Of a stretch of DNA of 64,000 nucleotides, positions 1 through 64,000 are shown piece by piece. Location: positions 1 to 64,000 of the forward strand of contig DATETY010000008.1 in assembly GCA_035283365.1 (NCBI GenBank), in the 5' to 3' direction. The notes under the pieces were generated by a model that was not told the origin of the DNA, made no database searches, and worked only from the letters and a program-made list of their open reading frames with translations. The first letter of the stretch is position 1. The number at the start of each line of letters is the position of its first letter. The position numbers and the translations under genes are program-made. The stretch comes from Thermoplasmata archaeon (GTDB lineage: Archaea > Thermoplasmatota > Thermoplasmata > RBG-16-68-12).

Positions 1-117
1 ATTCAGCCCGGAGCCTTTACTATTATGACAGGCGTGGGAGATCGCGGAGAGCCGGAGGCAGTTCGCGGTCCGGAAGGCTTATCATCGGAGCTAGCATTCA
101 CGCGCGGGGGAGAAGGA

Positions 118-429
118 ATGCCAAGATACCTTGTCCTGTACAAAGCAAATCCTTCGGTTTGGCCGACAGATCCGAAACAAGCGCTCGCTGTTTGGGAGGG
201 GACAATTGCGGGAGGAGACCATCTCCTGAAGACGGGCGCGCTTAAGGAAGTTGGCTGGTTTACCCCTCAGGAAGGCTACGCGATGTTCGAATCGGATTCC
301 AAGGAGAAGGTATTGGGAATGGTTCAGCCTTTCTTCCCCTACTACGACCAGGACATCCGAGAGATTGTATCCTGGGAGAAGGCCAAGGAAGCGCTCTTGG
401 GCAGTGCCCGTAGGGCCGCCTCGCGGTGA
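118..429 (+). CDS. hypothetical small protein (~100 aa)
   Basis: Inside ORF 25..429. ATG at 118 is preceded by GGAGAAGGA (RBS-like). Protein begins MPRYLVLYKANPSVWP. No catalytic motif recognised. Confidence 0.45.
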   Translation: MPRYLVLYKANPSVWPTDPKQALAVWEGTIAGGDHLLKTGALKEVGWFTPQEGYAMFESDSKEKVLGMVQPFFPYYDQDIREIVSWEKAKEALLGSARRAASR

Positions 430-593
430 CTGCCTCTTAGTACATCCGGCTCGCTCCTCGGAAAACGAGGAATTATGGGCCCGGCCAGATTTGGACTGGC
501 GACCTCCCGGTTATCAGCCGGGCGCTTCGGGCACCGGTCGAACGTTTACGAAGTCTAGCCCGGCATCCTGTCCATTCCCCGGTGGACCGCTGA

Positions 594-642
594 AGCCGCA
601 GGGGGGAATTGAACCCCCGACCTGCGCCCTACCAAGGCGCAG
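594..642 (-). other. intron-less 3-prime fragment of tRNA-Thr(GGU), about nt 27-73 (anticodon arm, variable loop, T-arm, acceptor 3-prime strand, discriminator)
   Basis: Reverse complement reads CTGCGCCTTGGTAGGGCGCAGGTCGGGGGTTCAATTCCCCCCTGCGGCT. It is identical to the spliced 3-prime part of the full tRNA at 1647..1738. It has no D-arm and no 5-prime acceptor strand. Confidence 0.7.
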
Positions 643-755
643 CTGATCACCGCTTCAGGGGTGCCTCGGCAGGGTCTCCATCTATCAGCGTCGCGGAGAC
701 CGTTACCATTATTAAGCGAATCCTTAAGTATTTTGGGCGCCTGACGGTTAAGCTG

Positions 756-1553
756 ATGCTTAAGGTTCAGAAGGTCCGGCTCGACGACGTGTTCGCGGCC
801 CTCGCACACCCCATTCGGCGCGCCATCATCGAGCGCCTTGCCGAAGGCGAATGCACGGTGGGCGAGTTGGCAGAACCCCACGACGTGAGCCTTCCGGCCA
901 TCTCCCAGCACCTTCGCGCGCTGGAAGAGGTCGGTCTCTTGGAGCAAACGCACACGGGGCGGGTGCGCCGATGCACCCTAAAGGCAACGCCGCTTTCCGC
1001 GGCGTTCTCGTGGATCGTGCAGTATCGCATCTTCTGGGAGGACATGCTGGACGACATCGCCGAGAAAGTGGAAGGAAGTGGAACCATGACAGCGACCAAG
1101 GGAAAGACCAAGACGACGACAGGGACGGTGCGACTGAGCCGCGTCTTCAAGGCGCCGCGCGAACGCGTGTTCAACGCATTCCTCGACCCCGACGCGTTCG
1201 CCAAGTGGAGCCCGCCGAACGGGTATTCGGCCCACGTGTACAAGTTCGACCCCAAAGTCGGGGGCACCTACCGCATGAGCTTCTCGTCCCTCGACAAGAA
1301 GGACACCCACTTATTCGGCGGCAAGTTCCTAGAGATCAAGCCTTACGAGCGACTGCGGTATACGGACAAGTTCGAAAGCGACAGCCCGGAGATGCAAGGC
1401 GAGATCATGGTCACGGTCACGTTCAAGGACGTCCGGGGTGGGACCGAGGTGAAGATCGTCCAGGCAGGACTCCCGCGGGTAATCCCCATCGAGGGGGCCA
1501 TGTTGGGCTGGAGCCAGTCGCTCGAGAACTTGGCGCGGCTCGTGGAGCTGTAG
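756..1553 (+). CDS. ArsR-family winged-helix regulator fused to an SRPBCC/AHSA1-like domain
   Basis: HTH segment HPIRRAIIERLAEGECTVGELAE...SLPAISQHLRALEEVGLL. C-terminal half reads TVRLSRVFKAPRERVFNAFLDPDAFAKW...TYRMSF (Aha1/SRPBCC-like). ATG at 756 is in frame with ORF 609..1553. The upstream part of that ORF overlaps the tRNA fragment. Confidence 0.75.
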   Translation: MLKVQKVRLDDVFAALAHPIRRAIIERLAEGECTVGELAEPHDVSLPAISQHLRALEEVGLLEQTHTGRVRRCTLKATPLSAAFSWIVQYRIFWEDMLDDIAEKVEGSGTMTATKGKTKTTTGTVRLSRVFKAPRERVFNAFLDPDAFAKWSPPNGYSAHVYKFDPKVGGTYRMSFSSLDKKDTHLFGGKFLEIKPYERLRYTDKFESDSPEMQGEIMVTVTFKDVRGGTEVKIVQAGLPRVIPIEGAMLGWSQSLENLARLVEL

Positions 1554-1646
1554 CAGAAACCCGAATCGCGTACGAAGTCCGCGCAGCTGGGCTGCGGTCA
1601 TCCTCACGGGCGGCGCCGTGGCCCCCAACGTTACGGCATGCGTGAG

Positions 1647-1738
1647 AGCCGCAGGGGGGAATTGAACCCCCGACCTGCGCCTCTTTGGCCTCTCGCGGAG
1701 GCTACCAAGGCGCCGCTCTACCCCTAAGCCACTGCGGC
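1647..1738 (-). tRNA. tRNA-Thr(GGU) with a 20-nt intron in the anticodon loop
   Basis: Reverse complement: GCCGCAG-TG-GCTT-AGGGGTA-GAGC-G-GCGCC-TTGGTAG-[CCTCCGCGAGAGGCCAAAGA]-GGCGC-AGGTC-GGGGG-TTCAATT-CCCCC-CTGCGGC-T. All stems pair. Anticodon GGT. The intron is at about 1682..1701 on the plus strand. No encoded CCA. Confidence 0.8.
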
Positions 1739-1848
1739 AGCGAACCGACCAAACCGCGGACCCGGCATAAACATTCCCCGGCGCCCGGCGGCCGCCCGCG
1801 GCTTTTTACCCCTGCGCGCGTTTCCGGACCGCTCCCCGGAGGGCACCG

Positions 1849-2883
1849 ATGGCGACGAAAGAGGGCAGGCAGCGGATTCGCAGTCCTCGCAAGGGCATCC
1901 TGAAGCGCCTCGACGAAGGACCCGTCCTCGGGGACGGCGGCTACCTGATTGAGCTCGAGAAGCGCGGCTACGTCCAGGCGGGTCCCTTCACCCCGGAGGT
2001 CGTCCTCAAGAACCCGGCGGCCCTGGGGGAGCTCCACCGGGAGTTCCTCGACGCGGGCGCGGAGGTCCTCCAGTCCCTCACGTTCTACGCGAGCAAGGAG
2101 AAGCTCGGGACGGTTGGGTACGCGGGCAAGGTGCGCGACCTGAACCGCGAGGCCGTCCGGATCGCACGCATGGCGGCGGGCGACCGCGCGCTCGTCGCAG
2201 GGAACATCAGCCTCACGTGGCTGTACGATCCGAAAGACCCGAAGTCGGCCGACCGGGTGCGGCGCGAGTTCGACGAGCAGCTCAAGGTCCAGCTCGCGGA
2301 AGGCATCGACTTCGTGATCGGGGAGACGTTCTCGTACCTCGGGGAGGCGCTCGTCGCGGTGGAGGCCGGGAAGGCGACCCGGATCCCGACGATGGTCACG
2401 ATGTGCTTCGAGAACGAGCCGAGGACCCCGGAGGGCAAGACGCCCGCCGAGTGCGCGAAGGCCCTCGTGGACGCGGGCGCGGACATCGTCGGCGTAAACT
2501 GCCTCCGGAACCCGAGGCACATGCTCCCGCTCGCGATCGAGATGCGCGAGGCCGTCGACGTCCCGATCGCGTGCCAGCCCACCGCGATCCGCACGCCGGA
2601 CGATCGCCCCGACTTCACGTCCCTCCCTCAGTTCCCCTACGAGCTCGAGGCGCTCACGCTGTCCCGCCGGGACATGGCGGACTACGCGCGCCGGGCCCTC
2701 GCGGCGGACATCCGGTTCATCGGGGCGTGCTGCGGCACGATTCCCGCGCACATCCGGGAGATGGCCCGTGCCCTGGGGAAGATCCAGCAGGAGGACCGCT
2801 CGTGGCGGATCGACTACGACCGCCCCATGTCCGGGTACGAGTACTACAAGCACACGGAGCGGCCTCCTGGCCAGGGTCCCTGA
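1849..2883 (+). CDS. homocysteine S-methyltransferase (BHMT-like Pfam S-methyl_trans family)
   Basis: GILKRLDEGPVLGDGGYLIELEKRGYVQAGPFTPEVVLKNPAALGELHREFLDAGAEVLQSLTFYASKEKL closely parallels the betaine-homocysteine methyltransferase N-terminus. GGAGGG RBS before the ATG. Confidence 0.8.
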   Translation: MATKEGRQRIRSPRKGILKRLDEGPVLGDGGYLIELEKRGYVQAGPFTPEVVLKNPAALGELHREFLDAGAEVLQSLTFYASKEKLGTVGYAGKVRDLNREAVRIARMAAGDRALVAGNISLTWLYDPKDPKSADRVRREFDEQLKVQLAEGIDFVIGETFSYLGEALVAVEAGKATRIPTMVTMCFENEPRTPEGKTPAECAKALVDAGADIVGVNCLRNPRHMLPLAIEMREAVDVPIACQPTAIRTPDDRPDFTSLPQFPYELEALTLSRRDMADYARRALAADIRFIGACCGTIPAHIREMARALGKIQQEDRSWRIDYDRPMSGYEYYKHTERPPGQGP

Positions 2884-2914
2884 CGGCGCGTCGGACCGCG
2901 GTGGGGCATCTCGC

Positions 2915-4474
2915 ATGGCCGCCTTCGACGCGATCGTGGTCGGGGGCGGGCACAACGGCCTCGTGGCCGCGGGGTACCTCGCGAAGGCGGGCCTCAAGGT
3001 CCTCGTCCTGGAGCGGCGGGGCCTCGTGGGCGGGGCGTCCACGACGGAGGAGGTGTTCCCCGGAGTGCGGTTCTCCCGCCTCGCGTATTCCGCGGGCCTC
3101 CTGCGGCCCGAGGTGATCCGGGACCTCGATCTCGCGAGGCACGGCTACGTGGCCCACCCGTTCGACCCTCAGTTCTTCCTGCCGTTCCCGGACGGCCGGT
3201 CGATCCTCCTGTGGAAAGACATGGACCGAAATCTGAAGGAATTCGCTCGTTTCTCGAAGAAGGACGCGGAAACCTACCCGAAGTACGTCGCGTTCTGGAC
3301 GGAGACGATGGAGCTGTTCGAGGCGATGGTCCTCGAGGCTCCGCCGCCCCTCGCGGACCTCCTCTCCATGTTCCAGGGCGCGGACGCGGAGGAGCTCGCG
3401 AAGCGCGTCCTGCTGCAGAGCGCGGCGGCCCTCCTCGACGAGTTCTTCGAGTCGGACGAGGTGAAGGCATCCCTCGTGAACGCGACGACGATCGGCCTGC
3501 CGGCGGGGCCCAAGACGCCGGGGACGGCCCTCATGCTCGGCCACATGCTCCTCCACGAGATCAACGGGGTCAAGCAGACGTTCGGGTACGCGATGGGCGG
3601 GATGGGCGGGATCAGCCAGGCCCTCGAGCGGTCGTGCAAGGCCCTTGGAGTGACGATCCGGACCCGCGCGGCCGTGGCCCGCATCCTCACGAGGGACGGC
3701 CGCGCGATCGGCGTCGAGCTCGAGGACGGGACCCGCCATGAAGCGCAGGCGGTCCTCTCGAACGTGGACGCGAAGACCCTGTTCCTCCGCCTCGTGGGAC
3801 CGGACGCGGTCGACCCGGAGTTCCTCGCGAAGGTCCGGCGGATCAAGGCGACCGGGGTCGTGACGAAAGTGAACGCCCACCTGAGGGAACCGCCCGAGTT
3901 CACCGCGCGGCCCGGGAAGGGGGTGCAGCCGCACCACCGAGGCTACATGGACATCTGCCCGTCCGTGGACTACCTCGAGCGCGCGTGGGATGACGCGAAG
4001 TGGGGCGAGCCCTCGCGGCAGCCGTTCCTCGACTGCGTGATGCACTCCGTGACGGACCCGAGCCTGTGCCCGCCCGGGACGCACACCCTGTCGATCTACG
4101 CGCAGTACTTCCCGTACGCGCTCGCGCGGGGGACCTGGGACGACCGGAAGGCGGAGGCGGGCGACCGGATCCTCGACACCCTCGCGGAGTACGCCCCGAA
4201 CCTCCGGCGGGCCGTGATCGACCACGAGGTCATCACGCCCCTCGACATGGAGCGGGAGTGGGGCCTCCCGGGCGGCTGCATCTACCAGACCGACATGACG
4301 CCAGACCAGCTGTTCTCCCTGCGCCCGGTCCCGGGATGGTCCGGGTACCGTACCCCGATCCCGGGCCTGTACATCTGCGGGAGCAGCGCGCACCCCGGAG
4401 GCGGCGTGACGGGGGCGCCGGGCCGCAACGCGGCGATGGTCGCCCTCGAGGACCTCGCGCGGTCGAAGCCATGA
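2915..4474 (+). CDS. FAD/NAD(P)-dependent oxidoreductase, phytoene-desaturase (CrtI)-like family
   Basis: N-terminal Rossmann motif MAAFDAIVVGGGHNGLVAAGYLAKAGLKVLVLE. About 520 aa. ATG at 2915 within ORF 2768..4474. Confidence 0.75.
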   Translation: MAAFDAIVVGGGHNGLVAAGYLAKAGLKVLVLERRGLVGGASTTEEVFPGVRFSRLAYSAGLLRPEVIRDLDLARHGYVAHPFDPQFFLPFPDGRSILLWKDMDRNLKEFARFSKKDAETYPKYVAFWTETMELFEAMVLEAPPPLADLLSMFQGADAEELAKRVLLQSAAALLDEFFESDEVKASLVNATTIGLPAGPKTPGTALMLGHMLLHEINGVKQTFGYAMGGMGGISQALERSCKALGVTIRTRAAVARILTRDGRAIGVELEDGTRHEAQAVLSNVDAKTLFLRLVGPDAVDPEFLAKVRRIKATGVVTKVNAHLREPPEFTARPGKGVQPHHRGYMDICPSVDYLERAWDDAKWGEPSRQPFLDCVMHSVTDPSLCPPGTHTLSIYAQYFPYALARGTWDDRKAEAGDRILDTLAEYAPNLRRAVIDHEVITPLDMEREWGLPGGCIYQTDMTPDQLFSLRPVPGWSGYRTPIPGLYICGSSAHPGGGVTGAPGRNAAMVALEDLARSKP

Positions 4475-4525
4475 TCCCGGGCGGACCGCTGAACCATTAA
4501 GTAAAGCGCCGGACTTCCAGACCCC

Positions 4526-6433
4526 ATGAAGACCGCCCTCTCCTCCGCGGACCTCCGGGCCCTCGTCGCGGAGTGGCAGGGCCTCCTCGGCGGGCACGTG
4601 GACAAGGCGTACCAGCGCGAGGACGAGGTGATCCTGCGGATCAACCTGGCAGGCGGAGGTCGGACGGAACTGTACTTCAAGGCGGGCCGCTGGCTGTGCC
4701 TCCACGAGGTCGAGACGAAGCCCCAGGAGCCGCCGCCGTTCGCCCAGACCCTGCGCCGCCTCCTGGACAACGCCCGCCTCACGGCCGTCGAGCAGCGCGG
4801 GTTCGACCGGATCGCCGTGTTCAGCGTCGAGCGGGGCGGCGAGCCCCTCCGGGTCGTCTACGAGGTGTTCGGCAAAGGCAACCTGGTCGTCGTGAAGGGG
4901 GATGCGACCGTCGCCTGCCTCAGCCCCCAGACGTACGGGGACCGGGCCGTCCGGCCCGGGGAGCCGTACGCGTTCCCCGCGACGGGACCCGACCCCGTCG
5001 AGCTGGACCGCCGCGGGTTCACGGAGGCCGTGCGCGGCGCGAAGGGCCAGGTCGTCCGGGTCCTCGCGAGCGTCCTGAGCCTCGGGGGGCAGTACGCGGA
5101 GGAGCTGTGCCTCCGCGCGGGCCTGCCCAAGGAGACGAAGGTGAAGGACCTCGCGGACGCCCAGATCGACGCGTTGTACACGGCCCTCAACAACCTCGTC
5201 GTCTCGATCGACTCGGAGCGGAGGCCGGCCGTGATCCACGTGGATGGCCACCCAATCGACGCGGCCCCCATCGAGCTGGCCCAGTACGCTCACCTGGAGG
5301 CCCGGCCGTTCCCGACATTCAACGAGGCCCTCTCCCAGTACATCGCGACCGCGCCTCCCGAGGAGGCCCCCGCGGACGAGGTCGCCTCGAAGTACGAGCG
5401 ACGCACCGCGCAGCAGGAGGAGTCCCTCCGCGCCCTCCGCGAGGAGGCGACCCGCCTGGAAGCCCAGGCCGTGTTCCTGTACGCGCACTACGTGCCGTTC
5501 GACGAGTTCCTCCGGGCCGTGCGGGAGGGGCAGGAACCGCCTCCCCACGCGCAGGTCAAGGCGATCGACCGGAAGGCCCGCACGGTCACGTTCGGCATCG
5601 CGGACTTCGACTCGGTCACCCTGGAGTACGAGAAGGACGTGACCGCGAACGCCCAGGCCCTGTACGACCGCCGGAGGGAGGCCCAGCTCAAGGCCGAGCG
5701 GGTCCAGGAGGCCATCGAGGCGACCCGCCGGGAGATGGAAGCGGCCCGCAGGAAGGCGATCAAGGTGGCCAAGAAGCCCCGCGTGCGCCCGACGAAGGCG
5801 ATGTGGTTCGACGCGTACCGCTGGACCCTCTCCTCGGAGGGACACCTGATCCTCGGGGGCCGCGACGCGCGATCGAACGACCAGCTCGTGAAGAAGCACC
5901 TCAAGGAGGGGGACCGGTACGCCCACGCGGACGTCCACGGGGCCCCCTCGACCGTCGTGAAGGAGGGGTCCCGGGCCGGGGAGGCGACCCTGCGGGAGGC
6001 GTGCGAATTCGCCCTCGCGTACAGCAAGGCCTGGTCCGCCGGGCTCGCGGGCGGCAGCGCGTACTGGGTCCTCCCCGAACAGGTCTCCAAGCAGGCCGAG
6101 TCGGGCGAGTTCCTCCCTCGCGGGGCCTTCGTGATCCGCGGGAAGCGGAACTACCTACACGACCTGCCGGTCCGCCTCGCGGTCGGCGAGGTCGAGATCG
6201 AGGGTCACCGGAAGGTGATGGGAGGCCCCCCGTCCGCCGTGGCGGCCCGCGCGGCGAGGCACGTGGTCTTGGGGCCCGGGAAGGGGGATCGGGAGGCCCT
6301 CGCGAAGCGCCTCGCCGCGGCCTTCGACGTGCCCATCGAGGAGGTCGGCCGGGTCCTCCCGCCGGGCGGCTGCGAGGTCCTCGAGACGAAGGACGTCCCT
6401 CTCCCGGTGGGCCATCCGACGTCAAGTTCATAA
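4526..6433 (+). CDS. NFACT-family protein (Rqc2/NEMF/FbpA homolog; archaeal RqcH-like)
   Basis: NFACT-N-like N-terminus MKTALSSADLRALVAEWQGLLGGHVDKAYQ. DUF814/NFACT-R segment WFDAYRWTLSSEGHLILGGRDARSNDQLVKKHLKEGDRYAHADVHGAPSTVVK. Confidence 0.8.
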   Translation: MKTALSSADLRALVAEWQGLLGGHVDKAYQREDEVILRINLAGGGRTELYFKAGRWLCLHEVETKPQEPPPFAQTLRRLLDNARLTAVEQRGFDRIAVFSVERGGEPLRVVYEVFGKGNLVVVKGDATVACLSPQTYGDRAVRPGEPYAFPATGPDPVELDRRGFTEAVRGAKGQVVRVLASVLSLGGQYAEELCLRAGLPKETKVKDLADAQIDALYTALNNLVVSIDSERRPAVIHVDGHPIDAAPIELAQYAHLEARPFPTFNEALSQYIATAPPEEAPADEVASKYERRTAQQEESLRALREEATRLEAQAVFLYAHYVPFDEFLRAVREGQEPPPHAQVKAIDRKARTVTFGIADFDSVTLEYEKDVTANAQALYDRRREAQLKAERVQEAIEATRREMEAARRKAIKVAKKPRVRPTKAMWFDAYRWTLSSEGHLILGGRDARSNDQLVKKHLKEGDRYAHADVHGAPSTVVKEGSRAGEATLREACEFALAYSKAWSAGLAGGSAYWVLPEQVSKQAESGEFLPRGAFVIRGKRNYLHDLPVRLAVGEVEIEGHRKVMGGPPSAVAARAARHVVLGPGKGDREALAKRLAAAFDVPIEEVGRVLPPGGCEVLETKDVPLPVGHPTSSS

Positions 6434-6463
6434 GATACGCGCGGGTCCTCGAGGAGTCCAAGG

Positions 6464-7357
6464 GTGTGTGAGGACATCGGCGCCTACCTGCGGCTCTTCC
6501 TCCTGTTCGCGGCGCTCACCGCGATCTTCGTCGGCTTCGGCTGGGTCATCGGCACGGTCTGGTTCGGGGACTGGGTCGGCGGCGCGATCCTGTTCCTCGC
6601 CCTCGCGGGAGCCATGAACGCGTTCGCCTACTTCTTCTCCGACAAGATCGTCCTCTGGTCGTACCGCGCGAAGGTCGTCTCGGAGGCCGAGGCGCCCGAG
6701 CTCCATCGAATCGTCCGGCAGGTCGCCGCCCTCGCGAACGTGCCCGTCCCGTCCGTCGCGATCGTGCCGACGGACACCCCGAACGCGTTCGCGACGGGGC
6801 GCAGCCCTCGGCACGCGGTCGTGGCCGTCACCCGGGGCATCCTGGACCTCCTCACGGAGGACGAGCTCCGGGGGGTCCTGGCCCACGAGGTCTCCCACGT
6901 CGGGAACCGGGACATCCTCGTGATGTCCGTCGCCGCGACGATCGCGGGCGCGATCAGCTTCATGGCGCGGATGTTCTGGTGGAACAGCCTGTTCGGGGGA
7001 TCCCGGAACCGCGAGGGGAACGGGGCCCAGGCGCTCCTGGCCGTCGTCGGGATGGTCCTCGCGCCCATCGCGGCGTTCGCGGTCCAGATGGCGATCTCCC
7101 GGAGCCGCGAGTACAAGGCGGACCACACGGGCGCGACGACGATCGGGAATCCGCTCGCCCTCGCCTCGGCCCTCCAGAAGCTCGAAGCCGCGAACCGGCG
7201 CAAGCCGCTCCGGTTCGGGAGCCCCGCGTCCCAGGGTCTGTTCATCGTGAACCCGTTCTCCGACAACGGCTTCGTGCGCCTGTTCCGGAGCCACCCGCCC
7301 ATCCAGGAGCGGGTCCGGCGGCTCGAGGCCCTCGCGGCCGGCATCGGGCTGCGGTGA
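6464..7357 (+). CDS. htpX: membrane zinc metalloprotease HtpX (M48)
   Basis: Two N-terminal TM helices, then HEVSHVGNRD (HExxH) and a later TM pair. GTG start at 6464 after GAGGAG. Confidence 0.85.
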   Translation: MCEDIGAYLRLFLLFAALTAIFVGFGWVIGTVWFGDWVGGAILFLALAGAMNAFAYFFSDKIVLWSYRAKVVSEAEAPELHRIVRQVAALANVPVPSVAIVPTDTPNAFATGRSPRHAVVAVTRGILDLLTEDELRGVLAHEVSHVGNRDILVMSVAATIAGAISFMARMFWWNSLFGGSRNREGNGAQALLAVVGMVLAPIAAFAVQMAISRSREYKADHTGATTIGNPLALASALQKLEAANRRKPLRFGSPASQGLFIVNPFSDNGFVRLFRSHPPIQERVRRLEALAAGIGLR

Positions 7358-7367
7358 ACCGACCGAG

Positions 7368-7745
7368 TCAGCCGAACTCATGCCCGACGTGGCGCCCGTG
7401 CCTGGCGTCCAGATCCCGGATCTGCTCGCGCACCTCGAGGTTGGGTTCGAGGACCTCGAACTCCTCGAGGTACGCCCGGTCCTTGTACAGGACCGTCGTG
7501 CGGCCGTTCTTCGACGTGCGCACCATCAAATTGAGGTCGCCTCCGCCCTCCGGGCCCTCGTACAGCGTGTAGAAGCCGAGGAAGTGCCCGACGACCTCCT
7601 CGAAGCCGTGCTGGGGGTAGAAGAACCGCAACCGCACCCGGTCGCCGGGGAAGATGTCGAGGCGGTCCATGAGCTTGTCGTCGAGGATCCCTGCCTCCTT
7701 CAGGATGCGCCGCTCCTCCGCGACCGCATCCCGGTTCTCCACCAT
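7368..7745 (-). CDS. hypothetical protein (125 aa), downstream of glnA
   Basis: Clean ORF on the glnA strand. Protein MVENRDAVAEERRILKEAGILDD.... No motif recognised. Confidence 0.4.
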   Translation of the reverse strand: MVENRDAVAEERRILKEAGILDDKLMDRLDIFPGDRVRLRFFYPQHGFEEVVGHFLGFYTLYEGPEGGGDLNLMVRTSKNGRTTVLYKDRAYLEEFEVLEPNLEVREQIRDLDARHGRHVGHEFG

Positions 7746-7868
7746 GGACGGCTGGGAGGGCGCGCCCGGCCTTAAACCCGCCGTCCGGCCTCGCGGCCCG
7801 GCTCAGGCCGAGGCCCGAAACAGGCCAGTGCAGCGTCCCGCGCCGGCCGATGGGATGGGTGACCGTGG

Positions 7869-9323
7869 TCACGCATCCATGTACCGGTAGAACTCGTACG
7901 GGGAGGGCCGCAGCGAGGTCTGCAGGTGCTCGTCCAGCTTGAGCTCCTCGTATTTCTCGAGGAGGTCCTGCGTGAACACGGTCTTGAGGAACATGTAGTC
8001 CGTCTGGAGGTGCTCGACGGACTCCTTGAGGGACCCGGGAAGCTCGCGGACCCCGTACTCCTTCCGCTTGGCGGCGCTCAGGTGGTACAGGTCTTCGTCG
8101 ACCGGGTCGCCGGGGTCGAGCTTCCGCTTCACCCCGTCCAGGCCGGCGCACAGCATCGCGGCGAACGACAGGTACGGATTGCACGCCGGGTCCGGCGTGC
8201 GGTACTCGATCCGCTTCGCGGCTTCGATCCCCCGGTAGTACATGGGGATCCGGATGTTCGCGGACCGGTTCCGCTTCGACCAGGCGATGAACACGGGGGC
8301 CTCGTACCCGGGCACGAGCCGGCGGTACGAGTTCGTCGTCGGGTTCGTGAAGGCGCACAGGGCCCGCGCGTGCTCCATGAGCCCGCCGATGTAGTACCGG
8401 CACGTCTGGCTGACCTCCGCGTACTCGTCGTCCGCGTCGTACATCACGTTCTTGCCCTTCGTCCACAAGCTCTGGTGGACGTGCATCCCGCTCGCGTTAT
8501 CCCCGAAAATCGGCTTGGGCATGAACGTCGCGAGCATGTCCATCTTGTGGGCGACCATCTTCATCACGTAACGGTACGTGACGACGTTGTCCGCCATGGG
8601 GACGAGCTCGTCGTACCGCATGTCGATCTCGCACTGCCCCGCGGTCGCGACCTCATGGTGGTGCGCGTCCAGCGTCAGGCCGAAGTGGTCCATCAGGACG
8701 CGGCACGCTTCGTTCCGGAAGTCCTGGAGGCTGTCCACGGGCGGGGCCGGGTAGTAGCCCTCCTTGAACCGAATCGGGAAGTTCTTGCCCCCACTCTCGG
8801 ACCACGGCGCCTCGCGGGACAGGATCTCGTACCCCGCGCCGGACCACGGGTTCCGCACGTGGTCCGGCGTGGGGGTGAGCCGGATCCCGTCGAACACGAA
8901 GAACTCGATCTCCGGCCCCCAGTACGTCGTGTCGTAGCCCAAGCCCGCGGCGAACTCGGCAGCCTTCTGCGCGATGAACCGCGAGTCCCGGGTGAAGCGT
9001 TCGTGGGACCCGCCCTCGTACACGTCGACGAACATCCGGGCCGTCCGGTGGTCTCCCTCGTACCATGGAAGGACGGCGAGCGTGGACGGGTCCGGGTTCA
9101 TCACCATGTCCGACTCGTGGATCTCCTTGAAACCCTTGATCGACGAGCCGTCCAGCTTGCCCACGCCGCGCTTGAAGTCCTCCGCCGTGAGGGACGTCGA
9201 GGGGATCGTGATGTGCTGCAGCGCGCCGAGCAGGTCGACGAACTGCAGGTCGATCCACCGAATGCCCTCCGACTGGATGCGCTTCATGACCGCGTCGACA
9301 CCGTTGCCTCTCTTCGTCTTCAT
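7869..9323 (-). CDS. glnA: glutamine synthetase type I
   Basis: MKTKRGNGVDAVMKRIQSEGIRWIDLQFVDLLG.... Conserved GS regions (NPYLSFAAMLCAGLDG, FIAWSKRNRSANIRIP). ATG at 9323 is preceded by GGGAGGATCTCG. Confidence 0.9.
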   Translation of the reverse strand: MKTKRGNGVDAVMKRIQSEGIRWIDLQFVDLLGALQHITIPSTSLTAEDFKRGVGKLDGSSIKGFKEIHESDMVMNPDPSTLAVLPWYEGDHRTARMFVDVYEGGSHERFTRDSRFIAQKAAEFAAGLGYDTTYWGPEIEFFVFDGIRLTPTPDHVRNPWSGAGYEILSREAPWSESGGKNFPIRFKEGYYPAPPVDSLQDFRNEACRVLMDHFGLTLDAHHHEVATAGQCEIDMRYDELVPMADNVVTYRYVMKMVAHKMDMLATFMPKPIFGDNASGMHVHQSLWTKGKNVMYDADDEYAEVSQTCRYYIGGLMEHARALCAFTNPTTNSYRRLVPGYEAPVFIAWSKRNRSANIRIPMYYRGIEAAKRIEYRTPDPACNPYLSFAAMLCAGLDGVKRKLDPGDPVDEDLYHLSAAKRKEYGVRELPGSLKESVEHLQTDYMFLKTVFTQDLLEKYEELKLDEHLQTSLRPSPYEFYRYMDA

Positions 9324-9384
9324 CGAGATCCTCCCTGGAACCGACTCGTGCCGTCTCAGGACGGTCTGCAGGGCCGTCCGCCTC

Positions 9385-9470
9385 CACAGGATTTTGGTGT
9401 ACATACTTAAAGGTTGTCGGTCCAGAACCATACAAATGATTGAAAACTTGATATGTTACCGAGACAATGT
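9385..9470. promoter_or_regulatory. AT-rich divergent control region between glnA and lrp
   Basis: Locally AT-rich: ggattttggtgtacatacttaaaggttgtcggtccagaaccatacaaatgattgaaaacttgatatgttacc. It sits in an otherwise GC-rich genome between divergent starts. TATA-like and palindromic A/T elements are present. Confidence 0.5.
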
Positions 9471-9565
9471 CCACCCCGCCCCGAGGGGCCTCCGTCCGGC
9501 TGGCGAACCGCCCGAGCGGGGGCGCAAGCGGCTTAAGGGATGACCCGATGCGCGGCGAGGCGACG

Positions 9566-10024
9566 ATGACGGCGTCCGTGAAGCTCGACGAGCTCGACCT
9601 CGAGATCCTGAGGCTGCTCAACGCGGACGCGCGCAAGTCGTTCCGGGACATCGCGAAGGACGTGAAGGCGAGCATCTCGACCGTCTCGAACCGGATCCGG
9701 CGGCTCGAGGCGGAAGGCGTGGTCCTCGGCTACGCGCCCCTCATCGACGACGCGAAGCTCGGGTACGACGTCCTCGCGGTCGTCGGGGTGAAGATCCACA
9801 AGGGGAAGCTGCTCGACGTCCAGCGGCGGATTGCGCGGGACGACCGAGTGACCCACGTGTACGACATCACAGGAGAGTGGGACTCGATCGTCGTCGTCCG
9901 GCTCAAGAACACGCGGGAGCTCGATGGGTTCATCAAACGGCTCGGGTCCATGGAGTACGTCGAGAGCACGTACACCCAGGTCGTCCTGAACGTCGTGAAG
10001 GAGGAACGCCGGGTCGTCCTGTGA
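9566..10024 (+). CDS. lrp: Lrp/AsnC-family transcriptional regulator
   Basis: MTASVKLDELDLEILRLLNADARKSFRDIAKDVKASISTVSNRIRRLEAEGVV (HTH) plus a C-terminal RAM domain. Divergent from glnA. Confidence 0.85.
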   Translation: MTASVKLDELDLEILRLLNADARKSFRDIAKDVKASISTVSNRIRRLEAEGVVLGYAPLIDDAKLGYDVLAVVGVKIHKGKLLDVQRRIARDDRVTHVYDITGEWDSIVVVRLKNTRELDGFIKRLGSMEYVESTYTQVVLNVVKEERRVVL

Positions 10025-10084
10025 CGCGGTCCGGCTTTCCAACATAACGTTTATCCACGTTCCCCGGCTTATCCACGGATAAGG

Positions 10085-10627
10085 GTGGAGGGGACTGTGG
10101 GAGACCTCCTCAGCTTCAATCCGGATCGGGACCTCGCATTCGACTCGGACCGCGAGCTCGGGTTCGAGCCGAACCGCCCGCTCCTCTTCGATTCAGGGCG
10201 CTCCCTGAACTTCCTGCCGTCGCGCGACCTGGGGTTCGGCCGACGGGGCGTCGTGTTCCGCGGCTACGTGTGCCCGATCTGCGGCGCCCTGGCGACGGAG
10301 GACGCGCCGAAGTGCTCGGAGTGCGGGGCCGTGTTCGAGGCGCCTCCCCGGGCGCCGGGCCCGTCCGTGCCGACCGCAGCGGAACTGCCTGCGCCGCGGG
10401 CTCCCCGAGGGCCGGCCCCGACGTCCGCGGCGTCCCCAGGGTCCATCGAGGCTCGGACCTCCTCGACGGGCAAGTTCTGCGCGTTCTGCGGGGCGCGGCT
10501 CACCCCGGCGGACGGGTTCTGCTGGAACTGCGGGGCCCGCTCCGTGGGCCCGGCGGAGGCGGTCCGCCTCCCGGGCGCGAAGAAGAATCCCGTGACGCGC
10601 GAGTGGCGCGGCCCGGAGGAGCGGTGA
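10085..10627 (+). CDS. double zinc-ribbon protein
   Basis: Two CxxC...CxxC units (CPICGA...CSECGA; CAFCGA...CWNCGA). Low-complexity Pro/Ala linker. GTG start. Confidence 0.5.
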   Translation: MEGTVGDLLSFNPDRDLAFDSDRELGFEPNRPLLFDSGRSLNFLPSRDLGFGRRGVVFRGYVCPICGALATEDAPKCSECGAVFEAPPRAPGPSVPTAAELPAPRAPRGPAPTSAASPGSIEARTSSTGKFCAFCGARLTPADGFCWNCGARSVGPAEAVRLPGAKKNPVTREWRGPEER

Positions 10628-10631
10628 TCCG

Positions 10632-11174
10632 ATGGCGGTCGAGCTGTTTGGGGTCACGATGAGCGTCTACGCGCTCATCATGATCCTCTTCTTCATCTTC
10701 CTCCTCGCGGTCCTCATCCTCGGAGATGTGGGGGACTTCTTCGACATCGGGGGCGACCTGGACACGGACGTCGACACGGGTCTGAGCCCGATCAGCCTGC
10801 CCGTGGTCGGGGTGTTCGGCACGGCCTTCGGCGGGTACGGGACGATCTTCGAGGGCCTCGAGTACGGATCGCTCCTGACGCCACTCCTGGCGGCCGTCCT
10901 GGCGACTGCGACGGCCGGTGGTTCGTGGGCCCTCATGTACAACTTCTTCGTGAAGACGCAGGCGGAGACCCGCGTCGACCTAGCCCGCGTCGTCGGCGAG
11001 CGAGGGCAGGTGCTCATCCCGATTCAGCCGGGCCATGCCGGCCAGATCGTCGTCGTCACGGAGGCCCGAGGGAGGACCCTCCTGCAGGCCGTCGCGGACG
11101 AACCGATCGGGACGGACGAGGCCATCGTGGTCGATTCGATCGTTGGAGATTCGGTGAAAGTTCGGAAAGCGTGA
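10632..11174 (+). CDS. NfeD-like membrane protein (short form, OB-fold C-terminus)
   Basis: N-terminal TM helices, then GQIVVVTEARGRTLLQAVADEPIGTDEAIVVDSIVGDSVKV. Immediately upstream of a flotillin gene, which is the usual operon partner. Confidence 0.7.
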   Translation: MAVELFGVTMSVYALIMILFFIFLLAVLILGDVGDFFDIGGDLDTDVDTGLSPISLPVVGVFGTAFGGYGTIFEGLEYGSLLTPLLAAVLATATAGGSWALMYNFFVKTQAETRVDLARVVGERGQVLIPIQPGHAGQIVVVTEARGRTLLQAVADEPIGTDEAIVVDSIVGDSVKVRKA

Positions 11175-11186
11175 GGGGGGAGTGCA

Positions 11187-12668
11187 ATGGCCGAAGTATT
11201 CGGAATGGACACGGGTGTCGTCGTATTGGTGATCTTCGCCGTGGTCTTCATCGCGATCGGAATCGCGGCGAGCCGCTACAAGAAGGTGCCGCCGAACATG
11301 GCGATGGTCGTGTACGGGAAGCGCCAGCGCGGCACGGGAGGTCGCGGCTACCGGGTCATCTCGGGAGGCGCGAAGGTGATCGTCCCGATCGTCGAGGCGG
11401 TCGAGTGGCTCCGGCTCGACGTGCGGACCCTGGACCTGGCGGTCCCGGACATCGTGACGGACGTGAAGCGGTCCGGCGCGAAGATCAACATCAAGGCGGT
11501 CGCGCAGGTCAAAGTGTCCTCGGACGAGGCGACCCTGAACACGGCGGCCGAGAACCTGCTCGGGAAGACGGAGCAGGCGGTCAACGAGATCGCCCTGAAG
11601 ACCCTCGAGGGCCACGTCCGTGGCGTGTGCGCGACTCTCACGGTCGAGGAGGTCAACAGCGACCGCGACGCGATCGCGTCGAAGATCCTCGGGATGGCGG
11701 GGAACGATCTGCGGAACATGGGGATCGACATCCGGTCGTTCGTGATCAAGGAGATCGAGGACGCGCAGGGCTACCTGAATGCCCTCGGGGTGAAGCGGAC
11801 CGAGGAGGTCAAGCGGGACGCGCGCATGGGCAAGGCGGACGCGAACCGGGCCGCGACGATCGCGGAGGCCCAGGCGGCCCAGCAGGCGGAGAAGGCGAAC
11901 GCGGAAGCCGAGGCCGCCGTCGCGGTGTACCACCGGGACCGGGACATCATCAAGCAGCAGTCCGAGACCCAGGTCGAGCTCGAGCGAGCGAACAGGGAGA
12001 TCGCGTTCCAGCTACAGACCGCGAAGCGCCAGCAAGAGCTCATCGTGGAGCAGAAGAAGATCGACATCCGCGCGAAGGAGCAGGAGGTCCTCGTCCAACA
12101 GCAGGAGGTCCGGCGCCGGGAGCAGGAGCAAATCGCGGCCCAGGTCGTCCCAGCGAAGACCCAGGCGGACGCGATGGCCCAGCTTGCGGACGGGGAGAAG
12201 CGGAAGCTCATCCTCACCGCGGAAGGAGAGAAGGAACGCGCGATCCTCGTCGCGGAGGGCGAGCGGGAGAGGCTCGCGCGGACCGCGATGGGCGAGGCCG
12301 AGCGGATCCGCCAGGAAGGCACCGCGGAAGCCGACGTGATCCGGCTCAAGGGCGAGTCCGAGGCGTACGCGATCAAGGCGAAGGGGCTCGCGGAGGCTGA
12401 GGCGATGCGGGCGAAGGCCCTCGCGTGGGAGCAGTACGGCAAGGCGGCCGTCACGCAGCTCATCGTCGAGAAGCTCCCGGAGATCGTCGCGAACGCGGCG
12501 AGGTCCCTCGAATCGACCCAGAAGCTCATCATCATGGGCGAACGGGGGCCGTCCCAGCTCGTCGGGAGCGTCGTGGACATCGCGGCGACGGCGCCCGCCC
12601 TCGTGAAGGCCCTCACGGGGATGGACCTGTCCGAGCTCGCGGGGAAGCTGAAGGACATCTCGAAGTGA
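11187..12668 (+). CDS. flotillin-like SPFH/Band-7 protein
   Basis: N-terminal TM, SPFH domain, long Ala/Glu/Gln-rich coiled-coil region (AQAAQQAEKANAEAEAAVAVYHRDRDIIKQQSETQVELERANREIAFQ). Confidence 0.85.
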   Translation: MAEVFGMDTGVVVLVIFAVVFIAIGIAASRYKKVPPNMAMVVYGKRQRGTGGRGYRVISGGAKVIVPIVEAVEWLRLDVRTLDLAVPDIVTDVKRSGAKINIKAVAQVKVSSDEATLNTAAENLLGKTEQAVNEIALKTLEGHVRGVCATLTVEEVNSDRDAIASKILGMAGNDLRNMGIDIRSFVIKEIEDAQGYLNALGVKRTEEVKRDARMGKADANRAATIAEAQAAQQAEKANAEAEAAVAVYHRDRDIIKQQSETQVELERANREIAFQLQTAKRQQELIVEQKKIDIRAKEQEVLVQQQEVRRREQEQIAAQVVPAKTQADAMAQLADGEKRKLILTAEGEKERAILVAEGERERLARTAMGEAERIRQEGTAEADVIRLKGESEAYAIKAKGLAEAEAMRAKALAWEQYGKAAVTQLIVEKLPEIVANAARSLESTQKLIIMGERGPSQLVGSVVDIAATAPALVKALTGMDLSELAGKLKDISK

Positions 12669-12839
12669 GGCGGTGGCGGGCCCCGAGGTCGGGTGGTCCG
12701 ACGGGAAGGACCCCGACCTCCTCATCGACGTGTGGTCGACCGCGGCGCTGCTCGAGGCCGTGATCGCGGCCCTGCTCGAGGAGCCGGAGAACCTGAGGCG
12801 CGCCCTCGAGGTCCTCTCGCGTGGCCCGCCCGGAGGCGG

Positions 12840-13076
12840 CTAGAGATTCATCACGACGACGTCGCGCACGGACCGCATCCCCTGGAAGGGCAGCACGAGG
12901 CGACCCTGCGGGTCCACCTTGAAGCTCTTCGCGGAGACGTTCTCTGCCGGCATCACGAGGACGTCGGAGAGGCGGCCGTTTTTCGTGTCGACGATGAAGT
13001 TCTCGATCGTCCCGAGGATCGCGCCGTCGTTCGTCATCACGGTCTTGCCTCGGAGTTCGGTGGCAAACTTCTTCAT
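12840..13076 (-). CDS. PRC-barrel domain protein
   Basis: 78 aa. MKKFATELRGKTVMTNDGAILGTIENFIVDTKNGRLSDVLV matches the small archaeal PRC-barrel pattern. Confidence 0.65.
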   Translation of the reverse strand: MKKFATELRGKTVMTNDGAILGTIENFIVDTKNGRLSDVLVMPAENVSAKSFKVDPQGRLVLPFQGMRSVRDVVVMNL

Positions 13077-13198
13077 CCCATCACCTGCGTCGGTGTGGGC
13101 CCTTCGCGGCCCCGCCGCGTCGGGATCCCATCCCTTCGTCCGACAGACATCTGACGCGCGCTATATGAACGTTCCGAAGGACGCTACGGACCCGCCGC

Positions 13199-15430
13199 TC
13201 AGCGGTAGTACTGGAGGGGCTCCTCCTTCTTCCGGCGCACGGCGCCCCGCTCGAGGCGCTTCCCGACCTCCTCGTAGAACTTGACCGTGTCCTCGTCGAG
13301 GCTCGGCCGGACCGACTTCAGGGCCTCCTGGAAGTGGGTCATGGAGACCTTCTTCGCCTTCCGGTTCTCGCGCAGGGCGATCATCGCGGCCTCCCGGCAC
13401 AGCCCTTCGATGTCTGCCCCCGTGTAGCCGTCCAGCTCGACCGCGAGTTCCTCGAGGTCGACCCCGTCGAGGGGCATCGTCTTCGTGTGGACCTTCAGGA
13501 TCTCGAGGCGGGCCGCCTTGTCCGGGGCCGGCACGAGGAGGATCCGGTCGAAACGGCCCGACCGCAGCAGGGCCGGGTCGATCATGTCGGGCCGGTTCGT
13601 CGCCCCGATCACGACGACCCCCTCGAGGGACTCGAGGCCGTCCATCGACGTGAGGAGCTGGTTCACGACGCGCTCGCTGACGCCGCTGTCGTTGTCCATC
13701 CCGCGGCGGTGCGCGATCGCATCGAGCTCGTCGAGGAACACGATGCACGGCGCGACCTGTTTGGCCTTCTTGAAGATCATCCGGACGGCCTTCTCGGACT
13801 CCCCGACCCACTTGGACATGACCTCGGGGCCCTTGATCGAGATGAAGTTCGCCTCGGACTCCGTCGCCACGGCCTTCGCGAGGAGCGTCTTCCCGGACCC
13901 GGGCGGGCCGGAGAGGAGGATCCCGCGAGGCGGTCGAATCCCCATCCGCTGGAACGACTCGGGGTCCTTGAGAGGCATCTCGACGGCCTCGCGCATCTTG
14001 AGCTTGATGTCCTCGAGCCCGCCCACGTCCGTCCAGGCGACGCGGGGGATCTCCACGAGGACCTCGCGCATCGCGCTCGGCTCGACTTCCTTGAGGGCCT
14101 GCTTGAAGTCGTCCGGGGTGACCCGCATCTTCTCGAGCGTCTCGGGCGGGATCGGCTTCTCGAGGTCGAGCTCGGGCAGGTGTCGCCGGAGGGTCTTCAT
14201 CGCGGCCTCCCGGGCCAGGGCGGCGAGGTCGGCCCCAACGAAGCCGTGGGTCACGTTCGCGAGATAGGCGAGGAGGGCCGCGCGGTCCTCCTCCGCGCCC
14301 TCGATGGGCATTCCGCGGGTGTGGATGAGGAGGATCTCCTCGCGCCCGTCGCGGTCCGGCACTCCGATCTCGATCTCCCGGTCGAACCGGCCGGGCCGGC
14401 GGAGGGCCGGATCGATCGCCTCATCCCGGTTCGTCGCGCCGATCACGATGACTTGACCGCGGCCCGACAGCCCGTCCATCAGGGTGAGGAGCTGGGCGAC
14501 CACGCGGCGTTCGACCTCGCCGGTCACCTCCTCGCGCTTCGGAGCGATCGAGTCGAGTTCGTCGATGAACAGGACGGACGGGGCGTTCTTCTGCGCCTCC
14601 TCGAACTTCTCGCGCAGCCGCTCCTCGCTCTGCCCGTAGTACTTGGACATGATCTCCGGGCCCTGGATCGAATAGAAGTTCGCCCCCGCCTCGTTCGCGA
14701 CGGCCTTCGCGATCAGGGTCTTGCCCGTCCCGGGCGGGCCGTACAGGAGGACCCCTTTGGGCGGGTCGATGCCGAGCCGCTCGAACAGCTCCGCGTGCTT
14801 GAGGGGGAGCTCGATCATCTCGCGGACCTTCATGAGCTCCTCCTTGAGACCGCCGATGTCCTCGTACGTGACCGTCGGCGTGAGGACCTCGCCCTCCCGG
14901 ACGGGCTCCTCCTTCATCTCGATGATCGAGTCGTCATGGATCTGGACGATCCCCTTCGGCTGGGTCTTGATGACCATGAACGGGAGCGCGCCGCCCATGA
15001 GGGCGATCCCGGGCACGATCACGACGTCGCCCTTGTTCACGGGGCGCTTCAGGAGCCCCCGCTTCACGAAATTCTCGATCCCCTGGCCGAACGAAATCTT
15101 GTGCCCCTCGCTGATGATCGGCGCGATCGTCACGCGCTCCGCGGGGAACACCTCCGCCTTGCGGACCTCGACCTTGTCCCCCAGGCTCACGCCCACGTTG
15201 CGGCGGACGAGGCCGTCGATCCGGATGATCCCCTTCCCCTCATCCTCCTGCATCACGCGGAACAGCTTCGCGGCCGTGGACTTCTTCCCGACGATCTCGA
15301 TGATCTCGCCTACGTCGACGCCTAGGGCGACCCGCGTCTTCGTGTCGACGCGCGCGCGGCCGAGCCCCACATCGGACTGCGGCGCTTCCGCGACGCGCAA
15401 AACGACCCTCTCGGGCACGAGGGCTTTCAA
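13199..15430 (-). CDS. cdc48: Cdc48/VCP-type AAA+ ATPase (two AAA domains)
   Basis: Cdc48 N-domain [36 protein letters not shown]. Two Walker A motifs GPPGTGKT and [11 protein letters not shown] regions. Start is TTG at 15430 or GTG at 15418. Confidence 0.9.
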
Positions 15431-15504
15431 GCCCGCGGGCTTATATCAAGCTTATGGGGCGAAATCGTCCAGCGAGAATCGGGACCGCGGGCGCGATGGA
15501 GGCC

Positions 15505-16416
15505 TCACTCGGCCGCGACGTGCCGCTCCTTGACCTCGCTCGACTCGTGCACGACGAGCTCCCGGGCCTCGACGACCCCGATCCGGCAGTGGGGCCCGAT
15601 GTGGACGCTGTCGCCCTTCACGAAGGACGCGGCCGTGCCTTCCAGGCGGATCTCCTCGGCTTCGATGCGCTCCGCGGTGAGGTCCCCGCGGGAGCGGATG
15701 AAGCCGCCCGTGCTTCGCACCTGGACCTGCTCCGCCTTCACGTTCTGCAAGACGGAGCTCCCGCTCATCTCGATGAGGACCTCCTCCGCGGTGAGCTCCC
15801 CGTCGATCCGCGCGGTCCCGGACGCATGGAACGTCTCCGCCTTCAGGTGGCCCGCGACGCGCAGGCTCCCGCTCGTCACGACGTCCTCCGCGTCCACGCT
15901 GCCATCGACTTGGAACGAGCCGCTCGCCTCCACGTGCTCCGCGCGCAGGTCCCCGGCGATCCGGACGGACCCCGAGCTGCGGAACTCCTCGACGCGCACG
16001 TTCCCGTCGAACGTGCAGGACCCCGCGATCTTCGCTACCTCCGCCTCGAGGTCGCCCTGGACCTTCGCGCTCCCGGCGGCCTTGAACTCCCGCGTCCGCA
16101 CGGGCTGGCCCGACACGACACCGGAGCCCGCGATCTTGATCGCGTCCTCGCTCAGCCGCACGCCCATCCCGCTGAAGTCGACCGCGCGCATCGCGTCGCC
16201 CGCGGCCCGCACGGCCTCCTGGGCGACCCTCGTGGCCTCCTCGGCCACCCGAGAGACCGCGTCTCCGATCGACGCGTCGATGGCGGGCCCCGTCGCGGCC
16301 TCGCCCTCGTCGGGCTCCGCCTCGTAACGAGCCTTGATGTCGAGGTACGTCTTCTCGGAAATCTCGCCCCGCGCGAGGCGCTCCTCGAGCCGGCTCAGGA
16401 TGTCCGCTCGCTTCAT
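15505..16416 (-). CDS. bactofilin-like (polymer-forming cytoskeletal) protein with an N-terminal SHOCT-like helix
   Basis: N-terminus MKRADILSRLEERLARGEISEKTYLDIKARYE (SHOCT-like). Then Gly-rich repeating beta-strand units (IAGSGVVSGQ, VQGDLEAEV, IAGSCTFDGNV, VRIAGDLRAEHVEASGSFQVDGSV...) typical of a bactofilin/DUF583 beta-helix. Confidence 0.55.
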   Translation of the reverse strand: MKRADILSRLEERLARGEISEKTYLDIKARYEAEPDEGEAATGPAIDASIGDAVSRVAEEATRVAQEAVRAAGDAMRAVDFSGMGVRLSEDAIKIAGSGVVSGQPVRTREFKAAGSAKVQGDLEAEVAKIAGSCTFDGNVRVEEFRSSGSVRIAGDLRAEHVEASGSFQVDGSVDAEDVVTSGSLRVAGHLKAETFHASGTARIDGELTAEEVLIEMSGSSVLQNVKAEQVQVRSTGGFIRSRGDLTAERIEAEEIRLEGTAASFVKGDSVHIGPHCRIGVVEARELVVHESSEVKERHVAAE

Positions 16417-16748
16417 CGGTTGAGCCCCATGAAGTGCATCGCCGGATAAGCCATTTCCCTCGGGAAGACCACGACGAGGGGCGCCGGGGCCGATCCTCGA
16501 GGCGCGCCGTCCCGTGGCCGCTCGCCGCCGTTCCGGATCCCGAGCAGGACGCTCAGGATCCCCGCCGTGTCAGCCGACTTGTGCCGGAACATGATGCGAT
16601 CGAACGACGCGCGGGTATATGTCCGAGCCTCGCGGGCCCGAGGAAAAGCCTCCGCCTCTCGACGGATATCTTCTCCCTGCGGGGAGACGACCCACGCCGC
16701 CCGGGGGAAGAACGTTGAAGTAGAGCGACGCGGCATCCGGCCCGCGGA

Positions 16749-17162
16749 ATGGGCGAGCCGCTCGAGCTCATCCGCATCGCGTCCTCGGAGACGCGGCGGC
16801 TCATCCTGAGGCTCCTCCAGCGGGGGTTCGACCACCCGGAGGACCTCGCGAAGAAACTCAAGATCCGGCGCACCTCCGTGGACAAGCAGCTCGTCGAGCT
16901 GTTCCAGTGGGGCCTCGTGGACCGCGCGGCCATCTTCCCGCCGACGGGCCGACCGAGGATCGTGTACCAGGTGACACAACGAGGGCGGGACCTCCTCGAC
17001 CTCCTCGAGCGGGTCGTGAAGGAGTACTCGGGTGCGTTCCGCGCGGATTTCGAGCGGGAGCTCCAGGCCCTCGAATCGCAGCTCGCGGCGGGCGAGATCG
17101 CGGAGGAGATGTACTTTCGGCGGCGGAAGGAGCTCGAGAAGCGGTACGAGGTCCTCCTATGA
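16749..17162 (+). CDS. winged-helix transcriptional regulator with a C-terminal SHOCT-like motif
   Basis: HTH ETRRLILRLLQRGFDHPEDLAKKLKIRRTSVDKQLVELFQWGLV. C-terminus AAGEIAEEMYFRRRKELEKRYEVLL. Divergent from the bactofilin-like gene. Confidence 0.6.
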   Translation: MGEPLELIRIASSETRRLILRLLQRGFDHPEDLAKKLKIRRTSVDKQLVELFQWGLVDRAAIFPPTGRPRIVYQVTQRGRDLLDLLERVVKEYSGAFRADFERELQALESQLAAGEIAEEMYFRRRKELEKRYEVLL

Positions 17163-17909
17163 CCGTCGGCCGCGGCGTCGATGGCGGTCGATCGCCTCCT
17201 CGAGGGAGACCTCGCCCCGCGCGACCGCGGACGCGAGATCCGAGGAGATCGTGACGCGGCCTCCGCTGTCGAGCCGGGAGCGCCGCTGGATCTCGCGGAG
17301 CTCGCCCGGCGTGGGCCGGACCTCGAAGGGAGGGACCGCGGGGATGCCCGGGGTCCGGGCGATCACGATCGCCGCGTCCACGTCGGGTTGAGGAGTCCGG
17401 TGGGTCGTGCCCGCCTCGTCGACGATCTCGACGCGTACGGGCTCCCGCCCGAGCGCGTTCAGGATCCGGTTCCGGTTCGTCGGGTCGCCGTGGCCCACGC
17501 GGACCCGGACGACCTTCGCCGGGAACGTCCGGACGGCCTGGCGGACGTAATGGGCGACGGCCTCCGGGCTCGGGGCGAGCCGCGTGTCGATCACCTCCCC
17601 GTCGCCGATCACCGCGAATCCGGGTTCCCGCCCCGGATCGACCCCGACGAGGAGCTCGCGCCACTCCCGCTTCCCCTTGAGGAGCTGGAGGGCCTTCGCG
17701 ATCGAACTGTCCAGGTCGTCCACGGCCACGACGGCCTTCGAGCGGATCCGGGGCGCCTCGGAAAGCGACGTGAGGACGGCCCCGACCTCCTCGGGGATGC
17801 GTTTCGCGAAGGAGAGGCTCACGAACGGGATGTCGCGGGCCTTCAGGTTCGCGACGAGGTCGTGATAGAGCCGGAAATCCTCCGTCAGGAGGCCGATCAC
17901 CCGGCGCAT
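17157..17909 (-). CDS. hypothetical protein, possibly an RNase-H-fold nuclease (DUF460/COG2410-like)
   Basis: ATG at 17909. Segment LLVGVDPGREPGFAVIGDGEVIDTRL resembles the first strand of RuvC/YqgF-like folds. The assignment is tentative. Confidence 0.35.
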   Translation of the reverse strand: MRRVIGLLTEDFRLYHDLVANLKARDIPFVSLSFAKRIPEEVGAVLTSLSEAPRIRSKAVVAVDDLDSSIAKALQLLKGKREWRELLVGVDPGREPGFAVIGDGEVIDTRLAPSPEAVAHYVRQAVRTFPAKVVRVRVGHGDPTNRNRILNALGREPVRVEIVDEAGTTHRTPQPDVDAAIVIARTPGIPAVPPFEVRPTPGELREIQRRSRLDSGGRVTISSDLASAVARGEVSLEEAIDRHRRRGRRS

Positions 17910-18075
17910 CGGGCCCCCAAGGCGGCTCGCAACTGATAATCTTTGGTCACGGACCGCGGCGGGCGCGTTTTCAGAAATGATTCACATTGCTGATTTCCGT
18001 GCCGGAAGCGATTCATATGCAAGACGCCGCATCGTCCTCAAAGGGGTCGGGCGTTTGCAAGCGCAAGTCACTCCG

Positions 18076-18222
18076 ATGCAGAATCCGGCCGTGCCGGATC
18101 TCGACGCGAAAGGGCTGCTCCTCCGGGATGCGTTGGCGATCCTCACGGTCGTCGGCGCGCTCGCGGCGTTCTACGGGATCATCAAGCTCGTCTCGTACCT
18201 CTCCGGCATCCCGTTCCCCTAG
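18076..18222 (+). CDS. possible small membrane peptide (48 aa)
   Basis: [48 protein letters not shown]. One TM helix. Lies in a lower-GC intergenic region next to the dnaJ 3-prime end. Weak call. Confidence 0.25.
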
Positions 18223-19379
18223 CGGGACCGGAACCGGTCGAACAAGCGCCCTGCATCGCCCCCGAGTTCTCGGAGCCGTTCGAGGAGCCGCTGTTCCTCC
18301 GCGCTCAGTTTCGTCGGCGTGACGACGATCGCCCGCACGAGCTGGTCGCCTCGGCCCGTGCCGCGGAACCGGGGGAGCCCCTTGCCCCGCATCCGCAGGA
18401 GCGTGTGGGTCTGCGTGCCCGCGGGGATCCGGAGCCGGGCGGGGCCGTCCAGGGTCGGCACCTCGACGTCCGTTCCGAGCGCGGCCTGCGGGAGCGTGAC
18501 GGGCAGCTCCACGACCACGTCGTCGCCCTCCCGGTGGAACGTCGGGTCCTCCTGGACCCGCACGACGACGAACAGGTCGCCCGCGGGCCCTCCGGACCGT
18601 CCCGCCTCGCCCCGGCCCGGGACCCGGAGCTGGAGGCCGTCCGGCGCCCCCGCGGGGATGTCCACCGTGATCGTCCGCTCCTCCGCGATGCTCCCACGGC
18701 CCCCGCAGCGACGGCACGGCGTCTCCGGCCACTGGCCCCGCCCGCCGCACTTCGGGCACGTCGTGATCGTGATGAACTGGCTGTACCCGCGGCGCTGGGC
18801 GCTGCTCACCTGGCCCCGGCCCGAGCACGCGGAGCAGGTGGAGAGGCGACCCCCCTCGGCGCCCGAGCCGCCGCACGCGGCGCACGAGGAGGGATGGTGC
18901 AGCGTGATGGGTTTGCGCGTCCCGCGGGCGACCTCGGGGAGGGTCACGTCCACGACGATCTGCAGGTCCCGACCCGCCGACGGACCGCGCGGCCGGCGGA
19001 CCCCGCCCCCGAAGAAGTCCTCGAACAGGCTCCCGCCGACCCCGACCCGGCCGAAGAACGACTCGAAAAAGTCCCGCCCGAAGATGTCCTCCACGTCTCC
19101 GTAGTGGGTGAAGCGGGACCAGTCGAAACCCTGACCGCCCCACACCTTCTGCTTGAGGCCCTCCGCGCCGAACTGGTCGTAGATCCGGCGCTTCTCGTCA
19201 TCCACGAGGACCTCGTACGCCTCGGAGACGCGCTTGAACCGCTCCTCCGCGGCCTTCGGGTCGTCCTTGTTGAGATCCGGATGGTACTTCTTCGCGAGCC
19301 GCCGGTACGCCCGCTTGATCGCGTCCTTCGGGGCGTCCCGGGGGATTCCGAGGATCTGGTAGTAGTCCGGCTCGCCCAT
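18219..19379 (-). CDS. dnaJ: molecular chaperone DnaJ
   Basis: J-domain [37 protein letters not shown]. Gly/Phe region. Four CxxCxGxG zinc-finger repeats. ATG at 19379. Confidence 0.9.
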
Positions 19380-19409
19380 ACCGCGTTCTTCCGCCCACAT
19401 GGCCCGCGC

Positions 19410-21248
19410 TTACTTCTTGTCGACGTCTTCGTAATCCGCATCCACGACGCCCGGCTCGTCGGACCCATCGGGTCCCGGACCTCCCGGAGGCGGGGCCGCC
19501 GCCGGCTGGCCCTTCTTGTACATCTCGACCCCGATCTGCTGGGCGGCCGCGGAGAGGGCCTCCATCGCCTTCTTCAGCGCCGGGAAGTCGTCCGTCGCGA
19601 GGGCCTTCTTGAGGTCCTCGAGCCTCGATTCGACCGCCTTCCGGGTCGCCTCGGACACCTCGGAGCCGTGCTCCTTGAGCATCTTCTCCGTCGCGTACAC
19701 GAGCCCGTCCGCCTGATTCCGCGCCTCCACGAGCTCGCGGCGGCGCCGGTCGTCCTCCGCGTGGCTCTCCGCGTCCCGCATCGCCTGGTCGATCTTGGCC
19801 TGATCCATCCGGTGCGGGGCCATGATCGTGAGCTTCTCGGTCTTCCCCGTCGCCGTGTCCTTCGCGGTCACCGTGAGGATCCCGTTCGCATCGATGTCGA
19901 ACGTGACCTCGATCTTGGGCACGCCGCGTGGCGCGGGCGGCATCCCCGTCAGGTAGAACCGCCCGAGGCTCACGTTGTCGCCCGCCATCGCGCGTTCGCC
20001 CTGGAGGACGTGGACCTCGACGCTCGTCTGCCCATCCGCGGCCGTCGTGAACACCTCGCTCTTCCGAGTCGGGATCGTCGCGTTGCGCTCGATGAGCTTC
20101 GTGAACACGCCGCCCAGGGTCTCCACGCCGAGGCTCAGGGGCGTCACATCGAGGAGGAGGATGTCCTTCACCTCGCCGCTCAGGATCGCCCCCTGGATCG
20201 CGGCCCCGAGGGCCACGCACTGCATGGGGTCGACCCCCCGCTCCGCGGGCCGGCCGAGGATCTTCTCGAAGCGATCCCGGACGACGGGCATGCGCGTCGG
20301 GCCGCCCACGAGGATCACGTGGTTCACGTCCGAGAAGGCCCAGCTCGCGTCCTTGAACGCCTGCCGGATCGGCTGCTCGAGCCGCGCGAGGACGGGCTCG
20401 ATGAGCTGCTCGAGCCTCGACCGACTGAGCTTCCGCTCGAGGTGGACCGGGGCGCCGCCTTTCTGGGCGATGAACGGCAGGTTCATCGTCGTCTCGACCG
20501 TGCTCGACAGCTCGATCTTCGCCTTCTCGGCGGCGTCCCGGAGGCGCTGCATCGCCTGGCGATCTTTCGACAGGTCCACGCCGTGCTCGGACCGCACCTC
20601 GTCGACGAGCCAGTCGATCAGGTCGTTGTCCATGTCCATGCCCCCGAGGGCCGTGTCCCCGGAGGTCGAGGCGACCTCGAAGACCCCGTCACCCGTCTCC
20701 ATGAGGGTCACGTCGAATGTGCCTCCGCCGAGGTCGAGCACCGCGATCTTGCCCTCGCTCTTCTTGTCGAGGCCGTACGCGAGGGCCGCCGCGGTCGGCT
20801 CGTTCACGAGGCGCATGACCTCGAGGCCTGCGATCTTCCCCGCGTCCTTCGTCGCCTGCCGCTGGTTGTCGTTGAAGTACGCGGGTACCGTGATGACGAC
20901 CTGAGTGATCGGCTGTCCGAGGAACGCCTCCGCGTCCGTCTTGATCTTCCGGAGGATCATCGCGGAGACCTCCTGGGGCGTGTACTCCTTGCCGTCGATC
21001 CGCACGCGGTGGTCCGTCCCCATCTTCCGCTTGATCTGCATGATCGTCTTCTCCGGGTTCAGGACGGCCTGCCGCTTCGCGGGCTCGCCCACGAGGATCC
21101 CGTCCTTCGTGAAGGCGACGACGGACGGGAACATCTTCCCCCCGTACGCGCTGCCTTCCGCGCTCGGGATGATCCGGGGCGCGCCGCCCTCCATGATCCC
21201 AGCTTCCGAGTTCGTCGTTCCAAGGTCAATTCCGATGATTTTCGGCAT
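19410..21248 (-). CDS. dnaK: molecular chaperone DnaK (Hsp70)
   Basis: [23 protein letters not shown] and the rest of the Hsp70 signature. ATG at 21248 is preceded by GGAGGTGA. Its 5-prime end overlaps the grpE 3-prime end. Confidence 0.95.
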
Positions 21249-21786
21249 CCGAGTCACCTCCGTTCTTCGCAACGATCACATGAGCGGGACGCAGGACGCG
21301 GTCGTGGAGGCGGTACCCTTTCCGGACGACGGACGTCACGGTGCCGTCCGGCACGTCCGGCGCGGGCGCCTGCTCGAGGCACTCGTGCACGTACGGGTCG
21401 AACGGGAGGCCGCGGGCCGGGATCTCCTGGAGGCCCACCTCCTGGAGGGCCTTGAGGAGGTTGTCGCGGACCATGGCGAGGCCCTGGCCAGCCGGCCCGG
21501 AGGCCGAGGCGACGGCCGCGTCGATCTCGTCGAGGGCGGGGAGGAGCCGGCTCAGGAGCCCCTCGTAGGCGTACCGGACGAGCGTCTCCGCCTCCTTCGC
21601 GGAGCGCTTCCGGAAGTTGTCGAAGTCCGCCTGCAGATACTTCAGGCGCGTGATGAGGGCGTCGACCTCCCGCTGGGCCGCGTCGAGCTCCCCCCGCACG
21701 TCTTGCCCCTCGGCGGGTTCGACCTTCGCCGGCTCGGCGGTCTCGGACGGCCCGGCGGCCGGCGCATCATTCCCCATCCGGACCAC
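21226..21786 (-). CDS. grpE: nucleotide exchange factor GrpE
   Basis: Coiled-coil LITRLKYLQADFDNFRKRSAKEAE and C-terminal beta domain VTSVVRKGYRLHDRVLRPAHVIVAK. Confidence 0.85.
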   Translation of the reverse strand: MVRMGNDAPAAGPSETAEPAKVEPAEGQDVRGELDAAQREVDALITRLKYLQADFDNFRKRSAKEAETLVRYAYEGLLSRLLPALDEIDAAVASASGPAGQGLAMVRDNLLKALQEVGLQEIPARGLPFDPYVHECLEQAPAPDVPDGTVTSVVRKGYRLHDRVLRPAHVIVAKNGGDSDAENHRN

Positions 21787-22216
21787 CTCCTGGTTGGCGA
21801 GAACCCTTGCCGGGTCGACGGGGGAGCGTGATGTCGAGCACCCCGTTCCGGTACGTCGCTTCGATGCCGGCGGGGTCGACCGGCTCCGGAAGCCTCACGT
21901 GAGACCGGAAGGCCCGCCCGTCGGCCTTCCGCGCGGCGACCCGGAGCACGTCCGCTTCCGCCTCGACCTGAATCGTCTCGCGCGACGCGCCGGGGACCTC
22001 GAGGGTCACGTAGACCCGCCCGGGCGTCATCACGACATCCGTCGCGGGGACCCCGACGCCGTCCGGGTCCTGGATGACCGGCCCGGGGGGTCCGAGGACG
22101 AACGGGGGCGTCCCGAGCCCTGGGACAGGTAGGCTCCGCGTGCCCTCGAGTCGCCGGACCAGGCGGTCGAACGGGCTCTCGGGAGCCGCCGGCGTGCCAA
22201 ACAGGTCCGCGTCCAT
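21767..22216 (-). CDS. hsp20: small heat-shock protein Hsp20 / alpha-crystallin family
   Basis: ACD segments VYVTLEVPGASRETIQVEAEADVLRVAARK...GVLDITLPR. ATG at 22216 after a GGAGG RBS. Confidence 0.8.
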   Translation of the reverse strand: MDADLFGTPAAPESPFDRLVRRLEGTRSLPVPGLGTPPFVLGPPGPVIQDPDGVGVPATDVVMTPGRVYVTLEVPGASRETIQVEAEADVLRVAARKADGRAFRSHVRLPEPVDPAGIEATYRNGVLDITLPRRPGKGSRQPGGGPDGE

Positions 22217-22247
22217 GGAGACCTCCGGGGCCTCCGGGGAGGCCCGC

Positions 22248-23900
22248 CTAGAACTCTTCGCCGTCGCCTCCGCCTTCGCCGCCGTCGCCGCCCTTGCCGC
22301 CTCCGCCCTTGCCGCCTTCCCCGGCCCTCGCGGCGATCACGTCGTCGATGCGCAGGATCATGACGGCCGCGTCCGTCGCGGAGGAGATCGCCTGGCCGCC
22401 CACTCGGATCGGCTCCACGACGCTCTCCTTCTTCATGTCGGAGACCTTCCCCGTGAAGACGTTGATCCCGGCGTTCTTGTTCCCCTGCTTGTGCTGCTTG
22501 CGGAGCTCGATGAGGGTGTCGATCGGGTCCAGCCCGGCGTTCTCCGCGAGCGTGCGCGGGATGACCTCGACCGCGTCCGCGAACGCCTCGATCGCGATCT
22601 GCTCGCGACCGCCGACGCTCGAGGCGTAGTCGCGCAGGCCGAGGGCGATCTCCGTCGCGCTCGAGCCGCCGCCCGTGATGATCTTGCCGTCCTCGATCGC
22701 GACGGCCACGACGGACGTCGCGTCCTCGAGGGACCGCTCGACCTCGTCCACGACGTGCTCCGTGCCCCCGCGGATCAGGATGGAGAGGGCCTTCGGGTTC
22801 TTGCAGCCCGTGACGAACGTCATCTCGTCGTCGCCGATCTTCTTCTCGTAGACGAGCTTCGCGTAGCCGAGGTCCTCCTTGGACAGCTCGTCGAGCTTCG
22901 TGACGAGCTTCCCGCCCGTCGCCTTCGCGAGCTTCTCCATGTCAGACTTCTTGACCCGCCGGACCGCGTAGATCCCGTCCTTCGCGAGGTAGTGCTGCGC
23001 GAGGTCGTCGATCCCCTTCTGGCAGAACACGATGTTCGCGCCGCTCTTCCGGACCGTCTCGACCATCCGCTTCAGCATGGCCTCCTCCTCGTTGAGGAAC
23101 GCCTGGAGCTGGGTCGGATCCGTGATCTCGATCTTCGCGTCGATCTCCGTCTTCTTGACCTCGAGAGCCGCGTCGATGAGTGCGATCTTCGCGTCGTTGA
23201 CCTCGGACGGCATCCCCGGGTGCACACGCTCCTTGTCCACGATGATCCCGTCGACGAGCTCCGTGTCCGCGATGGACCCGCCCTGCTTCTTGACGATCTG
23301 GATGTTGTCGTCGTCCACGAAGTAGGACCCCTCCGCGCGCTGCTCCGCGACCGTCGAGACGGCCTTCACGGCGATGTCGGCGAGGAGCTCCTTGTGGCCG
23401 CTCGAGGACTTCGAGGACATCGCGGTCATCGCGACCTTTCGAAGGACGTCCGCGTCCTTGATCGAGACCTTCGTCGCGACTTTCTCGAGGACCTCACGCG
23501 CCCGCTCGCTCGCGAGGCGGAAGCCCGCGGCGATCACGGTCGGGTGGATGCTCTGCTCGATGAGGTCCTCCGCCTTCTTGAGCAGCTCCCCCGCGAGGAT
23601 GACTGCGGTCGTCGTGCCGTCGCCGGCCTCCTCGTCCTGGGTCTTCGCGACCTCGACGAGCATCTTCGCGGCGGGATGCTCGATGTCGATCTCCTTGAGG
23701 ATCGTGACCCCGTCGTTCGTGATCACGACGTCCCCGAGGCTGTCGACGAGCATCTTGTCCATCCCGCGCGGGCCGAGCGTCGACCGGACGGCGTCCGCGA
23801 CGGCCTTCGCGGCCGCGATGTTGTTGAACTGCGCTCCCTTGCCCCGCTCCCGGCGGGTCCCTTCCTTCAACACGAGAATCGGCGTGCCTGCAGGCATCAT
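22248..23900 (-). CDS. ths: thermosome subunit (group II chaperonin)
   Basis: [66 protein letters not shown]-terminal GGK-rich tail. ATG-ATG start after GGAGGAAC. Confidence 0.95.
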
Positions 23901-23939
23901 CAGAAGTTCCTCCGTTGGTTAGACCAGGCCCGCCTATGT

Positions 23940-23970
23940 TGGGACTTCTATATAAGTATATCGAGTCGTG
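23940..23970 (-). promoter_or_regulatory. putative TATA/BRE promoter of the thermosome gene
   Basis: Minus strand reads CGATATACTTATATAGAAGTCCC about 45-50 nt upstream of the ATG. A GGAGG RBS lies between. Confidence 0.5.
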
Positions 23971-24011
23971 AGAAAGGGTGGCGGGAGGACCCATAGCCTC
24001 CCGGCGGGTGT

Positions 24012-24030
24012 CCCCATAAATCTATATCGC
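24012..24030 (+). promoter_or_regulatory. putative TATA box for the leaderless IMPase-family gene
   Basis: ccataaatctatatcgc sits about 25-30 nt upstream of the GTG at 24051. No RBS is present, consistent with a leaderless transcript. Confidence 0.45.
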
Positions 24031-24050
24031 GCATCCCTCTAGCTCGCGGC

Positions 24051-24818
24051 GTGAAGGCGCTCCTCCTGGAACTCGCGGACGCGGTCCAGCGAGCCGTGGG
24101 GCAGATCGCGGAGGACCCGGGCGAGGTCCTGGGTCGAGGCGCGGACGGCGCGCCCAGCCTCCGGATCGACCGCGTGGCGGAGGAAGCGGTCCTGCGCACG
24201 CTCGACTACGGGGGCACCAAGATCGACGTCCTGAGCGAGGAGGCGGGCTTCGTCCGCCGAGGGGGCGACCGGCTCCTCGTCCTGGACCCGATCGACGGGA
24301 CCCACAACGCGATCCGCGGGGTGCCCGCGTACTCCGTCTCCATGGCGATCGGGACAGACCGCCTTTCCGACGTGGAAGAGGGCCTCGTGCGCGACCTCGT
24401 GACGGGCGCGACGTACTACGCCGCACGGGGACGGGGGGCCGCGCTGAACGGTCGGCCCATCCGGACCCGTCCCTCCCGCGAGGGCGACCTCCTCATCGGC
24501 GTGTACATTGGTAAGAACGCGGACCCGAGCGCGGCCCGGGTCGCGGCCCGGGCCCGCAGGGTCCGTCACCTCGGCGCCGCATCCCTCGACATGTGCCTCG
24601 TCGCGCATGGCGCCTCGGACCTGTACTACATGCACAGCGCGACCCCCGAGACGAAACTCCGGGTCGTCGACATCGCGGCCTCGACCCTCGTCGTGCGCGA
24701 GGCCGGCGGCCGCGTCACGGACCTCGGGGACCGGGATCTCGATATCCCCCTGCGCCCCGACGCGAGGACGGACCTCATCGCGTTCGGGGATCCGAGGGCG
24801 AGGGAGGCCATCCGGTGA
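24051..24818 (+). CDS. inositol-monophosphatase / fructose-1,6-bisphosphatase family protein (archaeal IMPase/FBPase-type, possible NADP phosphatase)
   Basis: Metal-binding motifs LVLDPIDGTHNAIRG and DLYYMHSATPETKL (the WDxAAG-like region). Confidence 0.8.
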   Translation: MKALLLELADAVQRAVGQIAEDPGEVLGRGADGAPSLRIDRVAEEAVLRTLDYGGTKIDVLSEEAGFVRRGGDRLLVLDPIDGTHNAIRGVPAYSVSMAIGTDRLSDVEEGLVRDLVTGATYYAARGRGAALNGRPIRTRPSREGDLLIGVYIGKNADPSAARVAARARRVRHLGAASLDMCLVAHGASDLYYMHSATPETKLRVVDIAASTLVVREAGGRVTDLGDRDLDIPLRPDARTDLIAFGDPRAREAIR

Positions 24819-25621
24819 AGTTCGGGGTCACGGCGAACCCGCACATCGCGAGCGCCCTGGCGGCCGCGAAGGACGCCGTGGCTCGGATCGGGCGGGAGCA
24901 CGAAGTCGTCCTCGAGGCGGATCTCGCCATCGCCTTGGGCCAGAAGGGGCTGCCCCTCGCCCACATGCGCGTCGACGTGCTCCTCGCGATAGGCGGGGAC
25001 GGCACGATCCTTCGTGCCCTGCAGCTCTCCCAGGCGCCCGTCCTAGGAATCAACTCGGGATCCCTCGGTTTCCTCGCGGAGATCGACGCGTCCGAGTTCG
25101 GCGCCCACCTGGACCGGATCGCTCGCGGCGAGCACCGGATCGAGGAGCGCCCGCGCCTCCAGGTCCTCCTCGACGGGCAGCGGCTCTTCGATTGCGCGAA
25201 TGAAGCCGTCGTCCACACGGCCCAGATCGCGAAGATGCGAACCTTCGAGATCCTCGTGGACGGGGCCTCGATCCAGCGCGTCCGGGCCGACGGGATCATC
25301 GTCGCGACGCCGACCGGCTCCACGTCGTACTCGATGTCCGTGGGCGGCCCCATCGTGGACCCGCGGGTGGACGCGATCCTCGTGACCGCGATCGCCCCGT
25401 TCAAGCCCTCCATGCGGCCGTTCGTCGTGCCCGCTGGGAGCGACGTGCGGGTGCGGCTCGTGAAGCCGCGCGAGTGCCTCCTCGTCCTGGACGGCCAGCA
25501 CGAGGTGAACCTGAAGGGGACCGAGGACCTCGCGTTCACGCGGTCCGACCGCCCCGCGAAGTTCGTCCGCTTCGGGTACGACTTCTATCGACGGATCGAG
25601 GAGAAGCTCGCCCGCGGGTGA
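24815..25621 (+). CDS. nadK: NAD kinase
   Basis: VDVLLAIGGDGTILRA (GGDGT motif). NGSLGFL. Conserved C-terminal domain. GTG at 24815 overlaps the upstream stop (GTGA). Confidence 0.85.
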   Translation: MKFGVTANPHIASALAAAKDAVARIGREHEVVLEADLAIALGQKGLPLAHMRVDVLLAIGGDGTILRALQLSQAPVLGINSGSLGFLAEIDASEFGAHLDRIARGEHRIEERPRLQVLLDGQRLFDCANEAVVHTAQIAKMRTFEILVDGASIQRVRADGIIVATPTGSTSYSMSVGGPIVDPRVDAILVTAIAPFKPSMRPFVVPAGSDVRVRLVKPRECLLVLDGQHEVNLKGTEDLAFTRSDRPAKFVRFGYDFYRRIEEKLARG

Positions 25622-25628
25622 GGGGTCC

Positions 25629-26006
25629 GTGCCGAAGCGGGTCGAGGGGATCTCCCGGAAGGCGCTCCGCATGATCCTGGAGGCCTCCCGGGACATGTAT
25701 CCGCGGGAGTTCGGAGCGATCCTCCGGGCCGAGGAAGGCGTCATCACGGAGATCCTCCTCGTCCCCGGGACCGTCTCGGGGGAGCGCCACGCGATCTTCC
25801 AGCTGCACATGCTCCCGGCGGACTTCTCCGTGGTCGGGACCGTCCACTCCCATCCGAGCGGGGACTTCCGGCCGTCGGACGAGGACCGCCGCTTGTTCAG
25901 CCACTTCGGCGGGGTCCACGTGATCGTGGGCCATCCGTACACGGAGGACTCGTGGTCGGCCTGGACCTATGCGGGAGAGCGCATCCCGCTCCGGATCGTC
26001 CCCTGA
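25629..26006 (+). CDS. JAMM/MPN+ metalloprotease-family protein (possible desampylase)
   Basis: JAMM motif E...HSHPSGDFRPSDED (H-x-H-x7-S-xx-D) in a 125-aa MPN fold. Confidence 0.7.
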   Translation: MPKRVEGISRKALRMILEASRDMYPREFGAILRAEEGVITEILLVPGTVSGERHAIFQLHMLPADFSVVGTVHSHPSGDFRPSDEDRRLFSHFGGVHVIVGHPYTEDSWSAWTYAGERIPLRIVP

Positions 26007-27142
26007 GGCGAACTCCCGGCCAGGAGGGCCTCGTACACGGCGACGACCTGGTCCGTGACCCGGTCGATCGTGAAGGAGGCCTCGACCTTTTCTCGGCCCC
26101 GCCGGCCCATCTCGACCCGAAGGGACGGGTCCTCGAGGAGCCGATTGATCTTCGCGGCCAGATCCTGGGGGTTCACCGGATCCGCCAGGAGCCCTTCCCG
26201 CCCGTCCTCGATCACGTCCCGCACCCCGGGGATGTCCGCGACCACGACGGGCTTGCCGGTCGCCATCGCCTCGAGGGCGACGATCCCGAACGCCTCGAGG
26301 CGGGACACGCTCGGGAGGACGAAGACGTCACAGGCCGCGTACAGCTCGGGGAGCCGGGCCTCCGACACGCGACCGATGAAACGGACGCGGTCATCGACCC
26401 GAAGGACCCGGGAGAGGCGTTTCATCGCGGGGAGCGAAGACCCCGTGCCCGCGACGAGGAACAGGGCGTCGGGCGCGGCCTGGGCCGCCTCCACGAGGTG
26501 CTCGATCCCCTTGTGCGGGACGATCCGGCCGACGAGCAGGACGACCGGTCGGCCGTCGGGGATCCCGAGCCGCGCCCGGACCCCGGCGCCGTCCGCATCG
26601 GGCCGGAACCTTCGGTCGTCCACCGCGTTCGGGATCACGACGGGGTTGTGCCGCCAGACCGCGCGGCTCGTCGCCGCGTACGTGCGGGTCGTGACGATCA
26701 CGCGGTCCGCGCGACGCAGGGTCGCGGCGCCCAGGGTCCTCCGGTACAGCCCCTCCACGAGGGGGCCGAACGGCAGGGGCAGCTCCGGGTCGCAGTGATG
26801 GGTCACCGCGAACGGCACCCCTCGCGTCTCGGCGACCTTCGACGCATAGTACGCGCTGAGCGGCGGCGGGCTGTGCGCATGGATGATCTCCGGATCGATC
26901 CGCTCGAGCGCCCCCCGCGTGCGGGGCGCGACAGGCGTCCGCAAAGTGACGAAACGCGTGCGGACCCGAACCACGCGGATCCCGAACAGGTTCTCCTCCT
27001 CCGGAATCGAGGGATCATGCCGGGACGTGACCACGACGACGTCGTGGCCGCGGGCCGCGAGGTGGCGGGACAGGGAGAGCACGTGGCTCTCGACCCCGCC
27101 GAGGTGCGGATAGAACCACGGGGTCACCTGGGCGACGCGCAT
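25967..27142 (-). CDS. glycosyltransferase family 4
   Basis: GT-B fold. N-terminal YPHLGGVESHV. C-terminal EAFGIVALEAMATGKPVVVADIPGVRDVIEDGREGLL (the E-x7-E region). Confidence 0.8.
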   Translation of the reverse strand: MRVAQVTPWFYPHLGGVESHVLSLSRHLAARGHDVVVVTSRHDPSIPEEENLFGIRVVRVRTRFVTLRTPVAPRTRGALERIDPEIIHAHSPPPLSAYYASKVAETRGVPFAVTHHCDPELPLPFGPLVEGLYRRTLGAATLRRADRVIVTTRTYAATSRAVWRHNPVVIPNAVDDRRFRPDADGAGVRARLGIPDGRPVVLLVGRIVPHKGIEHLVEAAQAAPDALFLVAGTGSSLPAMKRLSRVLRVDDRVRFIGRVSEARLPELYAACDVFVLPSVSRLEAFGIVALEAMATGKPVVVADIPGVRDVIEDGREGLLADPVNPQDLAAKINRLLEDPSLRVEMGRRGREKVEASFTIDRVTDQVVAVYEALLAGSSPQGTIRSGMRSPA

Positions 27143-27149
27143 GGCCGCC

Positions 27150-28376
27150 TCAGAAGATTCGGCTGTTCGGCGCGATGTTTCCCCGCACGCGCGCGCCGGG
27201 GCCGATGAACGCCCCCTCGCCGATGATCGTCCCCGGATCGATGGACGCGTTGATCCCCACCTTCACGTCGTCTCCCATGATGACCCCGAGCTTCCGGAGG
27301 CCCGTGTCGACCTCCGTGCCCCGGAACTGAACCTGGATCGGAGCCTCGTCGAGGCGCAGGTTCGCGACCTTCGTCCCCGCCCCGAGGTTGCATCGTTCCC
27401 CCAGGATGCTGTCCCCGACGTAGTTCTGGTGGGGCACGTGGCTCGACCCCATCACGATGGAGTTCTTCACCTCGCACGCGTTCCCGACCTTCGCGTTCGG
27501 GCCGATCGTCGTCGCGGGGCGGATGTAGCAGTTCGGGCCAATCTCCGCCCCCGGCCCGACGATCGTGGGGCCCTCGATGTACGAGCCTTGACGGACCCGG
27601 GCCGACTCCTCGACGACCACCTCCCCGACGAGGGTCGCCCCCCGGTCGACCTCGCCCCGGACCTCGCCCTTCAGGGAGCCTAGGAGGGCCGCGTTCGCCC
27701 GGAGGAGGTCCCATGGCCGACCCACGTCGATCCACTCACCGGGCAGAAGGAATCCGTGGACATCGCGGGAGGCGAGGAGCATCCGGATCGTGTCCGTGAT
27801 CTCGTGCTCGCCTCGAGGCGACTTCGGGGTCTTGTCGATGAGGGGGAAGATGTCCATCTCGAAGACGTAGATCCCCGCGTTGATGAGCTTCGACGTGGGC
27901 GCGCGCGGCTTCTCCTCGATGCGGACGACCTTGCCGTCCCGGACCTCGACGACGCCGAAGGGCCGCGGATCCGGGACCTCCGCGAGCCCCATCACGGGAC
28001 CCCCGACCTTCCGATGGTGGGCCAGGATCGCCTTGAGCGCCTCCCCGCTCACGACGACGTCGCCGTTCACGCTCAGGAACGCGCCGTCCACGTGGGCGCG
28101 GAGGGAGCCGATCGCGTGTGCGGTGCCGAGCCGCTCGACCTGTTCCTCGTACGCGAGCGTGAGGCCCAGGCTCTCCCCGCGCCCGAACCTCTCGCGGACC
28201 CGATGGCCCTGCCACCCGACGAGGACCGTGACGTCTTTCACGCCCGCGGCTCGGAGGGCCTCGAGGGTGTGTCTCAGGAACGGTTTTCCGGCGACCGGAA
28301 GGAGGGGCTTCGGCAGATTCGCCGTGAGGGGCCGCATCCGGGTCCCCTCGCCCGCCGCGAGCACGACGGCCTTCAT
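27150..28376 (-). CDS. bifunctional sugar-1-phosphate nucleotidylyltransferase / acetyltransferase (archaeal GlmU-like)
   Basis: N-terminal MKAVVLAAGEGTRMRPLT (NTP-transferase G-x-G-T-R). C-terminal left-handed beta-helix hexapeptide repeats. Confidence 0.8.
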   Translation of the reverse strand: MKAVVLAAGEGTRMRPLTANLPKPLLPVAGKPFLRHTLEALRAAGVKDVTVLVGWQGHRVRERFGRGESLGLTLAYEEQVERLGTAHAIGSLRAHVDGAFLSVNGDVVVSGEALKAILAHHRKVGGPVMGLAEVPDPRPFGVVEVRDGKVVRIEEKPRAPTSKLINAGIYVFEMDIFPLIDKTPKSPRGEHEITDTIRMLLASRDVHGFLLPGEWIDVGRPWDLLRANAALLGSLKGEVRGEVDRGATLVGEVVVEESARVRQGSYIEGPTIVGPGAEIGPNCYIRPATTIGPNAKVGNACEVKNSIVMGSSHVPHQNYVGDSILGERCNLGAGTKVANLRLDEAPIQVQFRGTEVDTGLRKLGVIMGDDVKVGINASIDPGTIIGEGAFIGPGARVRGNIAPNSRIF

Positions 28377-29674
28377 ACGGCGCCTTGCGCGCTTGATAGG
28401 ACCCTGCCGTATATCTCCTTTGCCACGGCCTCGTCACGGGCCTCCGAGACGATCCGAATTTTCGGTTCCGTCCCGGAGAAACGAACGAGGGCCCAGCCCG
28501 CGTCGAATCGAAGCCGCCATCCGTCCGTCTCCGTCACTTCCGCACCGAGGTCGCGCAGCGCGCGAACGAGGCGCGCCTCGATTCCGCTCCGTTTCGCGGG
28601 TTCGTACGATACGGATCCGCGTACGGCTGGATACGCGGGCACGTCGGCGAGTTGTTCCGCGAGGGGGCGCTCCGCCACCATCGCGACGAGACGCGCGGCC
28701 GCGTACACACCGTCCGGGCAGAGGCTCGAGGACGGGAAGATCCACGTGCCCGAGGGCTCCGCGCCGAAGTCCGCGCGACGGCGCTTGAGCTCCTGCGCGA
28801 CATACACGTCTCCCACGCGGGTCCTCCAGACCTTCACGCCGGGGAGGAGGTCCTCGAGGGCCATGGACGCGTCGACCGGGACGACGATGGCCTGCCGGGC
28901 CTCCCGCCTCGCGAAGAGCGGCAGGAGGCGATCCCCGCCGACGAACCGGCCTTCCGAGTCGACCGCGACCATTCGGTCCCCGTCCCCGTCGTGGGCGATC
29001 CCGAGATCTGCACCCGCCGCGCGCACCGTGGTCCGGAGGAACGCGAGGTTCTCTTCCGTGGGCTCCGGGTCGCGCCCCGGGAAGCGCCCGTCGGGCTGCG
29101 CGTTGATCGCGAGCACGTCGCACCCCATCTCGCGCAGGACGCGTGGCGTGATCGTCGCGGTCGCGCCGCATCCGCAATCGACGACGACGTGCAGGTCCGC
29201 CGTGCCGGCGTCTCGGAGGACGGCCTCGGCATGACGGTCCACGAGGTCCTCCCGCGCGGTGAGCCGGCCTACCGTGTCCCAGGCCGCGGCGCGGAAGTGT
29301 CCCGCGTCGAGCGCGGCCTCGACCTCCGTCTGCTGGGTCTCGTCGAACGCCATGCCATCCGGGTTCCAGAGCTTGATCCCGTTGTACGGCGCCGGATTGT
29401 GGGAGGCCGTCACGACGATCCCGCACTTGTACTCGCTCGCCGCTCGGGCCAGGGTCGGCGTGGTCACGACGCCCCCGTCAATCGCGTCCGCGCCGGCGCT
29501 CATGAGGCCCGCCGCGAGCGCGGACGCCAAGAGGGGCCCCGTCGTCCGCGGGTCCCGCCCGATGACCGACGCACCGCACAGCTCGCCGAGGACCTTGCCG
29601 ACCTGGAGCGCGAGGTCCGCGGTTACGTCGACGTTCGCGAGCCCCCGGATCCCGGACGAGCCGAACCGCGGCAC
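28373..29674 (-). CDS. glmM: phosphoglucosamine mutase / phosphohexomutase
   Basis: FGSSGIRG. Active-site TASHNP. GxGxDGDGDR metal loop (GIAHDGDGDRMV). Start taken as GTG at 29674; the ORF extends to a TTG at 29740. Overlaps the glmU-like start by 4 nt. Confidence 0.8.
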   Translation of the reverse strand: MPRFGSSGIRGLANVDVTADLALQVGKVLGELCGASVIGRDPRTTGPLLASALAAGLMSAGADAIDGGVVTTPTLARAASEYKCGIVVTASHNPAPYNGIKLWNPDGMAFDETQQTEVEAALDAGHFRAAAWDTVGRLTAREDLVDRHAEAVLRDAGTADLHVVVDCGCGATATITPRVLREMGCDVLAINAQPDGRFPGRDPEPTEENLAFLRTTVRAAGADLGIAHDGDGDRMVAVDSEGRFVGGDRLLPLFARREARQAIVVPVDASMALEDLLPGVKVWRTRVGDVYVAQELKRRRADFGAEPSGTWIFPSSSLCPDGVYAAARLVAMVAERPLAEQLADVPAYPAVRGSVSYEPAKRSGIEARLVRALRDLGAEVTETDGWRLRFDAGWALVRFSGTEPKIRIVSEARDEAVAKEIYGRVLSSAQGAV

Positions 29675-29797
29675 GAGCGCCCGATGGGAGGGACGACTAA
29701 AAGGCCTTCGCGCACGGCTTGGACCGGCCCGGGGAACCAACGATTAAATAGCGAGGGCAGGATGCGTCCCGGCGAGCCCCTCACCCGGAGGGCGGCC

Positions 29798-30022
29798 ATG
29801 GTCATGGAGCCCATCAGCATCGACTCGGCCATCGAGAAGGCGAAGAAGAAGGGCCTCCGCGCCGGACGCGTGAAGGGGACGGACGGGATCCAGTTCACGA
29901 AAGGCCGCAACGATCGGATCGAGGTCATCGACTGGGACGAGTTCCGCCGGACCCTGGCGGAGCGCGAGCTCGAAGTGTTCGAGTCCGGCGGGTGGATGAA
30001 GATCATGCGCAAGACGCGCTGA
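29798..30022 (+). CDS. hypothetical small protein (74 aa)
   Basis: ATG at 29798 preceded by GGAGGG. Protein MVMEPISIDSAIEKAKKKGLRAGRVKGTDGIQFTKGRNDRIEVIDWDEFRRTL.... Confidence 0.45.
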   Translation: MVMEPISIDSAIEKAKKKGLRAGRVKGTDGIQFTKGRNDRIEVIDWDEFRRTLAERELEVFESGGWMKIMRKTR

Positions 30023-30087
30023 TGGGCACGCCCCTCCGCTCGCCCGGCGCATCTTTATTACGAGCCTCCCGATTCGTTGCGAGCCAT

Positions 30088-30172
30088 GCGTGGGTTGCCA
30101 AGCTTGGACAAAGGCGCAGGGCTCAGGATCCTGTCCCGCAGGGGTTCGCAGGTTCAAATCCTGCCCCACGCA
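30088..30172 (+). tRNA. tRNA-Leu(CAG), class II with a long variable arm
   Basis: GCGTGGG/CCCACGC acceptor. Anticodon stem CAGGG/TCCTG with loop CTCAGGA. Variable arm of about 14 nt. T-arm GCAGG-TTCAAAT-CCTGC. Discriminator A. Confidence 0.8.
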
Positions 30173-30289
30173 TCCTTGCCCCGGGCCGCGCGCCCGCCAG
30201 GCCGCCCGACGCCTGACGTACGAAACGGAACATCGGTCGAACCCCGGGCACCGCGATCCTGCCGGCTGCTTGACCCCTCCGCTGTCGCC

Positions 30290-30460
30290 GTTTGTACCTC
30301 GCCTATTTAACTCCTATAAGGCCCGTCATATACTCCATCGGCGGACGAACGTCGGACCGACAGTTTAGGTGATACATTTACAAGTTATATGTCTGACATT
30401 AAGATACAACGATGAAAACTAGTTACGAAACCTATTCATAGTCTCGGAACGTTTGGATGA
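30290..30460. other. anomalously AT-rich island immediately 3-prime of tRNA-Leu
   Basis: Roughly 40% GC over about 170 bp (tatttaactcctataagg...gtgatacatttacaagttatatgtctgacattaagatacaacgatgaaaactagttacgaaacctattcatag). The flanks are GC-rich. Confidence 0.5.
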
Positions 30461-30580
30461 GTGCCCAAGCGGGACGGGCGTGAACGGCCTCACGCGGTGC
30501 ATCCGCGCCGCGTCCGCCCCCGGCCGATCACGTCCCGCGGCGGCGTCCGCGCTGGCCGAGACCCGTTTGGAGGTGTTCCC

Positions 30581-32035
30581 TTGCCGTCCCAGCGGTTCAG
30601 TCGGAAGTACCTACGCCGACACCGGAAGAGCCAGCAGCTGTGGCGCCGCGCATCTCGCCTCACCCCGGGCGGAGTCGAGAGCAACGTCCGGTACTTCAAG
30701 CCGCATCCGTTCCTCGCGGACTACGGCGACGGCGCGTACATCTACGACGTCGACGGAAACAAGATCCTCGACTTCATGATGGGCATGGGGGCTCTCCTCC
30801 TGGGCCACAACAACCGGGACATCGCCCTCGAGGTGATCAAACAGCTCGAGTCCGGATCGATGCTCGGGATCACGAACGAGCTGTTCATCGAGTACATCGA
30901 GACGGTCCAGAAGGCGGTCCCCTCCATGAAGAAGGTCCGGCTCACGAACAGCGGGACGGAGGCGACGATGCACGCGATCCGGACCGCGCGCGCCTACTCC
31001 GGCAAGGAGAAGATCGCGAAGGTGGAGGGCGCGTACCACGGCGCCCACGACTACGTGCTACAGAGCCTCGACATGGACAGCCGGACCGCGCGGCGGATGA
31101 CCGGATACCGGCCCGTGACGTACGGGCGAGGCATCCCGAAAGCCGTCGCGGACACCGTGGTCGTGTTCCCGTACAACGACATCGACGCGACCGCTGAGAT
31201 CCTCGAGGAGAACGAGGACGAAGTCGGCACGATGATCATCGAGCCCGTCCTGTGCGGCCCCGGCGTCATCGCGCCCCGAGGCAACTATCTGAAGCGGCTC
31301 CGGCAGCTCACTCGGAAGATGGGGATCGTCCTGATCTTCGACGAGGTCCTGACGGGGTTCCGCCTCGCATACGGCGGGGCCCAGGAATACTACGACGTCC
31401 GGGCGGACCTCACCGCGTTCGGGAAGATCGCAGGCGGAGGGTTCCCCCTCGCGGGATTCGGGGGCGAGAAGCAGATCATGGAGGTCCTAGAGCCGGGGAG
31501 AGGATGGCGGTACGGCACGTTCCATGCGGGCACGTACAACGGGCACCCGATCAGCGTCGCCGCGGGCCTCAAGGGCCTCCAGATCCTCGGAGAGCACCCC
31601 GAGCACTACAGCTACATCAACAACCTCGGCCGCCAGCTGTACGGAGGGCTCCAGGACCTCGCGGACGACCGGCGGCTCCCGGCCTGGGTCGAGTACGTCG
31701 GATCGATCGGGAACATCTACTTCACGAGCAAGGACGAGATCCGAAACTACCGGGACACGTTCAGCGCGAACACGCGTCGCTGGTGGAACTGGTTCATCCA
31801 CTGCCTCGGGAACAACGTCCTGTTCGGCATCCCGAACACGGGCGAGCGCGCATTCATCTCGACCGAGCACACAGAAGAGGACATCGAGTGGGCCCTCGAG
31901 GTGGCGGACAACGGGTTCGCCGCGATCGCGCGCCAGGCGAAGCGGCAGCGCGAACGGATGCCCGCGGTGAAGGTGCAAGCCGTCCAGGCGCAAGCCGCCC
32001 TGTACGGAGAGGCGACCGCTCCTCCGAGCGTGTGA
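30581..32035 (+). CDS. class-III pyridoxal-phosphate aminotransferase (glutamate-1-semialdehyde aminomutase-like)
   Basis: TPGGVESNVRYFKP near the N-terminus. PLP region AYHGAHD...FDEVLTGFR. HemL-like C-terminus. TTG at 30581 preceded by GGAGGTG. Confidence 0.8.
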   Translation: MPSQRFSRKYLRRHRKSQQLWRRASRLTPGGVESNVRYFKPHPFLADYGDGAYIYDVDGNKILDFMMGMGALLLGHNNRDIALEVIKQLESGSMLGITNELFIEYIETVQKAVPSMKKVRLTNSGTEATMHAIRTARAYSGKEKIAKVEGAYHGAHDYVLQSLDMDSRTARRMTGYRPVTYGRGIPKAVADTVVVFPYNDIDATAEILEENEDEVGTMIIEPVLCGPGVIAPRGNYLKRLRQLTRKMGIVLIFDEVLTGFRLAYGGAQEYYDVRADLTAFGKIAGGGFPLAGFGGEKQIMEVLEPGRGWRYGTFHAGTYNGHPISVAAGLKGLQILGEHPEHYSYINNLGRQLYGGLQDLADDRRLPAWVEYVGSIGNIYFTSKDEIRNYRDTFSANTRRWWNWFIHCLGNNVLFGIPNTGERAFISTEHTEEDIEWALEVADNGFAAIARQAKRQRERMPAVKVQAVQAQAALYGEATAPPSV

Positions 32036-32162
32036 GCGCGCCGCCTGTCTCGCCCGCGCCGCGCAACGCAAAGTATATCGACCCCGCTCGCGGTCCGAGC
32101 CTCCCGGGGGAGGACACGTGTCGAGGACCTCGAGGAAGTCCGGCGCGAAGCGCGAATTCAGG

Positions 32163-33602
32163 ATGTACGTCGACGGAAAGTGGGTCGGGTCGGAAGCGGG
32201 AGACACGTTCGACGTCGTGAGCCCCGCCTCCGGCGAGCCCCTCGGGACGTTCCCGAAGGGCACCGCGGAGGACGCGAAGCACGCCGTCGAGGTCGCCGTG
32301 AAGGCCCAGGAGACGATCGCACGAATGCCGATCGCGGAACGGTGCCGCCTCGGCGCACGCATCGCGGAGGAGGTCCGCCGTTTCGTGAAAGAGTATGCGG
32401 TCGATTGCTCCCTCGAGCACGGGAAGCCGCTCCGCGAGTCGATCGTGGAAGTCGAGGACGTGATCCCGAACCTCCTGTGGCAGGTGGAAGACCTCAAGCG
32501 ATGGGATGCGCCCGCCCAGGAGGGCTACTCGAAGCCGGACGTGCTCTACATGTCCCTCCACGAACCGCTCGGCACCGTGACCGTGATCACGCCGTGGAAC
32601 TTCCCGTGGGTCCTCCCGTCCGAGTTCGTCGCCCAGGCGATGCTCGCCGGCAACTCGGTCGTCTGGAAGCCGGCCAGCAACACGCCGATCAGCGCGGTGC
32701 ACCTCATGGAGTGTGTCGACCGAGCGGGCGTCCCGCCGGGCGTCATCAACATGGTCACTGGCCCGGGCCGCGAGGTCGGGACGACTCTCGTCGAGCATCC
32801 GCTCGTCGACGGGATTGGATTCACGGGAGAGACGACCACGGGGCTGGACATCGCGAAGCGCGCGGGCCTGAAGAAGATCACCCTCGAACTCGGCGGCCTG
32901 GGTCCCCTCATCATCATGGACGACGCGAGGATTGAGCCCGCCGTCGAGGACATCATGTTCGGGTGTTTCACGAACACGGGCCACTGCTGCGTCGCGAACG
33001 AACGCGTCTTCGTCCACGAGAAGATCCACGACAAGGTCGTCAAGAGCCTCGCGGAGCGCACGAAGAAGATGAAGGTCGGATTCCCGTTGGACAACGACAC
33101 GGACCTCGGGCCCGTGAACAACCGGCCGACCCTGAAGAAGATCGAGGCCAACGTGGCGGATGCGGTGCGGAAAGGGGCGAAGGTGCTCGCGGGCGGCGGC
33201 CGCGTCCCCGGGATGCCGACGGACCTGTACTACTACCCGACCGTCGTGGATGGCGTCACGCCGGACATGGACTTCGACACGGTCGAAACGTTCGGACCCG
33301 TCGCCCCCGTGTTCGAGTTCACCGACCTCGACGAAGCGATCGAACGCGCGAACGCGCCGCGATACGGCCTGAGCATGGCGATCCACACGGCGAACCTGCG
33401 CGTCGCGATGGAGGCCGCGAAGCGTCTCAAGTCCGGACAGATCTGCATCAACGAGCCCGTGTACTCGTGGGACTACATGAACGCGTGGGGCGGCTTCCGG
33501 AACAGCGGCCTCGGACGCATCGCGGGGCGGTGGACCCTGGACGCGTTCTCCGAGCTCAAGACGGTCATGATCAACGTGGGCCGCAGCCCGTGGCCTTCCT
33601 GA
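32163..33602 (+). CDS. NAD(P)+-dependent aldehyde dehydrogenase
   Basis: ALDH fold. ITLELGGLGP (the ELGGKSP equivalent). Catalytic Cys region FTNTGHCCVANERVFV. ATG at 32163. Confidence 0.85.
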   Translation: MYVDGKWVGSEAGDTFDVVSPASGEPLGTFPKGTAEDAKHAVEVAVKAQETIARMPIAERCRLGARIAEEVRRFVKEYAVDCSLEHGKPLRESIVEVEDVIPNLLWQVEDLKRWDAPAQEGYSKPDVLYMSLHEPLGTVTVITPWNFPWVLPSEFVAQAMLAGNSVVWKPASNTPISAVHLMECVDRAGVPPGVINMVTGPGREVGTTLVEHPLVDGIGFTGETTTGLDIAKRAGLKKITLELGGLGPLIIMDDARIEPAVEDIMFGCFTNTGHCCVANERVFVHEKIHDKVVKSLAERTKKMKVGFPLDNDTDLGPVNNRPTLKKIEANVADAVRKGAKVLAGGGRVPGMPTDLYYYPTVVDGVTPDMDFDTVETFGPVAPVFEFTDLDEAIERANAPRYGLSMAIHTANLRVAMEAAKRLKSGQICINEPVYSWDYMNAWGGFRNSGLGRIAGRWTLDAFSELKTVMINVGRSPWPS

Positions 33603-33617
33603 CGCGTTCGGGGCTTG

Positions 33618-34697
33618 TCAGCGCTTCACGAGGATCGCGTTCGCCGGGTTCCAGCCGACCTTGATGCGGGTCCCGAGTTCGAACGACTTCCCGATGTCCC
33701 CGATCTGCACGTTCGCGGTGATCCGGGGTCCCTGGTCGAGCTCGACGGTGACCTTGCTCGCCAACCCGACGTACACCTCGTCCACCACGCGTCCCTCGAA
33801 CACGTTCACGCAGGCATCTGCCTCCGTCCCGACGCGGATCTTTTCCGGACGGACGGAGAGGAAGACGGCCTCGCCCGCCGCGACGTCGTACGCTTCCGCG
33901 ACGAAGTCGACCGAGTCGTGCTTGATCACGGCGCGGCCCGGCTGGGCGTCCGAGACGGTCCCGCTCAGGATGTTCGCCTCGCCGATGAAGCTCGCGACGA
34001 ACTTCGTGGCGGGCCGCTCGTAGATGTCCTTCGCATTGCCGAGCTGCTCGATCTTCCCCTGGTTGATGACCCCGATCACGTTCGACATCGTGAGGGCCTC
34101 TTCCTGATCGTGGGTCACGAAGACGAACGTGATGCCGAGCCGCTGCTGCAGCTTCTTCGTCTCGACCTGCATCTGCTTGCGGAGCTTCAGGTCGAGCGCG
34201 CCGAACGGCTCGTCGAGGAGCAGGACCCGGGGCTCCGTCACGAGGGCGCGCGCGAGGGCGACCCGCTGCCGCTCGCCGCCGCTGAGTTGCGTGATCTTGC
34301 GGCCGCCGTATTTCTGGTGCGCCAGCTCCACGAGGTCGAGCGCCTCGTCGACGCGTCGGTCGATGATGTCCCTCGGGACTTTTCGCATCCGGAGGCCGAA
34401 CGCGATGTTCCCCGCGACCGTGAGGTGGGGGAACAGGGCGAGGCTCTGGAACACCATGCTCGTGTCCCGCTCGTAAGGAGGCAGGTCCGTCACGTCCTTG
34501 CCGCCAATGAACACCGTCCCCCCCGTAGGCTGCTCGAGGCCGCCCACCATGCGGAGGATCGTCGACTTGCCGCTCCCGGAGGGTCCGAGGAGCGTGAAGA
34601 AGGAGCCCTTCTCGACGCCGAACTCCACCGCATCGACCGCGGTGACGTGGTTGTCGAACACCTTCGTGAGCGTTTTCACCTCGACGTCGTATGTCAT
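33618..34697 (-). CDS. potA: ABC transporter ATP-binding protein, PotA-like (spermidine/putrescine type)
   Basis: Walker A GPSGSGKST. Signature LSGGERQRVALARAL. Walker B LLLDEPFGALD. C-terminal TOBE domain. Confidence 0.85.
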   Translation of the reverse strand: MTYDVEVKTLTKVFDNHVTAVDAVEFGVEKGSFFTLLGPSGSGKSTILRMVGGLEQPTGGTVFIGGKDVTDLPPYERDTSMVFQSLALFPHLTVAGNIAFGLRMRKVPRDIIDRRVDEALDLVELAHQKYGGRKITQLSGGERQRVALARALVTEPRVLLLDEPFGALDLKLRKQMQVETKKLQQRLGITFVFVTHDQEEALTMSNVIGVINQGKIEQLGNAKDIYERPATKFVASFIGEANILSGTVSDAQPGRAVIKHDSVDFVAEAYDVAAGEAVFLSVRPEKIRVGTEADACVNVFEGRVVDEVYVGLASKVTVELDQGPRITANVQIGDIGKSFELGTRIKVGWNPANAILVKR

Positions 34698-34736
34698 CCT
34701 CGTGCCACCCCAGGTTTGCCCCGCATCGTCGACCGC

Positions 34737-36608
34737 CTAGATCCGGAAGAGCTGACCTCCGCGCTTGCCGAGCCGCGTCATCAGGACGACGAACACGAGG
34801 GACAGAAGGAGCACCACGACGGACGCCGCGTTCACGCGCGGGCTCAGGATCTTCTTCGAGATCAGGCTGTAGATGAACACGGGGACCGTGATCACGTCTT
34901 GCCCGTAGAGGAACAGGGTCACGGGAAGCTCATCGAAGGAGAACGTGAACCCCAGGAGGATCGCAGAGATGATCCCGGGCATGATGTTCGGGAGGGTCAC
35001 GCGGAAGAACGTGGTGATCTCATCGGCGCCCAGGTTCATCGCGGCCTCCTCGAGGGTCCGGTCGAACTCCCGGAAGCTGATGAGCAGGACGAGCGTCGCG
35101 AGGGGGATGTTGAACGTCGTGTGGCCCACGATGACGGACGCGAGCCCGTAGTCCCATTGGACGGGCGTCCCGAACCCGTATCCCATGGAGAGCGGCCCGA
35201 GGACATAGTAGTTCAGGAAGCGGATCAGGATCGCGATCGAGATCCCCAGGATGAGGCTCGGGATCACGAGGCCTAGGTACATCGCGGTCTGGAGGACGTT
35301 CCGGGCGCGGAAACGGTACCGGTTCATCGCGAAGGCGGCGAGCATCCCGACGAACAGGGCGAGCACGGAGGACGCCCCTGCGATCACGAAACTGTAGAGG
35401 ATCGAACGCAGGGCGTCTTCGTCTTGGAGGAAGCCGTCCCGGTCCGGACGCCCCAGCCACCAGTCGAGGGAGAACCGGCCGAAGTAGAACAGGTTGTCGT
35501 CCGAGTTGAACGAGAAGATGCCGACGATGATCAGGGGGACGAAGAACATGAGGAGCATGAGGGCCGTGACGCCGCCGAGGATCAGCTTCCCGGTCTTCTC
35601 GCTCACCCAGTCGAGGGCGGACTCCCACGGGGCCTTGCGGACGGGGCCCCCCACCACGGATCGAGAGCCGATGCCGAAGCGGGCGAGGACTCCACCGTCC
35701 GGCAGCGTGGCCAGCGTCGGTTTCTCCCGCGGCTTTCCGAGCTTGAGGTTCGCCTTCAGCCAGCGCCAGATCGGTCCGATCACGTACGACCGGACCTCCG
35801 TGCCCCCCTGCTCCTCGAGCTCCGCGTACCGCCGGTACACGGAGATCAGGAGCACGGTCACGATGATGATGAACATCGCGGACGCGGCGGCCTGAGGGAG
35901 TCCTCCGATCACCGCGAATTGGGTCTGCACGTAGTTCCCGATGAACAACCACGCGCCTCCGCCGACCATCTCTGTCTCGATGAACGCACCGACGGAGGTG
36001 ATGAAGACGAGGATCGAGCCGACGACGATGGCCGGATACGTGAGGGGCAGGGTCACATGGAGGAATGCGCGCCAGCGGCTCGCGCCGAGGTCGTACGCGG
36101 CCTCGAGCAACGTGGCATCGACCTTCGACAGGGACGCGAACAGGGGGAGGATCATGAAGGGGAGCCAGACGTACATCAGGGTGAAGATGACCATCTGCCC
36201 CGTCCCGAGCTCGAACACGGCCAGGATCGCCTCGCTCACGATCCCGAGGTAGACGGCCCGGAGGCCGTCGTGGATGAACGAGTTCGTGTTCGTGAACGGG
36301 AAGACCGCGTAAATCCGCACGATGAAACTGATCCAGAATGGAATCACGACGAGGCCCATCAGCAGGCCTCGCCACCTCTCCTTGGCGAGACGGGCGATGT
36401 AGTAAGCCATCGCGTATCCGACGACGAGGGACACGACCGTCGTGAGCGCAGCCATGCCGAAGGTTCGGAGGAGCAGCGGGATCACGAGGGCGCCCCGGCC
36501 AATCGAGACCGCGTCCGCGTAGTTGATCGGATCGAACGGCCAGACGTGGAGGATGTACGAGTCGTCGTACCATGCGAATCCGTATACGAACACGAAGAAC
36601 AGGGGCAC
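34737..36608 (-). CDS. fused ABC permease with two PotB/PotC-like transmembrane domains
   Basis: 623 aa with two tandem permease modules. The conserved N-terminal helix (RRLARLTRSTGNVRLFLILATPTFWLALFLVVP) continues in frame upstream of the GTG at 36606 as far as a stop at 36786. That stretch contains no ATG, GTG or TTG. Confidence 0.75.
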   Translation of the reverse strand: MPLFFVFVYGFAWYDDSYILHVWPFDPINYADAVSIGRGALVIPLLLRTFGMAALTTVVSLVVGYAMAYYIARLAKERWRGLLMGLVVIPFWISFIVRIYAVFPFTNTNSFIHDGLRAVYLGIVSEAILAVFELGTGQMVIFTLMYVWLPFMILPLFASLSKVDATLLEAAYDLGASRWRAFLHVTLPLTYPAIVVGSILVFITSVGAFIETEMVGGGAWLFIGNYVQTQFAVIGGLPQAAASAMFIIIVTVLLISVYRRYAELEEQGGTEVRSYVIGPIWRWLKANLKLGKPREKPTLATLPDGGVLARFGIGSRSVVGGPVRKAPWESALDWVSEKTGKLILGGVTALMLLMFFVPLIIVGIFSFNSDDNLFYFGRFSLDWWLGRPDRDGFLQDEDALRSILYSFVIAGASSVLALFVGMLAAFAMNRYRFRARNVLQTAMYLGLVIPSLILGISIAILIRFLNYYVLGPLSMGYGFGTPVQWDYGLASVIVGHTTFNIPLATLVLLISFREFDRTLEEAAMNLGADEITTFFRVTLPNIMPGIISAILLGFTFSFDELPVTLFLYGQDVITVPVFIYSLISKKILSPRVNAASVVVLLLSLVFVVLMTRLGKRGGQLFRI

Positions 36609-36922
36609 GACGAGGAAGAGCGCGAGCCAGAACGTCGGAGTCGCCAGGATGAGGAACAGGCGGACGTTCCCCGTGCTACGGGTCAGACGGGCCAGGCGAC
36701 GCCCGATGCCTCCTCGGACCCCGCGCGACTCGACCGGCGGGCCCTCCTCCTTCCCCTGGGCCGTCCCGACGCCTCCCGCCCGGATTCACGAGAAAGGGGG
36801 TCCGGACTTTAATGGTTTGGATTTTGTGCCGCCCGCCGGGAGCTTCACCGGGAAGGAATCCTTATATCGGCACGACGGCGTAACGCATGCACGTGGCCGC
36901 GGCGCAGCGCCGCGCCTCATGG

Positions 36923-38590
36923 ATGTGGGCTTTCATGGCCGACCCGAACGCCCCCGGCGGCGGGATTCCGCGCCGCTCGTTCCTCAAGTATGCCGCCATC
37001 GGCGGGTTCGCAGCGTGGGGCGCCGCCTCCGCGTACGCGTACCCGATCGGCTGGCGCCGATGGATCGAGTACGGTCGGAAGCCGTGGGAGGTCGACCTCG
37101 GCGTCGTGGATTACGACCGCGTGCCCGACGCGGATGGCACGATGGACGCGGTGCCGCAGTACTACCTGACGGGACCGCCCGAGCGGAAGATCCTCAACGT
37201 GGCTCAGTGGTATGACTACTGGCCGGGGACCGTCGTCCGGGACTTCGCCACCTACATGGAGGACAAGTTCGGCCTTTCCGGCTGCGCGATCCGGTGGACC
37301 TCGAACATCTATACGTCCAACGAGGAACTCTTCACGTGGATCAGCCAGACGGGTCGGAAGTTCGACGTGATGGTGCCGACGAACTACACCGTGGAGACGA
37401 TGGACAAGGCGGGTTACCTCGTCAACCTCAACAGGGCGTGGCTCCCGAACTACGACGGGATGTTCGGCCTCCTACCCTCGGACGCGAAGATCGCGGAGAT
37501 CGAGAGCCGAATCTGGCGGCCCGAGTTTTACACGTGGGTGCCATCGTACCCGCGGTTCCCGAACGGGTACAACAACCACGCGGGGTACGACTTCCGCTCT
37601 CCGAATGCGAACGGCTACCAATACCGGATGAACGCGGCAACGTATCCGGACCCGCGGGGTACGGACTACATCACGTGGGACGAGCAAAACAGCCTCGTCG
37701 CGGTCCCGTACCAGTGGGGCACGACGGGGATTGGGTATCGGAGCGACGTGTTTGCCCGTGCCGACATCGAGGACCTCGGATGGGAGGTCTTTGAACTGAC
37801 GACGTACCGGAACAGCGTCACAGGCCAGACGTTCGACCTCACGAAGAAGAAGATGATGCTCGACGACATGCGGGAGGTCTTCACGGCGGCCCTCAAAGCG
37901 GTCGGGTGGAAACGGCAGGAGGCAGACGGGCTCACCCCGAGTGGCGTCGTCGGCTCGAACGGGCAGTACCAGTGGTCCAGCAACGCGCTCCCGCTTGACG
38001 AGGTCGACGCCGAGAAGGTCACCGCGGCCCAGGACTGGCTCCTGTCGTGGCGCGGCGGCGCGTGGGGATTCAACACGCCGCAGCAGGGACCCTGGCTCGT
38101 CTCGAAGCAGATGTACGTGGACCAGGCCTGGTCCGGGGACATCATGTACGCGGTCCGCCCCAACTCCTCCCAGTTCCTCCCCGTCGAGTACTTCGTCCCG
38201 AATCCAGGAGGGGCGCGCTGGATCGACAACATGGTCATCCACCGGGAGTCCGAGAAGCTCTGGCTCGCGCACCAGTTCATCAACTACATCCACGACCCCC
38301 TCGTCCAGGCGGACATCTCCACGTGGAACCTGTACGCAAGCCCGAACGCCTGGTCGTTCCAGCTACTCCATCAGGACACGTCGTACAGTTACACGGGGCT
38401 GAAGCCGGACGGGAGCCCGTATTACTTCAATCCCGCAGAGGACCACCGGATCTACGCGGACTTCGCGATCGGCTACGGGGACGACCCCGTCGCACAGCCT
38501 CCGATCTTGGAACGCTGCGAATACCAGAAGGACGTCGGCGTGAGGAACACGCTACGGTACCTCAGCTATTGGCGGGCCGTGAAGTTCTGA
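36923..38590 (+). CDS. potD: extracellular solute-binding protein, PotD-like, with a Tat signal
   Basis: Twin-arginine motif IPRRSFLKYAAIGG. PotD-like core KILNVAQWYDYWPGTVVRDFATYMEDKFG. Unusually long at about 550 aa. Confidence 0.7.
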   Translation: MWAFMADPNAPGGGIPRRSFLKYAAIGGFAAWGAASAYAYPIGWRRWIEYGRKPWEVDLGVVDYDRVPDADGTMDAVPQYYLTGPPERKILNVAQWYDYWPGTVVRDFATYMEDKFGLSGCAIRWTSNIYTSNEELFTWISQTGRKFDVMVPTNYTVETMDKAGYLVNLNRAWLPNYDGMFGLLPSDAKIAEIESRIWRPEFYTWVPSYPRFPNGYNNHAGYDFRSPNANGYQYRMNAATYPDPRGTDYITWDEQNSLVAVPYQWGTTGIGYRSDVFARADIEDLGWEVFELTTYRNSVTGQTFDLTKKKMMLDDMREVFTAALKAVGWKRQEADGLTPSGVVGSNGQYQWSSNALPLDEVDAEKVTAAQDWLLSWRGGAWGFNTPQQGPWLVSKQMYVDQAWSGDIMYAVRPNSSQFLPVEYFVPNPGGARWIDNMVIHRESEKLWLAHQFINYIHDPLVQADISTWNLYASPNAWSFQLLHQDTSYSYTGLKPDGSPYYFNPAEDHRIYADFAIGYGDDPVAQPPILERCEYQKDVGVRNTLRYLSYWRAVKF

Positions 38591-38603
38591 GGGCCTGCGG
38601 GCC

Positions 38604-40721
38604 CTACCCGGTCGTCTCGGGCCCGAACTCGATGTACGGGAACCCTTCGAGCGGGAGGACGTTGTCCGCGACGCCCCAGGAGTGCGGCCCCGCGATCGAC
38701 ACGACGTTCGCCCGCGGATCGTACAGGTAGTAGTTCCCCGACGGCCGGATGAGGCGCAGCTCCAGATGGGACATGAACGTCACGTAGTCGCCGATCTTCT
38801 CCGTGGGGTTCCACACGGAGCGCACGGGGTCGTACCACGGCACCTCGAACCGGGGCATCACGAGGGTCAGGGTCGATCCCTCGGGGAGAGGCCATCGGTT
38901 CGGCGGGACGAGGAACTCGCTCGGCACGCCGTACGCGTAGCTGCCCGGGGCCAGGTGAACGTTATCCAAGCCGACATACCAGCGGAGCTCCGAGTTCGGG
39001 AAGCCGGAGGCGCCGTTGCTCCCGCTCGCGGAATGGGGCACGTAATCCATCAAGTACGGCTGGAACACCCACGCGGGCCGGTCGTCCGCGGTCCGCGCGA
39101 GCCCGTCGGGCCCGAGGTTCGCCCACGCCTCGAAGTGGTATCCCTGGTAGGCGACGAAGTCCAGGTCGAGGGCGTTCGTGATCCGCCCCTGGATCGTCGC
39201 ATGCTCGCACCAGCACGTCTCCATCGGGCTCCAGCCCGCCGGGCGGATCGCCCCGTACGGGAGAGTGGACGTGCACGGGATCGGGGGCGTCACGGTCTCC
39301 GTGTCCAGGCCCTGCTGGCACACGGCTCGCTGGTACGACGAATTGCCCCAGTAGAACCAGCGGGCCTGGAGGACGTCCCAGCCCCAGCCCGCCGTGAAGA
39401 TCTGGACCCTCGTCGTCCCGTCATCCTGGACGGTCGAGTTGAGCCACGTGAAGTCGACCTCGTAGAACCACTCGAACCCGTTGTAGATGTCGTACTTCCC
39501 GTTCCCCATCCGTTCCTGCCAGGACTGGAAGGCGGCCTCCGCGGCCCCCGGGTTCCTCGGGGACGCGTTCGTGTTCGCGTCCCACCACGTGCGGGCCTCC
39601 GTCGCGTTCGTCGCCTCGACCCCGAAGATCCGACGGGAGGTCGCGAGGTCCATCGTGTAGTTGCCTCGGAGGACGTACCCGAAACCGTCCGCGTAGTACT
39701 TTCGGTTCACGGAGAAGGGGGTCGTGCGCAGCTCGTTCGCGAGGGCGGAGTCGAGGTACTCCATCGAGAGATCGAAGTCCACGTAGCCGTTCGGGTCCAC
39801 GGGCTCTCCGTAGTCGGCCACGGGGAGGATCACGGGCTCCGAGATGTTGTAGGCCCCGTGGTTCCGCACCTTGGCGTCCCAGCGGTACAGCGTGTACACG
39901 TACGACGGGTTGATCGCCTGGAATTCGACGTCCGCGGAGAACAAGACCCACGGGTAGTAGTCCGTGCACGGTACGGTGTTCAGGAGGACCTGGTCCCCGT
40001 ACGTGTTGTACCGGGCGTTCCAGTAGTCCTCGTACGGGCAGCCCGCTTCGAAGTACTGGTCCGTCACGATGTCGACCGTGGTGCTCGCAGGGCTCACGTA
40101 GCGGGACGTGGTGGCGCTCCGGCTGAGGCTGTCCGTGACCTCGAGGGTCACGATGCGCCGCCCCGCACTCGCATACGTGTGCGCGACCTCCGCGCCGCTC
40201 GCGTTCCCGCCGTCGCCGAAGTCCCACTCGTACGAGACGATGTTCCGACCGAGCGCATGGTACGAACCCGTCGCGTTGAACGTGACCGTGAAGCGGTCAT
40301 GCCGGGCGATGAAGTGGGGCACCGGGACGACCGTGATGGTCAGGGCCTGCGTCGTGGACCCCGCGGCGCCTCGGGTGTCCGCGACGGTCAGGGTCACCTG
40401 GAACGGGCCCTCGTCTGCGTACGTGTGGGACGCCTGCCGCCCTTGCCCCGTCTCGCCGTCGCCCCAATCCCAGGCATACGAGGCGACCGCCCCCTCCGGA
40501 TCGGAGGAGTTGCCCCCGTCCGCGATCACGCGCAAGTCCTTGAGGCGCATCGTGAACGCGGCGGCCGGCGGGTTGTTCGGCGCGGCGAGCAGGATCCACG
40601 CCCCCACGCCGCCCGCGATCACGACGGCCGCGACGACGATGAGGAGCAGGAGCGGCCGCCGTTTCCCAGGAGCCGCCGGCTCGATCCCGCCTGGAGCGAC
40701 CGACCCGGGTTCCGACGCCAT
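38604..40721 (-). CDS. surface protein: N-terminal TM anchor, two PKD domains and a large unrecognised Trp/Tyr/Asn-rich domain (paralog 1 of 4)
   Basis: ATG at 40721 after GGGGAGG. TM LLLLIVVAAVVIAGGVGAWILLAA. PKD motifs SYAWDWGDG and SYEWDFGDG. The C-terminal domain carries NGKYDIYNGFEWFY and TAGWGWDVLQARWFYWGN. Many N-x-S/T sequons. Confidence 0.8.
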   Translation of the reverse strand: MASEPGSVAPGGIEPAAPGKRRPLLLLIVVAAVVIAGGVGAWILLAAPNNPPAAAFTMRLKDLRVIADGGNSSDPEGAVASYAWDWGDGETGQGRQASHTYADEGPFQVTLTVADTRGAAGSTTQALTITVVPVPHFIARHDRFTVTFNATGSYHALGRNIVSYEWDFGDGGNASGAEVAHTYASAGRRIVTLEVTDSLSRSATTSRYVSPASTTVDIVTDQYFEAGCPYEDYWNARYNTYGDQVLLNTVPCTDYYPWVLFSADVEFQAINPSYVYTLYRWDAKVRNHGAYNISEPVILPVADYGEPVDPNGYVDFDLSMEYLDSALANELRTTPFSVNRKYYADGFGYVLRGNYTMDLATSRRIFGVEATNATEARTWWDANTNASPRNPGAAEAAFQSWQERMGNGKYDIYNGFEWFYEVDFTWLNSTVQDDGTTRVQIFTAGWGWDVLQARWFYWGNSSYQRAVCQQGLDTETVTPPIPCTSTLPYGAIRPAGWSPMETCWCEHATIQGRITNALDLDFVAYQGYHFEAWANLGPDGLARTADDRPAWVFQPYLMDYVPHSASGSNGASGFPNSELRWYVGLDNVHLAPGSYAYGVPSEFLVPPNRWPLPEGSTLTLVMPRFEVPWYDPVRSVWNPTEKIGDYVTFMSHLELRLIRPSGNYYLYDPRANVVSIAGPHSWGVADNVLPLEGFPYIEFGPETTG

Positions 40722-40870
40722 GGTACGCCTCCCCTACCTCTGTCAACGCGAGTGGACGCTCCGCGGGTGACGCGCGGGACCGCGCGCTCCGCGGAGGCCC
40801 GAAGCGCATCTGAACGTAGCTCGCCGCGGCCTGGCCGCGTCGCGTGCCTCGGCCTTCCGATATCCCACGC

Positions 40871-43507
40871 TCATCCCGCCCAGTGCCTATCGGTCTCGAC
40901 CCGAATGGGAACGACCGCCAGGTCCAAGGCCTGCCCCGGTCCGCGAGATACGCGCCAACTGGCCTCCACACCGGCGGATCCGGCCGAAGGCGCGGATGCA
41001 GGGGGTGCGCCGGCGCCGCTGCCCGGCTCGAACGTGATTCCGCCCCACGGTACGAGCGCGTAGTCGTCATCCGCGGTCCCGGGCACCCCGTCGGGTCCGG
41101 GAGACCCCGTCGGACCGTTCGTCGGGTCCGGCCCGATCACGGTCCACGTGTTCGTCGCGGCGGCCCACGCCCCGAACGACGTGGGGGTCGTACTCGAGTA
41201 GGTGAGGGGCGCCCGCAGTTCGACGTACTCCCCGGCCAGCGGATCTGCGCCGATCGGCGTGTCGTTCGGCTCGTAGAAGACGACGTTCGCGGTGGGGAAC
41301 TCGAACCGCCACGTCTGACCCGCGTCGAGGTCCCACGCGATCGGGACGTAGTCGTACGGCTTGTCCTGACCGTACGGGACCCCGCCCGGCGTCGAGTGGG
41401 TGTACGAGTAGTTCGCATCGGGGTACCGCTCGAGCTCCGTGAACGGGCCGACGGGCGCGCCGACCTCCGCGTAGTCCGTGAGGATCGGTCCCCACGACCA
41501 CACGGGGATGTCGTCCACCTGGTCGAAGCCGTTCTGGTTCGGGAGAACCGTGTGCTGCCAGTGGTACTGCATCGCGGAATCCAGGGTGAAGTTGAACCCG
41601 CTCGCGCCCATGTCGCCCGACATGACGAGGTCCTCGAACCACGCGAGCTCCATCCCCCACCACCCGGCGGCCTTCGTCGAGTCGAGGTAGTTGTCCGCGT
41701 ACGAGGCGTTGCCCCAGTAGAACATCCGCGCGAGGAGGACCTCCGTCCCCCAGGCAGCGTGCTCGATGGAGACGTGCGTGGTCCCGTCCAGGTCGACCGT
41801 CGCCGAGATGTTCGTCCAGAACGGGCTGTAGAAGTATTCGAAGCTGTTGTAGATGTCGTACTTCCCGTTCCCGAGGTCGAAGAACCAGTCCTCCACGGAT
41901 ATCTCGAACGACGTCTCGGGGATGCACACGCCGTTCAAGGCGGTCGCCCACCACGCCGTGGCAGTCGCCGGGTCCACCGCGACGACGCCGAACATGCGCC
42001 TGGACTGTTGCAGATCCATCGTCAGGTTGATCCACGCCTGGATCTCGAACCCGTCCCGCGTATTGATGTTGTTCGGCGCGGGGCAGCCGGCCGCGCGCCG
42101 CGCCAGGGCCGCCGAGTGCGTGAGGTACTGCAGCTGCAGGTCGAAGTCGAGGCGGGACCCGGGCGCCTGGCCGTACTCCAGGACGGGCAGGAACACGGGC
42201 TCGGAGCGGTTGTAGCCGCCCACGTTCATCCCAGTCGCGTTGAACCGATACGGGGCGTAGATCATCGGGTTGTTGTTCGGGTTCCCGGGCTGGAACGATC
42301 CGGGCAGCGGGTACCAGTTCGTGTACGGGAACGCGGAGGTGTCGTTCACGTTCGGATCGGTCGGCCCGCAGAGGCCGTCTGCGATCGACTCGGGGCTGAA
42401 GCACTCCGCGTTGATCGGGAGGTCGCCGTACGTGCCTGTCCGCATGTCCCACCACTCCCCGTACGGCACGTTGAAGAAGTCGTAGTACTCGTAGTCGAGC
42501 GTCGACGCCGCGGCGGTCACGACGGCGGTCGCGTTTCCCGTGTTGCCGAGCGAATCCGTGACCCGCAGTCGAATCGTGTACCGGCCCGCGGCCGAATACG
42601 TGTGCGTCGCGGTCGGCGATGCGCCGGTCGCCTCGAACGTCCCGTCGTTCTGGAAGTCCCATGCGTACGTCGCGATGTCGTTCTCCGGGTCCGTCGAGGC
42701 GCTCGCGTTCACGTCGACGCGGAGCAAGGTCCGGGTCGCGTCGAACCGCGCGGTGGGAGCGCCTGGAGCCGGCTCGACGTCCACCGTGACGCTCCCGGTA
42801 ATCGTCGTCGCGATCGTGTCGCGCACGGTGATCGTGACGCTGCCGATCGTCCGGAGGACGACGTTCGAGAACGTCCGGACGCCTGAATCCCCGGCCACGA
42901 ACGCGGTGTTCGGAGGCAGGGTCGCGAGTGCATCGTCCGAGCTGAACGTGGCGGTCCCCGTGTAGCCCGTCGCGTCCGCGACCCCTTTCTTCGCGCGGAC
43001 GGTCAGCGTGATCGGCGTGCTCTCGACCGGGGTCGTGTCCGACGCGGTCACCTGGAACTGGACCGCCTCAATCGTAATCTCGGCGGAGTCGTTCCGGCTC
43101 GCGGAGCCGAGGGTCGCCGTAACGGTCACGTTCACGACGCCGGCCTCGATGGCCCGCACGTCCGCGCGCGAGTCGTCGGCCTGGGGCGTGACCTGGGCCC
43201 GCGAGGTGGGAGCCCGGGACCATGCGAACGCGACGTCCGCCGTGCGATCCGCGCCCGCCGTATCGTACGCGCGGGCGGTCACGGTGAGCTGACTGCCCTG
43301 GTCCATCGTCTGGGCCGCGGTGAGCTCGACCCGGTCGAGGGTCGGGGCGGCAGGGGGCGCGGAAAGGAGCACGAAGGCGACGCCGCCGATGAGCGCGACG
43401 ACGAGCACGGCCACGATAACGAGCGCGACGACCTTCCGGCTGCCCGTCGCCGGTCCCGCGGGCGCGGGCGCGGGTGCAGGCGCGGGCGGAATCTCCCCTT
43501 GAGCCAC
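40871..43507 (-). CDS. surface protein: TM anchor, Ig-like repeats, one PKD domain and the shared unrecognised domain (paralog 2)
   Basis: Start re-called as GTG at 43507, preceded by GGAGAGGGGG and a TATTTATAC box at 43558..43570. The 240-nt upstream extension in the ORF track is Arg-rich filler. Motifs YYDFFNVPYGEWWD, GNGKYDIYNSFEYFY, AWGTEVLLARMFYWGN, GWWGME. Confidence 0.75.
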   Translation of the reverse strand: MAQGEIPPAPAPAPAPAGPATGSRKVVALVIVAVLVVALIGGVAFVLLSAPPAAPTLDRVELTAAQTMDQGSQLTVTARAYDTAGADRTADVAFAWSRAPTSRAQVTPQADDSRADVRAIEAGVVNVTVTATLGSASRNDSAEITIEAVQFQVTASDTTPVESTPITLTVRAKKGVADATGYTGTATFSSDDALATLPPNTAFVAGDSGVRTFSNVVLRTIGSVTITVRDTIATTITGSVTVDVEPAPGAPTARFDATRTLLRVDVNASASTDPENDIATYAWDFQNDGTFEATGASPTATHTYSAAGRYTIRLRVTDSLGNTGNATAVVTAAASTLDYEYYDFFNVPYGEWWDMRTGTYGDLPINAECFSPESIADGLCGPTDPNVNDTSAFPYTNWYPLPGSFQPGNPNNNPMIYAPYRFNATGMNVGGYNRSEPVFLPVLEYGQAPGSRLDFDLQLQYLTHSAALARRAAGCPAPNNINTRDGFEIQAWINLTMDLQQSRRMFGVVAVDPATATAWWATALNGVCIPETSFEISVEDWFFDLGNGKYDIYNSFEYFYSPFWTNISATVDLDGTTHVSIEHAAWGTEVLLARMFYWGNASYADNYLDSTKAAGWWGMELAWFEDLVMSGDMGASGFNFTLDSAMQYHWQHTVLPNQNGFDQVDDIPVWSWGPILTDYAEVGAPVGPFTELERYPDANYSYTHSTPGGVPYGQDKPYDYVPIAWDLDAGQTWRFEFPTANVVFYEPNDTPIGADPLAGEYVELRAPLTYSSTTPTSFGAWAAATNTWTVIGPDPTNGPTGSPGPDGVPGTADDDYALVPWGGITFEPGSGAGAPPASAPSAGSAGVEASWRVSRGPGQALDLAVVPIRVETDRHWAG

Positions 43508-43607
43508 AGTCCCCCTCTCCCATGGTGTCGAATGGGCGGGGTCTGTAAGGCGCAGGGCGTATAAATAGTCAAACGCGCACGGTCGGACGAGGGCCGAACG
43601 GAATCCC

Positions 43608-43665
43608 TTTTCATCAATCTGATGAAAACGGAAAGGGGGAAGGGGCGTCGCCCTTCCCTTTGTGC
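43608..43665 (-). terminator. perfect palindrome plus GC hairpin and T-rich tract downstream of the paralog-3 stop
   Basis: TTTTCATCAATCTGATGAAAA (9-bp arms) at 43608..43628. Imperfect GC hairpin gggaaggggcg-tcg-cccttccc at 43632..43662. On the minus strand the hairpin is followed by CCTTTCCGTTTTCATC. Confidence 0.45.
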
Positions 43666-43667
43666 GG

Positions 43668-46244
43668 CTACTCGGGCCGGGACGAGGACGCAACGGCCGC
43701 AGCCGGGCCCGGCGGGCCAGCCGAGACCGCGGACGTCGCCGGCTCACCGGAGGCGGGTGTCGACGCGGACGGCGTGTATGTGCCGACCACCGGCGTCAAG
43801 GCGCCCTCGGTCACGGTGACGATCTGCGCCGCGGGGGTGTTGTAGCCCGCGACCGGTTCGAACTGGACCCGGTACGTCCCGGGCCGCATGGACTGCCACA
43901 TGCCCCAGTCGTTCCGGGCCATGCCATCCACGAAGACGGTCGCCGCCAGGGCGGGGTCGGTCGTCACGCGCAGCGAACCGTGCCGGACGAAGATGCCGTC
44001 GTACACGGTCGTATCCATCGCGCGCACCTCGCGGATCACGGGCGCAGGCGGCTCGAGGCCGTACACGGTCGTGAACGAGATCGTGTACATGCCGGGCGCG
44101 AGCTTGACCCATGTGAGGCCCCACTGGTCCCGCGGCACGCCGTCCACGTTGATCACGGCCGGCGAGGCGGGGTTCGTCGTCGCGCGGAGCAGGCCGAACG
44201 AGGACGGGTCGGGCCCCGGGGCTCCCGGGGTCGCGGTGAAGGGACCTGGCACGTGCCGGAACTCTCCCGGCGCCAGGGTCACCGTGATCGGGGCCGGGGG
44301 CGTGAAGCCCGCCACGAGGCCGAACGAGATCGTGTACGTCCCCGCTGGCAAGGCGGACCACATCCCCCAGTCGTTCCTCGGGATGCCGTTCAGGGAGATC
44401 GTCGACGGCACGGCGGGCTCCGTCGTGACGCGGAGAGACGCGTGGATCGCGTACGTCCCCTCGACCACGGTGGTCTGGCCGCGCTGGATGTTGATCGGCT
44501 GAGGCGCCGGCGCGCCGAGTCCCACGAGCTCGCCGAACGACACCGTGTGCGGTCCGGGGGCCATCTTGACCCACGTGAGGCCCCACTCGTCCCGCGGCAC
44601 GCCGTCCACGTAGATCTTCGTCGGGACCGCCGGGTTCGTCGTCGCCCGGAGGAGACCCGTCCCGGGGCTGAAGCGGATTGCGCCCTGCTCGAAGAGCGGA
44701 TAGTTGCCCGGGGAGCCGGGGAGCCCGCCCGTCGTCGTCGGGCCCGTCAACGTCCACATCCCGGCGATGGGGTCCCAGCTGCCGTACATCCCGGGGGTCG
44801 TCGAGTGGTACGTGAGCGGCGCCCGGATCTCCACGAACGCGCCCGTCGTCGGGTCGGACCCGAGGGGCGTCAGGTTCGGATCGTAGTAGACCACGTCCGT
44901 CGTGGGGAACGTGAACCGGAGCGTCTCGTAGTCCTGCAGGTCCCACGTGATCGGGACGAAATCATAGCACACGTTCTGGCCGTACAGGGGGCTGCCCGGG
45001 ACCGCCTTGAGATACTCCGTGTCGTCCGCGTTGCACGGCGTCCCGTCGGGGCCCACGTACCGGTCCAGCTCGGACACCAGGTGCTTCGGGCTCCAGTCGT
45101 TCGTGTAGTCCGTCAGGATCGGGCCCCACGTCCAGAACGGGATGTCGTCGACCCGGTCGAAGCCGTTCGCGGCGGGGAACGTGCTCAGCTGGAAGTGGTA
45201 CTGCATGATCGAGCTCAGGGAGAAGTCGTGATCCGCGGTGCCGAAGGAACCGGCGAACACGAAGTCCTCGAACCATCCGAGCTCCATCCCCCACCACCCC
45301 TGGCGCTGGGAGGAATCGAGGTAGTTCGCGGCATATGTCGCGGCTCCCCAGTAGAACCAGCGAGCGAGGAGGACCTCCGTCCCCCAGGCCACATGGTCGA
45401 TCGTGACGGTCGTCACGCCGCTGTCTGCCACGGAGGCGGTCATCTGCGTGTAGAACGAGTAGTAGTAGTACTCGAAGCTGTTCGCGATGTCGTACGGGCC
45501 GACCGAGTTCGCGGGGCCGCCCTGGGATACGAACCAGCCGCCGACAGCGGCCTCGGCTCCGCCTTCAGAGAGGCAGGCGGGGTCGATACCCGTCGTGGCG
45601 CTCGACCACCAGGATCGTGCGCCTGCGGCCGTCGTGATCGCGGGATTCACACCGAAGATGCGCTTCGACTCCTGCAGGTCGAGGGTCACCGTGATCTGTG
45701 ACCGGATGTTGAAGCCGTCGAGAGAACGCCCGGACACGGGGCAACCGAGGGCCGCGAGGGCGTCTGCCTGGGCGCGCGTCAGGTACTGCATGCGCCAGTC
45801 GAAGTCGAGCTGCGTCCCCGCAGCCGCGGCCGGGTTGAGCACGGGGAAGTACACGGGCTGCGCGAGGCTGTACCCGGGGATCTCCGTGCCTGCCACGCTG
45901 AACCGGTAGGGTGCGTAGACGAACGGGTTGTTCCCGGGGCCGCCAGGCCGGATCGAGCCGGGGGCGGGATACCAGTTCGTGTACGGATACTGGGACGGGT
46001 TCGCGCACGTCGTCGGCGCGAAGCACAACGCATTGATCGGGAGATCGCCGTACTTATCGTTCCGGTAGTCCCACCACTCCCCGAACGGCACGTCGAAGAA
46101 GTCCCGGTACTCGAACGAGAGGCTCGGCGTCTGCATCGGGTCCGGCGGGGATGTAGAAGACGCGGCCAGGCTGGCGCGCGAGGGCGCGAAGGCCAACACG
46201 GCGTATGCGCTCGCGGCGACGATCAAGCTCACAGCGAGTCCCAC
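43668..46244 (-). CDS. secreted protein: signal peptide, the shared unrecognised domain at the N-terminus, then four PEGA-like repeats (paralog 3)
   Basis: GTG at 46244. Signal peptide MGLAVSLIVAASAYAVLAFAPSRA. Motifs EYRDFFDVPFGEWWDY, YDIANSFEYYYYSF, AWGTEVLLARWFYWG. C-terminus has four repeats of about 75 aa (LRATTNPAVPTKIYVDGVPRDEWGLTWVKMAPGPHTVSFGELVGL...). Confidence 0.8.
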   Translation of the reverse strand: MGLAVSLIVAASAYAVLAFAPSRASLAASSTSPPDPMQTPSLSFEYRDFFDVPFGEWWDYRNDKYGDLPINALCFAPTTCANPSQYPYTNWYPAPGSIRPGGPGNNPFVYAPYRFSVAGTEIPGYSLAQPVYFPVLNPAAAAGTQLDFDWRMQYLTRAQADALAALGCPVSGRSLDGFNIRSQITVTLDLQESKRIFGVNPAITTAAGARSWWSSATTGIDPACLSEGGAEAAVGGWFVSQGGPANSVGPYDIANSFEYYYYSFYTQMTASVADSGVTTVTIDHVAWGTEVLLARWFYWGAATYAANYLDSSQRQGWWGMELGWFEDFVFAGSFGTADHDFSLSSIMQYHFQLSTFPAANGFDRVDDIPFWTWGPILTDYTNDWSPKHLVSELDRYVGPDGTPCNADDTEYLKAVPGSPLYGQNVCYDFVPITWDLQDYETLRFTFPTTDVVYYDPNLTPLGSDPTTGAFVEIRAPLTYHSTTPGMYGSWDPIAGMWTLTGPTTTGGLPGSPGNYPLFEQGAIRFSPGTGLLRATTNPAVPTKIYVDGVPRDEWGLTWVKMAPGPHTVSFGELVGLGAPAPQPINIQRGQTTVVEGTYAIHASLRVTTEPAVPSTISLNGIPRNDWGMWSALPAGTYTISFGLVAGFTPPAPITVTLAPGEFRHVPGPFTATPGAPGPDPSSFGLLRATTNPASPAVINVDGVPRDQWGLTWVKLAPGMYTISFTTVYGLEPPAPVIREVRAMDTTVYDGIFVRHGSLRVTTDPALAATVFVDGMARNDWGMWQSMRPGTYRVQFEPVAGYNTPAAQIVTVTEGALTPVVGTYTPSASTPASGEPATSAVSAGPPGPAAAVASSSRPE

Positions 46245-46427
46245 GAGGACCCTTCGACTCGAAACGGAAATCGTACTACCCCCTCCCCGGTCCCACGCAC
46301 AACAGGAAGCAATGACGGAGTGCCGGGATTGGACTTAAGGTTATCTCACAGTACCAGAGACGATAACGAGGGGCCGCGGAAGCCGGATCGGATCCGTGAG
46401 CGCATCGCGGTGGCCGGCCGTCGTCGC

Positions 46428-49400
46428 TCACGGGGTGAATCGCACGCTCGGATACGGCTCCGCGGGATATCCGCCGCTCGGCGTCCCGATCGGGCCGCCC
46501 GTCGTCATGGGGCCGTACACGCGCCAGGTCCCGCTCGCGGCGTCCCACGTTCCGATGGACCCGGGGAACGTGGCTGCGAACCGCAGGGGCACCGCCGTCT
46601 GCACGTACTCCCCTGCGACGGGATCCGCCCCAATCGGCGTCGTGTTCGGATCGTGGAAAGCGACCGCGCCGGTCGGGAAGCGGAACAGCCACGTGTGACC
46701 CGCGGGCAGGTTCCAAGTTGCGGGGACGTAGTCGTATGGAGCCAGGATCGCGTACTGCTGCGACCCGGGGGTGCTGTGCGTGTACGTCCCGTCGGGGTAC
46801 CGATTCAACTCCGAAGCCGTGTGCTCGATCGGGTTGTTCGGGCCTGCGATGATGTCCGCGAGGGAGGCTCCCCACGACCACCGAGGCACGTCCCCCACGC
46901 GGTTCAGGGTGCCGTCCACGCCGGGGAGCGCGTCCTCCCGCATGTGGTACGGCACGACGGCGTCGAGGGCGAAGTCCATCGATGTGGACACTAGCGTGCC
47001 GCGGAACGCGATCCCCTCGAGGGCCCGCGGCTCCATGCCCCACCAGCCCGCGCGGCGGGAGGAGTCCAGGTGGTTGTCCCGGTACGACGCCGCGCCCCAG
47101 TGGAACCAGCGAGCGAGGAGGACGTCCGTGCCCCACGCCGCGTGATCGATCACGAGGGTCGTGACCCCGTCCGAGCCGACCGTCGCGGTGAACGCCGTGT
47201 AGAACGGCGAGTACCACCAGCCGAACCCGTTCATCACGTCGTACACGCCGATCATCGTGGAGCTCCCGCCCTGCTGGACCATGAAATCCTGCCACGCGGT
47301 CTCGGCGGCTCCGCGGGCTGCGCACCCCGCGGCGATGCTCGAAGACCACCAGGACCGGGCTGCGTTCGCGTCCGCGCCGACGACACCGAACAGCCGGCGG
47401 GACTCCTGCAGGTCCATCCGGAGGGTGACGAGAGAGCGCACGACGAAGCCGTCCAGGTCGAGCCGCCCGATCGGGCAGCCCGCGCCGGACAGCGAGTCCA
47501 CGAGGGCCGTGTCGACGTATTGCGCTCGCCAGTCGAACTCCAAGAGGGTGCCGGGCGCCTGGGCCGGCTCGCGGACGGGTAGGAACACAGGGGAGCCGAG
47601 CGAGTACCCGGGCACCTGGTCTCCCGCGGCGCGGACCCGGTACGGAGCGAACACCTGGGCATTCGTCGCGACGTCGTACGGCTCCGTCCCACCCGGGGTC
47701 GGGTACCAGCCCGTGTACGGGTACGCCGCGACATCGGGCACGCCGGATGCGGAGGCGACGCACACCCCGTTCGCAATCGCGGTCGCGTTGAAACACTCGG
47801 CCTCCATGGGGAGGTCTCCCCAGGTCGGAGTCCGGTAGTCCCACCACTCCCCGTACGGCACGTTGAAGAAGTCATAGAACTCGAGGTCGAGGGTCCACGG
47901 CCCGACCGAGACGACCTGCGACGCAGTCGATGTGAGGCCTCCGCCGTCCGTGATCGTGAGGGTGATCGTGTACGCACCGGGGGTCCCGTACCCGTGACTC
48001 GCGGTCCGACCGGATCCCGTCGTCCCGTCACCCCAGACCCACGCGTATCCGACGATCGTGCCCTCCGGGTCCGTGGAGACAGATGCGTCCACGGAAGCGG
48101 TCATGAGGGCGCGCGAGAGTGTGAAACCGGCCGTCGGAGGCCGGTTCTCCCCACGGACGGGCACGACCCGGGACGCGCTCCCCGTCAGGCCGTCCGAATC
48201 CGTCACGGTGAGGGTCACCGTGTAGTTCCCTCCGCCCAAGTAGATATGCGTGGCGCTGACCCCGCTGCCGGTCCGCGTGTCGCCGAAGTCCCACGCGTAC
48301 GAAACGATCGTCCCGTCCGCGTCCGACGAGCCCGCACCGTTGAAGTTCACGTTCTGCCCGCTCGAGGGAGACGCGGGGTCGAACGTGAACGACGCGGAGG
48401 GCGGGGACACGACCCGGACCGACTTGGACGCAGACGAGGTGAACCCGTCCGAATCGGTCACCTGGAGGACGACCGTGTACGTGCCGTGCAGGTCGTACGT
48501 GTGGGTCGCGGTGGGGCTCGTGAGCGCCGCCGACGTCGTGCCGTCGCCCCACGTCCAGCGGTACGTCGCGATCGTGCCGTCCGGGTCGTTCGAAGCCGAT
48601 CCGTCGAACGTCGCGGGTTGTCCGCGGACAGGCGAGGCCGGCGTCACGACGAATGAAGCGATCGGCGAGGCGTGGATCCGGACCGTCTTCGACGTCTCAC
48701 CCGTGAAGCCGTCGGCGTCCGTGACTCGGAGCGTCACGACGTACGATCCGAACTGGGCGAACGTGTGCGCCGCCGTCGCCGCCGCGGACGGCCCCGTCGT
48801 GGTCCCGTCGCCCCACGTCCAGCGGTACGTTGCGACCGTGCCGTCCGGATCGGAGGAGCTCGAACCGTCGAACGACACGGACGTCCCTGCGAGGGGTTTC
48901 GCGGGGGCGAACGAGAACGCGGCCGCGGGGACCGCGTGGATCCGCACGGATGTAGTCGTCGAGGCGGAGAACCCGTCCGAATCAACGACCGTCAGCCGGA
49001 CGGCGTACGTGCCGTATGCCGCGTACGTGTGCGCGCGCGTGGAGCCCGTCCCTGTCCCACCATCCCCGAAGTCCCAGGCGTACGATGCGATCGTTCCGTC
49101 TGGGTCCGTCGAGGCGGACCCGTCGAACGAGACGGACTGGCCCGCCAGGGGTTTCGCGGGTGTGAACGTGAACGAGGGGCTCGGGGGCGCGTAGATCCGG
49201 ACGGACCGGGTTGTGCTCGCGGTGAGGCCATCGGAGTCCGTCACGGTCAGCGTGACCGTGTACGTGCCGTACGCGGCGTACGGATGGGAGGCCGTCCGAC
49301 CCGTCCCGATCCCTCCATCGCCGAAGGCCCACGCGTACGACGAGACCGTGCCGTCCGGATCGGACGAGGCGGACGCGTCGAACGCGACTGCTTGGCCCGT

Positions 49401-52400
49401 GAGCGGCTTCGCGGGGCTCGTCGTGAAGCTCGCGACGGGTCGCGCAAGGATCCGCACGTTCGTCGTGATCGTGCCCGTGAACCCGTCCCCGTCCGTGACC
49501 GTGAGCCGGACCGCGTATGTGCCGTAGCGGGCAAACGTGTGGGCCGCGGTCGCCGACGAAGACGGGCCCGACATCGTGCCGTCTCCCCAGTCCCAAGCGA
49601 AGGACACGACGGCCCCATCCGGGTCCGTCGACCCGGAGGCGTCGAAGGAGACGGACGCCCCTTCGAGCGGCCCCGCCGGGCTGTACACGAACGCGGCCGT
49701 CGGCGGGGCGTAGATGCGCACCGCGCGAGACGTGGTCCCCGTGACGCCCTCGTTGTCCGTCACGGTCAGCGTGACCGTGAACGTCCCGTGGCTCGCGTAC
49801 GCATGGCTGACCGTGCGGCCCGTCCCCTGGATCCCGTCCCCGAACGTCCACGCGTACGACGAGACCGCGCCGTCCGGATCGGACGAGGCGGACGCGTCGA
49901 ACGCGACGGACTGGCCCCGGAGCGGCTTCGCGGGGAGGTACGAGAAGGACGCGATGGGGCGGCCCAGGATCCGAACGGAGAGGGAGGTGCTTCCGGTCAG
50001 GCCGTCCGAATCGGACACGGTGAGCGACACGACGTACGTCCCATAGCCCGCGTACGTGTGCCCGAGCACGCGGCCGCTGCCCGTCGTGCCATCGCCGAAC
50101 GTCCAGGCGTACGAGACGATCGTGCCGTCCGGGTCGGAGGAGGCGGACGCGTCGAACGTGGCGGCCTGGCCCTCGACCGGCTTCGGCGGCGAGAACGTGA
50201 AGCTCGCGCCGGGCCGAGCGAGGACGCGCACGGTCCGCGATAGCGTCCCGGTGAGCCCGTCGTTCCCCGTCACGGTGAGCCGCACGGTGAACGAACCGTG
50301 CGTCGCGTACGCGTGCGTCGCAAGGCGGCCCGACCCGGAGGCCCCGTCCCCGAAATCCCACGCGTACGAGGCGATCGAGCTGTCCGGGTCGCTCGACGCG
50401 GACGCGTCGAACGAGACGACGGTCCCGGGGAGGGGGCCCGATGGAGCGAACGTGAAATCGGCCGTCGGTGGGGCGAAGACGGTCACGCGCTCGAAGGCCT
50501 CTGCGACGAGGCCGTCCGCGTCCGTGACTAGCAGGGACACGCGGTACGTGCCGTGCATCGGGTACGCGTGGCCCGCAGTCCGCCCGGTCCCCGATGACCC
50601 GTCCCCGAAGTCCCACGCGTACGAGGCGATCGGCCCGTCCGGATCGGACGAGGGGGACGCGTCGAACGAGACCATGTCCCCCACCTTCGGACTGAGCGGG
50701 GTGAACGTGAACCCGGCGGAAGGGGCCGCGAGGACCCGGACCGTCTTCGTGATCCGAGCGGTCAGCGCGTCGCTGTCCGTGACCGTGAGCGCGACCGTGT
50801 ACGACCCGTACGAGACATACGCGTGGGCGGCGATGCGGCCGGATCCCGTCGTCCCATCGCCGAAAACCCACGCGTACGAGACGATCGAGCCGTCGGGGTC
50901 CCGGGAAGCGGACGCGTCGAATGTGATCGTCTGGTCCGCGAGCGGGACCGCCGGGGAGAAGCCGAAATCCGCGATGGGCGCCGCGCGGACGCGGAGGGAC
51001 CTCGACGCGGCGGCCCACTCGCCGTCGTTGTCCGTCACCGTCAGCGTGATCATGTACGTCCCGGCGACCGCGAACGTCCGGCTCCAGGTCGACGCGGTCC
51101 CCGAACCGCCGTCGCTGGACGACCACGCGTACGACGCGATGGTCCCGTCCGGATCGTACGTGGCCCGCCCATCGAACGCGACGGGCTGGCCGGCGAGCGG
51201 GCTCTCGGGGGCGATCGTGAACGTGACGACGGGCGGGATGGGGACGTAGGGGGCCACGACGACGGACCGGGTCAGGGACGCCCGGAGGCCGTCCGAGTCC
51301 GTGACGGTCAGGGACACGGCGAACGTGCCGTCCTGCGCATACGTGTGCGTGACGACGACGCCCGAGGCCTGTCCCCCGTCCCCGAAGGCCCACTCATACG
51401 CGACCACGGTCCCGTCCGGGTCCGTGGTGGCCGACGCGTCGAACGTGACGGCCTTCCGGGCGGTCGGGTCCGCCGGGGTGTACGTGAACGAGGGCACGGG
51501 CGGCGCCCGGACGCGGACGGACTTCGACGCGCTGCTCGAGAACCCGTCGCTCGCCGTCACGCGCAGCAGGACGGAATAGGTCCCCGCGGTCCCGAAGGCG
51601 TGGGACGTGATCCGGCCCGACCCGCTCGTGCCGTCCCCGAAGTCCCACGCGTACGAGACGATGGCGCTGTCCGGGTCCTGGGACGCGGAAGCGTCGAACG
51701 TGACGGGCGCGGCCACGACGGGGTCCGCGGGGCTGAAGGCGAAATCGGCTGTGGGGCCCGCGAACACGGAGATCCGGGCGGAGGCGTCCGACGCGAGACC
51801 GTCTGCATCCGTCACGCGGAGCTCGGCGCGGTACGTCCCATGGAGAGCGTACACGTGCGTCGTGAGCGGGCTCGTGACCGTGGACGTCGTCCCGTCCCCC
51901 CACGTCCATGCGTACGTGAGGGCCGTGCCGTCCGGGTCCCGCGATGCGGATGCGTCGAACGCGACCGGGTCCCCGCTCCGCGGGACCAGCGGCGAGAACG
52001 TGAACGAGGCGGACGGGGCGATCGCGATGCGCACGATCTTGGAGACCGACGCGGTCCTCGAGGAATCGTCCCGAACCGTGAGCGTGACCGTGAACGAGCC
52101 GTGCGTCGCATACGCATGCAAGGCGATCTGACCGCTCCCGGTCGACCCATCCCCGAACGTCCACGCGTACGACACGATGGCCCCGTCGTCGCGCGAGCCC
52201 GATGCGTCGAAGGTGACCGGCTCCCCGACGACCGGGAGCGCGGGGGAGAACGCGAAGGCGGGCTTCGGAGGCTGGCCGGCCCGTGGGACCAAGTCCGCCG
52301 AGCCGTCGCCGGAGTGCCCGTCGGACGAAACGAAGGATTGCGCACACGTCGCCCAGGCCCCGGGCCGGCCGATCGGCGTGAGCGCGGCCCAGTACTCGAG

Positions 52401-52736
52401 GCCCGCCGCGACGGGGATGCCCTCGAATCGTGCCGGACTGAGTGTCGCGAGACCGAACGAGATCCGTTCCGAATGAATCGGGGCACCGCCCGGGTCCGTG
52501 CTCTCGAATATGTCGAGGCCCATCCCGACGAGGCCATGGCTCTCGAAGGAGAGGGACCACGTCCCGGCGCGGTCCGGCACGAACCCAAAGGCGCGCGCGT
52601 CCCCGCGGGGATCCGACTCGAACGAGCGGGTCACGCGACACATCGACGCATCGACCGGCGGGTCCGCGCTCGCCGCGACGAAGACGCCGGACGCGATGAG
52701 GACGGCGGCCGCCACGGCGAACGTCCTGGGACCCAC
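46428..52736 (-). CDS. giant secreted protein (2102 aa): signal peptide, about 17 tandem PKD domains, then the shared unrecognised C-terminal domain (paralog 4)
   Basis: GTG at 52736. Signal peptide MGPRTFAVAAAVLIASGVFVAASA. Seventeen repeats of the PKD core (V.FDASAS.DPDG.I.SYAW.FGDG). C-terminus FYDFFNVPYGEWWDYR...AWGTDVLLARWFHWG. Confidence 0.85.
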   Translation of the reverse strand: MGPRTFAVAAAVLIASGVFVAASADPPVDASMCRVTRSFESDPRGDARAFGFVPDRAGTWSLSFESHGLVGMGLDIFESTDPGGAPIHSERISFGLATLSPARFEGIPVAAGLEYWAALTPIGRPGAWATCAQSFVSSDGHSGDGSADLVPRAGQPPKPAFAFSPALPVVGEPVTFDASGSRDDGAIVSYAWTFGDGSTGSGQIALHAYATHGSFTVTLTVRDDSSRTASVSKIVRIAIAPSASFTFSPLVPRSGDPVAFDASASRDPDGTALTYAWTWGDGTTSTVTSPLTTHVYALHGTYRAELRVTDADGLASDASARISVFAGPTADFAFSPADPVVAAPVTFDASASQDPDSAIVSYAWDFGDGTSGSGRITSHAFGTAGTYSVLLRVTASDGFSSSASKSVRVRAPPVPSFTYTPADPTARKAVTFDASATTDPDGTVVAYEWAFGDGGQASGVVVTHTYAQDGTFAVSLTVTDSDGLRASLTRSVVVAPYVPIPPVVTFTIAPESPLAGQPVAFDGRATYDPDGTIASYAWSSSDGGSGTASTWSRTFAVAGTYMITLTVTDNDGEWAAASRSLRVRAAPIADFGFSPAVPLADQTITFDASASRDPDGSIVSYAWVFGDGTTGSGRIAAHAYVSYGSYTVALTVTDSDALTARITKTVRVLAAPSAGFTFTPLSPKVGDMVSFDASPSSDPDGPIASYAWDFGDGSSGTGRTAGHAYPMHGTYRVSLLVTDADGLVAEAFERVTVFAPPTADFTFAPSGPLPGTVVSFDASASSDPDSSIASYAWDFGDGASGSGRLATHAYATHGSFTVRLTVTGNDGLTGTLSRTVRVLARPGASFTFSPPKPVEGQAATFDASASSDPDGTIVSYAWTFGDGTTGSGRVLGHTYAGYGTYVVSLTVSDSDGLTGSTSLSVRILGRPIASFSYLPAKPLRGQSVAFDASASSDPDGAVSSYAWTFGDGIQGTGRTVSHAYASHGTFTVTLTVTDNEGVTGTTSRAVRIYAPPTAAFVYSPAGPLEGASVSFDASGSTDPDGAVVSFAWDWGDGTMSGPSSSATAAHTFARYGTYAVRLTVTDGDGFTGTITTNVRILARPVASFTTSPAKPLTGQAVAFDASASSDPDGTVSSYAWAFGDGGIGTGRTASHPYAAYGTYTVTLTVTDSDGLTASTTRSVRIYAPPSPSFTFTPAKPLAGQSVSFDGSASTDPDGTIASYAWDFGDGGTGTGSTRAHTYAAYGTYAVRLTVVDSDGFSASTTTSVRIHAVPAAAFSFAPAKPLAGTSVSFDGSSSSDPDGTVATYRWTWGDGTTTGPSAAATAAHTFAQFGSYVVTLRVTDADGFTGETSKTVRIHASPIASFVVTPASPVRGQPATFDGSASNDPDGTIATYRWTWGDGTTSAALTSPTATHTYDLHGTYTVVLQVTDSDGFTSSASKSVRVVSPPSASFTFDPASPSSGQNVNFNGAGSSDADGTIVSYAWDFGDTRTGSGVSATHIYLGGGNYTVTLTVTDSDGLTGSASRVVPVRGENRPPTAGFTLSRALMTASVDASVSTDPEGTIVGYAWVWGDGTTGSGRTASHGYGTPGAYTITLTITDGGGLTSTASQVVSVGPWTLDLEFYDFFNVPYGEWWDYRTPTWGDLPMEAECFNATAIANGVCVASASGVPDVAAYPYTGWYPTPGGTEPYDVATNAQVFAPYRVRAAGDQVPGYSLGSPVFLPVREPAQAPGTLLEFDWRAQYVDTALVDSLSGAGCPIGRLDLDGFVVRSLVTLRMDLQESRRLFGVVGADANAARSWWSSSIAAGCAARGAAETAWQDFMVQQGGSSTMIGVYDVMNGFGWWYSPFYTAFTATVGSDGVTTLVIDHAAWGTDVLLARWFHWGAASYRDNHLDSSRRAGWWGMEPRALEGIAFRGTLVSTSMDFALDAVVPYHMREDALPGVDGTLNRVGDVPRWSWGASLADIIAGPNNPIEHTASELNRYPDGTYTHSTPGSQQYAILAPYDYVPATWNLPAGHTWLFRFPTGAVAFHDPNTTPIGADPVAGEYVQTAVPLRFAATFPGSIGTWDAASGTWRVYGPMTTGGPIGTPSGGYPAEPYPSVRFTP
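48254..52214 (-). repeat. tandem coding repeats of about 255-260 bp (the PKD-domain array)
   Basis: About 17 consecutive PKD units. The DNA is visibly repetitive (recurring gacccggacgg...tacgcgtgggacttcggggacgg cores). Confidence 0.8.
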
Positions 52737-52863
52737 GCCGATTCCCCCTCGCCCCCGCGCCCGGGCAGCGCCGCGGGCACGCCGTACGCGACCATGTAGG
52801 TTTCGCTCCGTCGGGCCGCGAACCCGCCGCGGGCGCAGGAATGTTCCGTTTCCCGCGGGCCGC

Positions 52864-54045
52864 TCAGCCGAGGGATCGCGTTTCCTCGGCTTGCTCGACG
52901 ACCCGGATCGCCCGATCCCGGGCGCTCAGTTCGCGGAAGTACGGGAGCGGGTCCAGCGCGACCTCGGGCGGGATCGTCCCGCGGCGCTTCACTTTTCCCT
53001 GGAGGATCCACTGGGCCGCGATGGACGGCGGGACTCCCGTGTCCACGACGCCCCCTCCGACGTTCCACCGCTTGTGAGGCCATGTGACCGCCTCGTACCG
53101 GAGGGTCATCGTGTGGCCGTCCTTCGCGCCGATCACGACCGCGCGCTGGATGTCCACATCGAGCTCGGGTTCCTTGGGTTTCGGCAGGGCGTCGATGGCG
53201 GTCGATGTGACGTCGTACGGGCGGACCTTCGAGCCGTCGACCTCGATCGGGTCGCGGCTCGCGAGGCCGAGGCGCACGAGGGTCGCGACGGTCTGCGTGA
53301 ACGCGGGCGGGAAGGCGACGATGAAATCGAGTTCCCGGAGGCCCTTCCCGATCGTCTTGGGCATCGTGGCGAGCTCCGAGTGGATCGTGTAATATCCCTC
53401 CACGACCCCGACGGGTGGGGCGAACTCGGAGCGCTCGAGCCCCGACAGGGCCGGGACGAACCGGAGTTTCCCGTCTCGCAGGACCGGCGCGTCCATGGAG
53501 AACTCGTCGAAGATCGTGCGGATCGCGTACGGCGGCACGAACTTATCCGGCTCTCCGCCCGAGACGACGGCCCCGCTGCTCCGGAGCTCGATCTTCTCCA
53601 CCCGGTCGAGACGGCTCGCGCCGTAGGCCGCCATCACGTTCATCGTGCCGGGCGTCGACCCGATCCCCAGGAGACACGTGACCCCGGCGTCCTTCGCCAT
53701 CTTGTCGCGCTTCATCTGCTCGAGGGTCTGGTGGAACAGGCCGCCCAGGTCGATGTAGTGGACGCCCGCCTGAATCGCAGCCTCCATGATCGGGACGTTC
53801 ATGTCGTACCAAGTGCTGTTGATGACGGCCCCCCAGCCCTTGAGGGCCTTCACGAGGGCCGGGCGGTCGCGCGCGTCGATCCCGAGGGGGACCGCGCGGT
53901 CGTCCCGGAATCGCTTCGCGAACGACTTCGCCCTCGGGAGGCTGCGCCCGGCGATCCCGACCCGCTCCACGCCGGGGCTTTCGAGCAGGTCCGGGACCGT
54001 CGACTGGGCCATCGCTCCGTATCCGCCGAGCACGAGGACTTCCAT
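52864..54045 (-). CDS. saccharopine-dehydrogenase-family NAD(P)-binding protein
   Basis: MEVLVLGGYGAMAQ Rossmann start. ATG at 54045 after GGGGGAGG. The long in-frame upstream extension in the ORF track is Arg-rich and overlaps the MFS gene. Confidence 0.75.
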   Translation of the reverse strand: MEVLVLGGYGAMAQSTVPDLLESPGVERVGIAGRSLPRAKSFAKRFRDDRAVPLGIDARDRPALVKALKGWGAVINSTWYDMNVPIMEAAIQAGVHYIDLGGLFHQTLEQMKRDKMAKDAGVTCLLGIGSTPGTMNVMAAYGASRLDRVEKIELRSSGAVVSGGEPDKFVPPYAIRTIFDEFSMDAPVLRDGKLRFVPALSGLERSEFAPPVGVVEGYYTIHSELATMPKTIGKGLRELDFIVAFPPAFTQTVATLVRLGLASRDPIEVDGSKVRPYDVTSTAIDALPKPKEPELDVDIQRAVVIGAKDGHTMTLRYEAVTWPHKRWNVGGGVVDTGVPPSIAAQWILQGKVKRRGTIPPEVALDPLPYFRELSARDRAIRVVEQAEETRSLG

Positions 54046-54092
54046 GGGCGCCTCCCCCTCGTCCGGAAGCGAGGAAGGTAGATAACGGTTCT

Positions 54093-55388
54093 TCAATGGG
54101 ACCGAGGCGAGGCCCCTTCCGGTTGGGCGTCGAGGCGGAGGACGATCGCACCGCCCACGACGAAGGCCACCGCGAGTCCGAAGGCGGACGGATAGCCAAG
54201 GGACTGCGCGGCGAACCCGCCAAGGAGAGGACCCGCGATCGAGCCGACTCCCTGGGTCGCGTTGTACGCGCCGAGGGCCTCCGCCCGCCCGCGTTCCGGG
54301 GCGAGCTTCGAGACGAGCGTGTTCCCCGCCACGTTCAGGACGGCCCAGCACAGGCCGATCCCCGCGTGGAGGACGAGCGCGAGCGGGAAGCGCACGAGGA
54401 CGGGGAACGGGAGGATCGCGAGGGCGAGGAACGACGGGAACAGGGCGCCCCGGGCGAGGGACGCGTACACCTGCATGGGGCGGCTGCCCCGCGACGCGAT
54501 CCACCGAGCGACGGACCCGTACGCGACCGCGGACGCGACATGGCTTGCGATGTACACGGCGAAGATGTCCGCGCTGCCGAACCCGTACGCTTCCTTGAGG
54601 AAGATCGGGAAGAACGCGTAGAACGCCGTGAAGCCCGTGAACAGGAGGAACACGCTCCCGAGGTAGACGCGCAGCGGACGCGGGAGGCGCGCGCTCCGTC
54701 CGGGACGGGGTCGCGGGTCGATGAAGTACAGGAGCCGCATCGGAAGGAACTTGACCCGCTCGATCCGGGGATGGAAATCCACGAGGGCCACGTCGCGACG
54801 CTCGACCTTCACGGCGGGCTCTCGGAGCCACACGGCCCCGAGGACCCCCGCGACCCCGCTCAGGACGGCCCCGACCACGAACAGGGAACGCATCGCGCCC
54901 ATCTCGGTGAGAGGCACGCTGCCGACCGCCAGCCAAGCGACCCCGAGGGACAACCCGGCGACCCACCCGATCCCCCCGACGCGACTCAGGAGGGCGAGCC
55001 GGGACGGCCATTGCTTCCGATCCGACGTCTCCATGACGAGGACCGCGCCCACGGGTCCGCCGGCACTCGCCAGGAACCCGATGAGCAGGTTCGCGAGGTA
55101 GAACGCGGGCATCGAGGCGGCCCACGCCATCGCGGCGAAGCATGCAGCGGTCCCGCCGAACCCGAGGAGGAGGAACGGCTTCCTCCGCCCGAGACGGTCC
55201 GAAAGGACCCCCCACAGGATGAACGCGGGGACGGAGGCGATGCTCGTCGCCGCCGCGATGATCCCGACCTCCGCGAGCCCGCCCCCCAGGGCGTGGGCAA
55301 ACAGCGGGATGAGGGCCGAGGTCGCGCCCCCGGCCATGCCGTACGGGATGTACGAGTAGAACCATCGAGATCCGTCGGGTCGGCCCAA
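54093..55388 (-). CDS. MFS transporter
   Basis: Twelve predicted TM helices. MFS signature GVLSDRLGRRKPFLLLG. Start is TTG at 55388 or a later ATG. Confidence 0.75.
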   Translation of the reverse strand: MGRPDGSRWFYSYIPYGMAGGATSALIPLFAHALGGGLAEVGIIAAATSIASVPAFILWGVLSDRLGRRKPFLLLGFGGTAACFAAMAWAASMPAFYLANLLIGFLASAGGPVGAVLVMETSDRKQWPSRLALLSRVGGIGWVAGLSLGVAWLAVGSVPLTEMGAMRSLFVVGAVLSGVAGVLGAVWLREPAVKVERRDVALVDFHPRIERVKFLPMRLLYFIDPRPRPGRSARLPRPLRVYLGSVFLLFTGFTAFYAFFPIFLKEAYGFGSADIFAVYIASHVASAVAYGSVARWIASRGSRPMQVYASLARGALFPSFLALAILPFPVLVRFPLALVLHAGIGLCWAVLNVAGNTLVSKLAPERGRAEALGAYNATQGVGSIAGPLLGGFAAQSLGYPSAFGLAVAFVVGGAIVLRLDAQPEGASPRSH

Positions 55389-55477
55389 CCCATCCCTTCG
55401 TCCGGGCGCTCAGCCCGGGCCCGTATTTGGAATTTGCGCCCCGTCCACGCGCGAACGCGGGCCCGCGGTCGGGTTCG

Positions 55478-56284
55478 TCACAGGAGGTCGAGGACGAGTT
55501 TCGCGGCCGCGACGAACAGGACGAGGATGAACAGGAGCGCGACGGACCGGGTCTTCAGACGCCGGAGGCCCCACCGCGAGCCCACATACGCGCCCACGAA
55601 GACGATCGGCATGAGGATCGGGATGAGGAAGAACTCCGGCGGCGCGACGAAGCCTGCCGGCCGGGCCGCGAGCTCCACCAGGTACGCGCCGAGGCCGACG
55701 GCCGCGGTCGGGATGATGAGTAGCGACGACGTCCCGATCGCGAGGCGCGTCCGGCGACCGAGGCCGTACACGAGGAGGGGCACGTTGACGAGCCCGCCCC
55801 CGATCCCCATGCTCCCGGAGAGAAATCCGGATCCCGTGGTCGCCGCGGCGGTCCCCGCGACCCGCGGGCGGGACAGCTTGGAGGGATCGTCCGCGTCGAC
55901 GGACCGGGCGTTCCGCACCCAGTCGTGGAGCATGTACACCCCGAAGGCGAGGAGGACGGTCGTGAAGAACGCCTTGAACCCTCGCTCGTCCAAGACGAAC
56001 AAGGTGAAGGACGTCCCCAGGAGGGCGCCCGCCAGGGCGCCCGCGACGAGGAGGCTCCCGAGCCGGTAGTCGACGAGACCGTGGCGATGGTGGTTGATCA
56101 CGGAGGAACTCGCGGTCGCGATCGTGAACGTGAGGGACACGGGCACCGCGACGTCGCTCGACGCGACTCCCGTAGACAGGAGGATCGGGACGAACAGGAG
56201 GCCCCCGCCGAGCCCCAGGTTCGAGTAGATGAACGCCACCGCGAAAATGAGGACGGCCTGGAGCGCGAAGACGCCGGCGTCCAC
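55478..56284 (-). CDS. TauE/SafE-family anion exporter (DUF81)
   Basis: Two internal repeats each containing a GxGGG motif (NLGLGGGLLFVPILL and SMGIGGGLVNVPLLV). Confidence 0.75.
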   Translation of the reverse strand: MDAGVFALQAVLIFAVAFIYSNLGLGGGLLFVPILLSTGVASSDVAVPVSLTFTIATASSSVINHHRHGLVDYRLGSLLVAGALAGALLGTSFTLFVLDERGFKAFFTTVLLAFGVYMLHDWVRNARSVDADDPSKLSRPRVAGTAAATTGSGFLSGSMGIGGGLVNVPLLVYGLGRRTRLAIGTSSLLIIPTAAVGLGAYLVELAARPAGFVAPPEFFLIPILMPIVFVGAYVGSRWGLRRLKTRSVALLFILVLFVAAAKLVLDLL

Positions 56285-56361
56285 GCGGCTCGAACCGCGG
56301 CGCCGTATTAAACGCTGACGCGCGGCGCGAGCCTTATCTACGCACGCCCGGATGGGCCGCC

Positions 56362-57222
56362 GTGGTCATCCTCGTCCGGTTCGGCGAGCTCGCCCTCAAG
56401 AGTCGCTACGTGAGGCGGCAGCTCCGGGATCGGCTCGTGGCCAACATCCAGGACCGGTTCGCCGCGGAGGGCGTCGAGTGCGTGACGGAATCGGACGAGG
56501 CGCGAGTGTACGTGCATACGGCGGATCCGCCGCAAGCGCGGGGCCTGCTCGCCCGGGTCTTCGGGATCGTCTCGATGAGCCCCGCGACGGAGACGCGGAC
56601 GGATCCCGGTGCGCTTCGCGACCTCGCCGTCCTCGAGGCGACCCGCGCGCTGTCGCCCGGGAAGGCGTTTGCGCTCCGGACCCGGCGCGTCGGGACCCAC
56701 GCGTTCACGAGCCAGGACCTCGCCCGCGACATCGGTACGGCGGTCCTCGCCGCGAACCCGGGCGTCCGCGTGGACCTCGAGGAGCCCGACGTCGAGATCC
56801 ACATCGAGGTGCGGCAGAGCCGCGGCTTCGTGTTCCGGGAGATCTGGCCGGGGCCGGGGGGGCTCCCGCTCGGGAGCCAAGGGCGAGCCTTGGCCCATGT
56901 GGACGGCGAAGCGGGGATGGTCGCCGCGTGGATGGGGATGAAACGAGGATGCCGGGTCGTCGTCGCGGCGCCAGACGAAGGTCCCCACGTGGACGCCCTC
57001 CGGCGGTGGGACACGCGTCTGAAGGTCCTGCGGGCCATGTCGCGGAAGGACCTCGAGGAACTCGTGCGGATCGCGCGCGCCGAGGCCGTGTTCCTCGGGA
57101 CTCGATGGAGCGGGTTCACGGAAGGCTCGAGGCCGGCCGTGCCCGTGCCCGTGTTCGAGCCGACCGTGGGCCTCACGGACGCGGAGGTCGCGGGCCTCGC
57201 GGCCACGATCCGGTCCGCGTGA
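56362..57222 (+). CDS. THUMP-domain ThiI-like protein with a degenerate PP-loop (probably inactive as an ATP pyrophosphatase)
   Basis: ThiI-like N-terminus VILVRFGELALKSRYVRRQL. Where ThiI has LLSGGIDSPVAAYLxMKRG this protein reads LAHVDGEAGMVAAWMGMKRGC. Only 286 aa. Confidence 0.6.
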   Translation: MVILVRFGELALKSRYVRRQLRDRLVANIQDRFAAEGVECVTESDEARVYVHTADPPQARGLLARVFGIVSMSPATETRTDPGALRDLAVLEATRALSPGKAFALRTRRVGTHAFTSQDLARDIGTAVLAANPGVRVDLEEPDVEIHIEVRQSRGFVFREIWPGPGGLPLGSQGRALAHVDGEAGMVAAWMGMKRGCRVVVAAPDEGPHVDALRRWDTRLKVLRAMSRKDLEELVRIARAEAVFLGTRWSGFTEGSRPAVPVPVFEPTVGLTDAEVAGLAATIRSA

Positions 57223-57224
57223 GC

Positions 57225-57887
57225 TCACTTGCCCTTCCGCTCGTGGGCGCCGATGCTGGGCCGGATTTTCTCGGCCCCCTTGCCCTTGTACAGGAGCCCC
57301 CGGCCCTTCTTGCCGGCGGACGTGAGCCCGCGGAACGCGCGGCCCCGATGGGAGGGGTCGCAGATCCAGTTGATCTTCGGGTCCGCCCGGATCACGGGAT
57401 GCCGAGGGTCCACGAGGACGACTTCATAGTACTTGTGGCCGCCGTCTTCCCCGACCCAGTACGAGTTGAGGACCTCCATGTTCGGATGCCGTTTCGCGAC
57501 CCGCTCCTCGGCGATTCGCTGGATCGACTTCGCCATCGTGATCTTGAGGAGGCCGCGGCGCTTCGGTTTCCGCCCCCCCATCGGATGAGGTTTCCGTCGG
57601 CCACCCCGGCGCACCCGGGCCCGGACGACCACGTAGCCCTGCTTGGCCCGGTACCCGAGCTCCCGGGCCCGGTCGATCCGGGTGGGTCGGTCGAGCCGGA
57701 CGAACGCGGGACCCCGGCGCCATTCGACGAGGCGGTGCCACTGGGTCTCCTCGACGACCCCCGTGCGGGGGTTCCTCCACGCCCGTTTCACGTACGCGTA
57801 CAAGTTCCGCGGTCGGGGAGGCGCCTTCGCCTCGTCCTCGCCCGCGATGCTGGGCTCCGGTGCCGGAGCCGCTGGTTCCTCGGCCAT
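57225..57887 (-). CDS. rpl15e: 50S ribosomal protein L15e
   Basis: [13 protein letters not shown]...[50 protein letters not shown]. Confidence 0.9.
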
Positions 57888-57976
57888 CGTGCCACCCCCC
57901 TGGATTTACGGATTCGCCCGAAGGTACATCTCCCGACCAGGGCCGCTGAAAGCGGCGTGCCAAAGGGGGAGGACTA

Positions 57977-58408
57977 TTAAACGGTTTGGCCGCGGGCCGG
58001 CCTTCGGCGAGGGGACCCGCGACCGGTCCGTCCGTTGCCCATCTTCCGTCCGTACTCGTACGATTGGCGAATGAGCCGGTACGCGCGGTCGACGCCGTCC
58101 GCGGATCGGATGTCGAACCGGGACCGGAACCAGCCCCAGCCCTGTGTGCTCGGGGCCTTGCGGGCGAGCCCTCCCGGGTCCCGGAGGTCCCGCGGAAGAG
58201 GCAGGATGAACACCTCGACTCGACCGCGCAGCGGCCGGACCTCCGCAAACACGCGGCCCGACCGCTCGCTCCGCCAGGCGACCCAGTGCGACCCGATTCG
58301 GACCGAGATTCGGTCCCCGCGTTGGTCACCCAGGCCCCGGAGGCGCCCCGCGAGGCCCGTCACGATCGCCCTCGACCCGTCACCCGCTCGATCCATCGCG
58401 TCTCGCAT
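57977..58408 (-). CDS. hypothetical protein (143 aa), overlapping the 3-prime end of the methyltransferase gene
   Basis: Clean ORF co-oriented with the MTase and overlapping it by 29 nt. No motif recognised. Confidence 0.4.
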   Translation of the reverse strand: MRDAMDRAGDGSRAIVTGLAGRLRGLGDQRGDRISVRIGSHWVAWRSERSGRVFAEVRPLRGRVEVFILPLPRDLRDPGGLARKAPSTQGWGWFRSRFDIRSADGVDRAYRLIRQSYEYGRKMGNGRTGRGSPRRRPARGQTV

Positions 58409-59165
58409 CGACCGACCCCCGTTCCTCGCCCTCCTTCCGGAAGAGGAAGAGGAACTTGAAGCCCCGTAGGAAGAAGTTGTACCGCCGGGCCCGGTGCTCC
58501 CACATCGGGGATCGAGACCGGTCGTGGTGGCGGACGAGGACGACCGTGTCGATCGGGACGAACGAACGGGTCAGGCGCTCCCACAGGCGGAAGCCGACGG
58601 GCGTGTACGCGCCCCGGCGGTATTCGTCCGAGACGATCCACGCGAGGACGCCGGCGGATCGCAGGACGCGGTGCGCCTCCGCAGCGACGCGGTCCATCTC
58701 CACGTAGAACCGGGGATCCCGGCACGAAATCCGGCCCAGGCAGCGGGGGTCCTCGCTATACCGCACGTTGTCCGAGTAGGGCGAGTCGATCACGGCGAGG
58801 GCCGCGACGCGGTCCCGGATCGGGCAGGCCCGCGCGTCCGCGCGCGCGATGTCCGACCCCCGCGGCGCGAGGTCGAGGGACACGACCCGCCGGCCCAAGG
58901 CGCGGGCCACATCCCCCACGGTACCGGAGCCCGCCATCGGATCGACGACGAGCTCCCCGGGGAGCGTGTAGCGGCGGACGAGGTTCACCACGCACCCGGC
59001 GGGAGTCACTCCGTTGAACGCGGCGTCACCGAACCGAACTTCCGAGGACCCCTGGTCCGCGAAGTCCCAACAGGTCGTCGGCTCGAGGTCCACACGCCCC
59101 AACGCGTCCCATGCCTCCGGCGCGATCCCGATCCCCGCCTCACGATCGGCACGCGCAAGCGCCAC
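58380..59165 (-). CDS. DNA methyltransferase, N6-adenine/N4-cytosine type (beta class)
   Basis: SAM motif VVDPMAGSGTV. Catalytic DSPY motif (LAVIDSPYSDN) follows it, the order typical of beta-class N4/N6 MTases. Confidence 0.7.
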   Translation of the reverse strand: MALARADREAGIGIAPEAWDALGRVDLEPTTCWDFADQGSSEVRFGDAAFNGVTPAGCVVNLVRRYTLPGELVVDPMAGSGTVGDVARALGRRVVSLDLAPRGSDIARADARACPIRDRVAALAVIDSPYSDNVRYSEDPRCLGRISCRDPRFYVEMDRVAAEAHRVLRSAGVLAWIVSDEYRRGAYTPVGFRLWERLTRSFVPIDTVVLVRHHDRSRSPMWEHRARRYNFFLRGFKFLFLFRKEGEERGSVDARRDGSSG

Positions 59166-59353
59166 GTCGATGAGAGGCCCGCGCAGGTACTTGACTCAAT
59201 CCGGCGGAGGGAGGTCCGCGAAAGTGAAAATCCGCCTCGGCCAAGGAGGATCGGGCCCGCGCGGACGGGCTTCTCGTTATCCGAATCGACGTTCACGCCG
59301 ATGGATTTATTACGGCTCGGCGGGGAACCGGGCGGGCCTCCGGGAGATGGTGC

Positions 59354-60736
59354 ATGAACCGTTCCGTTCGCTTCGGGATCGTGTGGCTTGTCGCGGCAGC
59401 CGTCCTGGCCTCGGGCCTCGTCGCGCTCCCGCCAGCCCGGGCCGCGGACATCTCGGACCGCCTCGTCGAGGCGCGCGGCCCGACGGACATGCTCGGGGGC
59501 GGGGAGTACCTGTTCGTTCGGTTCGGCGCGGACGCCGCGTTCGGGGTCATGTGGGGGAATGCGTCGACCCCGAACCACGTGTACATCATCGCGATCAAGG
59601 CGAGGTACCTCGGGGTCGCGCAGGTGTTCGACCAAGCGGGCCGCGAGGTCACGCGCAACTATCCGATCAAGATCTACACCCTGTACGCGCTCCGGCTCGA
59701 CGGCCTCGTCGAGTTCTGGGACGCGAACGGGGACGGCCTCGCGAACTACCGCCGAGGCTACGACGGCCAGAACTTCACCTGGTACTCGGAGACGGAGGAC
59801 GTCTCGAAGCGGACGGACCTCCGGACGGGATGGACCCCCGGGAATGTCACGCGCACCTCGGGCCCCGGGGAGCGGAGCTGGGCGTTCAACCTCACCGCCG
59901 CAAACCTACCCTACGTCGGCGTGAACAACACGGTCGTCTCGAGGGGCGACAACATCCTCAACGAGGTCCAGTTCACCTTCCACCTGCGCGCGTCGCTCGA
60001 AGACATCGACAACGCGACCGTGCCGAACTGGCGCGTGACCGTGGATACGTCGCGGGCCCGGCCCGTCGTCGTGGACTTCGAGCGGCTCGAGGACCTCGCG
60101 TTCCGCGGGAAGGTCGCGCGGTATTCGGCGAAGTGGGACCAGCGGATCTCGGGATGGGACTTCGACCCGGGCCCGAACCGGCGCCTCCTCCTCGAATTCG
60201 CCTCCGTGGTCGGGAACGTGATCCCGCTCGGGGGCGCGGGCTGGGCGGACGAGGGCTACCTCGGGCGGGCGAACGAGACGGGCCAGGCGCGCTACGAGAC
60301 CGCGTCCGGCAACGAGACGGCGAACGAGACCTCGGACCTGAGCGCGCCTCGCCTCGTCCGCAGTCCGTACCTCGACTTCGGAGGGAACTGGACGCGGATC
60401 GCGCGGTTCGCCTGGGTCACGGACAGCACCGTGGACGGGGCGACCCAGCCCCTGTACGGCCAGGTGTTCGCGGGACGGCGGATCCTGGCGCGGGGCGAAG
60501 CGGGTTCCCTGTTCTCCGGGTTCATCCTCCTGGGTGGCCTGAGCTACGCGGAAGGGGCGGAGATCGTCCATGACCCGGACGTCTCCCTCGATGTCCTCGC
60601 GGAGCTCGACCTCGGGGTGGGCACGGGCCTCGTGATCCTCGTGGCCACCGTGGTCCTGGGGTTCGTCGCGATCGGCCTCGTCGGGTTCGTCCTGCGGGCC
60701 CGCCGGAAGCGACCGAAGCCGCCCGCGTACCCGTGA
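59354..60736 (+). CDS. secreted glycoprotein candidate with an N-terminal signal peptide and a C-terminal TM anchor
   Basis: Signal peptide MNRSVRFGIVWLVAAAVLASGLVALPPARA. More than ten N-x-S/T sequons (NAS, NFT, NVT, NLT, NNT, NAT, NET x3, NWT). C-terminus GLVILVATVVLGFVAIGLVGFVLRARRKRPKPP. Confidence 0.7.
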   Translation: MNRSVRFGIVWLVAAAVLASGLVALPPARAADISDRLVEARGPTDMLGGGEYLFVRFGADAAFGVMWGNASTPNHVYIIAIKARYLGVAQVFDQAGREVTRNYPIKIYTLYALRLDGLVEFWDANGDGLANYRRGYDGQNFTWYSETEDVSKRTDLRTGWTPGNVTRTSGPGERSWAFNLTAANLPYVGVNNTVVSRGDNILNEVQFTFHLRASLEDIDNATVPNWRVTVDTSRARPVVVDFERLEDLAFRGKVARYSAKWDQRISGWDFDPGPNRRLLLEFASVVGNVIPLGGAGWADEGYLGRANETGQARYETASGNETANETSDLSAPRLVRSPYLDFGGNWTRIARFAWVTDSTVDGATQPLYGQVFAGRRILARGEAGSLFSGFILLGGLSYAEGAEIVHDPDVSLDVLAELDLGVGTGLVILVATVVLGFVAIGLVGFVLRARRKRPKPPAYP

Positions 60737-60751
60737 CCGGGCACCCGGCCG

Positions 60752-61711
60752 CTACGCGCGCGTCCTCGCGGGGACCGGTCCCACGAGCCTGCGGACGGCG
60801 GCCTCCACCGGATAAGGCCGGGCACGGTCCCGGAGATGGAGGGCCGCGCACCCGTTCGAGAATCGAAGCGCATCCCGCACGGCATCCCCTCGTAGCCGGG
60901 CCACGACGAACGCCGCGTTGAACACGTCGCCGCATCCCGTCGGGTTGTCCGGCCGCGAAGGGAACGCACGGCTCGCGACGATCTCCGAGCCTCGGACCCA
61001 GACGGCCCCGCGGCTGCCGCGGTGGAGGACGACCTCCTCCGCGCCGAGACGGCACACGGCCTTCGCGGCCCGGATCGGGTCCGCGACGCCCGCGATGGCC
61101 TTCGCCTCGGACTCGTTGCAGAAGAACGTCGTCACGCGGGAGAGGGACGAGCGCACGCGGTCCACGCGATCCTCGGGCCAGCCGTGCGGATCCGTCGCGA
61201 TGTCCAGGGACGTCGTCGCGCCGGCCCGTCGGGCCCGCGCGAGGATTCGAGCCGTCGGGAGGCCTTGCAGGAGGGTCGTCCACCAGAACCCGGCGCGGTG
61301 CACGTGGTCTGCCCCCGCGAAAGCGGTCCGAGGGACGTCCGCCTCCCGGAGGGACCCGTTCGCCCCGGGTGCCGTGATGAGGATCCTCGAGCCGTCCTCG
61401 CGCGCGATCGCGGTCGTCGTGCCCGTGGGCCGCGCGTCGTCCACGCGGAGGATCGCCTGGACACCGCGGGACGCGTATGTCTTCCGCAGAAACTCCCCGA
61501 ACGGGTCCGCGCCCACGCAGCCCACGAACCGTACGCGGGCCCGCAACGCGGCCGCCTGCAGGGCGAAGTTCGTCGCGTTGCCTCCCGCCAGGAGGGACAC
61601 CCTGGGCACGATGAGCTGGGCGTCCCCGCGCGGGAGCGATCGCACGGGAGGCGTCGCGACGTCCACGATCGCGTCTCCAACCGCGACGACGACGGGCCGA
61701 ACGCGGGGCAT
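60752..61711 (-). CDS. PfkB-family carbohydrate kinase
   Basis: Ribokinase-like fold. C-terminal DNPTGCGDVFNAAF (the GAGD motif region). ATG at 61711. Confidence 0.75.
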   Translation of the reverse strand: MPRVRPVVVAVGDAIVDVATPPVRSLPRGDAQLIVPRVSLLAGGNATNFALQAAALRARVRFVGCVGADPFGEFLRKTYASRGVQAILRVDDARPTGTTTAIAREDGSRILITAPGANGSLREADVPRTAFAGADHVHRAGFWWTTLLQGLPTARILARARRAGATTSLDIATDPHGWPEDRVDRVRSSLSRVTTFFCNESEAKAIAGVADPIRAAKAVCRLGAEEVVLHRGSRGAVWVRGSEIVASRAFPSRPDNPTGCGDVFNAAFVVARLRGDAVRDALRFSNGCAALHLRDRARPYPVEAAVRRLVGPVPARTRA

Positions 61712-61713
61712 CC

Positions 61714-61854
61714 TCACGCCTTCCAAAGGCCCTGCCGTTTGAGCGCCTCGACGACGAGCTTGTAGTCCGCGGGCCGCCCGCAGCGCGGGCAGAAGAGCGA
61801 CCCGTGCGCGTCACGCGTCGGGTCGGGCCCCTCCCAACCGCAGAAACGGCACAC
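61714..61854 (-). CDS. tiny zinc-ribbon protein (46 aa) directly downstream of polB
   Basis: GTG at 61854 after GGAGG. Protein MCRFCGWEGPDPTRDAHGSLFCPRCGRPADYKLVVEALKRQGLWKA, with CxxC...CxxC. Confidence 0.45.
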   Translation of the reverse strand: MCRFCGWEGPDPTRDAHGSLFCPRCGRPADYKLVVEALKRQGLWKA

Positions 61855-61871
61855 CGCGTCCTCCGGGCCCG

Positions 61872-64000
61872 TCAGAAGAAGTCCTCCAGGGTGAGATGCC
61901 GGTCCGTCTTCGCCGGCGCCTGGGTTGGGGAGGGCTCCTCGAACGTCTCCCCGAACAGGGTCGCCTGCTTCGGAGCCAGGTTGCCCGTGTACAGGGCCTT
62001 CTCGTCCCAGCCGTAGATCTCCGTCACATACGCGAGGGTCTGCGCGACCCGCCGCGCGTAGTAGTCCCAGTCCGGCAGGCCCTCGAACGGTCGGCCCGAC
62101 ACGTAGGGCTGGACGTCCATCGGGGTCTTCTTCGCGTCCACGACGATCCAGGAGACCTTCATCCCGGGGACGACCTCGTGGCCCATCGCCTTGAGCTTGT
62201 TCGCCGCCTGGACGTTCGCCATCGAGTCCGGGTTCACGTACCGGGACTCGTCCCGGACGGTCCGCGAGATCACGAGCGGCTCGAGCGGGACACCCTCCTC
62301 GGGCTGCAGGTCCTCCGGGATGACGCCCGTTCGCACCTTCTGGACCACGTCTCGCGCGAACGCGATCGCCCGGTCCGTCTCCTTGTCGAGGATCATCGCG
62401 AACACGCGCTTCTGGGCCTCGCTCTGCAAATCGAACGCGTCCGTCCGCCGGATCTCGTACCCTCGGACGATGAGCTCCCCGGGGATCGGCCAGGCCGTCT
62501 TCGCCGCGTACCGCTTCTTCTTCCCGTGGCTGAAGAACGTCTCGAGGACCCGCTCGAACTCCATGTTCACGCTGCCGTGGCTGAACCGCTCCGCGATCGT
62601 CCGCCCGAACTCGCGGGTCTTCTCCAGGTCCTTGTGGGGCGACTCGAAGAACACGCTGTCCGTGTCCGCGTAGATGACCCGGACGCCCTCCTTCTCGAGC
62701 TGCTCGATGATCCCCTTGATGTTCTCCCGGGCGAACGCCGTGATGCTCGCCCCGATCTGGGGGTTCGTGAACCGATAGAACGACGACGCGAGGACCCCGT
62801 AGAACGCGTTCATCAGGATCTTGATCGCGAACTGGAGCCGGTCGTAGTACGCGCGCCGGTCCGCGTCCTTCTCCGTCTTGAGCCGGGCCTTGACCTCGCG
62901 ACGCTCCCGCATGAGGGATTCGAGGATCGCCGGGAGAAGCCCGACCCGCGCGGTCTTGTCCAGGAAGCGAACGCCCGTCGGGCTCACGACCGTGCCCTTC
63001 TCGTTGAGGGTCGTGAAGCAGATGTTGTTCTCGATGATGATCGAGGGGTACATGGACGTGAAGTCGAGGACGGCGACCCACTCGTACAGGCCGGGCTCGA
63101 GGCTGTGGACGTAGCCGCCCTCGATGGACGGCTCCCCGCGGCCCTGCCGGGTCATCGGGACGCCGAACCCTCCGCGGTCCGCGGCCCGGATCAGGATCGA
63201 GTCGATCATCTGGGACGTCCGCCCGTTGAGGACGTCGTCGAGGGGAAGCTTCGACACGACCGCGAGGTCCATCGACTTGTCGATCCGGGAGACCTTCTCG
63301 AGGATCCGCAGGGCGAGCTCCGCGTCCTTCTTGCAGTACGCGATCACGCGATCCCGGTTCTCCGCCCATTCGCGGTCCATGTTCCGGCGGTCCACGTCCT
63401 CCTGCTTCCCCTCGTTCAGGAGCCAGCGCGCGACCGCGTCGAGGGTCTCCTGCTTCGGGTGGAGCTCGAGCTTCACGGACCACCACGCGTCCGCGATGAT
63501 CCGCCCGTGGGCGCGCCAGAACCGGTCGCCGATGTTCGTGATCGACTGGCCGTCCCTCGAGAGGGGGAGCCCCGGGATCCCGCGAGCCCGGGCGCGCTGT
63601 TCGAGGACGGGCAGGTCGTACCCGTCGATGTTGTATCCCGTGATCACGTCCGGGTCGAACTTCGCGACGAAGTCGATGAACCCGCGGACGATCGCGGACT
63701 CCTCGCCGACGAGGCAATCCGTCCGGAGGGCTCCTCCCTCCCGCCATGCCATCCCGAGGCACAGGAGCGTCGGATCCTGGATCGTGTTCTCGATGTCGAA
63801 CGACAGGATGCGGAGGACCGGGTTGAACGGCTCGATGGGCTCGAAGCGTTCCGCCCGCACGACGATCTCCGTCGTGTACCGACCCCGCGACTCCGCGAGG
63901 ACGCCCGTCACCCGGAAGCAGGAGGGCAGGTCGTGGTCGTAGATGAACCGGTGCGCGAACGGGATGTCCGCCGCGAGGACCTCGGACTTGAACCGCCGAC
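61872..64000 (-). CDS. polB: family-B DNA polymerase, 5-prime-partial (N-terminus lies beyond the window end)
   Basis: Exo I ILSFDIE. Motif A VLDFTSMYPSII. Motif B KILMNAFYG. Motif C YADTDS. The frame stays open upstream of the GTG at 63911 (…DIPFAHRFIYDHDLP…), resembling the conserved archaeal PolB N-terminal region. The gene therefore runs off the window. Confidence 0.85.
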   Translation of the reverse strand, partial: RRFKSEVLAADIPFAHRFIYDHDLPSCFRVTGVLAESRGRYTTEIVVRAERFEPIEPFNPVLRILSFDIENTIQDPTLLCLGMAWREGGALRTDCLVGEESAIVRGFIDFVAKFDPDVITGYNIDGYDLPVLEQRARARGIPGLPLSRDGQSITNIGDRFWRAHGRIIADAWWSVKLELHPKQETLDAVARWLLNEGKQEDVDRRNMDREWAENRDRVIAYCKKDAELALRILEKVSRIDKSMDLAVVSKLPLDDVLNGRTSQMIDSILIRAADRGGFGVPMTRQGRGEPSIEGGYVHSLEPGLYEWVAVLDFTSMYPSIIIENNICFTTLNEKGTVVSPTGVRFLDKTARVGLLPAILESLMRERREVKARLKTEKDADRRAYYDRLQFAIKILMNAFYGVLASSFYRFTNPQIGASITAFARENIKGIIEQLEKEGVRVIYADTDSVFFESPHKDLEKTREFGRTIAERFSHGSVNMEFERVLETFFSHGKKKRYAAKTAWPIPGELIVRGYEIRRTDAFDLQSEAQKRVFAMILDKETDRAIAFARDVVQKVRTGVIPEDLQPEEGVPLEPLVISRTVRDESRYVNPDSMANVQAANKLKAMGHEVVPGMKVSWIVVDAKKTPMDVQPYVSGRPFEGLPDWDYYARRVAQTLAYVTEIYGWDEKALYTGNLAPKQATLFGETFEEPSPTQAPAKTDRHLTLEDFF

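Follow-up and report, generated by a model that had tools for sequence, protein, structure and literature searches.

Tandem integration as the likely origin of a partial tRNA-Thr(GGU) copy and a three-unit array in an uncultured Thermoplasmata archaeon

The window, i.e., the whole analysed stretch of 64,000 nucleotides (contig DATETY010000008.1), contains a complete tRNA-Thr(GGU) gene with an intron and, about 1.0 kb away, a partial copy of its 3' part without the intron. The analyses support the interpretation of the partial copy as a scar of site-specific integration. The comparison with related contigs revealed more than one scar: the locus consists of three units in tandem, and this array is one instance of a hotspot that occurs across the whole clade. 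Direct repeats with common boundaries, an array, presence/absence polymorphisms and a break in base composition were observed at the site, and the locus is best explained, in our judgement with good probability, by tandem integration into the tRNA-Thr gene of an element family whose integrase was lost or never carried. The features are collected in Table 1.

Table 1. Features of the tRNA-Thr(GGU) locus; positions are those of the window, and negative positions lie to the left of its first nucleotide.
Feature	Position	Strand	Basis
Unit 3, 2.7 kb, with primase-polymerase-like gene	just left of window start		related contigs
Fragment B, third tRNA-Thr 3' copy, left end of unit 2	-144 to -92 (L011 9101-9153)		contigs of relatives
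Unit 2, right-hand 593 nt of ~0.69 kb between att copies	1-593		alignment with L011/L001 (window position 1 = L011 9246)
Gene for a 103-aa protein, function not assigned, cargo of unit 2	118-429	+	ORF; metagenome matches
tRNA-Ile(GAU) 3' part, positions ~22-73, inside unit 2	476-526	-	Rfam and alignment with L006
Fragment A, intronless copy of tRNA-Thr 27-73 (594-640) plus U26 and AGC (641-644)	594-644	-	repeat comparison
Unit 1, single-gene insert between resident tRNA and fragment A, ~1.0 kb, 60-63% GC	645-1646		bounded by exact 35-nt repeat
ArsR-family HTH + AHSA1/SRPBCC protein, 265 aa, sole gene of unit 1	756-1553	+	Pfam
Resident tRNA-Thr(GGU) gene (5' exon 1703-1738, intron 1683-1702, 3' exon 1647-1682)	1647-1738	-	Rfam match
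Canonical archaeal intron, 20 nt, at tRNA 37/38	1683-1702	-	hBHBh' motif read from the sequence

The repeat consists of two parts. Positions 594-628 are identical to 1647-1681 (35 nt, tRNA positions 39-73), and 629-644 match 1702-1717 with one mismatch in 16; both matches together were obtained in none of the 100 shuffles used as a control. Compared with the spliced resident tRNA, fragment A is identical at positions 27-37 and 39-73, but it has G38 where the mature tRNA has A38 and U26 where the gene has G26. The first-pass annotation had described 594-642 as an exact copy of the spliced tRNA; the intronless copy of about positions 27-73 stands, but it is inexact, and with G38 and U26 fragment A does not reproduce the resident tRNA in its spliced form. 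As U26 and G38 recur in the fragments of other units, both look derived from the element. The same fragment is present in the contigs L001, L003, L011, L012 and L013.

The resident gene matched the Rfam tRNA model with 57.1 bits (E = 7e-11) and with a 22-nt insertion in the anticodon loop; ARAGORN wrongly labelled it as tRNA-Pro because the intron was ignored. The sequence reads as a hBHBh' motif with a central helix of U32UGG35 and CCAA, 3-nt bulges UA/G and AG/A, and an inner helix of CCUC and GAGG, which places the intron of 20 nt at 37/38 and gives the mature tRNA A38. The cloverleaf, the two 3-nt bulges and the 4-bp helix between them, as in archaeal tRNAs spliced at a BHB, are all present. 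The structure of the pre-tRNA with the cloverleaf and the canonical BHB, written by hand, was evaluated at -42.4 kcal/mol, and the BHB was absent from the minimum-free-energy fold of the pre-tRNA. The previously proposed 20-nt intron was confirmed by the reading of the sequence, as was the proposed bulge-helix-bulge at its junction, with which the 15 intron variants examined in relatives agree: all are located at 37/38 with A38, and the sequence of the inner helix varies. Intronless alleles are the predominant form in the clade (89 of 122 loci), and these 89 loci carry one of eight gene versions, all with A38. The commonest version (56 loci) equals the two resident exons joined, including A38, so that the predicted spliced product matches the orthologue. 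The resident intron is a clade-wide polymorphism at 37/38.

Unit 1 has a lower GC content than the genome. Its ArsR-SRPBCC regulator, already reported as the only gene between the repeats, was confirmed by Pfam matches to AHSA1 (1e-27), HTH_20 (1.5e-13) and HTH_5 (2.5e-12), and no recombination genes were found in the unit. At least 12 other contigs have homologues with 82-89% amino acid identity in their tRNA-Thr loci, and since such homologues occur near tRNA-Thr in many species, unit 1 could be old and vertically inherited, not recently arrived. It is missing in L002, L004, L005, L007 and L010, where the complete tRNA, which is intronless, directly adjoins unit 2. The contrast between sites with and without unit 1 exists across lineages only (the L002-type contigs); no isogenic empty site was found, and all five contigs with the resident-type intron-bearing tRNA carry the unit.

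The 103-aa protein of unit 2 was found in exactly the same form on 14 metagenome contigs with at least four different neighbourhoods, and it had no significant match in Pfam or PHROG. The segment 476-534 gave 36.9 bits with the Rfam tRNA model, with the D-arm missing, and the alignment of the tRNA-Ile fragment with the entire tRNA-Ile(GAU) of L006 begins at about position 22. Neither this fragment nor fragment B had been noticed in the first-pass annotation. From att copy to att copy (788 bp), unit 2 is 98.5% identical in the L002-type contigs, although the neighbouring NFACT gene is only 75% (nucleotide) and 73% (amino acid) identical between the lineages sharing the unit. Judged from these identities, unit 2 alone was transferred horizontally between lineages as an exact att-to-att block.

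In related contigs, the three units form a low-GC island of 4.5 kb downstream of the tRNA, and each of them terminates in a copy of the tRNA-Thr 3' part. The order from the tRNA is ArsR-AHSA1, the 103-aa gene with the tRNA-Ile scar and the 2.7-kb primase-polymerase unit. In L011 and L001, the island is bounded by three tRNA-Thr 3' copies and a degenerate fourth one and has 54-63% GC, compared with 66-75% in the genome; the DNA to the left of the tRNA has 55-63% GC against about 70% for the genome. Unit 3 is present in L011 and L001 and absent in L003, L006, L009, L012 and L013, which have one hybrid site instead, in flanks that share 97-99% identity with L011. Among related genomes, the site is therefore found both occupied and empty; the first-pass annotation had proposed to look for an empty one.

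The 573-aa protein of unit 3 was rejected as a recombinase, as it combines a primase-polymerase fold (AEP) with an alkaline-phosphatase-like domain, and the 276-aa protein of the same unit, tested as a possible recombinase, had no match. No integrase was detected in units 1-3, in the 9 kb to the left in L011 or in the parts of the window annotated for domains (up to 11.5 kb and 27-43 kb). The integrase genes proposed for inspection upstream of position 1 appeared neither in the island nor in the 9 kb to the left in L011. The suggestion that an element had either decayed or was located on the other side was partly right in both respects: unit 1 is free of genes for recombination and is followed to the left by two more units, but the island has no integrase. 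Exact-protein look-ups of five window genes gave no match.

The survey of about 150 related Thermoplasmata loci showed that the fragments start at tRNA positions 25-27 and that all of them are located downstream of the gene; none was found upstream of the complete gene in 167 related loci. The fragments occurred in 78 different contexts, 143 different 3' flanks were counted, and arrays of 2-6 copies, with a spacing of 0.59-8.3 kb, occurred in 34 of 120 metagenome loci. The 5' boundary at 25-27 is common to 67 independent fragments, whose mismatch to the tRNA amounts to about 75% at positions up to 24, 28-30% at 25-26, less than 18% from 27 on and 0-7% at 39-73. At this locus, too, the 3' part of the tRNA lies downstream of the complete gene and begins at the same boundary. 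Two arm motifs accompany the fragments: GCCAG precedes position 26 by 17-18 nt in 17 of the 77 fragment contexts, and CTGGC follows position 73 after 6-7 nt in 32 of 143 flanks, with a background of 2-3% per whole window. Both motifs are kept in only 3 of 48 distinct units, all large (2.5-8.3 kb) and one of them bearing an integrase, and in the remaining 45, i.e., most small units, at least one of the two is missing. The arm conserved upstream of the fragments is a DNA motif; its reading as the N-terminus of a gene product ('MLARNEW.DFD..YY') was rejected, since no ORF in the motif frame exceeds 54 aa and in-frame stops, read by hand, are present in L145 and L157.

In most cases the units are very small, measuring 0.54-2.6 kb and carrying one or two genes, and the orientation of genes within the arrays is mixed. 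The cargo in relatives includes VapBC, AbiEii, OsmC, glyoxalase, SRPBCC and small regulators, and genes for toxin-antitoxin systems, stress response, regulators and RNA repair abound in the hotspot as a whole. The ORF directly after the last fragment of the L122 array turned out to be a spurious Arg/Pro-rich frame. No integrase family was recognised by Pfam among the 111 ORFs that follow tRNA-Thr in species genomes or among selected recurrent ORFs of the metagenome loci, and no integrase recurred in the 111 + 34 ORF families adjoining the site. The arrays of L041 and L164 contain integrase remnants. Viral contigs scanned with a 34-mer and a 25-mer of the att core gave no match, i.e., no free virus carrying the site was found, and we know of no free virus or plasmid with the tRNA-Thr site.

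A candidate integrase ORF of 474-499 aa was found inside units with both arm motifs (L121, 4584-6014; L173, 8333-9757), and the candidate is present in the larger units of a few loci at the tRNA-Thr site (L121, L173, L051, L073). It has no Pfam match, and its only PDB sequence match (phmmer) was a weak one to the integrase 3nkh (E = 1.9) over the HxxR...Y box. The structural model was poor (pLDDT 55); the top 25 Foldseek matches were all tyrosine recombinases, at marginal values (E of 1e-3 or worse, TM 0.2-0.37). The protein is thus a candidate for a very divergent tyrosine recombinase. An SSV-type 'suicidal' integrase, with attP inside the integrase ORF, was rejected, as the candidate in L121 is intact and located 2.5 kb from the nearest att copy. 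A split gene of this type was not found either: the sole opposite-strand frame read by hand stops inside the T-loop, and no long ORF starts in the conserved arm.

Under tandem integration, the tRNA-Thr(GGU) gene would be the chromosomal attachment site of an integrative element family, and the attachment site of the elements would be an intronless copy of tRNA positions of about 27-73. Each integration would rebuild a complete tRNA at the proximal end and leave a 3' partial copy at the distal end, and repeated integrations, into the gene or into earlier fragments, would stack the units head to tail. The resident gene would then represent the attL-type end of the array and fragment A the attR-type junction of units 1 and 2, with a 5' part (U26, G38) from the incoming element and a 3' part common to both; three units stacked in this way would yield the 4.5-kb low-GC island that ends in a degenerate fragment. 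The enzyme would most likely be the divergent tyrosine recombinase of the larger units in relatives, and the units of the window would have lost it or never carried it, so that their movement or deletion would require either action in trans or homologous recombination of the repeats. Along with the enzyme and the direction of each event, we infer an exchange point 5' of about position 49 and, if the intron was already present, 3' of position 38. Two earlier proposals gain from these results: the direct repeat of a tRNA 3' part as the footprint of integration is backed by geometry, composition and polymorphism, and an attP that matched an intron-free allele is supported by the intronless alleles in the majority of loci and by the recurrence of U26 and G38.

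Unlikely, in our opinion, is an integron-like platform in which cassettes without an integrase, each with an attC-like tRNA end, are captured, excised and reshuffled at the tRNA-Thr gene by a recombinase encoded elsewhere. The small units with one or two genes, cargo similar to that of integron cassettes, the exchange of unit 2 as an exact block and the absence of a recurrent integrase from the ORF families near the site favour it; the restriction of both arm motifs to a few large units, one of them integrase-bearing, the mixed orientation, the integrase remnants that point to decay and the lack of any array-associated recombinase gene at a fixed position speak against it. If it were so, a highly divergent, previously undescribed family of tyrosine recombinases encoded elsewhere would excise sub-kilobase cassettes, exchange them between species and re-insert them, which we regard as equally doubtful. 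The resident intron would lie outside the exchange point and would neither block the process nor be moved by it, and the tRNA-Thr locus would be an archaeal gene-capture platform resembling integrons.

An exchange independent of an integrase, in which the 47-51-bp identical tRNA copies serve as homology arms for host homologous recombination after DNA uptake and a site-specific enzyme acts at most in the first event, is improbable. It agrees with the near-perfect identity at 39-73 in all copies, with the ends of the unit 2 block inside the repeats on both sides and with the hybrid site of L003, the expected outcome of a crossover between two copies; however, it leaves unexplained the sharp common 5' boundary in unrelated units and the conserved arm motifs outside the homology, and it has to contend with integrase-like genes in complete units. 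For an ancestral local duplication of the tRNA 3' half without a mobile element, suggested by the frequent position of ArsR-AHSA1 next to tRNA-Thr across the clade, we see very little chance, as it is contradicted by the many fragment contexts, the presence/absence polymorphisms, the compositional break and the unit shared by different genomes. Two further readings, in which fragment A belongs to a split tRNA gene as its 3' half or arose from the mature tRNA by reverse transcription, were rejected as scarcely credible after the sequence reading and a complement search within the window, despite the missing intron and the ARAGORN call of a 69-nt tRNA-Thr. The Rfam score (28.2 bits) falls short of the gathering score (29), 3 of the 7 acceptor pairs are broken, and the start at 26/27 does not correspond to any described split site. 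A second 5' half is missing from the window, where the best complement to the fragment leader measures 11 nt, as expected by chance. CCA is absent, positions 38 and 26 differ from the mature tRNA, and there is a complete gene.

Archaeal mobile elements are known at textbook level to integrate into tRNA genes, to form tandem arrays and to lose their integrase, and tRNA-targeted integration with loss of the integrase was reportedly described in archaea by She et al. in 2001. The scar itself is thus expected, and what is new is the undescribed lineage; to our knowledge, no mobile elements of this uncultured Thermoplasmata clade have been described. For archaeal mobile elements, tandem insertion into tRNA genes through tyrosine recombinases and the subsequent loss of the integrase ('gene capture') have been reviewed (Badel et al. 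2021, PMC8371274; Krupovic et al. 2019, PMC6563490), and in Thaumarchaeota 10 of 39 integrations were located next to intron-containing tRNA genes (PMC6563490). The present locus shares with these cases the direct repeats of the tRNA 3' part, the reuse of one site for arrays, the integrase loss and the intron-containing neighbouring tRNA, but it differs in its host from uncultured soil and groundwater Thermoplasmata, the very small units, a candidate integrase without a Pfam family and the conserved arm motifs. A link between a mobile element and a tRNA intron was proposed for the heterogeneous tRNA-Thr(GGU) locus of Caldiarchaeum subterraneum, where a recombinase is encoded by the insert and the intron gain was attributed to the element (Sugahara et al. 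2012, PMC3293823). That locus has the same tRNA species, an intron-bearing gene with a fragment 1-2 kb away, mobile DNA between them and population-level variation; there, however, the fragment is a 5' one, whereas here 3' parts, mostly intronless, were found.

Units flanked by att sites and devoid of their own recombination module, tandem integration with decay and possible mobilisation in trans are also features of cis-mobilizable elements (CIMEs). Accretion of integrative elements and CIMEs are known from bacteria; they are linked to conjugative elements, the units are usually much larger than here, and CIMEs are not known to occur in archaea. A related review is PMC5704250. Similarly to integrons (IntI, attI, attC), the locus has one-gene units separated by a repeated recombination site, toxin-antitoxin and stress cargo, and units without a recombinase, but the array has no intI-like gene beside it, its repeats are 3' parts of a tRNA and not attC hairpins, the orientation is mixed and many units look like deletion remnants.

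The hotspot documents a very active integration site in an uncultured Thermoplasmata clade. It also suggests two protein families that go unrecognised by the domain libraries in current use, one of candidate recombinases and one of primase-polymerase fusions. According to an old idea, introns protect tRNA genes from integration; another holds that elements carry introns between genes. In a first count of low power, a fragment was found no farther than 2.5 kb away in 2 of 9 intron-bearing loci, compared with 8 of 39 intronless ones, which gives no indication of protection by the intron. Intron-bearing and intronless alleles of one attachment site coexist in closely related populations, both with arrays, and provide a natural test bed for such ideas.

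The low-GC island downstream of the tRNA-Thr(GGU) gene consists of three head-to-tail units, each ending in a copy of the 3' part of that gene. Between window position 1 and about 1600 the DNA has 55-63% GC, compared with about 70% on the right-hand side of the tRNA. Exact-protein look-ups found the locus on metagenome contigs, among them L011 (from a 79-kb contig, 99.7% identical, with window position 1 at L011 9246) and L001, which reach 9.2 kb and 3.2 kb beyond the window to the left. In both, a third tRNA-Thr 3' copy lies 92-144 nt beyond the left end of the window; it has A38 and matches the mature tRNA without any difference from position 25 onward. Leftward of it come a 2.7-kb segment and a degenerate fourth copy. 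The limits of the low-GC stretch coincide exactly with the degenerate copy and the tRNA (L011 ~6.4-10.9 kb, 54-63% GC), and its flanks have 66-75%. Unit 1 carries the ArsR-AHSA1 gene, which the first-pass annotation had correctly placed between the repeats as an ArsR-SRPBCC regulator; unit 2 carries a 103-aa gene and a tRNA-Ile scar, and unit 3 a 573-aa and a 276-aa gene. The tRNA-Ile part is either a second attachment site carried by unit 2 or the product of a chromosomal rearrangement involving the fragment and the genuine tRNA-Ile gene. In the related contig L006, a complete tRNA-Ile(GAU) gene adjoins the 103-aa gene of unit 2 and is followed by unrelated genes; this junction may be an assembly chimera.

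Coordinates of features in the window and in related contigs (L-numbers)
Feature	Contig	Position	Strand	Remarks
tRNA-Thr(GGU), resident gene	window	1647-1738	-	
Predicted tRNA-Thr intron	window	1683-1702		20 nt
Fragment A, intronless 3' copy	window	594-644	-	
Exact repeat	window	594-628 = 1647-1681		tRNA 39-73
Near-repeat	window	629-644, 1702-1717		15/16 positions match
tRNA-Ile(GAU) 3' part, positions ~22-73	window	476-526	-	Rfam match 476-534, 36.9 bits; no D-arm
ArsR-type HTH fused to AHSA1/SRPBCC	window	756-1553		between the repeats
tRNA-Leu(CAG)	window	30087-30175	+	89 nt, ARAGORN
573-aa gene of unit 3	L011	7341-9062	-	window -1905 to -184
Complete tRNA-Ile(GAU)	L006	1398-1472		
Candidate integrase	L121	4584-6014	-	
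Candidate integrase	L173	8333-9757	+	
Candidate integrase	L073	3062-4531	-	
Candidate integrase	L051	713-2167	-	
Pnkp-Hen1 pair	L121	6259-10286		PNKP_ligase E=1.6e-179, Hen1_L E=1.8e-111
Complete array	L173	1-13792		
Full-length intronless tRNA-Thr copy	L173	7174-7246		
Direct repeat, 200 nt	L170	7716-7915, 11539-11738		97% identical
Fragment with GUCGUAA loop	L004	143-196		

An empty site in relatives, named in the first-pass annotation as a check on its integration-scar reading, was found for unit 3: five contigs (L003, L006, L009, L012 and L013) have a single hybrid site without the unit, with 97-99% identity to L011 in both flanks. Where the site is occupied, unit 3 retains the intact T-arm and the distal flank the degenerate one, and the exchange point was therefore 5' of tRNA position ~49. 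Another lineage (L002, L004, L005, L007 and L010), in which the NFACT gene shows 75% DNA and 73% protein identity, has a complete intronless tRNA-Thr directly adjoining unit 2. From att to att (788 bp), this unit is 98.5% identical between L002-type contigs and the window's lineage, with no sharing outside it; exactly one unit therefore moved between the lineages recently. The proximal neighbours of unit 2 are of at least four kinds, and several distal ones were seen. For unit 1, no isogenic empty site was found: the unit is present in each of the five contigs that have this intron-bearing tRNA. It may be old, because ArsR-AHSA1 homologues (82-89% aa) recur in the tRNA-Thr locus of at least 12 further contigs.

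The first-pass annotation described fragment A as an exact spliced copy of the resident tRNA. Its intronless state and the identity over positions 39-73 stand, but it has G in place of A38 of the spliced tRNA and U in place of G26 of the gene. Two such matches as the exact and near-repeats occurred in none of 100 shuffles. Judged from these differences, the fragment is an intronless tRNA-Thr 3' part that was not copied from the resident spliced tRNA. As a tRNA gene it was rejected (28.2 bits, below the Rfam threshold of 29, with three acceptor pairs broken).

The resident gene itself matches the Rfam tRNA model (57.1 bits, E=7e-11) and has an insertion in the anticodon loop; ARAGORN, which does not model archaeal introns, wrongly calls it tRNA-Pro. 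Reading of the sequence gave the cloverleaf of tRNA-Thr(GGU) with a canonical helix-bulge-helix-bulge-helix motif, in which U32-G35 pair with CCAA in the central helix, the bulges are U36 A37/G and A G/A38, and the inner helix is CCUC/GAGG. The hand-written pre-tRNA structure was evaluated at -42.4 kcal/mol. The motif therefore places the intron at 37/38, and the predicted mature loop is UUGGUAA. Among 122 related loci, the gene is intronless in 89 (eight versions, all 89 with A38) and intron-bearing in 33 (19 versions, introns of 20-30 nt). All 15 intron variants looked at closely lie at 37/38 and are followed by A38, most with inner helices of different sequence. The relatives independently confirm the predicted intron position and A38, in agreement with the 20-nt intron originally proposed.

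The scar reading was not only supported but widened to a three-unit array at a clade-wide hotspot. The species-genome scan assigned the locus to MAGs of uncultured Thermoplasmata, of soil and groundwater origin, that are related to 'RBG_16_67_27'. The metagenome scan gave at least 120 loci, and 2-6 copies were present in 34 of 120 among the matches listed; in L122, the tRNA is followed by five fragments. The copies are spaced 0.59-8.3 kb apart, many by <1 kb, and all fragments lie downstream of the complete gene in the same orientation, in 78 distinct contexts and with 143 distinct 3' flanks. Compared with the tRNA, 67 independent fragments show a mismatch of ~75% up to position 24, 28-30% at 25-26, <18% from 27 and near zero at 39-73; the most variable loop position is 38 (10/67). 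This sharp common 5' boundary indicates a defined recombination site rather than arbitrary homology. In some fragments (L004, L119, L122) the anticodon loop reads GUCGUAA (anticodon CGU) and the arms are AT-rich, which would fit an origin from a tRNA-Thr(CGU)-type attachment site. One contig, L173, contains a complete array in the order intron-bearing tRNA-Thr, unit, fragment, unit, second full-length tRNA-Thr copy (intronless), integrase-bearing unit and fragment; its end flank, CTATTGCTGGCTGGGGCC, is also found after complete tRNA-Thr genes elsewhere (e.g., L033 and L116).

Several resident genes that carry an intron have intronless fragments behind them (the window, L173, L050, L157 and L041). 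If the intron predates the arrival of the units, the exchange point would lie 3' of position 38, which would explain why U26 and G38 of fragment A are both on the element side; together with the limit at ~49, this would place the exchange within tRNA positions 39-48. Alternatively, exchange in the anticodon loop would mean a later arrival of the intron. Such an exchange would be suggested by the stem dyad GCGCC/GGCGC and by the identity starting at position 27, by analogy with bacterial integrases as reportedly described by Williams in 2002. The intron is also present in four distinct fragment contexts (L029, L071, L077 and L113), so introns sometimes travel with att copies, as proposed for introns travelling with elements by Sugahara et al. 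(PMC3293823). By a crude count, the intron gave no protection: fragments lay within 2.5 kb in 2/9 intron-bearing versus 8/39 intronless loci.

Many units share an upstream arm, GTAGTA...TCGAAAT...ATTCG...GGCCAGCA, ending 12 nt before position 26, and a downstream arm, CT-N4-5-CTGGC, after position 73. At fixed offsets, these occur in 17/77 (upstream) and 32/143 (downstream) distinct flanks, against a background of 2-3% for an entire search window. They may be a binding site for the recombinase or an accessory protein. A coding origin of the upstream arm was rejected: an open-frame check spoke against it, and stops stand in some of the arm sequences. Arms are present at att copies of L002, L055, L096, L121, L131 and others, and GCCAGCA/TGCTGGC form an inverted repeat, ~75 nt apart, around the tRNA-like core.

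None of the units of the window's island was found to contain a recombinase gene, including the parts left of position 1, where the first-pass annotation had proposed to look for an integrase. A candidate integrase, a 474-499-aa ORF with no homologue found in the window, is present in L121, L073, L051/L174 and L173, and remnants of it in L041 and L164. The L121 copy sits in an 8.3-kb unit with both arm motifs, between tRNA and fragment, and the L173 copy in the distal unit of that contig's three-unit array behind the intron-bearing tRNA-Thr. The ORF has no Pfam match; its sole PDB sequence match is an integrase (E=1.9, over the HxxR...Y box), and the best 25 Foldseek matches of its poor model (pLDDT 55) are all tyrosine recombinases (lambda Int, XerA, Cre), with marginal scores. 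The ORF is thus probably a very divergent tyrosine recombinase. The family is small (23 proteins, each at least 71% identical), and in L121 and L173 a radical-SAM gene and a 361-371-aa gene come after it.

For the 573-aa protein of unit 3, comparison with Pfam, PHROG and PDB sequences gave no match; it belongs to an unannotated family with four conserved cysteines, whose members also occur in Methanofollis formosanus, Methanoregula and Asgard archaea (MAGs). Its model (pLDDT 82) combines an N-terminal archaeo-eukaryotic primase/LigD-polymerase fold with a C-terminal alkaline-phosphatase-like domain, by which it is predicted to be a replication-type protein and not an integrase. Homologues (83% identity) directly follow tRNA-Thr in five other loci. 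The 3.8-kb insert of L170, encoding a 572-aa homologue, a DUF6036 protein and a 336-aa protein, is flanked by direct repeats of the 3' end of a Fer4/CCG-domain protein-coding gene, so the element family is not confined to a single kind of integration site.

Archaeal tRNA genes as attachment sites, arrays formed by reuse of one site, loss of the integrase gene and insertion beside intron-containing tRNA genes have been described (PMC8371274, PMC6563490), and the single case that comes nearest is Caldiarchaeum with its tRNA-Thr(GGU) heterogeneity (PMC3293823). The present locus is set apart by the clade of its host, by units that are mostly small, by the arm motifs and by two protein families that domain libraries fail to recognise; its worth lies in a natural intron/att polymorphism and an unrecognised recombinase candidate. 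An integron, an SSV-type split-integrase insertion and a split tRNA were rejected, since defining features of each were looked for and found absent from the locus (for the split tRNA, from the window).

Both arm motifs are kept in only 3 of 48 distinct units, all three large, and the majority of the small units therefore resemble leftovers of deletion rather than cassettes built for the purpose. Such remnants are still exchangeable, as the transfer of unit 2 from att to att shows. The cargo of the units includes toxin-antitoxin pairs (VapBC, MarR+AbiEii), OsmC, glyoxalase/PhnB-like and SRPBCC proteins, the enzymes NmrA, ADH and RibD_C, ArsR regulators, radical-SAM enzymes and Pnkp-Hen1 RNA repair genes, the last also as a pair in the integrase-bearing unit of L121.

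Follow-up and report, generated by a model that had tools for sequence, protein, structure and literature searches.

Archaeal and bacterial cell-surface proteins built from PKD repeats (PF00801/PF18911) carry an export signal and a stalk of tandem PKD or Ig-like modules, the number of which varies between paralogues. PKD modules also occur commonly on hydrolases that archaea and bacteria secrete, and archaeal importers of the Opp family often import oligosaccharides besides peptides. Four proteins encoded in tandem by an uncultured soil archaeon (Thermoplasmata) follow the plan of the PKD-repeat surface proteins, but their functional end domain has no relative in Pfam, NCBIfam or the PDB and is not one of the catalytic, binding or S-layer domains known so far.

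Thermoplasmatota, an abundant group in soils, sediments and aquifers, are mostly without a cultured representative, and both their cell covering and the means by which they acquire substrates from outside are largely unknown. The Thermoplasmatales possess a protein layer of ~20 nm, the make-up of which is not known, and their genomes lack recognisable S-layer genes (PMC12448462). Here, we describe a computational analysis of the four genes (p1 to p4), their shared domain (hereafter, the head) and its association with ABC importers, starting from a window of 64,000 nt, that is, the whole stretch of DNA analysed.

Gene array and protein architecture

The four co-oriented open reading frames on the minus strand lie where the initial annotation had placed them (Table 1) and are real genes under purifying selection, with dN/dS of 0.16-0.25 against a 95-98% identical relative. 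The label "giant" that had been given to their products suits p4, not p1, p2 or p3. Each protein begins with a hydrophobic segment, as had been noted, long and transmembrane (TM)-like in p1 and p2 and signal-peptide-like in p3 and p4, and none has a C-terminal TM or hydrophobic segment. Judged from these features, p1 and p2 are predicted to be tethered through an N-terminal membrane anchor, and p3 and p4 to carry signal peptides; the latter two, having no evident anchor, may be released.

The proteins p1-p4 are extracytoplasmic and modular, with stalks of PKD, Ig-like and transthyretin-like modules, and the head lies at the distal end of these beta-module stalks (Pfam, AF2). The PKD counts agree with those first given (two in p1, one in p2, none in p3, seventeen in p4), with Pfam PF00801/PF18911 matches that exceed the gathering score and amount to 115.7, 55 and 1086.6 bits for p1, p2 and p4, respectively; these concern the accessory modules and not the head. 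Two Ig-like modules beside the single PKD of p2 are a reasonable assignment, residues 55-335 being all-beta with pLDDT of 84-93 in the full-length AF2 model. The four PEGA-like repeats ascribed to p3 are present as C-terminal repeats of ~75 aa that align with each other, but the PEGA assignment finds no Pfam match, nor does anything else in this C-terminus at E<=10 (PF08308 and PF13620 included); a homologous module of P0023, 59% identical to the p3 repeats, has a precomputed match to PF13620 (CarboxypepD_reg). No Pfam match was obtained for the N-terminal 169 aa of p4. Repeat comparison also indicates that modules are shuffled between family members.

The N-x-S/T sequons with which all four proteins were said to be packed are enriched about twofold over shuffled sequences in p1 and p2 (9 observed versus a composition-matched expectation of 4.3±1.9, and 13 versus 6.0±2.2), whereas p3 (1 versus 3.9) and p4 (3 versus 4.6) are at or below expectation. 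Four independent promoters, likewise proposed, are not visible in the intergenic scan. Nor does each gene have an AT-rich or TATA-like element of its own, as had been stated: the one clear TATA-like element of the array is the TTTATA ahead of p2 (at -58), itself preceded by the terminator-like hairpins downstream of p3. Upstream of p3 there is a weak AT patch (-104), and the upstream regions of p1 and p4, at 73-77% GC, contain SD-like purine tracts only and no AT element; an SD-like GGAGG stands 7 nt ahead of the p1 ATG.

Table 1. Features of the array and its flanks, in window positions
Feature	Position	Strand	Details and evidence
Fused PotB/PotC-type ABC permease	34737..36608	-	NCBIfam; Pfam BPD_transp_1 on orthologue
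Pot-like solute-binding protein, 567 aa	36887..38590	+	RRxFLK (Tat-like) signal; partial NCBIfam PotF/PotD matches
p1 gene, 705 aa	38604..40721	-	N-terminal TM anchor (19-49), two PKD, divergent head up to C-terminus; dN/dS 0.16
p1 head, residues 218-705	38607..40070	-	BLASTP, alignment, HMM envelope
p2 gene, 878 aa	40871..43507	-	N-terminal TM anchor (18-55), two Ig-like modules, one PKD, head, low-complexity tail; dN/dS 0.16
p2 head, residues 336-835	41003..42502	-	AF2; copy used for modelling
p2 stalk	42518..43345	-	Two Ig-like modules (residues 55-249), one PKD (250-330); AF2 model, Pfam PKD
TTTATA box	43560..43565	-	58 nt upstream of p2 start; intergenic scan
Terminator-like element	43608..43667	-	Two hairpins and T-rich tract right after p3 stop; RNA fold -21.5 kcal/mol, z -2.9
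p3 gene, 858 aa	43668..46244	-	Signal peptide, head, four ~75-aa beta repeats, Ser/Thr/Pro-rich tail; dN/dS 0.19
p3 four tandem ~75-aa repeats	43731..44654	-	Transthyretin/CarboxypepD_reg-like; repeat alignment
p3 head, residues 41-530	44655..46124	-	BLASTP, alignment, HMM envelope
p4 gene, 2102 aa	46428..52736	-	Signal-peptide-like N-terminus (hydrophobic segment 2-26), ~140-aa stretch without Pfam match, 17 PKD, C-terminal head; dN/dS 0.25
p4 head, residues ~1606-2102	46428..47921	-	Stop codon included; BLASTP, alignment, HMM envelope
p4 17-PKD stalk, residues ~165-1611	47904..52244	-	Pfam PF18911/PF00801, 17 stretches
Saccharopine-dehydrogenase-family gene	52864..54045	-	Directly upstream of p4, same strand

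The head domain and its family

A Trp/Tyr-rich domain of ~490 aa is common to p1-p4, in one copy each. That the domain is genuinely shared, as first reported, is confirmed by 46-49% pairwise identity of p2, p3 and p4 along ~500 aa (E 1e-134 to 1e-164 in BLASTP); the p1 head is ~30% identical to the other three (E 1e-36 to 1e-70). The motifs that had been quoted as recurring blocks are a p2/p3 consensus, not blocks of all four paralogues: p2 contains eight of the eight and p3 six, but p4 two and p1 none. Among 244 head copies sampled across the phylum, ~33 positions are conserved in at least 85%, including D343, R356, R421, D485, D551, R594, E625, W670, S690 and D678, the last of which is found in every copy, and p2-type orthologues have four invariant Cys. 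Neither an invariant His, Cys or Ser triad nor a metal motif was seen in the domain, and no catalytic or binding site was found in it.

Modelling with AlphaFold, suggested along with the initial annotation, gave a p2 head with pLDDT of 94.1 and pTM of 0.93, and the head is a compact alpha/beta domain with many conserved Trp, Tyr, Asp, Glu and Arg residues. Fold searches with this model matched no solved structure. The description of the domain as unrecognised holds, too: a confident profile match was sought in Pfam, NCBIfam, the PDB and fold searches, and nothing was found. Pfam-A 2025 and NCBIfam 20.0 yielded no head-domain match in p1-p4 even at E<=10, and profile searches with seven distant head copies gave no curated-family matches either; the best-placed Pfam candidate for the head at E<=10, pYEATS, had 10 bits only and was set aside as noise. 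Against PDB chains, the A1 head profile had no matches at E<=10, and the best match of the A3 profile (E 0.2) was to a viral protein judged unrelated. Fusions with recognised enzymes or carbohydrate-binding modules were not found in the family.

The family is lineage-specific, as had been supposed: it occurs in a single archaeal phylum, Thermoplasmatota, in metagenome genomes of uncultured lineages only, and was not found in the Thermoplasmatales studied by cryo-ET. Record titles place the hosts in soil and sediment, and the source records label family members "hypothetical" or merely "PKD domain-containing". Head genes usually form tandem arrays that close with a p1-type gene, and p1-type heads form a deep clade, always last in the array; in a relative whose proteins are ~56% identical, the syntenic array consists of three genes, and orthologues keep 45-68% identity. 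A lineage-specific expansion by duplication in place, as originally envisaged, is not supported by the tree, in which p1, p2, p3 and p4 each group with orthologues of other genomes; the paralogues are therefore old and not the product of a recent expansion, and gene order has been kept, with the divergent p1 type last. The gene pair "other type then p1 type" is conserved in the arrays. Two head copies occur in one chain in 33 of 232 proteins, from distant lineages, and the N- and C-terminal copies fall into separate clades.

ABC importers and possible functions

The Pot-like solute-binding protein (SBP) gene is tail-to-tail with p1 across a gap of 13 nt, an adjacency kept in relatives, and the saccharopine-dehydrogenase-family gene keeps its place beside p4 in a relative as distant as L032. 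A Pot-type SBP, permease and ATPase adjoin both the window array and the arrays syntenic with it. Two loci (L026, L012) have the order family gene-SBP_bac_5-OppB-OppC(-family gene) on one strand with gaps of ~3 nt; in two more (L027, L029) the family gene is divergent from an SBP5-OppBC operon, and in L030 such an operon lies ~4 kb from the family gene. Four fusions (L021a, L021b, P0163, P0206) join a signal peptide, SBP_bac_5, PKD, one or two heads, PKD and a C-terminal membrane anchor (TM/RRRR) in one chain, and that of P0163 is a single gene in an independent annotation also. The window proteins have no Pfam match to PF00496 (SBP_bac_5), and there are no ABC genes within 7-10 kb of the family member in L013, L025, L028, L031 and L032. 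The transporter neighbour in the window is convergent and thus not co-transcribed with the array, and is of the polyamine, not the oligomer, type. One family member has a clostripain-type peptidase gene close by.

This recurrent linkage to the binding proteins of ABC importers, fusions included, points beyond the envelope or adhesin role first proposed, towards a putative role in substrate acquisition that the initial annotation had not considered, because the family is found repeatedly in or beside SBP-dependent transporter operons and is sometimes fused with an Opp-type SBP. We tentatively favour, at somewhat less than an even chance, the reading that the displayed head catches, or processes, a substrate outside the cell that ABC importers then take up. 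The head would probably bind or cleave, for example, a polymer that yields oligomers or a small ligand of cationic or peptide nature, which would then be passed to SBP-dependent ABC importers; the working unit would probably contain two unlike head copies, and the differing stalks would set the same head at differing distances from the membrane. Conservation at ~33 positions goes beyond what a coat protein with a structural role alone would lead one to expect, and the pairing, with the p1-type deep clade closing the arrays, and the two-copy chains also speak for this reading. Against it stand the negative results for a catalytic or binding site and for fusions with enzymes or carbohydrate-binding modules, the convergent, polyamine-type transporter neighbour in the window, the five loci without nearby ABC genes and the lack of an evident anchor in p3 and p4; moreover, gene order may stay conserved between related genomes even where the genes are not functionally coupled. 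A more specific version is possible but doubtful, namely, that the head is a previously unseen fold serving as an extracellular substrate-capturing or -cleaving module, physically coupled to ABC binding proteins and working as an unlike pair. In some lineages the coupling would be by tethering within a single chain, whereas in the window array anchored and secreted partners would be co-encoded as separate proteins.

The main rival is a structural role in the envelope, which we consider unlikely. Heads would pack side by side, possibly as hetero-oligomers of p1-type and other-type copies, into a cell coat, which could be of the S-layer kind or resemble the unordered "exterior protein layer" of wall-less Thermoplasmatales, and SBPs would be fused or co-encoded merely to be held in it. 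Several abundant-looking paralogues per genome, with p1 and p2 anchored and p3 and p4 secreted, the conserved pairing of two unlike head copies, and the pedestal-like place of the head between membrane anchor and SBP in the fusions would fit such a coat, as would the Thermoplasmatales layer without recognisable S-layer genes (PMC12448462). However, no S-layer family matches in Pfam or NCBIfam, a head on a 17-PKD stalk is unlike a lattice subunit, phylum-wide sequence conservation is high for a coat protein, p3 and p4 show no sequon enrichment, and the family was found in uncultured lineages only, outside the Thermoplasmatales studied by cryo-ET.

Slightly less likely again, in our estimate, is that the proteins are adhesins, the head attaching to another cell or to a surface, for example mineral or polymers from plants or microbes, with stalks that set the reach and a transporter neighbourhood that is inherited gene order. 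The head-on-stalk build with 0 to 17 PKD or Ig-like modules, the shuffling of modules, the aromatic-rich conserved surface residues and hosts from soil and sediment, where attachment matters, are compatible with adhesion; yet adhesin heads usually diversify fast, whereas here orthologues remain 45-68% identical with residues invariant across the phylum, and both the SBP_bac_5 fusion and the place inside Opp clusters are left unexplained. A new family of extracellular hydrolases (glycosidases or peptidases) using acid catalysis, an enzymatic special case of the substrate-acquisition reading, is less likely still: near-invariant Asp/Glu, above all D678, the aromatic residues, the neighbouring Opp-family importers and clostripain-type peptidase gene, and PKD modules of the kind common on secreted hydrolases suggest it, but there is no fold or sequence likeness to any known hydrolase and no carbohydrate-binding-module fusion, and the acidic residues may be conserved for structural reasons or for ion binding.

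The head family is large, phylum-restricted, confidently modelled and invisible to every annotation library tried. If the importer link is functional, it would add a new extracellular step to archaeal nutrient uptake; if the role is structural, the family would be a candidate constituent of the Thermoplasmatota surface coat. Either way, the head is a well-defined target for structural and ligand work and merits a new domain-family entry.

Comparison with known systems

The Fenna-Matthews-Olson protein (PDB 3eoj, 6mez) aligned with one third of the head at 6% identity and TM of 0.18-0.23, below significance. Membership in that family was rejected given this sub-threshold partial overlap, the lack of a Pfam match (BChl_A) and the Thermoplasmatota hosts; with no sequence relationship, and extracellular proteins of non-photosynthetic archaea on our side, it is an analogue at most.

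The SlaA/SlaB pair of Sulfolobales is similar in that two unlike extracellular proteins, one of them membrane-anchored, are co-encoded and possibly form a hetero-complex. Unlike SlaA/SlaB, both partners here share a homologous head, each genome encodes many paralogues, and the head family has neither S-layer similarity in Pfam or NCBIfam nor any sign of a lattice; by the features of archaeal S-layer proteins (a profile match, or a PGF-CTERM or C-terminal TM anchor), p1-p4 have neither an S-layer profile match nor a C-terminal hydrophobic segment.

The SusE/SusF/SGBP proteins from the polysaccharide-utilisation loci of Bacteroidota are alike in possible workings, not by homology: they, too, are lineage-specific surface proteins that combine Ig-like modules with a ligand-handling domain (putative in the head family), are encoded beside an import system and occur as several paralogues per genome. 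They differ in belonging to another domain of life, in relying on TonB-dependent import as opposed to an ABC importer with a binding protein, and in lacking any sequence or fold similarity to the head family. If the more specific version, with a previously unseen fold coupled to ABC binding proteins, is true, Thermoplasmatota would have their own system for capturing substrates at the cell surface and importing them, the logic of which is analogous to that of the bacterial Sus-like systems.

The four genes and their shared domain

Four co-oriented minus-strand ORFs lie head to tail in the window (array p4-p3-p2-p1; Table) and encode modular archaeal surface proteins with a new Trp/Tyr-rich domain of about 490 amino acids, here called the head. 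The initial annotation, which described these genes from the sequence, largely stands as an observation, with the exception of the age of the duplication, the promoters and the glycosylation sequons. Counterparts of all four, 95.5-97.7% identical at the protein level, are present on L001, a metagenome contig of 112 kb; the dN/dS values against them (p4, 0.25; p3, 0.19; p2 and p1, 0.16 each) demonstrate that the genes are real and evolve under purifying selection. The contig encoding the p2 orthologue P0001 (95% identical) served as a stand-in reference for the window locus. The public gene call for P0001, of 847 aa, begins partway through the membrane helix ('VAVLVVALIGG...') and is probably too short because an upstream GTG (window 43507; 878 aa) restores the complete anchor.

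Features of the window and of related loci
Feature	Contig or locus	Coordinates	Strand	Description
p1	window	38604-40721	minus	ORF, 705 aa
p2	window	40871-43507	minus	ORF, 878 aa
p3	window	43668-46244	minus	ORF, 858 aa
p4	window	46428-52736	minus	ORF, 2102 aa
p4 residues ~27-165	window	52230-52650	minus	~140-aa region between signal peptide and first PKD
Saccharopine-dehydrogenase-family gene	window	52864-54045	minus	directly upstream of array
Transport and amine genes	window	34737-38590		Pot-type transporter, aldehyde dehydrogenase, class-III aminotransferase, with the next row
Continuation of these genes	L001	14825-22544		
tRNA-Pro(UGG)	window	1646-1738	minus	93 nt
Third tRNA	window	near 476-662		Rfam and ARAGORN disagree
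SBP-head fusion	L021	1-6258		first of two consecutive ORFs
SBP-head fusion	L021	6221-10192		second ORF
OppC-PKD fusion	L030	1860-3647		595 aa
Copper-binding protein	L028	7058-7906		282 aa, plastocyanin-like domain and PKD
Clostripain-type gene	L031	4537-5751		Peptidase_C11
Saccharopine-dehydrogenase-family gene	L023	8539-9720		
Saccharopine-dehydrogenase-family gene	L032	5442-6620		

A large domain is indeed common to all four proteins: in BLASTP comparisons, the heads of p2, p3 and p4 are 46-49% identical to one another over ~500 residues (E 1e-134 to 1e-164), the p1 head is ~30% identical to these three, and the four-way alignment (A1) contains ~100 invariant columns. The head is rich in aromatic residues (W 4%, Y 5-8%, F 4.5-6%) and is C-terminal in p1, p2 and p4, and directly follows the signal peptide in p3. 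The eight motifs originally quoted as recurring blocks all match p2 exactly, along with six in p3, two in p4 and none in p1, and so read as essentially a p2/p3 consensus. In 244 near-complete copies spanning the family, 33 head positions keep the same residue in 85% or more, and P437, W670 and D678 are present in every one; the conserved polar residues are D343, R356, R421, D485, D551, R594, E625, D678 and S690. Neither a metal motif nor a conserved His, Cys or Ser triad is apparent among these 244 copies. The p2-type orthologues share four invariant Cys residues, consistent with an extracellular location.

The predicted signal peptides or N-terminal anchors were recovered in all four proteins, as long hydrophobic anchors in p1 and p2 and short signal peptide-like segments in p3 and p4; none of the four has a C-terminal transmembrane (TM) helix. 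Pfam agrees with the PKD counts (two, one, zero and 17 in p1 to p4, respectively). The full-length p2 model consists of a TM helix followed by an all-beta region (residues 55-335, pLDDT 84-93) that fits two Ig-like modules and a PKD domain, as proposed. The C-terminal end of p3 indeed contains four mutually alignable repeats of ~75 aa, which Pfam did not identify as PEGA; the homologous module in the relative P0023 carries PF13620. In the relative P0002, this four-repeat module lies at the N-terminus, indicating that modules have been shuffled within the family. The p4 region between the signal peptide and the first PKD has no Pfam match and may be a further uncharacterized module. The proteins had been described as packed with sequons, which holds for p1 (9) and p2 (13), at about twice the shuffled expectation, and not for p3 (1) and p4 (3), which are unenriched.

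Nor does each gene possess an AT-rich or TATA-like element of its own: the p3-p2 spacer contains a clear TTTATA at -58, preceded by a pair of hairpins and a T-rich stretch that follow the p3 stop codon, and the p4-p3 spacer a weak AT patch, whereas the sequences preceding p1 and p4 have 73-77% GC and contain only Shine-Dalgarno-like purine runs. We infer that p2 and p1 are co-transcribed, as perhaps are p4 and p3. Elsewhere in the window, the length of the tRNA-Pro(UGG) gene implies an intron, which fits an archaeal origin.

Phyletic range and array organization

The search with the p2 head retrieved 95 relatives among 5.8 billion proteins, and a profile of distant copies added 60. Scanning a single genome for each GTDB species with A1, which reaches only the closer relatives, identified 21 loci. 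The first ~70 positions of a second profile (A2), compared with 1.84 billion representatives, correspond to a PKD module, and PKD proteins swell its counts (7864 at E<=1e-3; 414 at E<=1e-30), which do not represent a family size; only matches covering the head were used. Nearly all named sources are metagenome-assembled genomes, labeled Thermoplasmata, Thermoplasmatota, 'Methanobacteriota', Euryarchaeota RBG_16_67_27 or RBG_19FT_COMBO, and Methanomassiliicoccales, and include neither a cultured organism nor a functional name; two short contigs binned outside these lineages are probably mis-binned. The family is extracytoplasmic, modular and restricted to one phylum. A full-text literature search returned no description of it, and surface, PKD or S-layer proteins go unmentioned in a paper on Angelo-soil Thermoplasmata genomes in which the family occurs. 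A viral or proviral origin of the array was rejected, given that IMG/VR viral contigs contain no relative and BFVD no similar fold. The base composition of the array (GC 0.66-0.72) is like that of the rest of the window (~69% throughout).

Family genes typically occur in tandem arrays of two to four, all in the same orientation. A 2.3-Mb contig contains a syntenic three-gene array (864, 1108 and 709 aa) with the same flanking genes as in the window, and a second locus on it encodes two or more additional members. In a neighbor-joining tree, the p1 type, always encoded last in its array, forms a deep monophyletic clade, and p2, p3 and p4 each cluster with orthologues from other genomes; this topology led us to reject a recent in-place duplication. 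The array is instead an old, maintained arrangement with turnover, the paralogues being kept in a fixed order. In more distant Thermoplasmatota, two head copies occur within single proteins of 1400-2300 aa, 33 of the 232 proteins in the set analyzed; in the few two-copy proteins included in the tree, the N- and C-terminal copies fall into separate clades. Together with the conserved gene pair in which another type precedes the p1 type, these proteins suggest that the working unit contains two unlike head copies.

Association with ABC importers and other neighbors

The main new lead, beyond the initial interpretation, is the link to ABC importers. In the window and in all syntenic relatives, the p1-type gene is tail to tail with a gene for a Pot-like binding protein with a Tat-like signal, unusually long at 567 aa, which is followed by a fused PotB/PotC permease and a PotA-type ATPase. 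At loci L026 and L012, a family gene, the solute-binding protein (SBP) gene SBP_bac_5, OppB and OppC follow one another in this order on the same strand, a few bases apart, and another family gene follows OppC in L026. Two-copy members are divergent from an SBP5-OppB-OppC operon in L027 and L029, and in L030 such an operon is ~4 kb from a family member, with insertion-sequence genes in between. The L030 OppC-type permease is itself fused to two PKD domains, unusual extracellular Ig-like modules for a membrane permease.

Direct fusions also occur. Two consecutive ORFs of L021 encode a signal peptide, SBP_bac_5, PKD, one or two head copies, PKD, and 'PEFG' with a TM helix and an Arg-rich tail; P0163 and P0206 share this architecture at 44-65% identity, and P0163 is a single 2110-aa gene in an independent annotation pipeline. 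The C-termini of the L021 fusions and P0163 ('SGFIPEFG', a hydrophobic helix, an Arg-rich tail) look like a PEF-CTERM-type archaeosortase sorting signal, which is absent from p1-p4. Contexts L013, L025, L028, L031 and L032 include no ABC genes near family members; the apparent link is present in about half of ~12 independent contexts, by our own grouping.

Other neighbors were noted as well. Saccharopine-dehydrogenase-family genes also occur at L003 and L017 and near L030, and in L032 this adjacency is kept beside a distant (~30% identical) family member. Arginase and eIF5A are neighbors in L025 and L031. These genes and those adjoining the array may point to the metabolism of polyamines or amino-acid amines, or the gene order could be coincidental; a polyamine connection was not adopted, its basis being synteny, and the saccharopine-dehydrogenase-family gene resembles carboxynorspermidine synthase only weakly (46-50 bits; cut-off 800). 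The copper-binding protein of L028 is encoded directly upstream of a family member, and the member P0055 is called 'plastocyanin' by its source. In L031, from a 1.7-Mb Thermoplasmatota genome, the clostripain-type gene is 1.2 kb upstream of a single-domain member.

Possible roles and comparison with known proteins

Our preferred but tentative reading is that the head would bind or process an external substrate, acting together with binding-protein-dependent ABC importers. It draws on the operon positions and SBP fusions, on stalks that differ widely in length and carry the head at their tips, and on the acidic and aromatic residues conserved across the phylum. A structural coat would also account for the pairing of heads and their pedestal-like position in the SBP fusions, and would tie in with the exterior protein layer of wall-less Thermoplasmatales (PMC12448462); this role is nevertheless doubtful. 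Those organisms yielded no family members, and S-layer features are absent. A plain adhesin fits the architecture but neither the conservation nor the SBP fusions, and is quite unlikely.

The head matches nothing in Pfam-A, NCBIfam, PDB or BFVD. Pfam-A and NCBIfam yielded no match to the heads of p1-p4, even at E<=10, or to seven distant copies, and PDB sequences none to profiles of close and distant copies; no confident profile match emerged that would place the domain in a recognized family, and its novelty, as initially claimed, survives. The AlphaFold2 model of the p2 head (49-sequence alignment; pLDDT 94.1, pTM 0.93) is mixed alpha/beta and, compared with PDB and BFVD, probably represents a new fold. 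The Fenna-Matthews-Olson bacteriochlorophyll a protein (FMO) ranked first in the Foldseek comparison with PDB (E 3e-3, TM 0.18-0.23). Homology implying FMO-like pigment binding was rejected: the head has no Pfam match, and its partial overlap with FMO is at 6% identity. We regard FMO as a partial structural analogue, probably through a common arrangement of long beta strands and helices.
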